DNA of 64,000 nucleotides from Rhynchobatus australiae (lineage: Eukaryota), in contig JAUZTB010000075.1 of the NCBI GenBank assembly GCA_034780895.1, positions 12,974,447 to 13,038,446 on the forward strand, written 5' to 3'. A program made the translations under genes and the position numbers. Numbering within the stretch: position 1 is the stretch's first letter; every line of letters starts with the position of its first letter. The notes below the pieces were generated by a model, which worked only from the letters and a program-made list of their open reading frames with translations, was not told where the DNA came from and ran no database searches. Positions 1 through 64,000 of this stretch are shown here, piece by piece.

Positions 1-525
1 CCTGACACCAGGAAGGCAACACACCATCCTGGAGTCTCGATTGTGGCCACAGAAATGCCTATATTCACCCCTTACTATTGAGTCGCCCATCACCATCGCT
101 CTGCCTAACTTCACCCTTGCCTTCTTCACCCCAGAGCCAACACAGTGTCACTGACCTAGCTACTGGTGCTGGCCTCTGAAAGGTCATCCCCCCCCAAAAG
201 TATCCAAAGGGGGTATACCTGTTAGTGAGGGGAATGGCAACATGGGAACCCTGTTCAGTCTGCCTGCTCCACTTACTTCTCCTGGTGGTCACCCATCTAT
301 CTGTAGCCTGCATCGGAGATGTGACGATCTCACTAAAACTCGCATCAACGATGTTCTCAGATTCCCAGATGATCCTGAATACAACCAACTCCAGCTCCAG
401 TTCCTTCACCTGGTCTGTCAGGAGCTGTTGGTGGGTGCACTTCCCACAGATGTAGTCATCAGGGAGACCATGAGGTTCTCTGACTTCCCACATCTTGCAG
501 GAGGAGCACTCCACAGCCCTGACTA
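1..525 (-). mobile_element. CR1-type LINE ORF1 fragment (Zn-finger/leucine zipper running into the esterase domain)
   Basis: Minus-strand peptide VECSSCKMWEV...DDYICGKCTHQQLLTDQVKELELEL (CxxC...CxxC plus heptad Leu), then frameshifted. Confidence 0.8.
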
Positions 526-689
526 CAGTGTCAAAGGTAGAAGTGACAGATTTGTGAGGCATTGCTGAGAAGTTTAGTGAATTGCTACAGTGCATCTTGT
601 AGATGGTACACAGGACAGCCTTGGTGTTAATAACAGAGTTTGAGGTGATGGATGGAGTGTTATGGTCCAAACAATGTTGAGCTCCTTGA

Positions 690-895
690 ACACTGCTGCT
701 GTCTTAGTGAAGCAGCCAGCATAATCAAAGACCCCACCCACCCAGGTCATTCTCTCTTCTCTCCTCTTCCATCAGGTAGNNNNNNNNNNNNNNNNNNNNN
801 NNNNNNNNNNNNNNNNNNNNNNNNNNNNNNNNNNNNNNNNNNNNNNNNNNNNNNNNNNNNNNNNNNNNNNNNNNNNNNNCTGATCTTAACCTAAC
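690..895 (+). mobile_element. Rex1/L2-like LINE ORF2 3' fragment
   Basis: Peptide EAASIIKDPTHPGHSLFSPLPSG; same family as 28575-29340. Confidence 0.7.
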
Positions 896-1300
896 TTGCC
901 TCTGTGGATGAGTCCTCCACCTCTTTTACCCCCCTACCCCCCTCTATTGTATGCAGGACCTCATCTGCCTCCTCTTGCATACTCCTGCCTATGTCATTGG
1001 TACCTATATGGACTACAGCCTCTGGCTGCTCACCCTCCTTTCTCAGAATGTCCTGTACCTGCTGCGAGACATCCTTGACCCTGCCACTAGGAAGGCAACA
1101 CACCATCCTGGAGTCTTAATTCCAGCCACAGAAATACATATCTGCACCCCTCACTATCAAGTCCCGTATCACTCTCTCTCTGCCTGACTTCACCGTTCCC
1201 TTCTTTGCCTCAGAGCCGTGATGGTCTCTGCAAGATCATCCCTCCCCAACCCCAAAGGGAGGGGAATGGCCACAGAGGAATCCTGCTCTGTCTGCTTACT
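896..1300 (-). mobile_element. Second CR1-type LINE ORF1 fragment (SGNH esterase domain)
   Basis: Peptide VCCLPSGRVKDVS...VVHIGTNDIGR. 1079-1215 is a diverged copy of 1-140. Confidence 0.8.
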
Positions 1301-1589
1301 CGAGAACATAGAACAAGAGACGTTTTCCAAAATTATTCATAACTGAGGTAAAGAAGTGAAGACAAAAACTAATAAACGGAAAGGTTGATTTGCTGTTCCA
1401 CTGCCAAAACTTGGATGAAACAAAAAAGCATGTTAATGAAACAGAAGGACCCAGATCCTGAAGCCAACTGTGATCTCATAGGTGTAGAAGTACAAAAATA
1501 TCTGCAGACTTGTTAAACAGCACATTTGTNNNNNNNNNNATTACCATATATCAAAAACCATTTAGGGCAACAAGTCTAGAACGTCTACA

Positions 1590-2960
1590 AAAACATTAAC
1601 AAAAAATAGGAGCAGCAGTAGAATACCAAGCTCCTTAAGCCTGTCCTACCATTCAATATGGTCATGGGTGATCTGCCCCATTCTGTTTTATACCAGTTCC
1701 ACATGGTCCCGATTCCCAGATCTTTGGAAGAAAATGTCAACTTCCCTCCTCTTTAAGTGATCTGACTTTCATAACCTTCCAGGGTGGAGAATTCCAAACA
1801 TTTGCTACCTTTTATGAGAAGCATCTCAGTTTTAAATGACAGCCCCCTTATCTTGTAACACAGTCTCCTTGTTCAAGGTAATCTCACTCATGGAAGTATC
1901 TCAGCATCTACCCTGTCATGCCCCCTTAGGGTCTTGTATGTTTCAATAAGATTACCCCTGAACTCCAAAGAATACAGATCTAACATTTTTTAACCAATTG
2001 TGATAGGGCAGCCCTCTCTCAGGAACCAACCTATTGAATCTCTTTTGGATTACCTTCATTGCTAGTATATCTGTTATTAAATAAGGCAATGAAAACTGTA
2101 CACTGCTCCAGGTGTGGCCTCACCAACATGCTATACAGTTGTAACAATGCTTCTCTCTTTCTAAACTCTAGCCCCTTCTCAATACAGACTGACATATCAT
2201 TTGACTTCCTAACTACTAGCTGCACCTGTATGCTAACCTTTTGTGTTTCATGCACAAGAATACTTGGAATCTGCTACTCCACTTCTTTGCAGTCTCTCTC
2301 CATTTAGGTAATAGTCTGCCTTTTGATTTTTCTTAGTGAAGTGTGTAACTACACTTCCCTACATTAAACTTCATTTAACAAGTTTTGCCCATTTACTCAA
2401 CCCGTTCATATCCTTTTGCAGATTCCAGACTTCCCCATTGCAGCATGCCCTCCCACCTATTTTCATGCTATCAGCAAACTCAGGTATCTTAATCTCTTCC
2501 CCCTTCCCCATATCATCAACAGGGGAGGGACAAGAACTGATGCTTGCTGCAGTCCACTGATTGCATCCTTCCGGACTGAAAAATAGAACATTTATTCAGA
2601 CTCTCTATGGGATAAACATTCTTAAATCCATGTTAACACACTTCCCCAATGCTGTGGGATCTTATCTTGAATACCAGCCTTTTATGTGACATCTTATCAA
2701 AAGCCTTCTGGAAATCAAAATATACTACATCTACAAGCTCTTCTCTTACTTGCTTATTACATCCTGGAAGAACTCCAGCAAGTTTGTCAAACGTGATTTT
2801 CCTTTCTTGTTAACTCGATTTGATTGCTTTAGTTCTTCCTTGATCATCGACTCCTGCTCCTTGCTGACAGCAAATTCAGGATAACTGACCTATAGTTTCC
2901 TGCTTTTTGTCTTCCTCTTCTTGAACATGGAAGTTAGATTTGTGGTTTTTCAATCCACTG
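1590..2960 (-). mobile_element. Degenerate CR1 LINE ORF2 (reverse transcriptase C-terminal half and 3' tail)
   Basis: Minus-strand peptide EALLQLYSMLVRPHLEQC and other RT remnants. Boundaries approximate. Confidence 0.75.
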
Positions 2961-3944
2961 GCACCCTTACAGAACTCTGTTTAAATGGAGTATTTAATAA
3001 CATTCAGTAGTGTGGAAAATCTGCTAGTCTAGCACCACCAAAGTCCTGAGTGTGCTGGATTAACAGACCTTTATTGTGTCCTGGCACTCGTGATACTAAA
3101 TCAGTGTTGGTTCCCAAACTCACCAAAAGGATATTCCATGTATATACAAGTCATTCACGTGATGACACCAAGCAACCTAATTTGAAAATGCATCAAGTAT
3201 CTGCAACCATATTCAGGGAATTGTGATCCAAGGACCCTCTTCAAATTAAGAGATCAGGGGTTGATTGTTTTAATCCCTTGGTTTTATTGTTGACCCTTGT
3301 AACAACAAAATTTGCCCTTTTGATTTCTAAAATCCGAAGAGTTACTTGCTTTAGCTTGTCTGATTTGTCTCTCCCCAATACAGGGCTGCATTGTAAAGAA
3401 AAGCTTGAACTTGTATAACACGTTATGCCTCAATGCCTATGTTTTTTTTTAATTTATCAAATTACTTTTGAATTGAAGTCACAGACCATAGAAATAAATC
3501 AATAATCTGATTGTCCTNNNNNNNNNNNNNNNNNNNNNNNNNNNNNNNNNNNNNNNNNNNNNNNNNNNNNNNNNNNNNNNNNNNNNNNNNNNNNNNNNNN
3601 NNNNNNNNNNNNNNNNNGTTTTTTTTTAATTTATCAAATTACTTTTGAATTGAAGTCACAGACCATAGAAATAAATCAATAATCTGATTGTCCTCCTAAT
3701 CTGTTTGAAGTTGATTGGAAACAGTGAAGTTGGTAAGGACAACTGTGTGAATTACTTTGTCCTTGAATGAGTAATACTTTGGGTCAAATATTAGTTTGAT
3801 AGAACTTCATTTTAACAGACCATGGAGCAAACTTTTTTTCGTGGAGAATCAGTTTGTGTAGATAGAAATAAACAAATAATAAAATTATTTAGATAGAGGT
3901 ATTTTTAAATATGCCAAGTGAACTAAGCAAGAATAATAAAAGTA

Positions 3945-4115
3945 ATAAACAATCTGCTGGAAGGACTCAGCGAGTTGAGTCGCTTTCTGAGGCAGGGTTT
4001 CGACCCGCAACGTCGACATTTCCTTTACCTTCACAGATGCTGCTCGACCTGCTGGGTTCCTCCAGCATGTAGTTTGTTGCTCCTGATTCTAGTGTTTGCA
4101 GTCTCCTGTTTCTCC
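3945..4115. mobile_element. Inverted-repeat relic of a Penelope-like element end with a hammerhead-like core
   Basis: tgctggaaggactcagcgagttgag ... ctcgacctgctgggttcctccagca form imperfect inverted arms around ctgaggcagggtttcgacccgcaacgtcgac. Confidence 0.55.
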
Positions 4116-4124
4116 AATAAGAAA

Positions 4125-4395
4125 GAGCTGTCTGTAAGGAGTTTGTATGTTCTCCTGTGTCTGCGTGGGTTTCCTCCGGGTGCTCCGGTTTCCTCCCACA
4201 TTCNNNNNNNNNNNNNNNNNNNNNNNNNNNNNNNNNNNNNNNNNNNNNNNNNNNNNNNNNNNNNNNNNNNNNNNNNNNNNNNNNNNNNNNNNNNNNNNNN
4301 NNNGTAGGTTAATTAGGGGTTTAAAATGGGCGGCGCAGAATCGTTGGGCTGGAAGGGCCTGTTACCACGCTGCAAATAAAATTTTAAAAAATTTA
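4125..4395 (+). mobile_element. 5'-truncated tRNA-derived V-SINE/HE1-like SINE (contains a 100-N gap)
   Basis: Body gtgggtttcctccgggtgctccggtttcctcccaca and CR1-like tail gggctggaagggcctgttac. Confidence 0.75.
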
Positions 4396-4441
4396 AAAAG
4401 TGAGTTGTTTTCTATCCTGGTGAACCAAATGCAGAAATTAA

Positions 4442-4612
<171 letters not shown>

Positions 4613-6222
4613 TGAGAGTGCTTGCTTAAAAGGATACAATTGCTTAGGCATTTCTTGATTCTGCACTTTTGATGTGATGGGAATAACTAGACAAACAAGT
4701 ATTTTCAGTTGATAAATTTGCACAACATAAGCGACAATGCAAACTTGCATTTGTTTTATACATTTCACAATGTCAGGTAACTGGATGATTACTTTTTTAA
4801 AGTAAAGCCACTGTTGTAGAGTAAAAAATATGACAAACAGTGTATTTAGAGCAAATAACACCAACAGTAATGTGTTTAAGTGATCACAGAATCACAATGC
4901 TCACAACATGGAAGAAGGCCAGTCTGGCTCAAGAGCAGTCTGGCTCAATATAAGAGCAGTCCAGCAAGTCTTGCTCCTCTGGTGGACAAGAAACAACTTA
5001 CTGGCAGGGATACCTCCCTGGTTCTCTTCAAGTCTTTTCCTGCCATCTTTTACATCCAATTAAGTGGGCAGATATCTTAACTGAAAGATGGCACTTCTGA
5101 TGGTATGGAAATCGGTGTAACAGTCAGGGAGAAAAACTATTTTGGATTGGAGGATGTTAAATCTTCCTGTAGGAAGGAAGTTCAGTTTTATCTTTTACGT
5201 CTCTGCCTTTTTGATTGTCTCAGTTGTTATAAAGTGCAACTGATGAATAATACAATATTTCTAATTGTTTTAAATAAATGCTTTGGCATAGGAAGGATTC
5301 ATGCCTTGTGGATAAGTTTACAGAGTTTACCTAAATATAAAGATATTTTGTGGGGAGGGAACTTTAAAAGTGCCCAAACTGTTAAAGTTGACCAGGTTCT
5401 TCATTCCATAATACTAAAGATCGAGCTGTACATAGTTTGAAATGTCCATTTATGTAATGTTAATTAAATATAATTGTTAACTTTGTTTTCTTCTTAAGAT
5501 TATTAAAATAAGATCCCAGAACAGATCACCTTAATGATGATAACTTCATGTTCCACTTTGGAATCATATAGTGAAGCCAAGCTACTGAAAGTCAACTTAC
5601 TTGAGGCCATCTTGTCATAACATACCACGTGGATGGCATTATACTTGTGAAAGTCTTCACATTGATCAAGGGTGAATACTGGAGTTCAATGATTGATAGC
5701 AACATTTTTCGATTCAATCTGTAGTCCGTTTGATATACATGGGATAATATGGTTTGGAGGATTTTCCATCTGAATGTTACACTGATTGCTATACTCATGC
5801 AGTTGCAAAGTAATCACAGGGCAGTTATTAATTAATGCACTAAGCTTGATAAAATGGGAATTGATGGTGGTGTAACTTAAGTTCATGTGTTTGTCTACAA
5901 CAAATCCAGATGAGTTGTACGTAAGAGATTCCTACATTTAAAACACTTCTCACACATGGGTACCTGCAAATGGAATAGCTTAGCTGTCAATTTTTCCCAG
6001 TAACTAAAATTAGAAAGAGCAGGGAGGATTCAAAGCTAGCAAAGGCTTGTTTGCAAAGTGTAGGAACTACTCCATCTCGCCAGGAGCATTAATCTGTGGG
6101 TGACTGTCTATAGAAATTACTTTAAGCAATTGCTTTACATTGTGAGAAAACAAAAGGTCCCTTTGCTTGTATTTTAGTCAACTTTAATTCTAAAACAATT
6201 TTGATGCAAGAACAATTGTTGA

Positions 6223-6465
<243 letters not shown>

Positions 6466-8157
6466 TAAATATTTTAGTTTGTTTCTTCTTGTGTTCCTGG
6501 TCAATTCCATTTGAGCACTGGAGTAATACTTGAACACTGAAATTAATAGTAGATTAGGAGAGGTTTCCAAAATGTTTTGTTTGGTCAAATCCTCTTCATA
6601 ATGCACCATCATCAGAAGCAGGCATACTATTGGCAAGACAAAAGTTGTGTTAAAGTTAAGGGAAAGGATGTTTGGAAAGCTACAAACGACTGAAGACATT
6701 GAATTTTCAATATCATGGGATCATGTTCAGATCTGTGATACTTGTGTTTAGGCTATATGACCCTACCTTTCCTTCACCTCCTATCTTTGCCTGGTTTGAT
6801 GTTCAAGATATGTTTTGCCTCTATTTGTGACTGCTCGGTTGTTAGGATGGTAGGACATGAGCTACGTTGCTGATCCCTTTCCTTTTTGTTGGCCACACTG
6901 TTCCTGACTTGTTTCAAAACAAANNNNNNNNNNNNNNNNNNNNNNNNNNNNNNNNNNNNNNNNNNNNNNNNNNNNNNNNNNNNNNNNNNNNNNNNNNNNN
7001 NNNNNNNNNNNNNNNNNNNNNNNNNNNNNNNNNNNNNNNNNNNNNNNNNNNNNNNNNNNNNNNNNNNNNNNNNNNNNNNNNNNNNNNNNNNNNNNNNNNN
7101 NNNNNNNNNNNNNNNNNNNNNNNNNNNCTCAGNNNNNNNNNNNNNNNNNNNNNNNNNNNNNNNNNNNNNNNNNNNNNNNNNNNNNNNNNNNNNNNNNNNN
7201 NNNNNNNNNNNNNNNNNNNNNNNNNNNNNNNNCTCTTGGGGGGGGGGGGGGAATGAGAAGAAGTAAAATACAATTTTTAAAAGTTAAGCAGGGCTTTTCC
7301 AAGGGTAATAAGAATCTGCTGGAAATCAATAATTATTTAATTGATCTGAAATGAATGCATTCATGTATATTGACAGCTCTTCCTAAAAGAATAACCTTGC
7401 CAGGGAATTATTTTGACAATCCTACTGTTTGAAATTTCTTCGCTTCATTTATGCAAATTAAAGCTTTTAGTAAGCTTAAGTATTTGCTTTATCACAAAAC
7501 AATCAAACAGGAGTTAAAACTTGATTAAAAGATGTGTCTTATTAAGATGGGCAAGTATTTGAATGTTTACTATCTACCTTCATGTTGATCATAGGCTGTT
7601 GGCAGTCATTTTATAATGTCTACTTGCTGTGTCACAATGATTAGATGTGAATTTAGACTTGTGCTTCCCAACATTATTGCTATTTACTTATCTATACTTT
7701 CAGGAGGAGGTTCCTAGTGAGGTCTAGTCTATGAAATGGTGTGACTCCTGAGCTAGTCATTTTTCCCTCCCAATGCAATATTCAAATGGTGTTGTTTAAG
7801 GCCTGGGTAGTTACTCCGAAGGAATATTGCTAGGACCAAAGAGAAGCTATATTGGTATAACATGGTGAAATGGTAGCTGTGCCTTAGGTATTGTTTGCAT
7901 CTGTGATGTATGTTATTTTAGTTTATGTATGAGAATGGACCCTTCACAAAGTGAAGTTGGAAATGAAGGTGCAGGAGTAAACATGTTATAGAATTGAAAA
8001 TGAAACCTGTCTCGGAACATGCATAATTTAAATAATTTATGATCTGTATGGATGGCATGCAAAACAAATTTTTTCACTGTACCCGGTACATGAGACAATA
8101 ATAAATCAATTTACTAGTACGTATGTTTTCTTGAGACAGAAGCTGCTGTAATACTGA

Positions 8158-8316
<159 letters not shown>

Positions 8317-9046
8317 TGAGATCTATTTGCATTGACAGTGCATGAAAATATCATGTAAAACTTGGATCCATGTCCAGCTGAGATTTACGGTCAGCGTGTA
8401 ATAGTGACTTCACTGTGATGGTACAGTGTATTTTGGTTCCAGCATGCTGTGCCACGAAATTAAGTGAGCCCCATTTGTGTATGTGAGACTTCACAATTTG
8501 AGATATTGATCTTGTCCTTGAATGGAGGTGCCAAGCAGAGATCTATAATTGGAGAAGTCAAGTAGAAATTATACACTCACTGCCCAAAGCAAATTACTGA
8601 CCTCACATTAGTGTCACATTCTAATTAACATTTCTTCAACAGTAATTTAGGTTCTCTCGGGGAGCAGAACAGCCTCTAAGTTAATTGAACGTTTTTACAC
8701 TTCTAGCTATATTAAGTGAGAAATTGTGGCTGAAAAAAATGTACATAGATTTTCAACCACAATTATTTCAATACATTTTTCAATATGCAACTGAAGTATT
8801 TTATCAATGCATAGTTAAGTGTCAGAAACCTTTGGAGGTTTTAATGGGTTGAGAAAATAAAATTAATCTGGTGCACATTCATACTCATCTTGTAGATTTT
8901 ATGGCTAATGCTGTATAAGTCTACATAGACCCAAAAACACTCTTTGATAGGATTAGAGGAAAAATATGAGCAAATAATGTGTACTACTTGAGCTATGATA
9001 AAATAGTGAACTCACTCAATAATTTAATAATAACTTTGTTCTGCAG

Positions 9047-9126
9047 AACTCTCCCATTCCAGCAAAGCTTGTTGAGCCAGTAAAAGCGAGTGAAGCTGCT
9101 GCTAAGAAGACACAGCCNNNNNNNNN
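9047..9126 (+). CDS. AAK1: AAK1 exon ~10: [24 protein letters not shown]... (3' end inside a 10-N gap)
   Basis: ctgcag| acceptor. Peptide matches AAK1 [27 protein letters not shown]. End coordinate is inferred. Confidence 0.9.
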
Positions 9127-9880
9127 NGCATGACCTTGTGTATAATTAAGTGGAGCAGGTGCTTGCCTTTTCAGGAAAAGCTGTATTAGACTTTTGGGAT
9201 CAATATTTCGTCTATTGTTTTCAGGAGGTTAACCTTTTGAATCAAGAATGACATTCTGCTTGAGCATTTGTGGAGTTGGTTGAGGGTTGGAGGTCGGGTG
9301 ATGAAGCTCAGTTGTCTCATTTGGGATGGTAAATGAACACCAAATAGGGCTGGAACATGATAAGTCACATGACATTGTTTTCAGAATATTTCAGTATCAT
9401 GTTAATTGTTAGGAAGCTGATTTATTGTTCATAGAGAACTGAAGTGAAAATGTTCTATTTAGTTGTTCAGCAACACCATCGAAATGGTATAGTGTAAGTC
9501 TATTGAAATGTTATTCTTGAAGAGGTTTTCATGGTTATGAAGTAAGATCACTATATTTGATTATAATGGAAAGTTTAAGTTGCATTCTCCCATTATCTGA
9601 AGAATTATGATAGAGTTAAATAATACTGAGTTTTGATTACACTTATCAGTGAGATAGGAATTGGAAAGCACAAAACTCTTTGAAAACTCCACAGACTTGG
9701 ATAAAAATGGTTCATGCCATTTCAGTGAGTTCCATTCTATTGAGTATTTTGTTCTCTTGTTTCCAGATTGCATTGCTAAGAAAGAAGAAAACTAAAATGG
9801 GTGGAGAGAGATGCATGTCACAATGAATTGGGTTTTGGTATTGTTCACACTCACTAAGTATAATATATTTTCTCACTTAG

Positions 9881-10035
9881 GCTTACGGATCCAACTCCTC
9901 CCACTGAGACCTCAATAGCTCCTCGCCAAAGGCCCAAAGCTGGACAGGCTCCAGCCAACCCAGGAATGCTGCCAATTCAACCTTCTCTGACACCACGAAA
10001 GAGACCGTCTGCTCAGGCAGTTGCACCACCAGCAG
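9881..10035 (+). CDS. AAK1: AAK1 exon ~11: [51 protein letters not shown]
   Basis: cttag| acceptor, |gtctgt donor, 155 nt, conserved [13 protein letters not shown]. Confidence 0.95.
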
Positions 10036-13000
10036 GTCTGTTTGTTTGTATCCATGTTCTCTGTAGTTTGAAATACTTCTCTGCTGTGGGCCTGCGAGTA
10101 TTTTAATTATCATCTAAGTGCATCATGTATGCCCTTCAATTTTCTGGTACCAAGTAAATACACTGATGTGCAGAGGGTGAGAATTTAAAATGTTAATGTC
10201 ACGTAATTTTTTTTCAAACCACTCAAAAATTTCTAACAAGCTCCAGTCTCACAGTTTCCCATATTAGAAGATATAAATATCAATAGAGTATTCATGGAAA
10301 AACATAGAATTCTAGTATTTCAGTAGAATAATGTAAGCACATCTGCTGGGTGTAGTTGTGAGTCAGAAAGTGAGTGGACCCTCTGATTGTTTCCCCTACA
10401 GAGAAGTATGCTTCTCTCGCCCTGTGTCAGGCTGACAATTGGGAAATACTGCCTGTGTATGGATTTCATAACTCTGCAATCAGCATATAATAGAGACTTT
10501 GCTGTGATGGCACACTTTTTTTAACGTATATCTGAATGAGCCATTCTGGGGATTGCAAAGACAGATGAGTTCAGTTCACTAAAATGTAGATAATTCATTT
10601 GTTGTCCTCATGAAATAAGTAATTCCTCCCCCATTCTCTTCCTGTGCATTGATCTTATTGTATGAAGAAGACATAATTTCTGGCTTGTTTTTCATTATAT
10701 GAATAACTAGTTCCCTTGGTTGCACTTCTCGCAGTTTGGTTTAAAACAAATTTCCACATCCACTTGCTTTCTGCTCTTTTGTATCTGGTGTACCATTTAG
10801 AAGATTACCTCCCTCAAGATAAAAAAAATCAAGTTTCTACTAACAGTCAACTTCCATCTCAAAGCTGCACTCTAGATTTTGAACGTCCATCTTATGCCAA
10901 GAATCAGACACTGAAGGTGTGGTCTGATTGGATCACTTTGTGGTGTGGCCTTCTACACTACGTTGGGCTATGCTGTTTGGCATTCCATTGGTTTCATTGA
11001 TCGTTGTCTTAAGCAGGTAGACCTGTTGAGCAGGAAATCTACAAGAACTATAGATTTCATTTGGCTTTTCCCTTAGCCTCTGCAGCAACATACTGTAAGT
11101 TATAAATTTCACCTGTTATTGAACTGGTTGACATATATTAAAAAAGCCACCTCATAGTTTTTTCTTTGAATTGCTATTGCCAGAAGGTTTGGGCAATTTG
11201 CTTTGTGCTTCTGAATCCGAATACTAAAGTTAATGAGGAGCCATCAGATCCCATCACTCAGCACAAAGATTCATTTCTCATCATCTTCTCTTTTCCAAAT
11301 ATTGACCAATCCTTTTCTACCTTCTAAGTTTCCTTGCAAACACAAAATTGCAAGTTTAGCATTAGATTTTTCTGCAGGGCTCTGTCAAATCAACTTTGGA
11401 AGTCAAAATGTACCACATCTTGAGGTTGTTCCTGTCCAATGGGAGATTAACTCTCAAGGATTGGTCAGGCATGATGAAAACCACAAATGAAATAGTCAAA
11501 TATAGGGTTTCACAAGTTTACTTCTGACAATTTAAATCCACTNNNNNNNNNNNNNNNNNNNNNNNNNNNNNNNNNNNNNNNNNNNNNNNNNNNNNNNNNN
11601 NNNNNNNNNNNNNNNNNNNNNNNNNNNNNNNNNNNNNNNNNNTTATACCTCATAAAAAAAGTGTATCCAAAATATCATAAATATTACTTAATCTACTTAA
11701 TACTGAAAGGTAAATGTACAGTGCAATCATGAAATAATAATGCATTTTTGCACAGTTTTGATTTACCATAAGTATTGTAATGTTCCCACAGTGGAAATTA
11801 AGAAATTAGGTTTCACTAATAATATGAGTGCCTTATGAGCTGGGTATTAAATTTGTTCCCCTGACACCCACATTATATCAAGGTTTCACTATATTTCCTT
11901 TATTAAGTGAAGAAAATGATGCAAGTTATTATTAATTTTGCTTAGCAATTCATTAGTGTTGCTTTCAAAAGCAATATTTAACTAAAAAAAATAACCACGA
12001 ACAGAATCTCATCATTCACCCTATTGCCATTATATGGCAACTTCCCGCAGCCTTCCTTTCTCATCCAGCAAGATGCTGGATTAGTCAACTAGTCTTCAGA
12101 ATCCATATTACAATCTGGATGGCTCAATTGTGCATGAATAAATCATTTTCAGGTTTCATATGAAAGCTGGTAAAAGTATTATCAATGAAATGCTAGGTTG
12201 TACAAAGATAGTTTGCACTGTTTGCTCATAATATTCCAAGCACTTAAGAAAGAAAATGCATGTATTTATGATATTATAAAACAGCTAATATAACAAGAAA
12301 GCTATTCTCCCCGCATGAAAAAGTTGACTTCAGTATTAACACCCAGTACACTTAAGACCCAAATGGCTTTCAGCAGAACAAGATCTTGCACCAGTTCATG
12401 ATGACGTTCTTGATAGTATTCAATGCCTGATGCACAAGAACAGCAGCTGAGTTGTAACCTGCATGCCAACTACCAGTGTCTGAATAAGATAACGTAGGCT
12501 CACATAAGGACTTGAAAAGCCATTCCATCCTCCATGGTTGGCCAAGGAACATTTTAAGCTATGTTGCTTTCAGTAAACAATCAAATTTTATGCAGTGTTG
12601 GGCCTAATAATGCTGTGATTAGAATAAATTATATTTGTGACAGAGTATACAAATGCTTTCTGATCTCAGTAAACTACACACAATATTTAAACACTGAAAA
12701 TGATAAGTTGAAATAATTAGACATCTAACCTGCTAGATGTTCAGGTATCTCTCCAGTTCTCCTCTAAAAGAAATCTAATTGAATCTGCTTTTACTACTTG
12801 TTCGGGCAGCAAATTCCAGAACATGATTATTCATTGCCTGACATTATTGTTTCCTCGTGTCGCCCCTGGTTCTTTTATGAGTCACCTTAAATCCACACCC
12901 TTTATTTCTTGGTTTATTGTTATCAATTGCTTTGCTGCCTTTGGAAATGTATGTTACATGAGCTTGTGTAAAAGTGTTGATAATTGAGTCTCAGCTGAGT

Positions 13001-14694
13001 GAGGATAGGGAAATGGAATAAATTACTCATTTTAATTCTGTTGAATGACTGCTTAGAGAGCATGTGTTGCCTGCAGACACGTGAAGAAATTAATCATTCA
13101 AGATGTTAATTGTTTAATGGTCATCCTCCATTTCAGCACTCGGTCTCTTATGGGACATTGTTTCTTTGGAATCTGAATTTAAACAATTGAAAATAAATTA
13201 ACTTAAAAAAACATGTATTAGTTTTATAGATATACATTAGTCAGTTTCTTAGTAAATTAAGTACGTAATAATGTTTAAAGGATCCCCTTCTGCCGAGAAG
13301 AGTTTTAATGCAATGCAGTCTTGGCATGCCATTTGGTCTGTTGGCCATGGTCTCCTCTGTCGCTTGGCCTTTTCTAATACCATTGCCATCAGTGCAAAAC
13401 ATTGTGGACATATTTAGTCTGGACATGTCATTTGAAATTCCTCAGTCTTGGGGGAGAAACTGCACGGCTTAACAGAAAGTCTTAAATCATTTATAGTCTG
13501 GGCATTTAGTGCTTTGCAGAATGAGCAAGTCAAATAATTGGACAGGCAACTTCTGGAATGTTCAGCACATTTTGTTCTTCATGTAGATCACCAGTCTATA
13601 TCTTTGGTTATATGTGTTAACCACAAGCTTGTACTTAACTGTCTTTCAGCAACTTGTTCCTTGTATTTGATGTGAGTTTCCTGCACTGTTGGGACAATGC
13701 ATAGATTTTTCTTCAGCCTTTTCCCCATTTGGCCCTCGGTGGATCTGTGTCCTAAGACTTACTATTATGAATGAAGGACCATAAAAGCATTTTTAATTTT
13801 CTATTGTTCTGACCTGGAAACATTGGATGTTCATTCACCATTCGGACAATAACTGCTGTATCCAAATAGTCAGTGAGCAGGCTGTCACCTATCATCCCTT
13901 AATGCACAATAGAATATTGGGAGTTCTGCAGAATGTGACTGTGACAGACATGATCAAATTATCAAACCATGTAACAATACTTGCCCTCACACTTGTTTGG
14001 AGGGGAACATTGGAAAAATAAGCTTGCTCTCCTCAAAATTTGTTAATTTACATTAAACTAGATTTCAAGTTGCTTTCCAAGTCAGCCATACAAAAGATAT
14101 AGGCTGTTCTGTTGGACAACACATTATTATTGTGGATAGTGACATTAGGAAGGGTGTTGGAAGTTGTCTGATTGCCTGTTCACTCAGTTGCTGAAAACTG
14201 AAGAATGGGCAAGAGACAATCAATGGATGCAGGAAGATTAAAAATGATCAAGTAACCATGTCCAGCTAGGCAAGTAACTGCAATTCTTAGCAAAACAACA
14301 ATCCTGGATTGAAGAACTTTATGTTTGTTAAACCATGGCAAACAATAACACTCATTCCAGCATTAAATTGACTGTTGGTGAAACAGCAGAAATCTGAATG
14401 TCAAAATCATATATGCATAACCAGCATTTCCTGAGGATTTATAAGTTGCAGTCAAAGCAATTGTGCTCTGCGTAATATATAATTAGACATGTGGCATTAT
14501 TAGGTTTAATTGTCATAAATCATTTGGATCTTTTAATGTTTTCACGACTTTGGGCATCTCTTCTTAATGTGTTTGGAAACATTTATAATGGTTTATAACT
14601 TTTTTGTTTTGCCAATTTCCTTTGAAGTTCAAGTTTTAGTCAGTTGATTGATGTGCATGCAGATCCTCTGATTACTGCAGATCCTCTGATTACC

Positions 14695-15145
14695 ACAGGA
14701 AGTTGCCTGGACTGGAGGGCTTGAGTTATAAAAGAGAGATTGCATTGGGACTGTGTTTACTGGAGTGAGGGAGGCTGAGGGGTGACCTTATCAAGGTTTA
14801 TAAAATTAAAAGTGGCATAGATAGGGTAGATAGTCACAGTCTTTTTCTCAGCTTAGGGGAGTCTGACACTAAAGGGCAGGGATAAAGGTGAGAGGAGAGA
14901 GATTTAAAGGTGAACTGAGGAGTATGCTTTTCCACACAGAGGGTGGTGGGGAAATGGGACGATCTGCCAGAGGAATTGGTCGAGGCAGGTACATTTCAAA
15001 AAAACATTTTGACAGGTACATGGATAGGCAAGTTTTAGAGGGATATGGGCTAAATGCAGCTGAATGGGATTAGCATAGATAGGCATCTTCATCCACATGA
15101 AGAAGTTAAGCCAAAGGGCCTGTTTCCATGCAGTATAATTCTAAA
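14695..15145 (+). mobile_element. CR1 LINE 3' end
   Basis: aggctgaggggtgaccttat...gtttataaaat and tail gccaaagggcctgtttccatgc. Homologous to 39680-40105. Confidence 0.8.
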
Positions 15146-16521
15146 CTATCTTGTTTTAAGTCCCTGCCTGTATATATTTTGGCAAACTCTCTAACTGTTC
15201 AATGCTTATTATTGCACATTTTCAACCTAGGATTGACAGTAATTAATGAAAATTGAGTGCAGAAAAGATGGATTTTCAGACAAGTTTTATAATTTCACCC
15301 ATTCAAATGAAACATCGTTCTCTGCCTCACTATCCATCCAATATTAACACCTTACAAGAATTCAGACCGAAGAATTGCTCCTTATTTCAATATTGCACAG
15401 GGTTTCTCAAATGTGGGAGTACATGTTAAGTTTCAAGAGGACAAGACGTCTTAATGTTGGAGATTTAACCTCATGTCTCCCAATTCTCACTCTGCAAGGC
15501 TTTTTTTCATCCTAATTGCTATTATTATGTGTGGACTGCTTCATTCTGAACTATAAATAAATCTTCCTAAATTTAAACTCCTCCTTTTGCACTCCTTCAA
15601 ATTTTAACTTGTCAAACTATTTTTCATTTGTGGAGTTTCTGTTTTAGAATAATCGCATGATTTCAAACATGCTTCAGTTCCCTCTGTGTGTGCATTCCTT
15701 TTTCACCTAACAACCATTTAAACTTTTACATTGCCTGACTGCTCTATTTCATCTCCTGTTTTTAACATTGTTTGCAAAAGGAGTGGGCTATGAAGTGAAC
15801 ATTTTATTTGCAGTCTTTTTTAAAAGAAAAGTCACATTGCAGTAAAGCTAGCAGAATTTCTTTTGCATTCTCACCCTGTATATTTGCTTAAGATGGTCCT
15901 CTACGGAGCACACACTTTGATTTTAAAAACAAAGAGGGGAGAAGGTCTGTCAACTATAAGCTCATGCAAGTCCAGATTGTTGCTGCTTGTACTGTAGCCA
16001 TGTTCATTGGCCAATAACAGCTAGTTAAGTGAACTGATACTCATTGCACTGTGGTTCATTTGGCCCTCTGTATGTCACATCCAAGTCTTTTCCCTTTAAT
16101 TCTGCAAATAAATCTTCTGAAAAAAATATGCCCAATTTGACAAGTTCCAGTGAAAACTGATTCCACAAGTTGATACACATATATCATTTTGGCATTCAGA
16201 ACTCTGTTGGATGTTGCAGTACAGCTCCTATGCCCCCTTGTCTCGTCATTCCCCCCACTTCTTTTGCTAATCATTTTCAGTCTATGAGGAAACCTGGTTT
16301 CCGTACTTGTTTGACAAGTCTTCTCGACAGTTTTGAATACCACCATTAGAATTCGCGACTTGCATTTTGCAAAGCACAATAGTATGAAGAATTCATATGT
16401 CTATTTCAATTTTCTTTTGAGTTCTTGTAAAAGCTATTAAAAACGTGAGTTTGAATAAGAGGAGGATTACAATAAGATCTTTTTTAGGACATGCCATTTC
16501 CATATCTCTATCTTTCGGCAG

Positions 16522-16829
16522 GTGTTGTTCTCAGCACTGCTCACAATAATCAACCCCCTGGCCTGCAACAGTCGAAACCTCAGCTGCAACAGCCACAACT
16601 GTTGCTGCAACAGAAGCAGTCCCAGGCAGCAGCACAGCAGAAGCAGGCACAGCCCCAGCCTCCACCACAAGCAACGGTGCAGCAGAAACTGCCCCCAGCA
16701 GCAGTGCAGCCTCCACCAGGGCCACAGCAAATACCTGTGCAACCACAGCTCTTCCTCCAGCAATCACAGCTTCTGCAGCAGCAACAGCACTACCAGCAGC
16801 AGCAACAGCAGCAGATGATGGCTCAGCAG
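16522..16829 (+). CDS. AAK1: AAK1 exon ~12, Gln/Pro/Ala-rich (QPA) region
   Basis: cggcag| acceptor, |gtaaat donor, 308 nt, phase 1->0, CAG/CAA-rich ORF. Confidence 0.9.
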
Positions 16830-17359
16830 GTAAATGTTGCATGTGCATTGTTTAGAAAAGGCACATGCAATTAATGTTGTGTTCATGGTAGAGTGATAAT
16901 CTTCACGGTAAGTCTTTTGCTCTATGTTCTCTACCCTCCTCCTCACTTTGGTAAGGATATTACAATATTACAGCTCCTGAAATGGTGTACATTACTACTT
17001 GTCACCCTATCTGGAAATTCATAGAACTTGTGTTGGGAAGCAACATTGCCCCAATAAATCTGCCCATTCTAAGTACTCAATATCATTAGATAACATCAAA
17101 GGCAGTCTTTGCAAATAGACACGGCTTTTTACAGCTTATAATGCATCTCGGTGTTTTAGGCCGGTGTAATCATTCTGAAAATGTGCTAAATTTTTGATTT
17201 TGGTAATGGTCCATTCTGTTTCTGAAAGTTAAGAGTTGTTGGAAAAGATGGTTTTAATGATCTCTGCTATTGTGGAGATGCTCATCAGGTCTCCCAATCA
17301 GCTAGGATCTAATGGTCATAGAGAAGCAGCAAGGAAGAAGATTGTTCAGCATTTTGTAC

Positions 17360-18500
17360 TTGGAGACACAGAGCTATGGTCTTTGAAAGGCCAGTCATAC
17401 CTAGCCCCCTATCCCTGTAACTGTGCAAGTTCTTAATCCTCAACAACTCTCTAGCTCTTTCTTTAAACATTATTTATGGAGTCAATTTCCACACTTTTAT
17501 TCAAGTAGAACATTACAGATAAAATTTCTCCTCAGTTGGCTCTAAATCTTCTGTCTTTGGTTTTAAATTATGAACTCCTGGCTCCACCCACTCACAGAAG
17601 GTTGAAACTTAGTTCTCTCAAAATACTTGTGAACCTCTTAATCCACATTTTTGACCCCCTCCCCCAACCANNNNNNNNNNNNNNNNNNNNNNNNNNNNNN
17701 NNNNNNNNNNNNNNNNNNNNNNNNNNNNNNNNNNNNNNNNNNNNNNNNNNNNNNNNNNNNNNNNNNNNNNTAATCCACATTTGTGACCCCCTCCCCCAAC
17801 CATGCCAAGGAGGACAGTTCTAACTTTTACAATCTCCTCAGAACTGAACATCCCCCACCACCCCACCCCCCCTCCCTGGTAACATGATTCTTCGTACCTC
17901 TTGTAAGCTCGTTGTGTTGTTCCTGGAATGCCCAGAACTTTCTAAATTTCTAACATGATTTGCTTTCATTAGTACTACTGCTTATATCCCCGAGCAACTA
18001 ATATGCTTTCAATCACCTTTAAACCCTTTCATCTTTAAAAATTTGTGTACAATGACATCATAGACTCTGTTTTGTCGACATTTTTCAAAATCAAATTATT
18101 TTTAAAATATGGTCTTTTCATTTTAGTTCTCCCAAAGTGCTTCACTTCACAATACGTGACATTGAACTCCAGGTTTGTCATTTTTTTCTGCCAACTTTCA
18201 GTGTCCTATCTTGTCTGAAACCAACAGTGGTCCCTGGAGCAGTCTAATGTTTTGTCAAGTTTCCTGTTATGCATTTCATGGCTGGTCTTTGCATCTGAGC
18301 CTGGTTGTTTACAAAAACTGAAAGAGTAATGAAGCCAAAACTTGAAACACCATTGCAAACCTTCACAATCATGCTTTGCTTCACTGAGCTAATTTTGTAT
18401 CCAGACTATCACTTTCCCCTTAATTTCTTAATTCCACAATTGTCCAGGCCTTCGTCTTGTCCAGCCACTTTGAAAGCCATCCCAAAGCAACATTCGCTGG
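17360..18500 (-). mobile_element. Old degenerate CR1 LINE fragment
   Basis: Pyrimidine-rich minus-strand CR1 tail and RT remnants similar to 1590-2960 and 43610-44430. Boundaries approximate. Confidence 0.45.
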
Positions 18501-19971
18501 TACCTCTCTATAAAGAATTTAATTAAAATGGGGGTAGAAAACTTGTTTCTGCACAGAATAGAAATTGTGAAATAAAACTAGGGGCTATAGCAGTTGAAAT
18601 GGGGTAACTTTTGCACATGTGGAAGCGAGCCAGGTACTTTTTGTGCCCTATCTGAACATTAGGAGGGCATGCAAAGGTTTGCAATGCAAATATCTTTAAG
18701 GTATTCTGCCAGGTTGTTTTCTTTTTGTATCGAATTCTGGAGACCTTCCATAATTAATGGAATTTTACAAATGGAATTGTGAAGCTTGCATGTTATTAGC
18801 TAATCTGTGACTAGTCCAAGACCCTAATTTTTTTATTTATTCAAGTTTAGATATATATTTGTGTTGGTGTACAGATGTGACGGTGTATTGATCATACACA
18901 AAATGCACTATGATAGGCAGGATAAGATGCTGGGGGAGGCCTGAAGTTATTTAATAGAGCTGACTTGTTCATATTAAGTTTATTTTCTTTGTGTTTCAAG
19001 GTAATTTTTCAAACTATACCTCACAAGTATTCATGCAAAGTAATGAACTGCTAAGCAACTTCAATTGCTATAGGTATTAAAAAGGAGAAAAAGTAGAGGG
19101 AAACTGCATCACCATCATCATCACCATAATAATCTTTTATGATTTTTTTCTTAATATTAAGAATCACTGGTCTGGTCTAGCTTTTAATCTGTCTTGGTAT
19201 GTTTTTTCTACTTTACAGTGTGTTTAAATTATCACCATCTATTTGTCAACTCATTATTCATGACTGCTCAGTGTGTATACAAGTTGTGCACAATATTATT
19301 TCACCAACTCGATGGTTAGAACTAGGTCTTATGTGCCTTTAATTGCCTCTGCACTTAGTAGTTGGCTCGCCCTTATGGGTAAGCTTGCTTGTATTCTTGG
19401 TCCTGAGTTAGAACACTAGGTTGGAGTTGTAGGTACAGATTGAACATATGATCTAGGCTGACNNNNNNNNNNNNNNNNNNNNNNNNNNNNNNNNNNNNCT
19501 GCAGCCTTGGCTCATGATATTCTTAACCATCAGCCAAGACTGCAGACTTGGCCAACGACCCACTCATAACTTAAGAATTAAAATGTCATCTTGTTCCTCC
19601 TTGCATACATCTGGCCTGCAGTGTTTACATACAAATGACAGGGCACTGCAAGCTATTTTATACTGTATAAATCATTTCAAGATTTTTTTTTGTTGTAATA
19701 ATGCACTGTTTAAACATGTCACTTTCCCTTAACCCAGTCTACTTGCTGCAGACTTGTGTATACCTTACTGCTGCCCAAAGTTTTCACTGACATAATGTGA
19801 TAAAGCACACTTATGGCGCCTGTATTTATACTGGTCAGTCATCATTTGGCAGTGGTGAAATCCAATTTGTCAACTTTGTTATTCTTATTTTCTTTTATGA
19901 TTTTATGTTTTATATTACTGATTTCTTTTAATTGATTTTGAGTCTTTTATTTGCATGTGTTTGTGCACCAG

Positions 19972-20202
19972 TACCACGCCATACAGCAAGCTCAGCAACA
20001 AGTAATGCAACATCAGATGATGCAGAATTTCTATCTCCAGCAACAGCAGCTTGTCACAGCCATACAACAGATGCAGTATGTGAGCCAGCAGGCTGCTAAT
20101 GCCCAGCCGCAGCTGACTGCAGCACACCCGCAACACACACCATTGCCCCTACCGCAGCAACATGCTGCAGGTGCACAAGCAGCCTCTCAGGAACAGGGAA
20201 TG
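19972..20202 (+). CDS. AAK1: AAK1 exon ~13, Gln-rich: YHAIQQAQQQVMQHQMMQNFYLQQQQ...ASQEQGM
   Basis: caccag| acceptor, |gtaaga donor, 231 nt, phase 0->0, MQNFY motif. Confidence 0.9.
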
Positions 20203-20331
20203 GTAAGAGTTCGCAAATTAAGTGTTTATCCCTTTACAACACATAAACATACTGCAACGAAGAGAGCCTTGCCTTTTATTGGCAGGTGGGTGGGAGGCAC
20301 TGATCAAGAAACTATGACACTTCCCAAACTT

Positions 20332-20680
20332 GCAGCACGGTAGCGCAGTTGGTAGAATTGCTGCCTTGTAGCTCTGGTGACCCAGGTTCAATCCTGACCT
20401 CCCTGTTGTCTGTGTGGAGTTTGCACTTTCTCCCTATGACCTTGTGGATTTCCTGCACTATGGTTTCCACCCACATCCCAAAGACCATGCAGGTTGGTTG
20501 GTTAATTGCCCACTGTAAATTGCTCCCAGTATGTAGATGAGTGGTAGAATCTAGGGGTAGTTGATGGATAAGTAGGGAGAATGGGTTATAGGGAATATTA
20601 GTGGGGAATGGGATTGCTCTTTGAGCTTGCACCAACTTGATGGGCCAAAATAGCTTCCTCCCATGTCATAATGAAATATG
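20332..20680 (+). mobile_element. Near full-length tRNA-derived V-SINE/HE1-like SINE
   Basis: A-box-like tagcgcagttgg, B-box ggttcaatcc, conserved body, CR1-like tail ttgatgggccaaaatagc. Confidence 0.8.
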
Positions 20681-21089
20681 AGTAGATGCTGTTACCCCAA
20701 ACATGTGCAAATGTGAAATTTATGCCAAATCAAAGTTTTCTTTAAATAAAAAAACATCTCGCTTATAACTGTGTAGTCTGTCACATTTGTGTTACTATTT
20801 GAAATCAAGCAATTCTGCTTAATTGTTCTCCCCCCCCACCCCCCGCTTGATCAGTTTCTTATAGAGGCCATATCTAAATAATTACATTTTCACAAAGAGC
20901 AGTCATCCTTCACCCTCACTCTGAACAAGTCACAAAATTGGCTAAGGCATTAATCTGCTTTTTCTAAGCGATAATATTTCTAGTTAAATGGGAAATATAG
21001 ACACTGTAATAAATAGGCATCACAACTGCTTAGCTGAAACCATGTGGAATACTTAGTGATTTCCACTCTTTTTCTCATTCCAAAATCCC

Positions 21090-21550
21090 TTATCCTGTAA
21101 CCTGAAACTATAACCCCTTTTTCTAGCCACCCCAGCCAGGGGACACATCCTCTGCCAGAATTTAATGTCCCCTCTCATTCGTCTAAGCTGTAGTGTATAC
21201 GAACATAGTTGACTTAATCATTCTTTATATAACAGTCTGTCATCCCAGGAATCAAGCTGGTGAACCTTCACTGCACTGCCTCGATAGCAAGTATATATTT
21301 TCATAGGTAACAAGATCAAAGCTGCACACAATACTCTTAGTATGGTCTCTCAAGGCCTGATATAATTGTAGCAAGACTTGCTCCAGTATTCAGATCCTCT
21401 AGTGAACATATAATTTGCCTTCTTAACTGCTTGCTGAAGAGCATGTTTGCTTTCAGTGACAGGTGAACAGAGACACCCTAGTCTCTATACATGAATGCTT
21501 ACAATCCAACACTATTTAAATAATGCACCACCTTTCTGAATTTCCTTCGG
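21090..21550 (-). mobile_element. Degenerate CR1 LINE RT fragment
   Basis: catcccaggaatcaagctggtgaaccttcactgcac...ctgcacacaatactc resembles the minus-strand CR1 at 2000-2130. Confidence 0.55.
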
Positions 21551-21589
21551 AGTTGTCCCATTCTCAGGGAATTCCTCTCATTGAGTGCC

Positions 21590-21800
21590 AGCTGTGACTT
21601 GGTCAGTAGCACTCTCATCTCTGGCTTCAAGTCACACTGCAAAGACCAAACTCAAAATCTAGACTGTGAAGTACTGAGCATATACTCTACTGTCAGACCA
21701 TGATGGATGTAAATAAATCTGCAGATCTATTTCAAAGGAAAGCAAGAGAAATATGCCCAAGTTTCAAGGCAACATTCATCCCCCAACCAGAATCACCAAT
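21590..21800 (+). mobile_element. Degenerate Deu-domain SINE (SacSINE1/AmnSINE1-like)
   Basis: ttcaagtcacactgc...atctagactg...agtactgag...gatgtaaa...ctatttcaaagg; similar to 38810-39015. Confidence 0.5.
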
Positions 21801-22650
21801 TAAAATAGAACTGAAGTATTACACATTATGAAAATATAATATAGTATTTATCTGAGAGTTTATCCCAGCTGTCATAGTCAATATTAATCCCTTGATCATC
21901 ATTANNNNNNNNNNNNNNNNNNNNNNNNNNNNNNNNNNNNNNNNNNNNNNNNNNNNNNNNNNNNNNNNNNNNNNNNNNNNNNNNNNNNNNNNNNNNNNNN
22001 NNNNTAATTACAATCATTTGTCGTGTTGGAATTGCCATTAATTTTATGGGACAAGCAGACTTGTTGCTCCAGGTCCCAGCATCTGCAGTCTCTTGTGTTG
22101 ACAATGTAATCCATTAGGTGTGTGGTTCCTTTAAGTCACTTCCATCTTTCTTTATCTTACCTTGTCCGTCCTATTTGTTCCGCCCTGTGTAATTATTCAG
22201 CCAGCTTTTTAAATTCATCAAGCTAAATGTCTGTTTTATTCCACTTGGTAAATTTGCATCTTTTTAAGACCTGGAGCAAATGGCTGTTCTGGACTTCAAG
22301 TGATGGCATTGTTTAGAAATGAAATGGCCACTGTTACATCAGTCAAGGTAAAATGGTTAGTATTTAAACATAGGATCACTGCCACACAATTCATCCACCC
22401 CTCAAAATGGCTCCTTACTCTCCCACTCTTGTCTCATCCAGGAATACTTGGGCCAATTGCTATCCCAGCTATTTGGCATTTATTTTTGTGTAGACCAGAA
22501 ATTGAATCTGGTTTACTCAGCAGTACATGGGGAATCCATTCATCTACAAAGCTGTTGGGTTGCTCTTAATTTAGTAAAATATGAAAGGAGCTTTTATTTG
22601 GTTTAAACCAGCCAATGTAAGACATTCACCACATGACCTTTTCCACTCAG

Positions 22651-22808
22651 GTCAGCTACCACAACTCCCTCAGGATCTCCCAGGACCTCCCAACAAAATG
22701 TGTACAATCCTCCTGATGTTTCTACATGGAACCCATTTGCTGATGACAATTTCTCCAAACTCACTGCAGAGGAGCTACTCAATAAGGACTTTGAAAAGCT
22801 CAAAGATA
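22651..22808 (+). CDS. AAK1: AAK1 exon ~15: [52 protein letters not shown]
   Basis: actcag| acceptor, |gtaagt donor, 158 nt, phase 2->1, WNPF motif. Confidence 0.96.
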
Positions 22809-24805
22809 GTAAGTATAAAACTGACGAATACTTGAGCACAAAACCAATCCACTCATGTAACTCCTTTCATCTTTTATCATTTCACTAAAGGTTATTCTCC
22901 AATTATCAAATTCCATTTTGAGGGTTAAATCTGTCTTCATACTTTTGAACAGGCTATAAGGTGATGGTTTGGAATTTGATTACTTTGGAAATAGGATGAA
23001 AAGATATAATGTGGTGCAAGATTCCACATATTACAGGCCCAATGAGAGGCTGAGCTGTAGTGGAAGCAATCAAGCTTTGAATGTTCACATTTGAAACAGA
23101 TTTGTAAGGCTTTAGAATAGACCTCAAAAACTTTTAGGTAAAGCAGATGAATCAACATCGGTGTTCTGAAAGCAGGCAAAGAAATTTCACTTGACCAAAT
23201 TAACCGTTCAAACCTACATTTTTCAGCACTTGAGGATGAAGGATGATGTAACTTTGATCTTCCATTGAACAAGGGGAAAATAAAGTAGCCATTCACATAA
23301 TTGAGAGTGAGTGTGGCTGTGTCTGTAGTTTGACATTTGAATATTGATTTATGCTTGTTTCATTTATTTCATATCGAAATGCTGTAATTTGTCTAAGGTG
23401 CTGAGTGTCATATATTCTTGAATTCCAAGCATGCTGTATGTTAGCATGAACAGTTCAAATTCTGTCTTTTTCCAAGTATAGTTGGCATCATTGCNNNNNN
23501 NNNNNNNNNNNNNNNNNNNNNNNNNNNNNNNNNNNNNNNNNNNNNNNNNNNNNNNNNNNNNNNNNNNNNNNNNNNNNNNNNNNNNNNNNNNNNNGGCATC
23601 ATTGCAAGAATGGTTGCTGATGCAGCTTGAGCAGTGCAGCAGTTGTTGATCCTTAACTATTTCCAATTGCATTGCTGAATTTAATTGAAACTCAGCTGAT
23701 TGATTTTTTTTAATTGAAGTCCCACAATGCTTTTGTTAAAACATAGAGCTATATTTGAATAAAAGCAAATTTTGTAAGTTGCCTAGCAGACATACCTACT
23801 CCCCTTAGCAATCCTTATGCAGGTTGTCAGCTGGGGCACTTGAGATTTACATTTCATATCATGTGACAGTAGCCATAAGAGATTAGCTTTGAACACGCAG
23901 CAAATGTAGGCAGAAAGAAACTAATCGCAGAAGCTTGCTCAAAGAATTTGCTTTTTAATGCATTAGCACTTTTAAACAAAAGGATTTTGATTTGTTGGTC
24001 AACTGGAAAGCATGTTTGGGAAGGATCTGCAGGATAGATTATTTTGAGGTCTTCAAATGAGGAGAGAGAGGTAGACATATGAAGGGGGTTGGGAAGACCA
24101 TTCCAGGTAATATTGCTATAATGGTTGAATACCTTGCCTTTACTGGTGAAGCAGAGCAAAATCTCAGTAAGCCAGTTGTTTTTGTGTATTACAGTATTAA
24201 GCTGGAACAACATGAAGGTTGTAGGACTGAACTATCAGTGCGACCTTGGCAACTAATCTCATTCCTTTTTTATTTGTCTTTCATTTTCTGATTGTCTATA
24301 TTTGCCTTCGCTCTTAAGTTCTTTGAACATTCTTTGAATTACTGTTGTTTCTCTTGTTTCATTCTATTTTTTGGCTTAATGACAAAGAAAAGAGAACTTG
24401 CATTTTTAATTTATCCTCTAAGTGTCCCAAAACAAACGATGAAACAGTTGGTGAATGAAACCACCAATCGGCACATTCTACGAACATCCATTAGGTAATT
24501 CATCAATTCTTAAAATAAGAGCTCTGTTTTAACTAAATCTAAAAATGATCTGTAGCCTTAATTGTATTGAAAAAGAAAATACACTTCTTATCACAGCCTT
24601 CCTTTACCTTGAGTACCTTTGTATCTTTGACTTGTTTCGATTGGATGTAAAATTAACCACTGTCTGATATCTTCTATAAAGATATACAGTGATTGGCTGG
24701 CAAACAAATGTTTCTTATTCTCATGACTGTTTATTTCTTTTCTTTTTTCAAAACATTAATGAGAGACGACAGCAATTTTAAAAAATTGTTTCTGAAATTC
24801 CACAG

Positions 24806-24919
24806 ATAAGGTTGAGAAGACTGATACTGCTACTGAGAGTCTAATGCCAGGGCTTCCATCCACTCAGGTCCAGGTGCAGGCAGATGCTTTTGGAATAGAT
24901 CCCTTTGTCTCTGCGACAG
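24806..24919 (+). CDS. AAK1: AAK1 exon ~16: KVEKTDTATESLMPGLPSTQVQVQADAFGIDPFVSAT
   Basis: ccacag| acceptor, |gttagt donor, 114 nt, phase 1->1. Resembles human ESLIPGFQSTQGDAF. Confidence 0.88.
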
Positions 24920-25363
24920 GTTAGTATGTAAACCAATGCTAACTGTAGCAGTCTTGCATTCTAAAATTGTGCTGTGTCCTACATTGAAAATGCAGGAAAT
25001 GTACAGGAAGTCAGGCGACACTTGAAAAAAAGTTTTATGTTGGTTCAGGTAATAACCTTACTCAAAGGGAGTGACTCCCAACAAAAGAAAATAGAAGGGA
25101 GTTGATCTACTAACATGTTATGTCATAGGAGAAATTCAGTATTTAGCTCATTCACAAAACTTGTATTTTGACTTCATTCTCTAGTCATAAACATTGGCCT
25201 TTTGAGCTGATTGAATATGAATTGACTGTAAACACAATGTGACTGGCTCAGCAGATGGATGAATCATTTTGTGATGTATAATTGTTCTCTACTTCCTTCC
25301 TCCTTTGCTGCTCCTTGTTGCCTTCCGCTCTTCTGTCTGCTCTTACCTACTCGGTTGGCTCAG

Positions 25364-25456
25364 CTGAAAAGTCTTCAGAACTGTTGGTTCCAGATGCTGC
25401 CATCCCGCCAATTAACGTACCCGATCCTTTCACTCCTGTATCATCTGACCCGCCAG
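25364..25456 (+). CDS. AAK1: AAK1 exon ~17: EKSSELLVPDAAIPPINVPDPFTPVSSDPP
   Basis: Long pyrimidine tract plus ctcag|, |gtaaat donor, 93 nt, phase 1->1, DPF motif. Confidence 0.85.
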
Positions 25457-27689
25457 GTAAATAAGGGCTGAGTGTGTCTTTGGGTCCCATCCAGAACTGA
25501 AACTGTTTAGTTGAGACCTTTGGATTGAAACTAACAACTTCTGTTGATCAGATTGAACAAGTCTGTTATTAGCAGTTATCTGGGGATCAAGATAATGAGG
25601 GTTTGTTATAAATTGACCAGTTTGGCCTCCATTTCCTCTTTGTAGAGGTACGAGCCCCAACTCCCAAAGGAAGTTATAGACACCTTAACTGTCCCCTCAC
25701 TTCAAGCCTGTCACCCTCTCGCATTTGAACAATTTCGAGCAGTTTAAATATATATTGTACTTCACTTCACTGAGGGGTTCTATAGCAAATGAATCCAATG
25801 TGGGCTTTATATGAACTGAAGCTTCTGTGGATCCAGAATGTCCCCAACAACCCTCGGCAAATTTAGCCATATGTTCAATACCTATCAAGTTTATCTCTTG
25901 AGAAATTTTTGCTCATTTGAAAAATATGAAGTTATAAGTACTCTCTGGCTATCAAGGATGCAGAAAAACTGGGCTATAAGTTTTTTTGATTGGTAACTTT
26001 CTTCAAGAGGGAGTTACCAAATGCTGCAATGTACTAAACATTTGAAAATAAAATAGCTGAACCTTCCCATTGTAATACATTACACCACTGTATTCCAGGC
26101 TGGGGAAAAAATACTGCTGGGAACAAAGATTTAAGGTTTCAATCCTCTGGCCATTTCTGTGTCTATCAGTGAGAGTTACAAGTTTTTCTGCCTCTCTCTC
26201 CCCTTTTTATTCCTGCTTGCATTTTCGGAGGCAGTGATTATACCTGCTGTTATGACCACACTGCACAGTGCTATAAACAGCTCCTGCAGGCCCACGCTTC
26301 CCATCAACCTGCTTTAGAAGTCACTTTACACTGAGAACAGCATGTAACACAAGCTTGAAGCATTCGGAACATCAGAAAAGGCCAAGCTTTGTTGCCTTGC
26401 CTTTAGTTCAAGGTAATGTTCCTGTAAAATTTCAGTGAAGGCTCAGTATTTTACAAGGCTTAGAGTTGCCTGTTTCTAATATTGGACTTGATCTTTCCTC
26501 CAGAGGGTTCATATTGAAGTGACGATGAGAAAATGCAGTAGGTGTAGGGTGATCCTCTGTATTTCTGTCAAGTGAATGAAGAGTTTGGTCATAGTTTGGC
26601 TGTCTGACAGTGTTACAGGTGGAGTGTGGGACTCATCATTGCTGTGAAAAAGCATCATGAATTTGCAACAGCCCCAATAAACTTGCAGTTAAACCATCGT
26701 AACCATCTGTGTTGCTGACTTCTTTCGGAAGTGAGTGGGGTGAACATAAAATTGCCCTAAAATCTCAGTTGATGGCAGAAATTGTGGTTTCAAATACCTA
26801 TCAAATGATGCATTTTAATTTTTTTAGATGCACTTTTTTTCTTAAGGTCCTGTAATCCCAGAATGCTGTGGATTTTTTTTGCCTGGAATTTTGCTTTTCT
26901 ATTGATTAAATTGTTAATCAGATTAGTACAAAGTCAGTCATGGAAGATCAATATTGGACTTTTCCCTTGGGCTTGAACTAATATTGTAATCAGCATTGTT
27001 AAAATATTGGAAGTTGATGGCGAGTATGTTGACCATTAGCTAATGTTTTGTTCTGAAGTACTGTGTATTATTCCCTCTTATTATTTATGTTGGGACCATA
27101 TGCATTGGAAGCCTTTTTTCCATTGTAATTCTACCCACCTTACTATTAAAAGGAGTTCTATGTCAAATAATTGTAAACGCAAAACTAATGTTGCTTTTTG
27201 CTGAAGTCCATAAAACTGCTCATTGGAGGTAACTTGCATTCCCTTTGATGTGACTATGACACTCCACTCTAAGTATTTACCATATGGCCACAATGGACAA
27301 TGCCTTTCTGAGCTGACACTTGATTTTGATCCCATCAAATGCAAGCATTCAATGTTCACTGATTTCTTAGTTCCTCCATGTAAACACAAGAAAATAATAA
27401 ATCCATGGTTCCATTATATAAGTATGTTTGAGAAGTACTTCTCAAACCCCACTCTTTGATCCAGAATTTTACCAAGATACTAAATTATATTACTATAATA
27501 ATAATGGAATCCTGAGCAAACCGTACCATTTGATTTCACTCACCAATTGCATTTGCTTGGTTTGACTCAGTAGTTTTAAACTGGTGGAACATTGTTCGGT
27601 TCAATAAGAGCAATTTTGAGCACATTATTAAACTCTGTTAGTTATATTGATTTCTGAGGAGAATAAGGGAACAAGATATTCCTGAAGAC

Positions 27690-27905
27690 AAAGAGACACA
27701 AGAGACTGCAACTGCTGGAATCTCGAGCAAGAAACAATATGCTGGAGGGACAGTGGGTTGAGCAGCATCTGTGGTGGGGGGGAAGGAATTGTCGGCGATT
27801 TGGATTAAAACCTTGCTTCAGGATTCGTCAACGTTTCGGGATGCAAGTCCTCATGCAGGGTTTTGGCCCAAAACGTGGACAATTCCTCCACCACCCCACA
27901 CCCCC
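27690..27905. mobile_element. Penelope-like inverted-repeat relic with opposed hammerhead-like cores
   Basis: acacaagagactgca...tgctggaggga...gcagcatctgt. Cores at 27791-27822 (-) and 27850-27880 (+). Confidence 0.55.
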
Positions 27906-28574
27906 ACCCCCACTGAAGATATTTCTGATAAATGATTTGAAAATTTTAATTGTTTCAGTCTTTTTCAGAAATATTTTAGCATTTGTACTGGATGCAAAAG
28001 AGTAAAATAACGGGTGGGTGCTTTGGGCGCTTACGGTATGGATTCTAGTGCCTCCAGGATATGTAATCAAGGTCCTTTACTCAATTTCTGGATTATGTTT
28101 NNNNNNNNNNNNNNNNNNNNNNNNNNNNNNNNNNNNNNNNNNNNNNNNNNNNNNNNNNNNNNNNNNNNNNNNNNNNNNNNNNNNNNNNNNNNNNNNNNNN
28201 TCAGTAGTTATCCATAGCTAAGGTGGCCTTGGGGGATATGAAAGTTGACCAATTGGAAGGAAGCTCAGCAAGGATTCCTATTCCTTGTTGCGAGAAGTAA
28301 CAATGGGAAGCAAATATAATATTAGACTCGGGAGACAATAATCTCCCATCACCTACTGTTGAGTAGTCAATGATTTGTCAGTAGAGCGAGGAAGGCTACA
28401 CTGAGGAGCTTGACTCTGGGAGATCTATGCATTGAGCATTGAATGAATGGTATTAGAACAAAGTATCTTCCAGTAAAAGTCACTGGAAGGTAATCTAGGG
28501 TAAAGATTGCACCCACTGGATTGTGACTATCTGTCTCTTCTGAATTAAAACTTGAAAGATTGTGAGATGTCACT

Positions 28575-29340
28575 AAATTGGTTTATTATTGTTACATGTA
28601 CTCAGGTACAGTGAAAAGCTTGTCTTGTATACCGTTCATACAGATCAATTCATTACAACAGTGTGTTGGGTAGTACAAGATGAAACAACAATAATGCAGA
28701 ATAAAGAGTTACAGTTACAGAGAAAGTGCAGGTAGACAATAAGGTGCAAAGGTCANNNNNNNNNNNNNNNNNNNNNNNNNNNNNNNNNNNNNNNNNNNNN
28801 NNNNNNNNNNNNNNNNNNNNNNNNNNNNNNNNNNNNNNNNNNNNNNNNNNNNNNNNNNNNNNNNNNNNNNNNNNNNNNNNNNNNNNNNNNNNNNNNNNNN
28901 NNNNGAGAGAATGTCCAGGGTGGGTGGGGTCTTTGATTATGCTGGCTGCTTTACCGAGATAGTGAGAAGTGTAGACAGAGTCCATGGAGGGGAGGCTGGT
29001 TTCTGTGATGTGCTGAGCTGTGTCCACAACTTTCTTCAGTTTCTTACAGTCATGGGCAGAGCAGTTGCCATACCAAGCTGTGATGCATCCAGATAGGATG
29101 ATTTCTCTGGTGCATCGATTACAAATTGTTGAGGGTCAAAGGGGACATGCCAAATTTCTTTAGCCTTCTGAGAAAGCTGAGGCACTGGTGAGCTTTCTTG
29201 GCCGTGGCATCTACATGGTTGGACGAGGACAGGCTATTGGTGATGTTAACTTCGAGGAACTTCAAGCTCTCAACCCTCTCGACCTCAGCACTTTTAATGT
29301 AGACAGGAGCATGTGCACTGCCTCCCTTCCTGAAGTCAAT
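28575..29340 (-). mobile_element. Rex1/L2-like LINE 3' ~0.8 kb
   Basis: Minus-strand peptide DTAQHITETSLPSMDSVYTSHYLGKAASIIKDPTHPGHSL, plus 3' tail (rc) tttcactgtacctgagtacatgtaacaataataaaccaattt. Confidence 0.8.
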
Positions 29341-29984
29341 GGCTGGAGCACTATGGCTGTCATCTATTACATGGAGACAGATTTAATGAAAATAAAATAG
29401 CCATAAACCCCTTTCTTTCTACCTTTCCCTCCCTCTTCCCCTTTCTCTTCATTTGCAAAGGTCAATATTCTTTAACTTATACCACTCTCCTGGAATTTTA
29501 AATAATGCCTTGCATGTTAGTAAGAGCTCTATGCCAAAGGCACTGGTTTCATAAGTGAAATTCATTTGTAGGATTTTAGGATATTAATCTGGGAATGTTT
29601 TCCATAACTTTACTTGGCTTTCAGTGCGAGATGAAAACCAGTGATTTCATTGTCATGACACAAGTGAAATTATTTAACTAAATATTGCACGTTATCTCTT
29701 GATAGACATGCAGTAGCGTTCACACCTTTCAGGAATATCCATTGTGAACCAACAGAGGCAAATCTGAAGGAGTTGTGCCAGAAACAATATGAATCCTGAT
29801 TGCAATACCCCTTCCGGATTGCTCAAAATTTTACAGCTTAGCTTCTGAGCTGATGGGAATTCCTCAATTAGCCTGCATTGTATATTTTTTTTTGCTGAAG
29901 TATAATTATTTTTTTTCTGTATGCTTGCATTTCATCTTGTATCTCTGATTTTATTGTTCTTCTCTCCTCCAACTCTTGACACAG

Positions 29985-30086
29985 AAAAGCTCATAGAAGG
30001 TCTGAAGTCCCCTGAGACTTCATTTCTGCTTCCTGACCTTCTATCTCTTGGTGACCCCTTTGGGAGTACCGAGGATAATATCAATG
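29985..30086 (+). CDS. AAK1: AAK1 exon ~18: [33 protein letters not shown]
   Basis: acacag| acceptor, |gtaaaa donor, 102 nt, phase 1->1, [16 protein letters not shown] motifs. Confidence 0.93.
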
Positions 30087-31465
30087 GTAAAAAATCTCCG
30101 GATGCATTTGTTTCAGCGTGCATGACCATATTATAGGAATCTGGAGTATTTTCACCTGCTAAGTTTCAGACCCCTTTAACTTGACCCTTTGAAAGTCAAT
30201 GTTTTATGAATAACTATTGTGAAATTGTGTGCACATGGTTGATTTTCAGTGACATTCTGGGTTCCTATTTATTCTATGCCCCCTACCACTTAGAAAAGGT
30301 GGGCTATTCAGTTGCCCCTTTATTTGGCATACATGTGAAAGTTCAGTGCATGCTCACCAGTATGCTGGACATATTAAAAGTACAAGAGGTGGCAGCAAAG
30401 TGATGAGAGCCCTTTCACTAAGGTAAGGCATGTCAGTACAGCAGTGACAATGGTCAGTGCATCCAGTCATTACTAGCTGAACCCCAATCAGTTGTGTAAA
30501 GCTTTTGACATCTATATTTAGGGGTTGAGGTTGAAAATTCTCTTGTTCCTATTCTTTACACTTTCACTGAATCTGCTTGTGTTTTTATCTCTGCCACAAC
30601 ATTTTGTGTCTTGTCTATCTTGTCAGCTTCTTGCCCTGTTCTGTTATGTGTCAATTTTCTGTAGTGTATGGTGATTGTGTTGTGACAGTCTGTGCCTTTC
30701 TGTAATACATCCTGAAGTGTTTCAAGGAACACCCAGCTGCAGCAGTGCTTGCATGCACGTACTTTGGGGTATGTACGTATTACATGGGCACTTTGATGGA
30801 TTTTCTAGTCAACAGAGCCATGACCGCAACTTCTTATTTGCCTTAGTCCTGTTTGTGACAAGAAGAGTTGATTGTTCCATTAGCCTTACCAATTATCTAA
30901 CAGGAAAATGCAAGTTATTTTGGCAGAGCTCTGAAGAGAATATGACAGAACAATGTATTCAAGTGTCAATCCTATGTCACCTGCGTTATTTGAAATTAAT
31001 CTTGGTTTGGCATCATTTTGCTTGCTACATAATAGTTATGTTCATTCGGCCTTCATTTGAAATCTGAGTAATGGCGCATTGCAGGATCCTAAATCTCTTC
31101 TTCCCCGGCTTATATGTGAATTATCAATTTTTTTAAAAAAAGTTTTTTTTTATAGAACAAAGAGTAATTCTGACATACTATTCTAAAGAGATAAAGGGAA
31201 TTTAGTTTTAAGTTCTGTTGAGTACTTGTTAAAATTTCTTTGAGAATTATCTGACAGAATTTAATTGCAGTGTCTAAATTTCTATCAATACTGCAAAGAT
31301 TTAAGGGCCTATTGTTGTAGAGTACAGTGTTGTAGAGTGTAATTATTTAAAGCTTTGCCCATTTTCCTTCATGCTCTGTGGCAGCTTGGCTGTTTTCTTG
31401 ATACACCTTAACATTATTTGATGTCTGCTTGCATTTAATTCTCTATTTGTGCCCTGATTCAAAAG

Positions 31466-31582
31466 GAAAGTCTGAGATAGTGGTGGGAAATCTCATACCT
31501 GGATTTGAGTCTTCAAAGCCTCAGCAGCTGGCACCACTGCAGGTGGAAGCTTTGGGTGCTGTGGCCGTATTAAATGCTTCAG
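31466..31582 (+). CDS. AAK1: AAK1 exon ~19: KSEIVVGNLIPGFESSKPQQLAPLQVEALGAVAVLNAS
   Basis: caaaag| acceptor, |gttggt donor, 117 nt, phase 1->1. Resembles human EKADVAVESLIPGLE. Confidence 0.82.
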
Positions 31583-31904
31583 GTTGGTACACACACTGCA
31601 GTTAACCTCAGCACCTTCCATTATTACACTCTCAAATAATTTGTCCTTGTTTCAGTTGTGCTTGAGTCAGAAAGAACGTTCTACGTTTTTAAAAACTGAG
31701 TTGGAATAATAATCCACAGGTCTACTTCATTTTCCCTTTCTCCCCAAGTGTGCAATTGCCATTATTTTGCCTCCTTGTTTTTCTTCCTCTTAGTTCTTGC
31801 TTCATGGACCTTTTTCCAAGAAGCCAGAAGATGGCATTTGTAAAACATTTATGTTGCTAACTTTTGATCTTGAATCAAATGTGGGTTATCGATAAATGAC
31901 CATC

Positions 31905-32045
31905 ATAAATAAAGGTGCTGGAAATCTGAAATAAAAACAGAAAATGCTGATGAAGTTCTGACAAAGGGCCTTCAACCAGAAACATTAACTTCTTTTCTCA
32001 GCTGCTTGACCTGCTGAGTGTTTTCAGCATTTTCTGTTTTTATTT
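31905..32045. mobile_element. Short foldback relic of a Penelope-like element
   Basis: Perfect 22-bp inverted repeat 31929-31950 / 32024-32045, internal gctgcttgacctgctgagt. Confidence 0.6.
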
Positions 32046-33877
32046 GTGGGGTTACTTGTTTAGCATCCTGTATTAGGATGGAGTTTGATCAAGGGATGCA
32101 TTCAGGCTGACCATGGATTTAAGTCACAGGGAAGAGCATCTGATGTCTGATTGAAGAGGAGGATATTGAGATTTCTAAAAGCAGTTGTATGTACTGACAG
32201 TGCTGTAGCCAGGAAGATTAGATAGTTCTGCTGCTAATCAAACTTCTTGACCACATTGCTTATACTGTAAATAACTAGGACTGAATCGTATGTAACTACT
32301 CGCCACTCATTCTTGATATATTATGCTGCTTTTAGTGGGAGAAGTTGAAGAAGCTTCTGTTTCCCCTCCTCTTTAAGTAGACTTTGCTTAATAAACTGAT
32401 ATTTTTGTTGACATATAACAAACTTCTGTTAGTCATTCATCCCTTCATTTCTTTAGTTGATGCAGCGTTATCAATAAATACCGTTTAAGAAGCTAGGAGG
32501 CAGTCAGAGTTTGGTGATGTAATTTCACAGGACAGACACGTGAGGGAAAGGCTATTCTTCCATAAGAGTAATTGGGAGTTGGAATACATTACCTGATGGA
32601 GCAATTGGAATACATTCAATAGTGGGCTTCAGAAGGAAGTTGGATAAATATTTGAAGGAAAAGTAAATTGCAGGAATATGAAGAATGAACTGGAAAGTCG
32701 AATTAATGGGGATTGCGCTTCAAAAAGAGAAAATGCTTAATGTCCTAATTCTGTAGTGTACTGCACTGATCTGCCATTTTTAAGGAATGTAATAGTGTTA
32801 GAGTGTTGGTAGTGGAAGAAAAATAGATGAAATGTTTCATTTAATACATATTAGGCGATGGAGGCCATAAAAATAATGATTCAAATCATAAAATTGTAGC
32901 GAAGTTCTTAAATAATATTTTCAGTTATTAAGTTCATGTCTACAGGGTTACACAGGAAAAGAAAATCTTACTTTCTAACAGGTTTAGCTTACAATTCTGC
33001 ACACAGCAAAGAAGGTGCTCACCAGCAGCACCAAGTGAACTAAACCTGCAAAATCAATCCCAAACATAGGTGTACATTTAACAATAAATTTATGTTGCAG
33101 CTTGGTGTCCAAGCTGAGAAGCTGCAATATGAGACAGTGGAGTGGAACATTTGCAGTGACTAAGTATTTACATCAACAGTAACAGATAAGTTTATCAAAA
33201 GCAAGGCACTGGTCCCCTCTTTTTTTTAATCTCCCATGATCATCCACCTCTTAACTAAAGCATATATTCCAAAGTAAACTTGAAATTGCAGCAGTGTGAG
33301 ATTCCAAATAGTGTTAAAGTAAAGCAGCACGAGATTGCGTCCTTTTCATGAAATTAGTGGAAAAAAAACCTCAGGGATATTGAACTGGTGTAGTACATGC
33401 AGTGTGAGGGCGATAACTGTCTCTATGTCGAATCAATCAAGCTTCAGTAAGGGAATATGCGAAAAGAATAGTGAACTACCATTATGTGAAGACCATGTCA
33501 AGTACTATATCTGTTGTATTTAATTGCAATCGAATCTTCCAGACTGCCAAACATCATATTCTGAAAAATATAAAGTGCATTTTCAAAAATGTTCAGTATT
33601 GGTTGAAGAAAATTGAAGAGGCAAAATGGTCAAATTTTACACAGTTTAAGTATTTTTGTTGTCTTTGAAAGAATTTTTTTGCCCAGTTCAGAGGAAAACT
33701 ACAGTTAAAATATTTTAAAAGGGTAATTAAATAGGATTTTTTCACTGGGGAGACTTGCATTAAGAAATGAACTTTAGAAAGCATTGTTTCAGATTTCAGT
33801 ATATTTTACTAATCATTTGCTGTATATCCTCTTTCTGCTTCCCTGCCTTGCACCTGCCACTACTGAACCTTGCTCAG

Positions 33878-33988
33878 ATTCTCTCACTGGAGAGGACTCC
33901 ATTCTTGACTACTCTCTCCTCTCTAACCCAGTGACTGAAATTATTGATGAATTTTCTCCTGTAGTTTCATCTGGGCAGGTTAAGCAAG
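33878..33988 (+). CDS. AAK1: AAK1 exon ~20: DSLTGEDSILDYSLLSNPVTEIIDEFSPVVSSGQVKQ
   Basis: gctcag| acceptor, |gtaaga donor, 111 nt, phase 1->1. Confidence 0.93.
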
Positions 33989-36900
33989 GTAAGAATGTCC
34001 AGTCCTGATCTGTTTCCTTTTATTGCTATTTCTCAATATTGATTCCTATTCTTGCTCCCACCTCTCTGCACCCCATGGTTTTGTTCACCCCTTAATGTAT
34101 TTGAAATTACAAATGTTTCTAAGTACTAGTCCAAGTCCAATTATAATTCCAAGTACGTTTCCAAGTTATTTGAGTACTTTATTGCAAAGTTGTTTTAATT
34201 TTGAAAGACAAGCTCATTTTGCACATCAAAGGTGCTTAAATGTACACAATAGAAACTTAAACCACAATGAAAACTAATATTGAACTAGTTTGTGAGAAAA
34301 GAGCGAGGTGTCTATGGTTACCAGGATGTTGACTTAAACTGAGAGTTGCATTGTTGCCGTAATTTTGAAATTTTAGAGATTTTTATTTGTCTCCCACAGC
34401 TGTCAGCCAGAAGCCACAGTGAATGTGTTACTGGGTGGGCTTTTGTTCATTACTGTTCCAATCAATTAAATTGACTAGTCTGTAGTGCCTTGCATTATAA
34501 TTCAAATTGAAAGGACCACTTTTCACAAGATAGATTTGTTTGTTGTTGGTGCATACTCTATAGACCTGTGTGCTGATGGATTCTTAGATTCTCTACATTG
34601 AATTCCTCATTTGAATTGTGTGACCCATAATGGTTGATAGCCAAAGTCAGATATTGTTCTATTGCTTCTTCCTTCTCACTCCAAGCACAATGGTCAGTTT
34701 GATTTCAGGCAACCTAGTTTAGCCTGAGAACTGGGAAATCTGCAGATGTTCTCCAAAGGTTTGAGTCAAGTTGCACACAGTTGGAAGCCTACATTTGTCT
34801 CCACTTGCAAATTGCCCAATTATGGGAATATCTACTACCACGTATGCTGCTGATCTCAGTGTTAAATTTGCCCCAGTAAGTTTCAAAATGGATTTGGATC
34901 TATTTTTGAACAGAGAAAATGACAAGGATGGCAATGCATGGGAATGCATGAATGAGTGGGATGAATTGGGAAGCAATTTTTAGAGGCCGAATAGGTACAG
35001 TGAACAAAGTGGCTGGTTTCTTCTCATTGAGAGGCCTCTGCTTCAGTTTCACCTGAACGCAGCATTTAAAATTGTGAATGATCATGATAGTTTGCTCTCT
35101 ACATGTGGGACTTTCAGTATATTGTGGATGCTTTGAAGCTGTAGCACCTGCAGGTATCAGTTTCTTTCACTGTCCCACTTAATGTGAAATGTTTAGTTTC
35201 TCGTTTCACAAATGAAACCTTGCTTTTTATTTCAGCTGGACCTTTATTCTTTCAGCCAGTGAAACAATATCATTGCAGCCTTCTGACCCAGAATCTCAAT
35301 ACATCTTCTTTATCTGAGGCACAATTAACACGTACTGGAATATAGTACAGAATTGAGTTGTAAAATGCATGATTCTCAGGATTGACCTGATCACTGTCCC
35401 TTCACATTATCTGCATCTCAGTCTAACTTGGAGTTATCAAGTGTTACAGATTGATACTCGGTGCAGACGCTGAAGTACAGTTGATAGCGTAAAGGCAGCT
35501 TGATTACTAATTGAGTGCAACAGAGATGGCGGCATCTTAAATTCGTTAGGCTCTGCTCTTTACAGGTTGATAGCTGTATACGTGTAATGTATGGAGTTGG
35601 TTTTGTTTTGAGGTCCACTGATGAAAAATGTCAGGGTCTTTGCCGATCCATGATTCACAACTATATATAGAAACATGTTCAAAATACATGAAGTGTTGGT
35701 TATTAATATTGCCTTGCATGTAATGTTTCAAACCCTGAGGTTTTACAAAGATCAGGAGAATGAAAGCAGGAAATAAAATATTAAAAAAAACAAAACATAT
35801 GGCTAATTATTCAGAATTGTATGCAAGTATAAGTGGTCTTCACAATGGAAATATTGTGCATCCTTTCTGATACTGAGCAGCATGATTCCCCTCTAGCAAA
35901 TGAGGAATTTGCTTGAAGCAGGTTTGGAACGCCTCCCTTCACCCCCTGCCCTGCCAAATTAAAGCAGCTGCNNNNNNNNNNNNNNNNNNNNNNNNNNNNN
36001 NNNNNNNNNNNNNNNNNNNNNNNNNNNNNNNNNNNNNNNNNNNNNNNNNNNNNNNNNNNNNNNNNNNNNNNNNNNNNGTTGTAAGGCGAATGGATGGCTT
36101 GTTAGAGCATGCCTTGAGAATTTAGCCAATCCTAATACCTGGTATAAAATGTCCAAGTTTAACCCTCAATAGGGAATGAAAATGAAGGGATCTTGAAAAA
36201 TCTAAAGTCACTCGTCAGTTTAAAAGCATTTCTGTGGTGGAATCATGGTTAGTAGGTCAGAACTTGCTGGGAAATAAACCAGAGAAATGAAGGAGAGGAT
36301 CACCTGCAAGGGAAAAGAGCAAGTACACTTAATTTTGATTAAGTTATTTATATTGATTGTTTTTTGTTTTCAAATGATTTATTTTATTTTTAATATTTTT
36401 AAAACCTAATTGTTTAATTTTTGATAGTTTTTAAATATTTCTGAATATCTGGGACAATGAAAATTCTTGACAAATTTAACATGTGCAAAGACTGTGTGGT
36501 CAGGACTTTGCCAGCTGTTTTGTGGATGGGGCTCAGTCTGGCATCCCTCTTCCCATAGCACATACTCCCCATGCAATACTGTTTCATCAAGCAAGGTCCT
36601 GCCATTGCGCAGTATGTTGCCATTTTGGATTGTGATGACAATTTCCAGCAAGTCAATGTCAGGATTCCACAATGGTAAATTGGTACATTTGGGGGTGAGC
36701 AAAGGTAGTTTGCTGCTGGCAGCAAGTTCTGGTGCGTTGTTCAAAAAGGGTTTTTTTCCCTCCCCTACTTTGGATTACTACAGCGAAGCAATGTTGTGTT
36801 GGTGGAAGTCAAACATACAAGATTTTAGATGCAGGTGTTACAAGAGTTGATGAGATTTTCAGAATCTGCAATATTCCAAGGGTAAAGCAGTCGCCCAGCA

Positions 36901-37380
36901 CAGATAATTCTGGAGGAGGGAGGATTGTTCTTGTTATAAGCCTGCATTGTGCATTTTGTATCTTAAAGTCAGCATTTTAAAAGAAAAGTGGTGAACAAAG
37001 TGCACAGAAGTTGTTGCTCATTACATGAGGTGGAAGCACGGGAGAGGAACATCAGCAAGTAAAACTGACCTACAAAATCAGTACTTGTCAGCAAATTAGT
37101 CATCACATCATTGACAAGTAACTATAATTTTCTGAAACCAGGAAGGCTTATAAAATAGAGATGAAAACTTTGGTGCACTGTATTGGGCACATTCAAAACT
37201 CTTTTGTTCCATGTCCATTGTATGGTTGGCTCAAGTTTATAGAAGTTTTGTAAATAAATTGCAAAATGTCCTGTTTTCAGGAAATAACTTTCCTCAACTT
37301 AATCCTGCTTTCTGTTAATATTTAACATTTTCTGAAAATCTTGCTTCTTACTGTCCATGCCTCCCTTTTACATGCTGCAG

Positions 37381-37482
37381 AGGAAACTAACCTCATCTCA
37401 GACTTTGATCTTTCTATTAAAAATGACAAAGTGGAAGATGATGAATTTGACCCCATTCCTGTGTTGTCAAAAAATTCTCAAG
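37381..37482 (+). CDS. AAK1: AAK1 exon ~21: [34 protein letters not shown]
   Basis: ctgcag| acceptor, |gtaagg donor, 102 nt, phase 1->1, DEFDPIPVL motif. Confidence 0.92.
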
Positions 37483-38809
37483 GTAAGGTTTCAATTGAAG
37501 CATTTGCTATTGTCTTATCCCAATCACTTTGTTGATATTTTATGCACTTTTCACTAAATCATCATTGACAGGAAGAAAACAATGCAAGCTTCACTTTAGT
37601 AATTCTAATATTTATGAAACCTCCCTCACAACTACACAACACAAATGTTCCAGTCTTAATCTAGCAATTCTGCCTTTTTTGTAGTCATACAGCAGGGAAA
37701 TGGGTCCTTCGGCCTACTAGGTCCACACTGACCATCAAGCACCCAATTAAACTAATCCCGTTTTTTATCCTCCCTGTGTTCCCATAACTCCTCCCAATAG
37801 GTTGGGGTACCCAAAAGGAACCACATTTCCAAAAGAAGGATATGAAGTCTTTTGGATGATAAAATGAATCTAAATGTAAACAAAGCCAGCTGGCCTCTGA
37901 AAATGGCTCTTGTCCAGATGCACCCGTCTTTCAATGTAAATGCTGTTAAGATACTGTTATAATCTGAGCTAGAGTGTGGAATATTGTTGTCATATTATTT
38001 AAATATTCTTGATTCTCTCAATCTTGAAACAGAGCAAAGTCAAATAACTGCTGGCTTCTTCTTTGAACAGCACCTTGAAATAGCAAAAATGATCTTTTTA
38101 TTCAAGTAGCCAATTAATTTAATTGGGCCATGACACTAAGCTGGTTCCATGGGCAAACACAGAGTAGGGAATTATTTTTGTAAGACATTGTGGCCTTTGA
38201 GGTGCAAAGTTGAAGAAAAATGGCATGACATGTTAATCTCGACAGTGCAAGGCTCTGTTTTCATACCTCCGCTGGTTGTTTGGCCTCTTATAAGGCAATC
38301 CTTTCACAAAATTCTTTCACCAAAGAATTTGATTGAGCAGAAGGCATCTAATTCATTAAACACGATGGACTTACTTTGGATGGGATTTCATTTAGTTTCA
38401 AGTGGATTATTTGGAAAGGCTGGTGAGATAGAGCACAGCCAGAAAATTTTTAAATGTTCATTCAATATCGAAGTAGCTTTTTAAATGAAATTTTAAATTT
38501 GTCCACAGAGTGCTGACTTCTAATTGTCTATAATTTCATAACAATCGATTTTCTNNNNNNNNNNNNNNNNNNNNNNNNNNNNNNNNNNNTTCAACATTGC
38601 ATTCTGATCTGTAGTGTCCCACACACTACACAAAAATTCAAGCAACACAGATTTTCAAAACACCAAATATGAAAAGCATGTTCTTTTCTAAAATAATGTC
38701 AAAACCAAATAATACTGAAAGGAATATTTTTTTTTCTTTTTAGCGAATTTCACCTTTTAATAAATTTCGATTTTACTACTGGTTCAAAGAGAAGTCATTC
38801 TTTTAAAAT

Positions 38810-39015
38810 ATCAGACTTAACCCACTGGAGGCTTGAGCTATTAATCCAGGCTGATGCTTCAGTGCAATACTGAGAGAGTATTATATGTTTGAGGAGCAAT
38901 TTTCATATTCAGTGTTAAACTGCCTGTCCTATTAGATGGACATAAAAGATACATTAACCATATTTGAAGAACAGGGTGGATCGGCCAGTATCCTGACCAG
39001 AATTTATCTCAAAAA
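38810..39015 (+). mobile_element. Deu-domain SINE (SacSINE1/AmnSINE1-like)
   Basis: cttgagc...atccaggctga...cagtgcaatactgagagagt...gttaaac...tggacataaaagat...tttgaagaacaggg matches the recalled Deu-domain consensus. Confidence 0.65.
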
Positions 39016-39154
39016 CCTTAAATAGGTGATCTGAATTACATTTATTTTGTGTGGAAGTGTTGTCCACAAACTTAATGTTATGTTCCCCATATTTTGTCAG
39101 TAATGCAGATTGTACTAGGCGTTTCTCTGACTGGGGAAGTCTGTAACAAACATA

Positions 39155-40109
39155 CGGGAAGGATTGGTGTTGGGTTCTTTGTTGTTTGTAATATATAAAT
39201 GACTTGGATGAGAATGTAGGTAGTCTGATCAGTAAATTTGCAGATATGAAAATTGGTGGATTTGTAGATAGCAAAGAGGCTTGTCTAAGAATACAGTAGA
39301 ATATAGATCAGCTGGAAAGTTGGGCAGAGCAGTGGTAGATGGAATTTAATATGGACAAGTGTGAAGTAATGCAATTTGCAAAGTCAAATTCTGGTAGGAC
39401 ATATAGAGTAAATGATGAGGACCTCAGGAGTATTGATGTCCAGAGGGACCCAGGGGTGCAAGTCCATAGCTTGTTGAAAGTGGGACACAAGTGGATGTTA
39501 GTGAAGAAGTCATTTGGTATGCTTGCCTTCATCGGCTGAGGCATTGAGTATAAGAGTTGGGACATCACGTTGCAGCTGTCCAAAACAGTGCAGTACTGTG
39601 TACAGTTCTGGTTGCCACACTACAGGAAGGATGTGCTAGCAATAGAGAGAGTGCAGAAGATATTCACCAGTATAGAATGGAGGGCTTTAGTTATAAGAGA
39701 TTGGATAGGTTAGGTTTATTCTCACTGGAACATAGGAAGCTGAGGGATGACCTTATTAGAAGTTTATATGTAAAAAAAAAATGAGGGACATAGATAGGAT
39801 TGATCATCTTTTTTCCAGGGCATGGGACTGTGGGGCACAGGCTTAAGGTGAGAGGGGAGAAATTTAAAGGAGATCTGAGGGGTACGTTTCCTACACAGAA
39901 AGTGATGGTTATCTGGAAAGTGATGGTAATCTAGCTGCCAGAGGAGGTGGTAGAGACAGATACACTTGAAAGGCATTTGGACAGGTTGTCATATAGGGAA
40001 TGTGTAGAGGTATACAGGCCTAATGCAGGCATATGGGATTAGCGCAGATAGGCATCATGGTCAGCATGGTTGAGTTGGGCAGAAAGGGGACGTTTCTGTG
40101 TGGTACAAT
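39155..40109 (+). mobile_element. CR1 LINE ORF2 3' ~0.95 kb, multiple frameshifts
   Basis: Peptides ISKFADMKIG, MEFNMDKCEVMQF, RLDRLGLFSLEHRKLRDDLI, and the CR1 tail. Confidence 0.88.
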
Positions 40110-41174
40110 NNNNNNNNNNGTACAATTCTGATTCTAAACTGTTCAAAGGCATTTTGTTGTCTGCAAGGCCCCTTGGGTATGTTATGTATAGAATCAGAGG
40201 TGGCAGCATGGGCCAGGCATCAACCTTGCATCCTCTCAAACCAAACTATTGTTGTAATATCTTCACCTGCTTGAACGTATTACTTTGAGTCGAGTACAAT
40301 TTAAATTTTTCACGTTTGCATTGAGAGTGCTGCAACTGACTTTGTCACAGCTTTACACATCTCTCATCCATTCTAAGCTAACATTCTTTTCTGGCAGTAT
40401 AATTTCACTCAGCAGTCAAATCTACTTTGAAATAATCCATGCATTAAATTATTTTATAAAAGTTATTTTATAAAGGCTTTTCTAAAGCCTTCCCTTTGCC
40501 CACTGCCATTATTACATCTTCCAGAGCAGGTGTCTGATATTTATGTGCTGTTTAAAAATAACTATCATGCATCTTTGGAAAAACACATAATTTGGAACAC
40601 AAGCCTTTTATTTAACTGACACCAGCTTCTATATGTATGATACAGTCCTTGGCNNNNNNNNNNNNNNNNNNNNNNNNNNNNNNNNNNNNNNNNNNNNNNN
40701 NNNNNNNNNNNNNNNNNNNNNNNNNNNNNNNNNNNNNNNNNNNNNNNNNNNNNCAGCTTCTATATGTATGATACAGTCCTTGGCCCAAATTTATTTTGGA
40801 AAATGCTCACTTGGAACACAGCTTCCAGTGGAGCTGCTGTTGCAGTACCACAGGAGGATGTAACTATATTATGTTTCAATTTACAAAGGAAAGCTTGCAT
40901 TGTAAAAATAAATCTATAAGGGCAATATAAGGAAATACTGAATCTGTGGCTCTATTTTGTAAAGAAAAAGACGAGTTATTTCTGCAAGTATTGTTATCTC
41001 CCACTGTCTAACCTCAAGAATATAAATGTGCCCTTGAATAATGCCACAGCAGGCCAACTAAAACCTATAGATATTTGCACAGCCTTTTTCACTCATGTAT
41101 ATTCTGCTGTCTTTAAACCTGTGTTGTAAAATCCTGTGCCTCCTGACATAAATCAATTTGTGTTACCCTTCCAG

Positions 41175-41269
41175 GTGGTCATTCTAGAAACAACAGTGGG
41201 AGCTCTGAATCCAGTCTTCCCAACTTAGCTAGGTCTTTACTGCTTGTGGATCAGCTGATAGACCTGTAG
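41175..41269 (+). CDS. AAK1: AAK1 canonical last coding exon: [30 protein letters not shown]
   Basis: ttccag| acceptor, phase 1, TAG at 41267-41269. Near-identical to the recalled human AAK1 C-terminus. Confidence 0.96.
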
Positions 41270-43304
41270 GATGACCCAGCAAGCACGTTAAGTTCAGCAG
41301 CCCTCTGCACCGGCATTTTCATCTCCCTCTGGATTTCCCATTCAACCTGTGACAAGGTTTCACTGACTGAGGAAATAAGTTATATTTTCATTTTGCTATC
41401 TTACCATTGTGTCCTATCTAATGAGCATGACTTGACAATTTTTCCATCTTTGAAATTGATATAATTTTGCCATTTTCAGCAAAACTAGTCTTTTTTTAAG
41501 ACTGTGTCCTTTTCAAAGTAAATTGTGAAAACCTAGAAAGGATAGATGGGCACTAATTTAATTTAAAGAGTGTACAAAACTGAAACAAACAATTGTGGTT
41601 TATTTCCTAGTCCCAACTTTTAAACAAAATGGATTTTGTTTTCTCATACTATTAAATCAATCTCTGTGGAAAAATTAGTGGGGTATGCAATGGGAAAGAT
41701 CATTAGGTCTTTTAGGAATGCTTTCCATTAACAAGTCAAGTCAGTGAAGGCATTGTTGGATACAGGAATGTGATNNNNNNNNNNNNNNNNNNNNNNNNNN
41801 AGTCTTGAGCAATATATGTTGAAAACTAACAGTGTTAGAGTGAGGGATTAATGTGCAATCACTAATTTCAGTATACTATTGACTGTGTCCTTGCTTTGGT
41901 GAAATTATTAGGCACTTGACACTATTAGTCCTTCCGCAGACAAGATCTGTGGATTTAGTTAGATTGAAAAACCTTGAAATGTATTGATCCTGTTTAACGT
42001 GGAAGTAGCTATGGTATGGGCAAATCTGGATTTGATGGATGTTGAAATTCTCTGAAAGTCCAATCTACCCATCCTTGTATTATAGAGAAAGATTACAATC
42101 AACACAGCCTCACTGAGGAAGTTGAAAACAGTTTCTGATGCAATTTTTAAGAAGTATAACAAAGGGCCATCAAATAGGGATTTTTGATGCAGTTGTGGAA
42201 GTTGATATCTGCAGTGTGCATTGGCATGATGTGAAATTTGGATCCAAATAATCCCCCAGTGGAGCCTATTTCTTAACATCATTCAGAATCTTATGAAGAA
42301 ATAGGATTTTTAAATCATTCATAATAGGCAAGAATTTTGGTTCCAACCTTTCTTCCTTGCACTCTTATCTCCAATGGCATGTAGTTTTGTAACATGCATG
42401 GAGTATTCTAAACCTCTTTCTGCAATTGTGACATCCTTGGTCTTCCCTTTCATCAAGTATAGTTCAGATTTTTGGCCGCCTTTGAAGTTGCATTGATTTG
42501 AAGCTAGCCAGCTTTATATTTTAACAATATGTTACTATGTGATTCTTTAAGTTAAGTGGTTTGAAATCAGGCATTATCAGAAAATAACCATACCTTCCAC
42601 TGAATTAAGACTTATTTGCACTGTAATCCAAAAGTGATATGACCTTCTTGTAATTTTTGACACATATTCAATATGTGACTGATCAAATTCACTATGAATT
42701 ATTTGGTTGTGATAAATTGCCCAATTTCTTTCCTGATTACTCACTCACTTTGGAGAGTAGTGTGATGCCACTTTAATTTTGGAGGCTCTTTTGTGGAAGA
42801 TGGTTGGTGTGGTAACTCTAGAGTTTTCAACTGGCAGCCACCAGAGCAGTGAGACTAGATTTCCACACTTCACCTGCTTCTATAATCTGGACACAGATTG
42901 GACTGCTTCTGGAGATCTTTGATTTGGTGTTAACTGTACCTTCACATCAGACAATGTATACTTCTCTCCACGATCTTTTCTCCAGCTCTGATTTTATGAA
43001 CTGGAAGAATTAGAGTTAAAACAGTTCAAGGCGTAATCAGGAAATAATGAAAGATGTGAAACAGAACACAAGTAACAAACTTTTTTTTGAAAATGTTAAC
43101 CAAGGCCTTTAAAGATAGTTTGCATCAAAAGCTTTAAGAACTGGTTATCTGGAGAGAAAAATAGTGATTTGAGATAAAAATGTGAATGGAACTGATAAAA
43201 AAGCAATAAGATTGAAGTAAAAAGAAAGTTAACTTAAAACTGTGATTTTTGAAGAAAAATACAAGGAATGAAATTTAATTTTGGGCAGAACCTGCAGATT
43301 ATTT

Positions 43305-43480
43305 AGACACACGAGACTGCAGATGCTGGAATCTGAAGCAACAAACTATCTGCTGGAGGAACACAACAGGATGAGCAGCATCTGTTTGGGGGGATGGTGA
43401 GAGGTGTAGAACGCAGAAGGAATTGTCAATGTTTTGGGCCAAAATCCTACATCAGGACCTGAATCCTGAGTTCTTCCAGC
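43305..43480. mobile_element. Penelope-like relic with a minus-strand hammerhead-like core
   Basis: acacacgagactgcagatgctggaatctg...tctgctggaggaac...gcagcatctgt; same family as 27690. Confidence 0.55.
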
Positions 43481-43609
43481 CGATTATGGAGCAGATTCGA
43501 TGGGCTGAATGGCCTACTTCTGCCCCTTTGTCTTGTGATCTTGTGATTGTTCGTTGCTGCAGATAACTTGTTCATGAACAGCAATACTCTTGGTATTTCA
43601 ATCAAATAT

Positions 43610-44430
43610 TACAGAATCACAGAATGGTTACAATGTGGCAGGAGATTATATGACCTGTCAAGCCCATACAGGTTCTATGCAAGAACAGTTCAGCAGGTCT
43701 CATTTTCCCACCTTCTCCCCACAACCCTCCAAATTCACTGTAGATACTAATCCGGCTCCCTTTTGAATTCTACACTTGAATTTTCTTCCACTACCAGGTA
43801 ATGCATTCCAAATCCTAACAACATGCTGTGTATTTTTTTTAAATCTTCATGTCACTTTTGATTTTCTTTGACAATCACCTTCATTTCATGTTCCCTAGTT
43901 TTTGATCCTTCTACCAATGAGAACTGTTTCTTTTCCTTGATTCTGTCTACATCCTTCGTGATTTTAGTTACCTGCTGAGTAACCTCTCCTGTTTCAAAAA
44001 GACAACCCCATCTTGACCACTCTGGCCATATAGTTAATGTCTTTCATCTCTGGAATCATTTTAGTTAATCTTTTCTGCACCCTTTCTGAAGCTTTCACAC
44101 CTGGCATCCCAAACCAAAAACAGTTGTGGCCACACTGGTATTTTGCAAAGGCTCATTATGGCTTCCTTGTTCTTGGAGTCCATTGCCTTTGTTTATAAGG
44201 TGTGTGATCTCGTGTGTTTTATTTACCACCTCCTCAACCTGTCCTGCTGTTTTCAGTGAAATAGGCACATTATATCCCCAGATATCTCTGTTTTTGTACC
44301 ATTTTAGAATTGTGCACTCCAGTGTATACTGCCTCCTCTCCTCCTTTCTACTAAAATGTAACAATTCACATTTCTCGACATTTGAGTTCCTCTGCCACCC
44401 ATTTGCACATCCTACCAGCCTGTCTAATCT
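43610..44430 (-). mobile_element. Degenerate CR1 LINE ORF2 3' part
   Basis: Minus-strand peptide LQRLDRLVGCANGWQRNSNVEKCELLHF. Confidence 0.78.
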
Positions 44431-45861
44431 TTGCAGTAGTGTAGGGGAAATTATGTTGAAAGCCAAAGATGAATGGAAAAGCATGAAGAGGGGTTGCATT
44501 ACTGAAGTTGGTGTTTGGAAGACTGAACAGGTGATCAACTTGAAACATCTAACGTAATAATGGAATCTAATAGTCAGTAGTCAAAAGCAATCAAGTTCCC
44601 GGTTTCCTTGTGTTCTACCTCACTGGCCTCCACTTTCAAAAGATCATGATTTTGTAACCTCCAGTATGATGTCACTGCTAAATAGACTTCGGTATGGAAG
44701 AGCTGAAACCTTTTTCCTCTCCATGTACACTACTTGATCTGATGAATATTTCTACCATCCTCTGTTTTTATGTGAGGTTTGGAAGTACGTGACTTTTTAA
44801 AAAAATTTTGTCCTTGACCTTATTAGTACTTAACGTGCCCACCCATCCTGGCTCAAACCTGAGAAAGAACATGGTTTTGGAGTGTTCAGGGCCCACACTG
44901 ATGACTTAGTCTTGATGTTTGTACAGATCACCCACACTTAGCTGTAGAGCACAATAAGTAGTTGAAGTGAAAGAATGCTGTGGTGGTCGGTTCCCAGTGC
45001 AATGCTTCAGTTTTGTCCTTGGAGTCATGGCTCACCCAGTGGGATTATTCTCAAGGCCACTGATTTAAACTTATGAATGTTGCAACCCTATATACCAACA
45101 GGAATCAGCTGTAATAAAGGGAATGACTTTTTGGTCACTAAAAATCAGGAACTCCAATAAATGGATGGAATTGCAGAATTCAATAGCTCAAATCCCCAGA
45201 ATTTGAGAATTCTGTTTGATAAATTTAATATAGTCTGATGCAGTAAATTAGTGTATTTGATTATATTTGCATTAGTGACTTCTGTCAACAAATTTTATGG
45301 TTGAAGCAAGACAGTAAATGAATGTGTGAAAACAATATTTCAGTTGTATCCAGTCTACTTAATGACTCTCAACATCTCGGCAAATTTAAATTTAGAGAAG
45401 TGACCTCTTGTTGGCTGCTTTAAATGTGCAAGAAATGACAGATTAGCTGACCTCAACACATCCACAGTATTGAATAATGAAAATGTCAGTGATGAGACTG
45501 TTTTTCATTTGCCAATAAATATACTTCAAAGTTGGATTTCTGTCAGCAATTTAGTGTAATATGAAATGGCATTATGAAATGGAATTCTGTATTTGGTTCA
45601 TGAATCCGTCCAGAAACTGAAAAATTGAAAAGGTGGATGAGTGTTTAGAGGAAAAAAAAATCCCCCTTAAATTTATCTTGTTTATATTCTGTATCTTGAG
45701 CGTGAAAGGTAGGTACATCTGTACTGAGTATTTAAAGTAACATAAGCTCTTGCATTGTTTGCATTTGCAGTCACTTCTTTATTTGTTGCAAACATTCAAT
45801 ACTCTGTGCAAATAACATGTGTATCATTTCCTCGCAACTCCTTTCAGTAGAATTTCATGTA

Positions 45862-46281
45862 CAGGCTGTCCCCTGGTTAAGAACGCCTGACTTATTGCCA
45901 TCCCAACCTATGAAAGGACTCCCATNNNNNNNNNNNNNNNNNNNNNNNNNNNNNNNNNNNNNNNNNNNNNNNNNNNNNNNNNNNNNNNNNNNNNNNNNNN
46001 NNNNNNNNNNNNNNNNNNNNNNNNNGCCATCCCAACCTATGAAAGGACTCCCATAATATTAAATTCAAAAGTCCTTCATACATACATGCATTCATTCCTA
46101 CAAATGGCAGAACTAGTTTCCTCTCTTATCAGTCTTAACTGCTTTAGATGTCACTCATTACAATACTGTGGAGGTACAGTTACCATATTGAGTGACGTTT
46201 GTGTATTTGCCGACTTATGCACAAAATCGACTAATGGACATCTATAAAAGCGGAACCTGTTCATTACCCCAGGATAGCCTG
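45862..46281. mobile_element. Tigger/pogo-like MITE (non-autonomous DNA transposon)
   Basis: TA|caggctgtcccctggttaagaac ... gttcattaccccaggatagcctg|TA: 23-bp TIRs matching at 17/23 positions, with TA target duplication. Confidence 0.75.
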
Positions 46282-49009
46282 TAGTGGTAATGCTCTGAGA
46301 TAACCTAACTAAGCATGACGTTACATTTATCGAGGCCAAATGTTATTTGCCTTTCTGTGATCTAGTAAAGTGGTGAGCTTCATCCCTTTGTTTTAGCTTT
46401 TGTCCCTCCTACTATCTCAAACTTCTGAGATTTACTGATCATATTGGGACTGATCCCTGAAGGACATCACCATTATGTTTGACGATTTCAGCCATTTCCT
46501 AAATCAGCATAACAAATCCCAACTCTTTCACCAAGGATTCAGCTAATGAAATAACCTAAAGTGTGAGGCTTCATCTCAGTGCAATAATATATTACCAGAT
46601 TTTGCTCATGAAGTAAACAAACTACTTCTTTAAGATATAATTTGTGTTGATAAGACAAAACCTTTTCCAGAAGCATCTCTAACGGCTTCCTCTCTTCGCA
46701 AATAATTCACCGGCATCTCTTAAGTTTGCCCATTGGTCCTGTAGTATAAGAATATTTACGTGTCTTGTGTAAGAATGATGAAGGAAATGGGTTTTTCCTG
46801 ATGTTCTTGTCAAGACCAAGTTAGCCAATGTCATGGCAGGAGTTCCTATTAACCATCTCCATTTGCCTATGTATTGTACACTGCATATAATACACATAGT
46901 GTATTGATCTATCATTGGGAAAGAACAGATAAGTGGTGTGTTCATGAATGGTATACTCTACATGTGCGCTGTTCGTGCCAGTTTGAAATCCAAAATAAAT
47001 TTAGCATTGAATATCCCATCTGGCATATGTATGACATCCTCTCCAATATCTGCTCCTTTTTTTCTGTATCGGATTTTAATGATTCTACTAGTATAGCAGT
47101 TGCCTCTTTCAACTGTCCTTATCACCCACCTCTTTACACTGCCTCCTCCCAGGCTATTGGATGACTCTGAAATATATATCAATTATACAGTGCAAGTTGT
47201 GAATATATTTTCAGCATTTGTGAGTAGTGAAGTAAGATGTATCAAAAATTATAAACTCTATGCTATAAATTTACATCCTAAATTCACTTTGATGCATTCT
47301 GCTATTTCAGACTTTTCAGAATTAATTTCTGCACCACTTTCTTCATACCAATTGTAAATATATGGTGTTTTCTGTCTGTCAAATCTTAATTAGTTTATTA
47401 AAAAAAAAGTAGTATGCAAAAAAATTAATGGTCAAAATTGGACATTACAAAGAAAATGTACTTTAAGTTTAACAGTGTCTCATGTAATTTGAACCATGCT
47501 TTGACAGGGAAGATGATGTAGCTGAAATCTGTGAAAATGACTTCCAACCTTTACACTTAATGCTGATTTTGCAAGACAACAGGTTCAAAGCCTGTTTGCC
47601 CTTGCAGTGCACCAAATGCTGCATTTGTCAGATCAGGCCGGTAATACCAATACGCGTTGATGTACAGCACTGCTGCACAATATGCCTGCTGATCTGTGTA
47701 GTGGCACTGTTAAAATAAGTGATAATGGATTTTATCCACAATGTGTTATGTGGAACAAAGGCTTGCATTGGCCTTGTTGCTGTCCTGACGTAAATGGATT
47801 TTCCTCCTGGCCTCACTGTTGTGGGCTGCAGCCAAATCACCCTGGCCATCCAACTGCTGTCAGTCCGAATATCCCATGTGCCAAACGCTGCCACTGCAAG
47901 GGTAAATTTGTTAAGAAAATTCTCAACCATGAACCAGTGCTTACATATTTCTATTTCCTCCTATGCAATGCATTGCATTTCACCAACTCCCTTTCCCAGC
48001 AACAGAGGACAAGCTGAAAAGGAAACAGGGTGTTGCTCAAAATCTCACTGTTGGCAGGTCCACAGAGCAACGCTGATATTGGCGCACCCCTGAGCTCCTA
48101 CCAGCTGGCACACTAAATTCCAAAGCAGCCCACCACATTGAAATGACAGGAACTTGGAGATCAAAATATATATCAATGGAAAGTATGTTGTACATTTGTT
48201 CTGTTTTAATATGAAAAGCCTCCTGCTGGAGATCATTCCCGTAATGAAAAATTCCTGAAGAATGAGTTTCTAATGTAACAGTATCCAGATAGCTTTGTTC
48301 TATAGCTATTTGGTGCATTTTTTTTCAGTTCAGAATACAAGCTTGTACCATTTCATGTTTGTATTATTTTGTTTCAATGATTAATGAATTTCCTGCTATG
48401 ATTATTTACATTCCTTCAAACACTGCGCAAAGCTGCATTTTTCTTGTTACCAATAATGTCGGTCTTGTTGTAACCTCAAGTCTTATCTTTGTAACCTGTA
48501 CTTAACTCCTTGTTCCTTTTGCTTCCAACAGAACTAATTCTGCTTTTCCGTTTCCCAATTGAGATAATGTACATTTGAACTGCCTGTAAAAATGCTGTCT
48601 CTTCACTCTGGGGTTGATGCGTCACCAACCTATGCAACCTGTGTTACTGTCGTTTCTAATCATTGTGGGTTAACAAGTAGGTTTCTTAAAGATCAGTCTT
48701 TTTTCCCTTTTTGGTTTTATATTCATACAAGTAAAAATATACAATTGTGAGTTGTTATTCCAGCTGCAGTATTGTGCAATTCTAGTGTAATGTGATGTCT
48801 GTTGTTACAAGCACTTTTCAAAACCTAAACCAAGGGAGGTGCTGTGGTTTAATTAAATTTTAAAAAATGGTTTCATTTAAAGGGTCTACCAAGATCAGTG
48901 CAAGAACCAACTCTACACTGGTTTTGTAACAAAACTAGGGCAGCAATTATATAACTGCTTCAAGAGGCTTTGATTTGCTTTGATTTTACTGTGATTTTCA
49001 AAGCTTCAG

Positions 49010-49011
<2 letters not shown>

Positions 49012-49051
<40 letters not shown>
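49012..49051. repeat. (TC)20 microsatellite
   Basis: Direct reading. Confidence 0.95.
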
Positions 49052-49057
<6 letters not shown>

Positions 49058-49660
49058 TCTCACACTCACATGCACTCATGCATAGAGGCTATGTGTTCTA
49101 TTTCACTCCCCACGAATGCTGCTTCTGTAATCTCCAATTCAGGCATTTAGAGTGCACCTTATTTGGTTATCTTTTTTTTTCCCCCTCTGGGGATTTGTTT
49201 CTGTTTTAATGCTTCCTAAGTGTGTAAGCTATCACACACATGGTGTGACACTGCCAGGCAAAATCCCCATCCTGTGTTAAGTATATTTTCAGAAGTAGCG
49301 GAGGCGCAACTGCGTAATATGTGATCTCACCCCCACCCCTCCCAACTTCTCAGATTCCATCGTGGCCTTCTGGCCAAGACTCAATTTTGCTGTAAAAACT
49401 GAAGGCTTGTGTAAACCCCCTAAAGGAGAGATGCTCCAGCTTCTAGTTTCTGCAATCAGAACACATATTGGCATGCTTTTTAGTAGTTTGCATTAAATGG
49501 TGCAGGAGAGTGAATGTTTGCAGCATTATTGAGCAGAGTAAAGCTACAAATCAAAGCAGAGTATTTTTGTACAGATTCTAGTGTCTAAAGGGGGGTCTTG
49601 CTGATGACGACGTTGTATCTATACTTCACATTGTAATGTATCCAAGTGATTCATTTTCCC

Positions 49661-49740
49661 AATAAATAATGTTTTGATGCATATATCTTAAAATAAATCT
49701 TGTATCGTGTTTTAATCTCCTTTCTTGATTATCTTTGCTG
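49661..49740 (+). promoter_or_regulatory. Candidate polyadenylation site for the proximal (canonical) last exon
   Basis: AATAAA at 49661 and 49692, upstream TGTA motifs, downstream GT/T-rich tract. Confidence 0.4.
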
Positions 49741-49949
49741 ATGCCCCCAGCTGCTGAAGTTCCTCGGTAATGAGCTTGTATATGTGCCTCTGTTCATCTG
49801 TTCAACTTCTGGGATGAGCTAGCCTTGAAGTGGCAATAGAGTTGAACTATTGAAGCTGACATAAGAAGCAATAGATTCATTTCAATCACTTGGGTTGAGA
49901 AAAATAAAAACCTGGTACTTGATGATGCAGAATTGAAGGGGTTCTTTGG

Positions 49950-50160
49950 TAATTGGTTTATTATTATCACCTGTACTGAGGTACAGTGAAAAGCTTTTCT
50001 TTGCATGCCATCCAGGCAGATCATTCTATAAGTAAGTACGTAGAGGTATACAAAAGGAAAACAAAACAGAATGCAGAATATAGTGTTACAGTTACAGAGA
50101 AAGTGCAGTGCAGGCAGACAAAGTGCAAGGGCCATGACGAGGTAGACTGAGAGATCTAGA
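49950..50160 (-). mobile_element. Rex1/L2-like LINE 3' UTR fragment
   Basis: Homologous to 28575-28755 (aattggtttattatt...ggtacagtgaaaagct...ttacagttacagagaaagtgcag). Confidence 0.75.
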
Positions 50161-52009
50161 GTGCACGTGCATCACGCTGGTCTAGTCAACAATAAGTGCT
50201 TTGATTTACACCTGAACTGCAGCTGGCCCCTGACCTGGTTTAAGTGCAAACCAGAACTATGTTCCTGGTACAGAACAAACTGCAATTACAGTCAAAACAC
50301 AGCTAAAGCTATCTTGAGCACACACAGATTTGGCAGATCAGGGCACAGTTCTGAGAACCAGCTTTGAGTCTGGAAAGATGAGTTAAATGTTTCTTCATTA
50401 CTTGCAATAGTCCCTCAGAAGAAATGGACCAGGCATCTCACCCAGTTTCCAAATGCCTTTGTGTCACAACACAAAGCTTAGAGTGATAGACAATTCCATT
50501 TAGAGGCTGGTCTGGAATGGGTAGAAATGTCACAGTCGTGCAGTTCTTGGTATCCCCTTGATGGTGGAGTTAAACGCCACCAGGATCAAAAGAGATAAGT
50601 TTTATTTTGAATTTTAGCAGTGTTGATTGAAGGTGGCTGACACAGGGCAAACTAGGTAAGGGAGATGTGGCCACAAGAGGGAAACTGGAAGCTTTATGAC
50701 TCACATGACCTTAACTTTTGAATTCTGCAGAAATTTAATCAAGAGAATTGTTTTACTTTTAAACAGGCAAAAGTGTGCTTTTCAGCTTTACTGATGTAAA
50801 TGCATGATGGAATTTGGGGCATGAATGATATTGGGAAAATCATGTTACAAAATCAAAAGGGGAGAAATTAAGCTAAGAACTAAATAATTTGTTTCTAAGC
50901 TGTACTAAACTGTGTCTGAACTTTTCTGCAAATGCAACTGGAAGTTGGCAGAAATGACATTTAAAACATAATGATACTTCTGCTAAGGTAAGATTTTTTT
51001 AAGTGCTTTTCTAGAGCCTTAATACATAAAAATTAATCCCATTTGCTGCATCTTAGATTGATGATTCTGATTCCTGTAAGACCAGTTATTTTTGTGGCAT
51101 TTATGATTACCTTTTAGTCATTCTTCGCTGTTTATATCTGTTGCAGCTGATGCAATGAATCAGCATTTGGTGAGATTTATATTTTAAGAGTTCAATACAT
51201 GGATTAAGTCTGTAATCTTGAATTTTAATTTAAATCCACAAGCCGAAGGGTTTTTACACTAAGAATGCAAACTGCCAGTAATGTTACTTGGGATTTAACG
51301 TTTTGTGCATACTGAAATGTGACATTCAGTAGCACCATAGAACTTTAAGGAGCAATGGACTTGTGTATAATGTTCTAAACCTTTTAATGTCTTGTTGGAA
51401 GATTCAGTATTCATTGCACATTGGGCATGAATCTGCATGCGTTATGAGCTGTCTATATCAATCCATGTGATGTGAAACTGCTTTCATTTGTATATTTTCA
51501 TAGAAATAGCAGCTTCCACAATTAAGATATGCAATGAATAAAATTATATCCCAATAGGGAGCAATTTCCAATTGACCTGGTTTGTATGGGTAATAAAACG
51601 CTTGTAAAGTTTAAGAGCTACAGGACTGATGAGGCAAATTGGCATTTCATTTTTTTAAAAAAAAGTGCGAGGTGTAATTGGTAAAATTAAACATGCTGAT
51701 TTCATGTTGTGAAAAACTAAATTTAAAGCATTTTCACCACATGTCAGCATTAAGTGGATGCAATGAGAACAGCAAATGCTGGAAATGCAGAGCAGCTCTG
51801 CCAGCATCAAAGAGAAAGTAATTTGCTGTTTCAAATGCCAATGCCCTATCAGCCTTGCTTCACAGACTACAACTGAAACGTTAACCAGTCACCTCCCAAC
51901 TTCCACTTACAATACCTGCCAGGTTCAACCTTGGGTGATAACCACTTGTGTATTTCAAGAATTCTCTTTCAGACTTCCAGCATTCACTTTCCTTTTCATC
52001 TGGACCTGA

Positions 52010-52262
52010 CGATCTCTTGGNNNNNNNNNNNNNNNNNNNNNNNNNNNNNNNNNNNNNNNNNNNNNNNNNNNNNNNNNNNNNNNNNNNNNNNNNNNNNNNN
52101 NNNNNNNNNNNNNNNNNNNNGAACAGCCCGTAGATCAGAGAATCCTCTGTTACGCAGCTGCTGGGGATGAACCGGGACAAGGACCCCTGCATCTTTCGCC
52201 ACACCCTCTTCGCAAACCCACACTCCACAAAGAGGTGGGCGACCGTCTCGTCCCCCGCGCAG
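52010..52262 (-). mobile_element. Tx1/L1-like LINE ORF2 C-terminal zinc-binding fragment
   Basis: Peptide CAGDETVAHLFVECGFAKRVW (C..ET..HLF..C...VW, zf-RVT motif); locally CpG-rich. Confidence 0.75.
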
Positions 52263-54975
52263 TGATTACAAGGTTTTCCTAGAGATGGGGGAACATGCTG
52301 CAAAGGAAGTATAGATTTATTTCCTTCCACCTCAGCAAGGATTGCCATTTGCTTTCCCCTTCACAATATGCCAGTTTAGTAAAGACTACTTGGCCATTCA
52401 CATCTCCATTGGATGAGAGTTGTTAATTACAGGTCTTAGCCAGGTTACAACAGGGTTTTGTTCCTATTCATAACCTGAACAGTTTGAAAGTCAGAAATGA
52501 GGTTGCCTGGTATTATATTTAAATGAAAACATAGGCCAACCAAAGACCTGCAGTTAAGCCAGGGCATTTTACTCAGCCATTCAGGTATTGCTCTGAACTG
52601 AATTCCCACCCGGCAGAGGATGCCTGTAGCTCTGCAGCAGTTGGCAAGTCCATCCCGCCGGTCCCCCAAACGCTTGTTCATGTACAGGCTATACATAAAT
52701 TGGGCATTCATAAGCTGGGGAGGACCTGTAATTAGTTTTTGACCACTTCTAACCAGTCAGCCCAGCAACTGCTGTTAGTGAGCAAAAATGGAAGTGCTTT
52801 GGGGAAAGGGCAGAGGAATGAGACATTGAATTGCTTGGTTAAGAGCTGGCACAGACCTGTAGGCTGCATTGCCCTCCTTCTTGTGCTGCTATAATTCCAT
52901 GAGACATAATTATTTGTTGAAAAATACCAGCTGACTCCTTAGTCAGTATTTTAACAAAAAGTAGGCAATGGCTTGTTGGCACAAGTGCAGAGCAGAGTTT
53001 ATGGGAGGTCATGGGCTGGGAAGTCATAGAGTCATACAGCACGGGAAAAGGCCCTTTGACTCATCAAGTCCACGCCAACCATCAAGAACCCAACCACAGC
53101 AACCCCACTAGCCCCCAACTCCCAATGCTAGACTTTTCACCAATTTATTAAACAGAAGATTGTTCCATAAAGCTGTGCAGTTTCTTGGCCATTGTGCTTT
53201 TAAGCATTTAATTGTAGGATCATCTCTTGATCTATCCTTATTTCCATGTGTATAATCGACTGACCAACAGATTCCATTTTAATACAAGGGTTTCAGTTTC
53301 TGACATTTCCATGGGAATCATGTTGCAGAACCAGATAATCAGTGAAGTAAATTTAAAACAAAGATGCGGGAATTCTTAAATAGTTGTGGGGAATGGAGCA
53401 CATGTTGAAGGAAGAGCATTCTCCCTCTTCAGCCAGCCTTTGGTCCCTGCTGGGATCATCCTCATTGATCACTGGTGTGGGATCATTGCTGTTAGGTCAT
53501 TTTCGTTGTTCAGGTGATCTGGGATTGTCTTTTGTAGACTGGTCAGCAGGTTTCCCTCATTGTTCATTCTAACTAGAATCCCAGTTCAGTTTTCACTGGT
53601 CTTTAATTCGCTCTGGAATCCTTGTTGCGATTTTCCTTGTCATTCAATGATCCTATGATCAGTGTAGCAATGCTGTGGTCTCTGATTTTAATCAACAAGA
53701 ATTTCTGGAGCATGTATCTAAAGAGTCCTGTAGCTGTTGGATTTTACATGCAATACTTACTGAGGTTGCAGACTCAGCTTTTGATGTTGTACACTTCAGA
53801 CACCTAACCCTTGAAATGCTTAATTCCTTGTTGCTGCTGAAGCCCTAGAGGTGTTTTGGTTACTGTGGCTGAGCTTACATGTAGCATGACAATCCCCTTG
53901 CTTTCCAATAGCAAAAGCAACATGTGGTCTGATGATGGATAACATACAATAGCTGTACCTTGGCATCTTTTTATGTTGCTCCTTATCCTCTGAACCCTTC
54001 TCCTGGCATGGCATATTTTGGAAACCAAAGATACGAGATGTCCTCAAGTACTTGAAAGCTCAAAAATAGTGGAATTGATACTCCATTAAAAGCATTTTGT
54101 ATTCAACTCATATTGCTTTTGCAGCAAGGCTTGTTCAGTGAAAAAGGAAAAACTGTTCAGTGCAGATCCTGAGTGGCCTAATTGATTAAGCAGCCAAAGC
54201 TTGAAGGGAATTGCCCCCAGTGTGTGGGTGGTTGGAGAAATCAAAGCGGTGTTGATGGACATTTGACAAAGAATAGATTACAGTGAAATGTGGGTGAATG
54301 GGATTTATGCGTTTGCTCTAAAAACCAGCATAGACTCAAAGGGCTGAATGGCCTCTATGAAATGAGAAAATATGAAAACATCACCGACCCTCTGCCATTA
54401 AAACCCTCAGCATTGCCTTCTCTTTGGAGAAGTTTATGAAACTGCTTTGAGGTTTGAGTTCTAAGCATCTGTTTCAGGGGAAAAGGAGCAACAATGAGTA
54501 ACCCTCAGCTGTCAAAGTACAGCTGAATACTTTAGTCTGTCTCTGCTTCCTTCTGTCTGTCTCTATCTCTGGATTCATCCGCAAATTAAGAGAATGTATA
54601 ATTTGTTCAGAAACAACCTCAGGGTGAAATTGTTAAGTTGTTTCAAATGGACTTCCTTTCGACATGACAACACAGTCTTAAAGACTTGCCTTTTACACAT
54701 CCTACCATTTGCATTACATGTGCCTGAGTGCTTTCAGAAACTGGGCTTTCACTGGACTGAAAGGTATACTGGGTGTGGGTGAAAGTCAAGTGCACATTGT
54801 TGTGGCAGTGTAAAGTTCACCACAACAGGCTCCACAGTCTTGCTGAAAATTGTAGGATTTAATTGGGGACTTATGCAAACACACTCTGCCATTGAATCAA
54901 TATACAAAGCCAGCGGAGTTCAGGGAGTGCAGCATCTCTGACAGAGAGGATTAATCAGCTCTTGTTCTGTTCCAG

Positions 54976-56094
54976 GTTTCCCAAGAGATGCATCTGGCCT
55001 TTGTGTGGAGCAGTTCCAGTCATCTGCCAATAATGCCCCTGTTTTCTCTGGGATTGGCAAGTCTAAGGGGCCCGATGCTGAGAGTGTGAATTGGCCTAAC
55101 CCTACCAGCCGGAGTTCAGTGCACAGCAGTGACGAAGATTGTATTGAGGATGGTGGCGACCTCCTCGACAGTAGTGGCCACAGACCTCTCCTGTTGGATT
55201 CCGAAGAGGACGAGGATCCCAACAAACCCCAGAACTTGGTGAGCCATTCAGGAGAGATGGTAGAAGGACAGCTTAATCTTGACTGTTCAGGTGGGGCAGA
55301 CCTGCTGGAACAGCCACCCAAGCTCCACACAGAAAAGGGTGAGGAAACAGCAAGTGAGGCAGACGTGTTCTCTGCCGCTCCCTTCAAGAACACGAGGGCC
55401 ACTGAAACGGTGCAGGGTGCCGTTGATGTTTTTACCAAGGCTCCATTTAAAGTAAAAATGAATGCTGCTAGAAATCAAACTGAGGACACTGATGTCTTCG
55501 CAAGGGCACCGTTTTCAAAAAAGAAAACGCTGGCAACTTTGGAAGAGACAGTTGTGTGCTCACCGGTCCCAGAAGTACCCGAAGAGACATCTACTCAATC
55601 CCAGTTTGGAGGTGTTGCTCCAGACACCAATCAGATTTTTCAAAGTATGTTCCCTGGTTTTCAGGACTCGTGTGCTGGATCATCTGGTGGAGTCCAGCAC
55701 AGGGCTGCACCTTTCACAGCTGGCAACCTGCAAGATTCCATGGAAGCAAAGTCTAACCGAGAAGGAGACCCAATGAAGAGTTGCAGTAATTCCCAGACTC
55801 ACCAAATGCAAACCCCCAGCACTTTGCGAGCTCAAGAGNNNNNNNNNNTTGCTGCCTTCAGGGAGCTCCCAACCCTTTCATCCTCGCGCATTATCCAAGT
55901 ACTCCCGTCACTTCAAAGAAGAGGAGTGGCAGGGTCAGCTGCCCAATGCCTACGCAGTCGGTCCTGATATAATACAGGGGGCGCGAGGAGCCACTAACCC
56001 TGCCTCTCTGCACCCAAGGACTTCCCAAGTGCATGGGGCAGATCCGTTTGCTGCAGCTCCCTTTCCTACTAAATCCAGAAATCAGAAACCTTAA
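54976..56094 (+). CDS. AAK1: Alternative distal last exon of AAK1, about 370 aa, BMP2K-C-terminal-like tail (frame broken only by a 10-N gap)
   Basis: gttccag| acceptor is in phase 1 and in frame with the 320-aa ORF. Motifs HRPLLLDSEEDE, DVFSAAPF, DVFTKAPF, DVFARAPF. After the gap: ALSKYSRHF...DPFAAAPFPTKSRNQKP* (TAA 56092-56094). Confidence 0.85.
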
Positions 56095-59000
56095 CTTGCA
56101 ACCTGAATGGAAGTCAGAGATGGAGAGGGGTCTGGGTGGGAGCGGGACGGGTCCGCGGGTGGGGGAGGGGCGGGGGCAATGCAGCATCAGTTGAAATTGC
56201 AGTATCTCACTTTAACGCGCGGCCAGTTAAGGACAATGGGTCTTTTCCCTGTCACTTCAACAAAACTGTATCAACTTGTTACAATATCAAATCTCAGGCC
56301 TTGACTCTGCAAATGATCTCTGGCATTCAGGTCTACATGAGGCATAGTCCAACACAGTGACCACCTTGTCAAAGTACAAATTGGTTTGGGATTATATTAC
56401 AAATTCGGCTGAAGTGGTTCAGCTTTTCCCAGCCTCCGAGATGCACAAGAAGATGGGAAGTGCATCACCAGAGCAGGGAAAGGTCAGAAGTTCCTCTTTG
56501 TTTGCAGCAGAGATCTGTAAGGACTCTAGCCTTAGTTATGTTGAATGCCAGAACTTACCTCAAGCTGTTTGCAAAAGTCAAAAACTGGGATAACCAAAAA
56601 TCCACCAGAGAAGTGTTGTCCATTGCAGTGTTCACTAGTCCCACCGATTAGTCTCCATGTCAGTATGATTTTATTTTAAAACTGCATTGAATGTGTAAAT
56701 TTAAAACACAACCATGCAACAAAATTTTATTAAGCTGCCTAATTTGTAAATTGAAAGAAAAATGCAACTTAGCAGTGCCTTTTTAAAACTAATTTCTTTC
56801 CAAGGATTGAACATGTGCATTGAATTGGGATACTGCAACATGCAGAGTGGCACTGTACCAGCTACTGTACAGTGCTGCCCTCCAGAGGTGTGGAGTGTGG
56901 TTTATAGTGGCACTGTGTGCAGTGTAACCCTCTTTTAATGCACAATGGTCACAAGTTAGTGCTACAATCAGATTCCTTTGCTTACTGAGTAGTTCCAGAC
57001 AATGATATTCAAGTTGACCTCAGCTTGCATGATACCTTCATTTGAGTATTTGAGTGACTCTACTTAAGATCTCCATTTCTTGCAGTAGACAGAAGTAACC
57101 CTTTTGGAGGTCTGAATTAATTAATTTGCACCATGAATTGTCATGATTACCAAGATTTACCAGAAATGGTATAGTTAATGGAAGAAACACATGACCACTC
57201 CGTTCAATTGTTAGTGTACGGTCCTGTACACTGATCACTCCATTCAATTATCTGTGCAGAATGCTGTACATTAAGAGTAATCTCGAGTTGCACACTTATT
57301 AAAGTGATTTAAACAACATTTGATGTTAGATTTATTTTCCATGAATCATTATTCCGTAAGCCTGCATGAACTTGATTGTTGTCCATTGCAACCAAAACAA
57401 TGGCTTCTACCTCAGTGCTTGCTCTGGGGCAGTCACTGAGAGGAGAGGAATTAACATGTTAGTGGAAGGAAAGAAACTAATCCTGGCTGGTTCAGAAAGG
57501 GAGGTTGGGGCACGGTGCAGACGAGAGAAAAGGAAAATGTTTCCTGCAAGCTCCCTGAGATATCTGAATACACTGGCCGTGAAACTGGCAAAAATTGTTA
57601 GGATGCTGCTAAAAGAAATTGCCAAACAAAATAGATAACTTTTGTATCTTCACACCTATTGAGCTTTTTTTTAAATTACAGCCATCTAAAATTCAATGAT
57701 CTTTTAATTCTAAAGAAAAGTTTCTTGGCTTCTTGTCTTGCTTTCTCTAGCTGCTGGGATTCTGCCACGATTGAAGGTGTGTTCTGCCTTCATAAAATGA
57801 AGAATTCTTTCAAATCAGTGCAATCATTTTATGAAAATCTAGAACTGTGGGCTTTAAAAAATATCCAACAGATCCTAATTCAACCAAAATTGCTCAAGGA
57901 AATGAAGGGATATCTGTGTTGGAAGCAAAGGAGTGGCTGTTGGGTAAGAGATGATTTTACAATGTTGCAAGGGACCTATCAAAACTGGAAGAGTGGGAGA
58001 TCTATTACTAGTTGAGTGAGTCAGTGATGTTTCTGTCTGCTTGTAGCCTGGTGTTGAGGAAGGTGGCCTCTTCAACCAGGTTTCCAACCTGTAATACCTG
58101 CAGAAAAAACTGTGAAAGCTTGAAAGAAAAATGAAAATACTTGAAATGAACCAGAAAATATTTAAATACCCAGCAGGTCAGGCAGCATCTGAAGAGGAGA
58201 GGTAGTAATTATTTCAAATGAATAAGTTAATTGGAACTTGGAAAATGTTAGAGAGCAAGTTTTAAGATGCAGGAGCAAGGGGAGAACAGAACAAAAGGAA
58301 AGTCAACTACAGTGGAAGGTAGGAGATATTAAACAAGAAAAGGTATGGTAGTGCATGGCAATGGGGTAGCAATAAAACACCAGTGATGGTTCTTCATATC
58401 CAAATGGGCAAGGCAGAGCCATTATAAAAAAAAATAGTACTGCAAAATTTACAACCAGTCTGAAGAATATTATTGCCCCATGTGCTGTAGCTCATAAGAT
58501 GACTTGAACTTTGCATCTACCAGATGTCACATGTAATTTACCGCTCTATTAAAGTGAAAATTGTATTGATGTTGAAATGTCTCCACTCCAACTGAAAGTT
58601 GATTTTTAATACAAGGTGCCCTCATTATCAACTGTTTACACTTCAAATCAAAGTCAATGCATGTAGCTTGAAAAATATTTTTTTTGTGTGGATCATCTCT
58701 GCTCATAAAAATTTTCTCCAATCATGATGAATAAGGCATTACTTTTATGTAATACGTTTCCTCAAATACTGGCTATAAAATGGTCCTCAGATTACTCAAT
58801 GGCTCCAGTTAAAGAGAACAACATTCTCTTTGTACATTATGAATAAGAATAATGATCTTAAGTTTTATTGCACAAAACTAAATGATTCCACAACACTAGT
58901 AAGCAGCCATGAAAGGAATAAAGGAATTTTACATTTGGAGAGAAAAGAGCACCAGATGTATCCAGAAAATTGTCAGTAACAAAAGCTGGTCATTCAGACC

Positions 59001-60960
59001 ACTGCATTTATCTCGCCATTTGATTGCATCATGGCTGATCTGTGCCTTAATTCTATCTACTCACTTTGGTTCTGTAACCCTTGCTATTTCAAAACCAAGA
59101 TAGATTTTTGTTGGGCAATTTTCAATTGATTCCCTAATTTCAGCAAGGTTTCTTGAGGTGAGGATTACATATTTTCGCAATGCTTTGCACACAAGTGCTT
59201 ACTGACACCAACACCGGATGGATAGTTCTAATTTTATTATTATCATCCAGTTTTGTTCTGTCCTCTCTGCCAGAGGAAATGTGTGTCTGTTTGCTCTGAT
59301 CAAACCCTTAAGTCAGAAGCACAGTGGCATAATTGACCTTTTGATCTTCCACGTTTGTGAGGATACCTGAAACCTGCCTTCACAATTTAACTTTTAGCTT
59401 GTAAATGGGTTACTCTTATTCCAATATTCCTCACAAATGCTGAGTATTCTCATTACTGGCTTAAAATGACAAAGGTTGTGATATTTAACGCATTCTTCAC
59501 TATTTAAATGAAGGCCACTTATCAAAAGCATTCTAACCTCTTAGCATTTTAGCATAAGAAATAGTTTTCTGCTGGCTTCTGGCATATGTGGTTTGGTTTA
59601 CAATAAAAATGAAAACATGTGACCAATTGGTACAACAGCTTCCCAATTGCCCCTCCTTCCCTCATTCTCCCATTCCCTCAGAAAAGTTTGCACAAACTGT
59701 GCATGGGTGCTTGTAAAGAACAATCTAAGCATAGAACTAGCTACAAGGGGTGGTGAATTGGCCATTCTATCTTCAGAGGTCCTGTCGGATAGCCCGAGCC
59801 AACTATTCGGCACAATACATTACCCTGAATTCTGAGAATGCATTGTTTTCACCATTTGCTTTTTAGCAATTTGTTCCATATTTTAATCAAACTGAAAAAA
59901 ATTGCTTTGTTGCACTTCAAATCACCTTTCCTGACTTCCAAGGCACCCAGAGCTTTGAATAAATATGGTACTAAAATGACTTCAGTTGCAGTGAATTTCC
60001 CATCAGGATTTGGATTGACTTTGAAACTTTTTCTGCAACCTTTCCTCAAGCATGTTCTAACATGTGGAGATTTCAGGAAGCACACCCTCTTTTGGCTAAA
60101 AATATTATGAATGGAGATGACTCAAAACTGATGAACTTGTTTATTTTTAGGTAAATGATGCGGCATTGCTCTGTAAATTCATTGGTGGACTGTGTTATGA
60201 CTGTTAATACTTGAAATTAGTTGAAATGAAGAGCACTAATTTGTCCAGGTGAAGGATGTTTAGAGATTTTCTGCACAAACACGTTGCCCTCATTTAAGTA
60301 GAATGCATAATGGAGCATTGCTATATTTTTGCAGACCATTTGATGAGCTGATTGATTCACTAGTAGGTACAATAAAAACACTAACTTGTGATCAGTGAAA
60401 GCTCGTTCAGAAATGTAGATCAGAATTGTGGCAGGGCTGTGATGAATAGACCTTTTGAAAAATGATTGAAAAGAAAAGGCCGATGGCTTGGGTGGTGGGA
60501 ATGGGCCATAGAGAAAGATATGCTGTCAGTGCTATCATGGGAACTGCTCAAAATTGTCAACAGAACCAAGCCAGGTGGTGATTAGACAACAGTAGATACT
60601 GAAGTTTTTTTTGGTTAGTGGATTGACTCCTATTGAAGAGTTCCACCTTCACAAAGTTGCTTTGTGACCAAACTTCAGTTTTTGATTCAGAAACCCTGGT
60701 TCTGACAGATCAACTTTTTTCCCAGGATGGAGTTACTCTGACAGTTACATTCCTGCTATCTTAACATGCACTTTATTGGACGTGCATCTAAAAAAAATGA
60801 TTTCTGAACAGTGCTACTTTACTGTCTTAGGTAGACTAGCTTTCCTAGCCACAAACACATTGTTCATGAGAATATGCCTTTTTTTTCCTAACAAGTTTTA
60901 CAACACAGGAGGCCATTTGACCCATCAGATCCATGCCTAATCCTCTCAAGACCCTCTAAA

Positions 60961-61256
60961 AGGGCAGGCACGGTAGTGTAGCGGTTGGCGTAACACTATT
61001 ACAGTGTCGGTGACCCAGGTTCAATTCCTGTTGCTGTCTGTAAAGAGTTTGTACATTCTCAAAGTGACTGCGTGGGTTTCCTCCGGGTGCTCCAGTTTCC
61101 TCCCACATTCCAAAGATGTACGGATTAGGAAGTTGTGGGCATGCAATGTTGCTGCCGGAAGTGTGGCGACACTTGCGGGCTATGCCCAGAACGCTCTACG
61201 CAAAAATGCATTTCACTGTGTGTTTCGATGTACATGTGACTAATAAAGATATCTTA
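60961..61256 (+). mobile_element. tRNA-derived SINE with V-SINE-like body and Rex/L2-type tail
   Basis: A-box-like tagtgtagcgg, B-box ggttcaattcc, body gtgggtttcctccgggtgctcc, tail tttcactgtgtgtttcgatgtacatgtgactaataaa. Confidence 0.8.
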
Positions 61257-61547
61257 ATCCAATTCCCTCTCTTATTTCCCGATGACTTTATTCCTCTCCC
61301 ACATACCCACCAACTCTCATGTGACTCTTTTTGCCATTTATCTACACTTGGGGTAATTTACAGGAGCCAATTAACCTACCAACATATCTTTGGGATGTTA
61401 GGGGGTGGTGGGGGAATCAGAGCAACTGGCAGAAACCCACGCAGTCATAGGGAGAACACACAAACCACACAGACAGCACCCGAGGTCAGGACTCAACGTG
61501 GCTCATTGGAGATGTGATGCAACCGCAGGAACTGCTGTGCCATCCTT
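61257..61547 (-). mobile_element. Older V-SINE/HE1-like SINE on the minus strand (its tail continues at ~60895-60955)
   Basis: Reverse complement reads gagtcctgacctcgggtgctgtctgtgtgg...ttctccctatgactgcgtgggtttc, homologous to 20390-20450. Confidence 0.7.
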
Positions 61548-64000
61548 GGATCTGCCGCACTGATAGACTACTCTCCCTCATTCACGACTGTGAGTGGTTG
61601 GGGCTAGATCAAAGCAGTGCAGATAGTTACATGCTGCCCCTCACCCTGCCAGTATTCAGTGCCAACACAGTCATTCCAGCACACACACAGGAGTGGTGGG
61701 ACAGGGTAAGAAGAGAGGCGGGTTGACCTCAACTCTTCCAGACATTCAATACAAGTATTCTGCTCAACACAGTTTTACTTTTAACCCACCCCAGTTCATG
61801 GGGCAGTGAACATTTATCAATGATATCGGGCCTTTGTTTTAAAAAAAATGTTTTATTCTACAACCTTTTTAATGACCTAGACCGTTACCTTTTCAAAGCT
61901 GGTGACTGAGGAAATGTACCATAGTTAATGCTGCATCTATTTGGTGATTAATCTTACTGACATTATTAGATGTACATTCAACAAAAAATGCTTGATCCTT
62001 CGCTATCCAGGACTGTGCCCTGAAATTCAGGCTTTGCCTGAATCAATAAGTTATATTCCTGTGTTTTCCACGGTTCTATTAGCTGCTAAGACACTGCCAT
62101 TCCTCCCCATATCAATCATTTCACTGCCCGTCATGACCTTGAATTTACAATGGAATGTTATGATTAAAACTCTGCCCCCAGATATATGGCATTCTTTTGC
62201 TATTATGAAGGAATTTAGGTCAGTTTTAAGAATGCTCTTATGGACAAATCTTGTGTAAATGTTGGAAATATTTGATTAATATTCATACCAGAAAATTTCA
62301 GGGGTTATGTGTTTAATTTTTGAGACTGCAGAAAGACTTGACAGTTAACCAGGAAATACTTATGGTCTGTTTATGAACTACATTCCCTCATGGTCACAGT
62401 TAATAAATAACAAATCAACATAACATGTTTCCTCCAAGGGTTTCTGCATTATTTTCACAGGTCAGCTTATAGCTGCTTATCTCTATGGACTCTAATTTTC
62501 CAAAGACCATTATTGTCACTGGCAGCATTCCTGTCACCACCTCAGTTCTCAGAGCTCTTATCCTGTGGTAAGCAGATGAAGGATCAAAGTGTTGCTTACA
62601 ATTCCTGTTAAAACTTCTCCTTCCAGATCCCAAGCTGTGATTTACTAGGTTGTGGTTTGGTGTGTATTGGCAGACCAGTCACGAGTGAGTTGATGTGAGG
62701 ACAGGTCAGTATAAGACCACAGGATATATTGCTTCTATTATCACCTCCGCAATATCTCAATGGTGATGGGGAGTGGGTGCAGGAAACCTGCCTTTTCCTC
62801 ATCACTCTTGCATTCCAGAGACCCATCGATGTTAGAGGCCAGTCTTAGCTTTGTACCCACTGTCCAAAGCTAAATTGGAAAATTTGATTTTAAAATTAGC
62901 AAAGAGACAATCCGATCAGGATGTTTCCAAGCAGTGCTCTTCATTAAGCATTTAGAGGAAAATCTACAAAAGCAACTAACTTAAAATAACTAATAATTAC
63001 ACTGCATCGTGCAGTGATGAATTTAGTCAATTCCTCTGCCCTGGTTGAGGTTTGTCAGGTTATGTAATTTTCCTTTTTTAAACCCCTGTTTATACTGACA
63101 AATGATTACATTATACAGAAGTATTTGGGTCAAGTTATTGTGCATTGGAGAAGGTATCCAAAGAAAATCTTTGTAGGAGTCTAGAAGCTAATACCTTTTA
63201 TTTGTCTTTGTTTTATCTGAACTGGGTTTTGACTATAATTTTTTTTAACATGTTTGTCCGTGTGCCTCTATAAATCTTTATTCCACTGTTGTTCATTTTG
63301 ATTGTACTTTGGTGTTAAGTAGTACTGTATTCATCTAGTTTTCATGAAGAAATGGTGGGAATTTTAAAACCTCCATTAAAATGGTCTTGTTGAGAATGTA
63401 GTCCGAATTGCTTTATTTAAATGATTGCAGTCAACATAAACAAGGTCTGTGAGAGGCATCTTTGAAGTTTTGTGCTATCCTTTCTCTTTCCGCCCAGCCT
63501 GCACTCAAGGTGTTTACTCCTGAAGATAATGTTTCATGGGCATTCAGCATGTCTGCTTTCTGTCCTTGTGCTTTTCTGTTCCTCATTATGTGCCTTATAT
63601 GAATATTATTGCAATTTTTTTTGTGGTGTGTTCACACTGATGTATGAATGTACATACTGAGAGTGGAAGATTGGCACCAGTTGATAAACATACTACCTTT
63701 TCTATCTGTATTTGGCACTTTGGGTATAATGCTCAAAGCAGGGCATGGAATATACCTTCAGTTAAATTGCAGTACAACTGAAGCCTTTCCTCAAATGCAT
63801 TACCTCATTGATAATTCATGCATGACATCTCATCCATGTTCCCTTGATAACAGTTGCCTCTAAATTGAAGGTTGTGGGTTTAAATGTCTTGGCCATTTCA
63901 TCAGCACTGTCATTCTGCTGTCACAGTGCTGCACAGTTAAGCATCTTTCAGCATACGTACTGAAGTAAAGTTGAGTCATCTCCTTCCTGTGCTTTAGGAC

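Follow-up and report, generated by a model that had tools for sequence, protein, structure and literature searches.

The question raised by this locus is whether the AAK1 gene of the ray Rhynchobatus australiae has a second, much longer 3' end and, if so, what that end encodes, how old it is, and what it does to the kinase. The window, that is, the whole 64,000-nucleotide stretch of DNA analysed here, contains most of the ray AAK1 gene, which is here more than 50 kb long and whose exons are mostly 87-100% identical to those of sawfish (Pristis) AAK1. The segment 54976..56094 is, almost beyond doubt, a real and spliced phase-1 alternative last exon of this gene. Because this exon is already annotated in RefSeq and in Ensembl (ENST00000606389) and has been named in print, it is not a discovery; what it offers, instead, is a prediction that can be tested at little cost and the likelihood that the two tails of AAK1 evolved in the reverse of the order hitherto assumed.

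Seven exons with phase-1 donors precede the alternative ends, all on the forward strand. E1, the WNPF exon (22651..22808), and E2, with one DxFxxxPF motif (24806..24919), are the counterparts of the WNPF exon and the penultimate exon of BMP2K, respectively. They are followed by five phase 1-1 cassette exons, E3 (25364..25456), E4 (29985..30086), E5 (31466..31582), E6 (33878..33988), and E7, the DEFDP exon (37381..37482). E2-E7 are six successive phase 1-1 exons that are freely combined in annotated isoforms, so that the motifs preceding either tail differ between isoforms. In the short, 'canonical' last exon, the coding part (41175..41269, forward strand) specifies 31 amino acids counting the split codon, ends in LIDL, and is 100% identical to sawfish isoform X4. 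A 3' UTR of ~8.4 kb appears to follow at 41270..49700 on the same strand, with AATAAA at 49661 and 49692 as the likely poly(A) signals. The long last exon starts 13.7 kb beyond the TAG of the short one (41269), as the preliminary description had stated; its coding part of about 370 amino acids extends, again on the forward strand, from 54976 to a TAA at 56092-56094, and a probable 3' UTR (56095..58400, forward strand, its end extrapolated) contains the candidate signals ATTAAA (58328) and AATAAA (58371). The exon for sawfish residues ~588-658, the TPPSSP/GHRRILSDV region of AAK1, was not found in the window; it is expected between 20217 and 22651, where it likely falls in the 100-N run at 21905-22004. 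NFU1-like exons lie ~32 kb past the long exon on the same strand (contig C75), and, beside this locus downstream of AAK1, there is a further NFU1-like locus on another contig (G000:C77:6933671-6935561).

The preliminary description, made from the letters of the window, had proposed a terminal exon that lacks an upstream ATG, opens at a clean acceptor, and shares its phase with the canonical last exon and the seven donors. All this holds: a pyrimidine-rich AG directly precedes 54976; phase 1 is common to the long exon, the short last exon, and all seven donors (22808, 24919, 25456, 30086, 31582, 33988, and 37482); and the first in-frame ATG, at 55257, is already past the RPLL motif. The tail consists of an acidic SSDE/RPLLxDSEE block, three DVFxxAPF repeats, a QAL-SKYSRH block, and a DPFxxAPF close to the end, and the claimed motifs are located at the expected places, with HRPLLLDSEEDE at 55179, DVFxxAPF at 55362, 55425, and 55491, AAPF near 55704, and DPFAAAPF at 56041. 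Two details need correction. The tail, called acidic, is only mildly so overall (D+E 13%, as measured on the sawfish tail), and DPFAAAPFPTK is not strictly terminal, as six more residues follow 'FPTK' before the end of the protein. None of the 10,000 shuffled versions of the sawfish tail contained even two DxFxxxPF motifs, against four observed, so these motifs are not a product of chance, and all four are kept in each of the seven jawed-vertebrate AAK1 sequences checked. They are spaced by 21-22 residues and the last one alone is DPF; the tandem, close DPFxxDPF that characterizes FCHO ligands of the EPS15 type is not found in the long tail. A comparison with solved structures yielded none similar to the tail, the two matches both being at chance level, and the tail looks like a disordered region with short motifs. 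Among the profile matches, many short, teleost-looking tails (P0442-P0462, of which P0448 bears the name of a kinase from an arowana) no longer have the RPLL or the YSRH block but retain two to four DxFxxxPF motifs together with the end block, which points to the latter elements as the core of the tail.

Orthologues support the assignment of this exon to AAK1. A syntenic homologue in other vertebrates had been predicted, and the tail is, indeed, an annotated AAK1 C-terminus from sharks to mammals: RefSeq gives it as such in rays, sharks, teleosts, a frog, reptiles, birds, and mammals. The 5' part of the exon matches 91 longer proteins, each of which includes a kinase domain; AAK1 isoforms from rays, sharks, birds, lizards, a frog, and a pipefish are among them. 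Of the 91, 82 carry NCBI, UniRef, or EukProt names, mostly of AAK1 isoforms, and nine come from Logan only. The latter are encoded by contigs of 4.0-6.6 kb that include both the kinase and the tail, and, given that the gene exceeds 50 kb, we infer that these contigs are spliced transcripts. Overall, the kinase and the long tail occur in a single protein in 210 of the 331 proteins compared, and mammalian full-length long isoforms carry the same tail among the 120 matches listed of 1,774.

That the two last exons are mutually exclusive, as originally suggested, is borne out by the cartilaginous fishes, where, of the 82 isoforms from 11 species, 62 have the long tail and 20 the LIDL tail, no isoform combines the two, and both kinds are found in 10 of the 11 species, although the exons were labelled by pattern match and the records are mostly automated gene models rather than independent counts. 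The donors fared less uniformly. The proposed junction from E7 (37482) into 54976 appears in just five of the 62 cartilaginous long isoforms, all five from one skate, Amblyraja, whereas upstream donors are used in most, the usual entry in these models being from E1, E2, E3, E5, or E6. In contrast, the junction between E7, the DEFDP exon, and the long exon is present in 77 of the 177 long isoforms of other vertebrates (11 of the 177 are unclassified). In the cartilaginous isoforms, E7 is placed before the short tail in 11 of 20 cases and before the long tail in five of 62, which suggests that inclusion of E7 is coupled to the choice of the last exon.

Sequencing runs add transcript evidence of an indirect kind. 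Sixteen runs are listed as carrying the long exon, none of the sixteen on record as RNA. Run X4 derives from a relative that is ~95% identical and is flagged as probably DNA. Among the joints listed for four runs on 36900-56700, a table dominated by repeats and with 913 more joints beyond it, none leads into 54976, a point against the reading favoured here. In run X4, E7 and the short exon are covered at equal depth and the adjoining intron bin is near zero. Pieces from this run tile 41173-49593 with short breaks at depths of 62-213, then fall, ending just before the AATAAA signals at 49661 and 49692; the 3' UTR of the short isoform (41270-49700) is ~95% conserved in this related ray. The contig with the long exon starts at 54918, 58 nt upstream of the acceptor and inside the intron, and its depth is ~10, compared to 62-213 for the short UTR, contig depth being a poor measure of expression. 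An X4 contig aligns at 56231-56680 and continues for 1,628 letters beyond the compared stretch. Altogether, the X4 pattern fits a spliced short form with an 8.4-kb UTR and a second terminal exon.

The resemblance of the tail to the C-terminus of BMP2K, pointed out in the preliminary description, is supported by comparison with the BMP2K tail of the same genome (23% identity, E 2e-9, with a shared order of the opening motifs). In the same-genome BMP2K (L002-L005), a WNPF exon and a DxFxxxPF exon, each with a phase-1 donor, come before a last exon of 464 amino acids that is likewise in phase 1, and the E1-E2-long isoform of AAK1 has the same exon layout, phases, and motif order. Against PF15282 (BMP2K_C), with its cut-off of 27 bits, the two fragments in the window score 22.2 and 25.1; the intact orthologues score 27.1 in sawfish, 91.6 in chicken, 213.8 in human, and 20.3 in sevengill shark, and the pipefish has no match. 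A protein atlas search without PF15282 gave no usable match.

The long exon exchanges the 31-residue LIDL tail for a BMP2K-like tail of about 370 residues, and we consider it likely that this tail tethers the kinase to AP-2 and clathrin-coated pits. Sequence and orthologue annotation show that any phase-1 donor can be spliced either to 41175, giving the short form, or to 54976, giving the long form, and because each last exon ends in a stop codon, a given protein has a single tail. The short form would be cleaved near 49.7 kb, so that, for the long form to be made, both the 41175 acceptor and this poly(A) site would have to be skipped; the choice of splice site and poly(A) site would then pick the tail, within a gene structure that is shown and by means of regulation that is presumed. 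The four conserved DxFxxxPF motifs might provide for weak multivalent binding to AP-2 appendages, by extension from BMP2K, the C-terminus of which is reported to contain nine DXFXXXPF motifs, to pull down AP-2, and to help coated-pit targeting (10.1101/870899). Given that the BMP2K C-terminus binds AP-2, binding of AP-2 by the AAK1 long tail is, by analogy, likely. In the same account, the BMP2K tail binds AP-2 and clathrin more weakly than EPS15, and FCHO is not bound (10.1101/870899). The LIDL end binds the PDZ domain of PDLIM5 and aids migration, according to PMC13346677, from which it follows that the long form, without a C-terminal LIDL, would lose PDLIM5 binding. The preliminary description had called the short tail a clathrin-box tail; it is a demonstrated PDZ ligand for PDLIM5, and its peptide pulls down clathrin as well (PMC13346677). 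In the open-access literature, we found no functional study of the long AAK1 isoform, nor one that compares the functions of the two forms; subscription papers and supplements may hold one.

By the same analogy with BMP2K, the main rival to AP-2 pits is a secretory or autophagy role, whereby the long isoform would be real and ancestral but minor, and its motifs and RPLL block would serve another route, such as ER-exit-site or autophagy trafficking. There is something to be said for this possibility: BMP2K-L and BMP2K-S, as described in PMC7473771, regulate SEC16A/COPII assemblies and autophagy beyond the phosphorylation of AP-2, the YSRH block is specific to AAK1, with no ligand found described in the literature covered, and the low depth of the long exon in run X4 would be expected of a minor form, poor as this measure of expression is. 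Nevertheless, BMP2K-L is located mainly near the plasma membrane with EPS15R (PMC7473771), and the BMP2K C-terminus adds to coated-pit targeting and binds AP-2 (10.1101/870899), so we regard such another route as unlikely and favour tethering to coated pits.

The two tails probably did not arise in the order in which they lie along the gene. The long tail is, with high probability, ancestral to the short one, judging from the phase, upstream exons, and motif order that it shares with BMP2K and from the tails of hagfish and lamprey: a profile search recovered a hagfish AAK1-like protein and a lamprey protein, both of which contain DxFxxxPF repeats together with a YSRH block of the AAK1 type. 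In its kinase, the hagfish protein is as close to AAK1s (76-79%) as to the single BMP2K tested (78%), a point against this assignment. An alternative is that AAK1 acquired its long tail from BMP2K after the duplication, by exon shuffling or gene conversion, and that the short tail is the older one, as the location of the long exon, a long way past a last exon that is itself complete and strongly conserved, might lead one to think. We reject this scenario as very improbable, with only 23% identity to the same-genome BMP2K tail, an AAK1-type tail already present in cyclostome proteins, an E1-E2-last exon order with phases equal to those of BMP2K, and an origin of LIDL that has been placed in jawed vertebrates (PMC13346677). 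The gene of the vertebrate ancestor from which AAK1 and BMP2K descend would thus have ended in the long exon, and E3-E7 and the PDZ-binding short exon were apparently inserted later, within the last intron of jawed-vertebrate AAK1. The description of the tail as that of the ancestral NAK is supported back to the vertebrate ancestor but not further, because no invertebrate tail was identified among the 10 matches that were named, all vertebrate, out of the 43 in the profile search. A statement that the long tail is ancestral was not found in the open-access literature; subscription papers and supplements may hold one. The coelacanth BMP2K last exon is annotated alone as a 'BMP-2-inducible kinase-like protein', the same splitting as that of FLJ45252.

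FLJ45252 is the human face of this exon. The preliminary description had named this orphan protein, and rightly so: the orthologous human exon is FLJ45252/Q6ZSR9, and a partial human AAK1 record carries the tail. One could still hold that FLJ45252 is an independent gene with its own start, into which AAK1 reads through only sometimes, considering that 'uncharacterized protein FLJ45252' figures as a stand-alone model in many genome annotations (these models carry the same tail family, among the 120 matches listed of 164) and that the X4 contig begins 58 nt before the acceptor with no loose end. This possibility is largely refuted and retains very little probability in our estimate. In this ray, there is no ATG before the conserved RPLL block, and the start methionine of the 355-aa stand-alone model is found in one of eight mammalian sequences, being leucine in human, apes, and macaque; in other words, the search for a conserved start codon upstream of the conserved motifs, which had been named as a refutation test of the exon, did not find one. 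The locus AC114772.1 we take to be the AAK1 long exon. In a reported 'fusion', validated by qRT-PCR, the edge of an AAK1 exon is joined to AC114772.1, which lies 39 kb downstream (PMC5132003). Further traces of the exon in the literature include FLJ45252, classed as 'non-kinase', among the targets of 30 kinase inhibitors (PMC10967794), Q6ZSR9 as staurosporine-responsive in an isothermal shift assay (10.1101/584656), FLJ45252 as a putative AAK1 isoform in a preprint that credits Huang 2018 (10.64898/2026.07.30.741759), and one A0A096LP25 peptide in platelet proteomics (PMC13578961). Table 1 of PMC3317806 has an unexplained 'AAK1A' entry.

A 2026 paper (PMC13346677), the supplement of which names the 1163-aa long isoform (A0A096LP25, ENST00000606389.8), also speaks against an independent gene. 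All four Q6ZSR9 phosphopeptides in Supplementary Data 2 map to the human long tail; tail peptides thus exist in human and are phosphorylated. The guide used in that work hits AAK1 exon 2, and the antibody is against the AAK1 N-terminus; the sheets are unlabelled and appear to be knockout-type and N-terminal pull-down-type comparisons. The logFC values of Q6ZSR9 and AAK1 are, respectively, +5.47 and +5.83 in sheet 1, +8.67 and +6.2 and +8.2 in sheet 3, and -6.41 and -5.85 in sheet 6, where BMP2K is at +0.12; neither shows a change in sheets 4 and 7, and in sheet 2, AAK1 is at -4.06 and no row for Q6ZSR9 was found. Q6ZSR9 thus apparently follows the loss of AAK1, in addition to turning up among kinase-inhibitor targets. 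Two observations in RPE cells count against an endocytic role of the long form: one peptide is unique to it, whereas the 961-aa form has eight (PMC13346677, Suppl. Fig. 9 legend), and BMP2K, not AAK1, is described as the main endocytic kinase there (PMC13346677). The serines of the acidic SS(D/E)E and (D/E)SEE motifs (55110-55220 in the window) are invariant or nearly so. The human peptides that cover them are phosphorylated and barely change in a table where other AAK1 phosphosites drop 8- to 30-fold (PMC13346677), which hints at another kinase.

The long exon of this ray is interrupted in the assembly. The claim that it is the longest open reading frame holds for the longest stop-to-stop frame of the window (341 codons) but not for a single frame through to 56094: the 5' frame runs into a stop at 55965, and DPFAAAPF is encoded in the +1 frame after the 10-N run at 55839..55848, where orthologues have one codon. 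Sawfish AAK1 (91% identical), as well as the skate and shark orthologues, aligns on both sides of this run with a single residue across it, and the contig of the related ray from run X4 (54918-56128) has seven gap letters at the same place, which makes it very likely that the shift is an artefact of an assembly gap and that the frame of the tail is intact; with one codon filling the run, the tail has 370 amino acids, the same length as in sawfish. A true frameshift at 55839-55848 that truncates the tail in this ray is scarcely credible and was rejected: the frame does differ on either side of the N run, but both flanks, the part after the break included, are 89-90% identical to sawfish in their own frames, and the window has 22 N runs, of which four have the duplicated flanks typical of scaffold gaps and among which lengths of exactly 10 or 100 recur. 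The same-genome BMP2K last exon (L002, G000:C64) also has an N run, with the frame kept.

Taken together with the reported functions of the LIDL end, these findings allow a bolder suggestion, offered tentatively as a possibility about which we remain rather doubtful, namely, that the cell regulates the choice of the last exon and thereby switches AAK1 from an ancestral coated-pit kinase similar to BMP2K-L, for which the long exon is the original end, to a PDZ-anchored focal-adhesion kinase of jawed vertebrates, or back. If this is so, the way in which AAK1 and BMP2K are reported to divide their labour would hold for the 961-aa isoform only, and knockout rescue with the 961-aa cDNA would miss an endocytic AAK1 that is possibly dominant in other tissues. 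AAK1 is a drug target, and the recent functional work considered here uses the 961-aa cDNA; should the long tail redirect the kinase, isoform choice would alter its substrates, and the 'orphan' FLJ45252 entries in proteomics and drug-target lists would be AAK1.

Compared to known systems, the closest counterpart is the human AAK1 long isoform, which has the same set and order of motifs (RPLL, three DxFxxAPF, YSRH, DPFxxAPF) and the same position in place of the LIDL exon, but only ~30% identity to the ray tail outside the motifs, along with the more frequent use of the DEFDP exon before the tail outside cartilaginous fishes. The long C-terminus of BMP2K/BIKE is similar in its phase-1 long last exon after the WNPF and DxFxxxPF exons, the acidic RPLL block, the DxFxxxPF repeats, and a DPFxAAPF near the end; it differs from the AAK1 tail in length (464 versus 370 amino acids), in the number of motifs (seven versus four), and in a basic LQKLSSRQRR region where AAK1 has the YSRH block, and it is AAK1 that has E3-E7 and a competing short last exon. 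AAK1L of Henderson and Conner is presumably the 961-aa LIDL form, that is, the short tail here and not the long exon. As a C-terminally extended AAK1 splice form with extra low-affinity motifs, AAK1L nonetheless resembles the arrangement described here (Henderson & Conner 2007, via the review PMC10653628). Finally, in the BMP2K-L/S splice system, as presented in PMC7473771, a single NAK gene likewise gives rise to long- and short-tail kinases by splicing; unlike in that system, the short tail of AAK1 is a conserved PDZ ligand.
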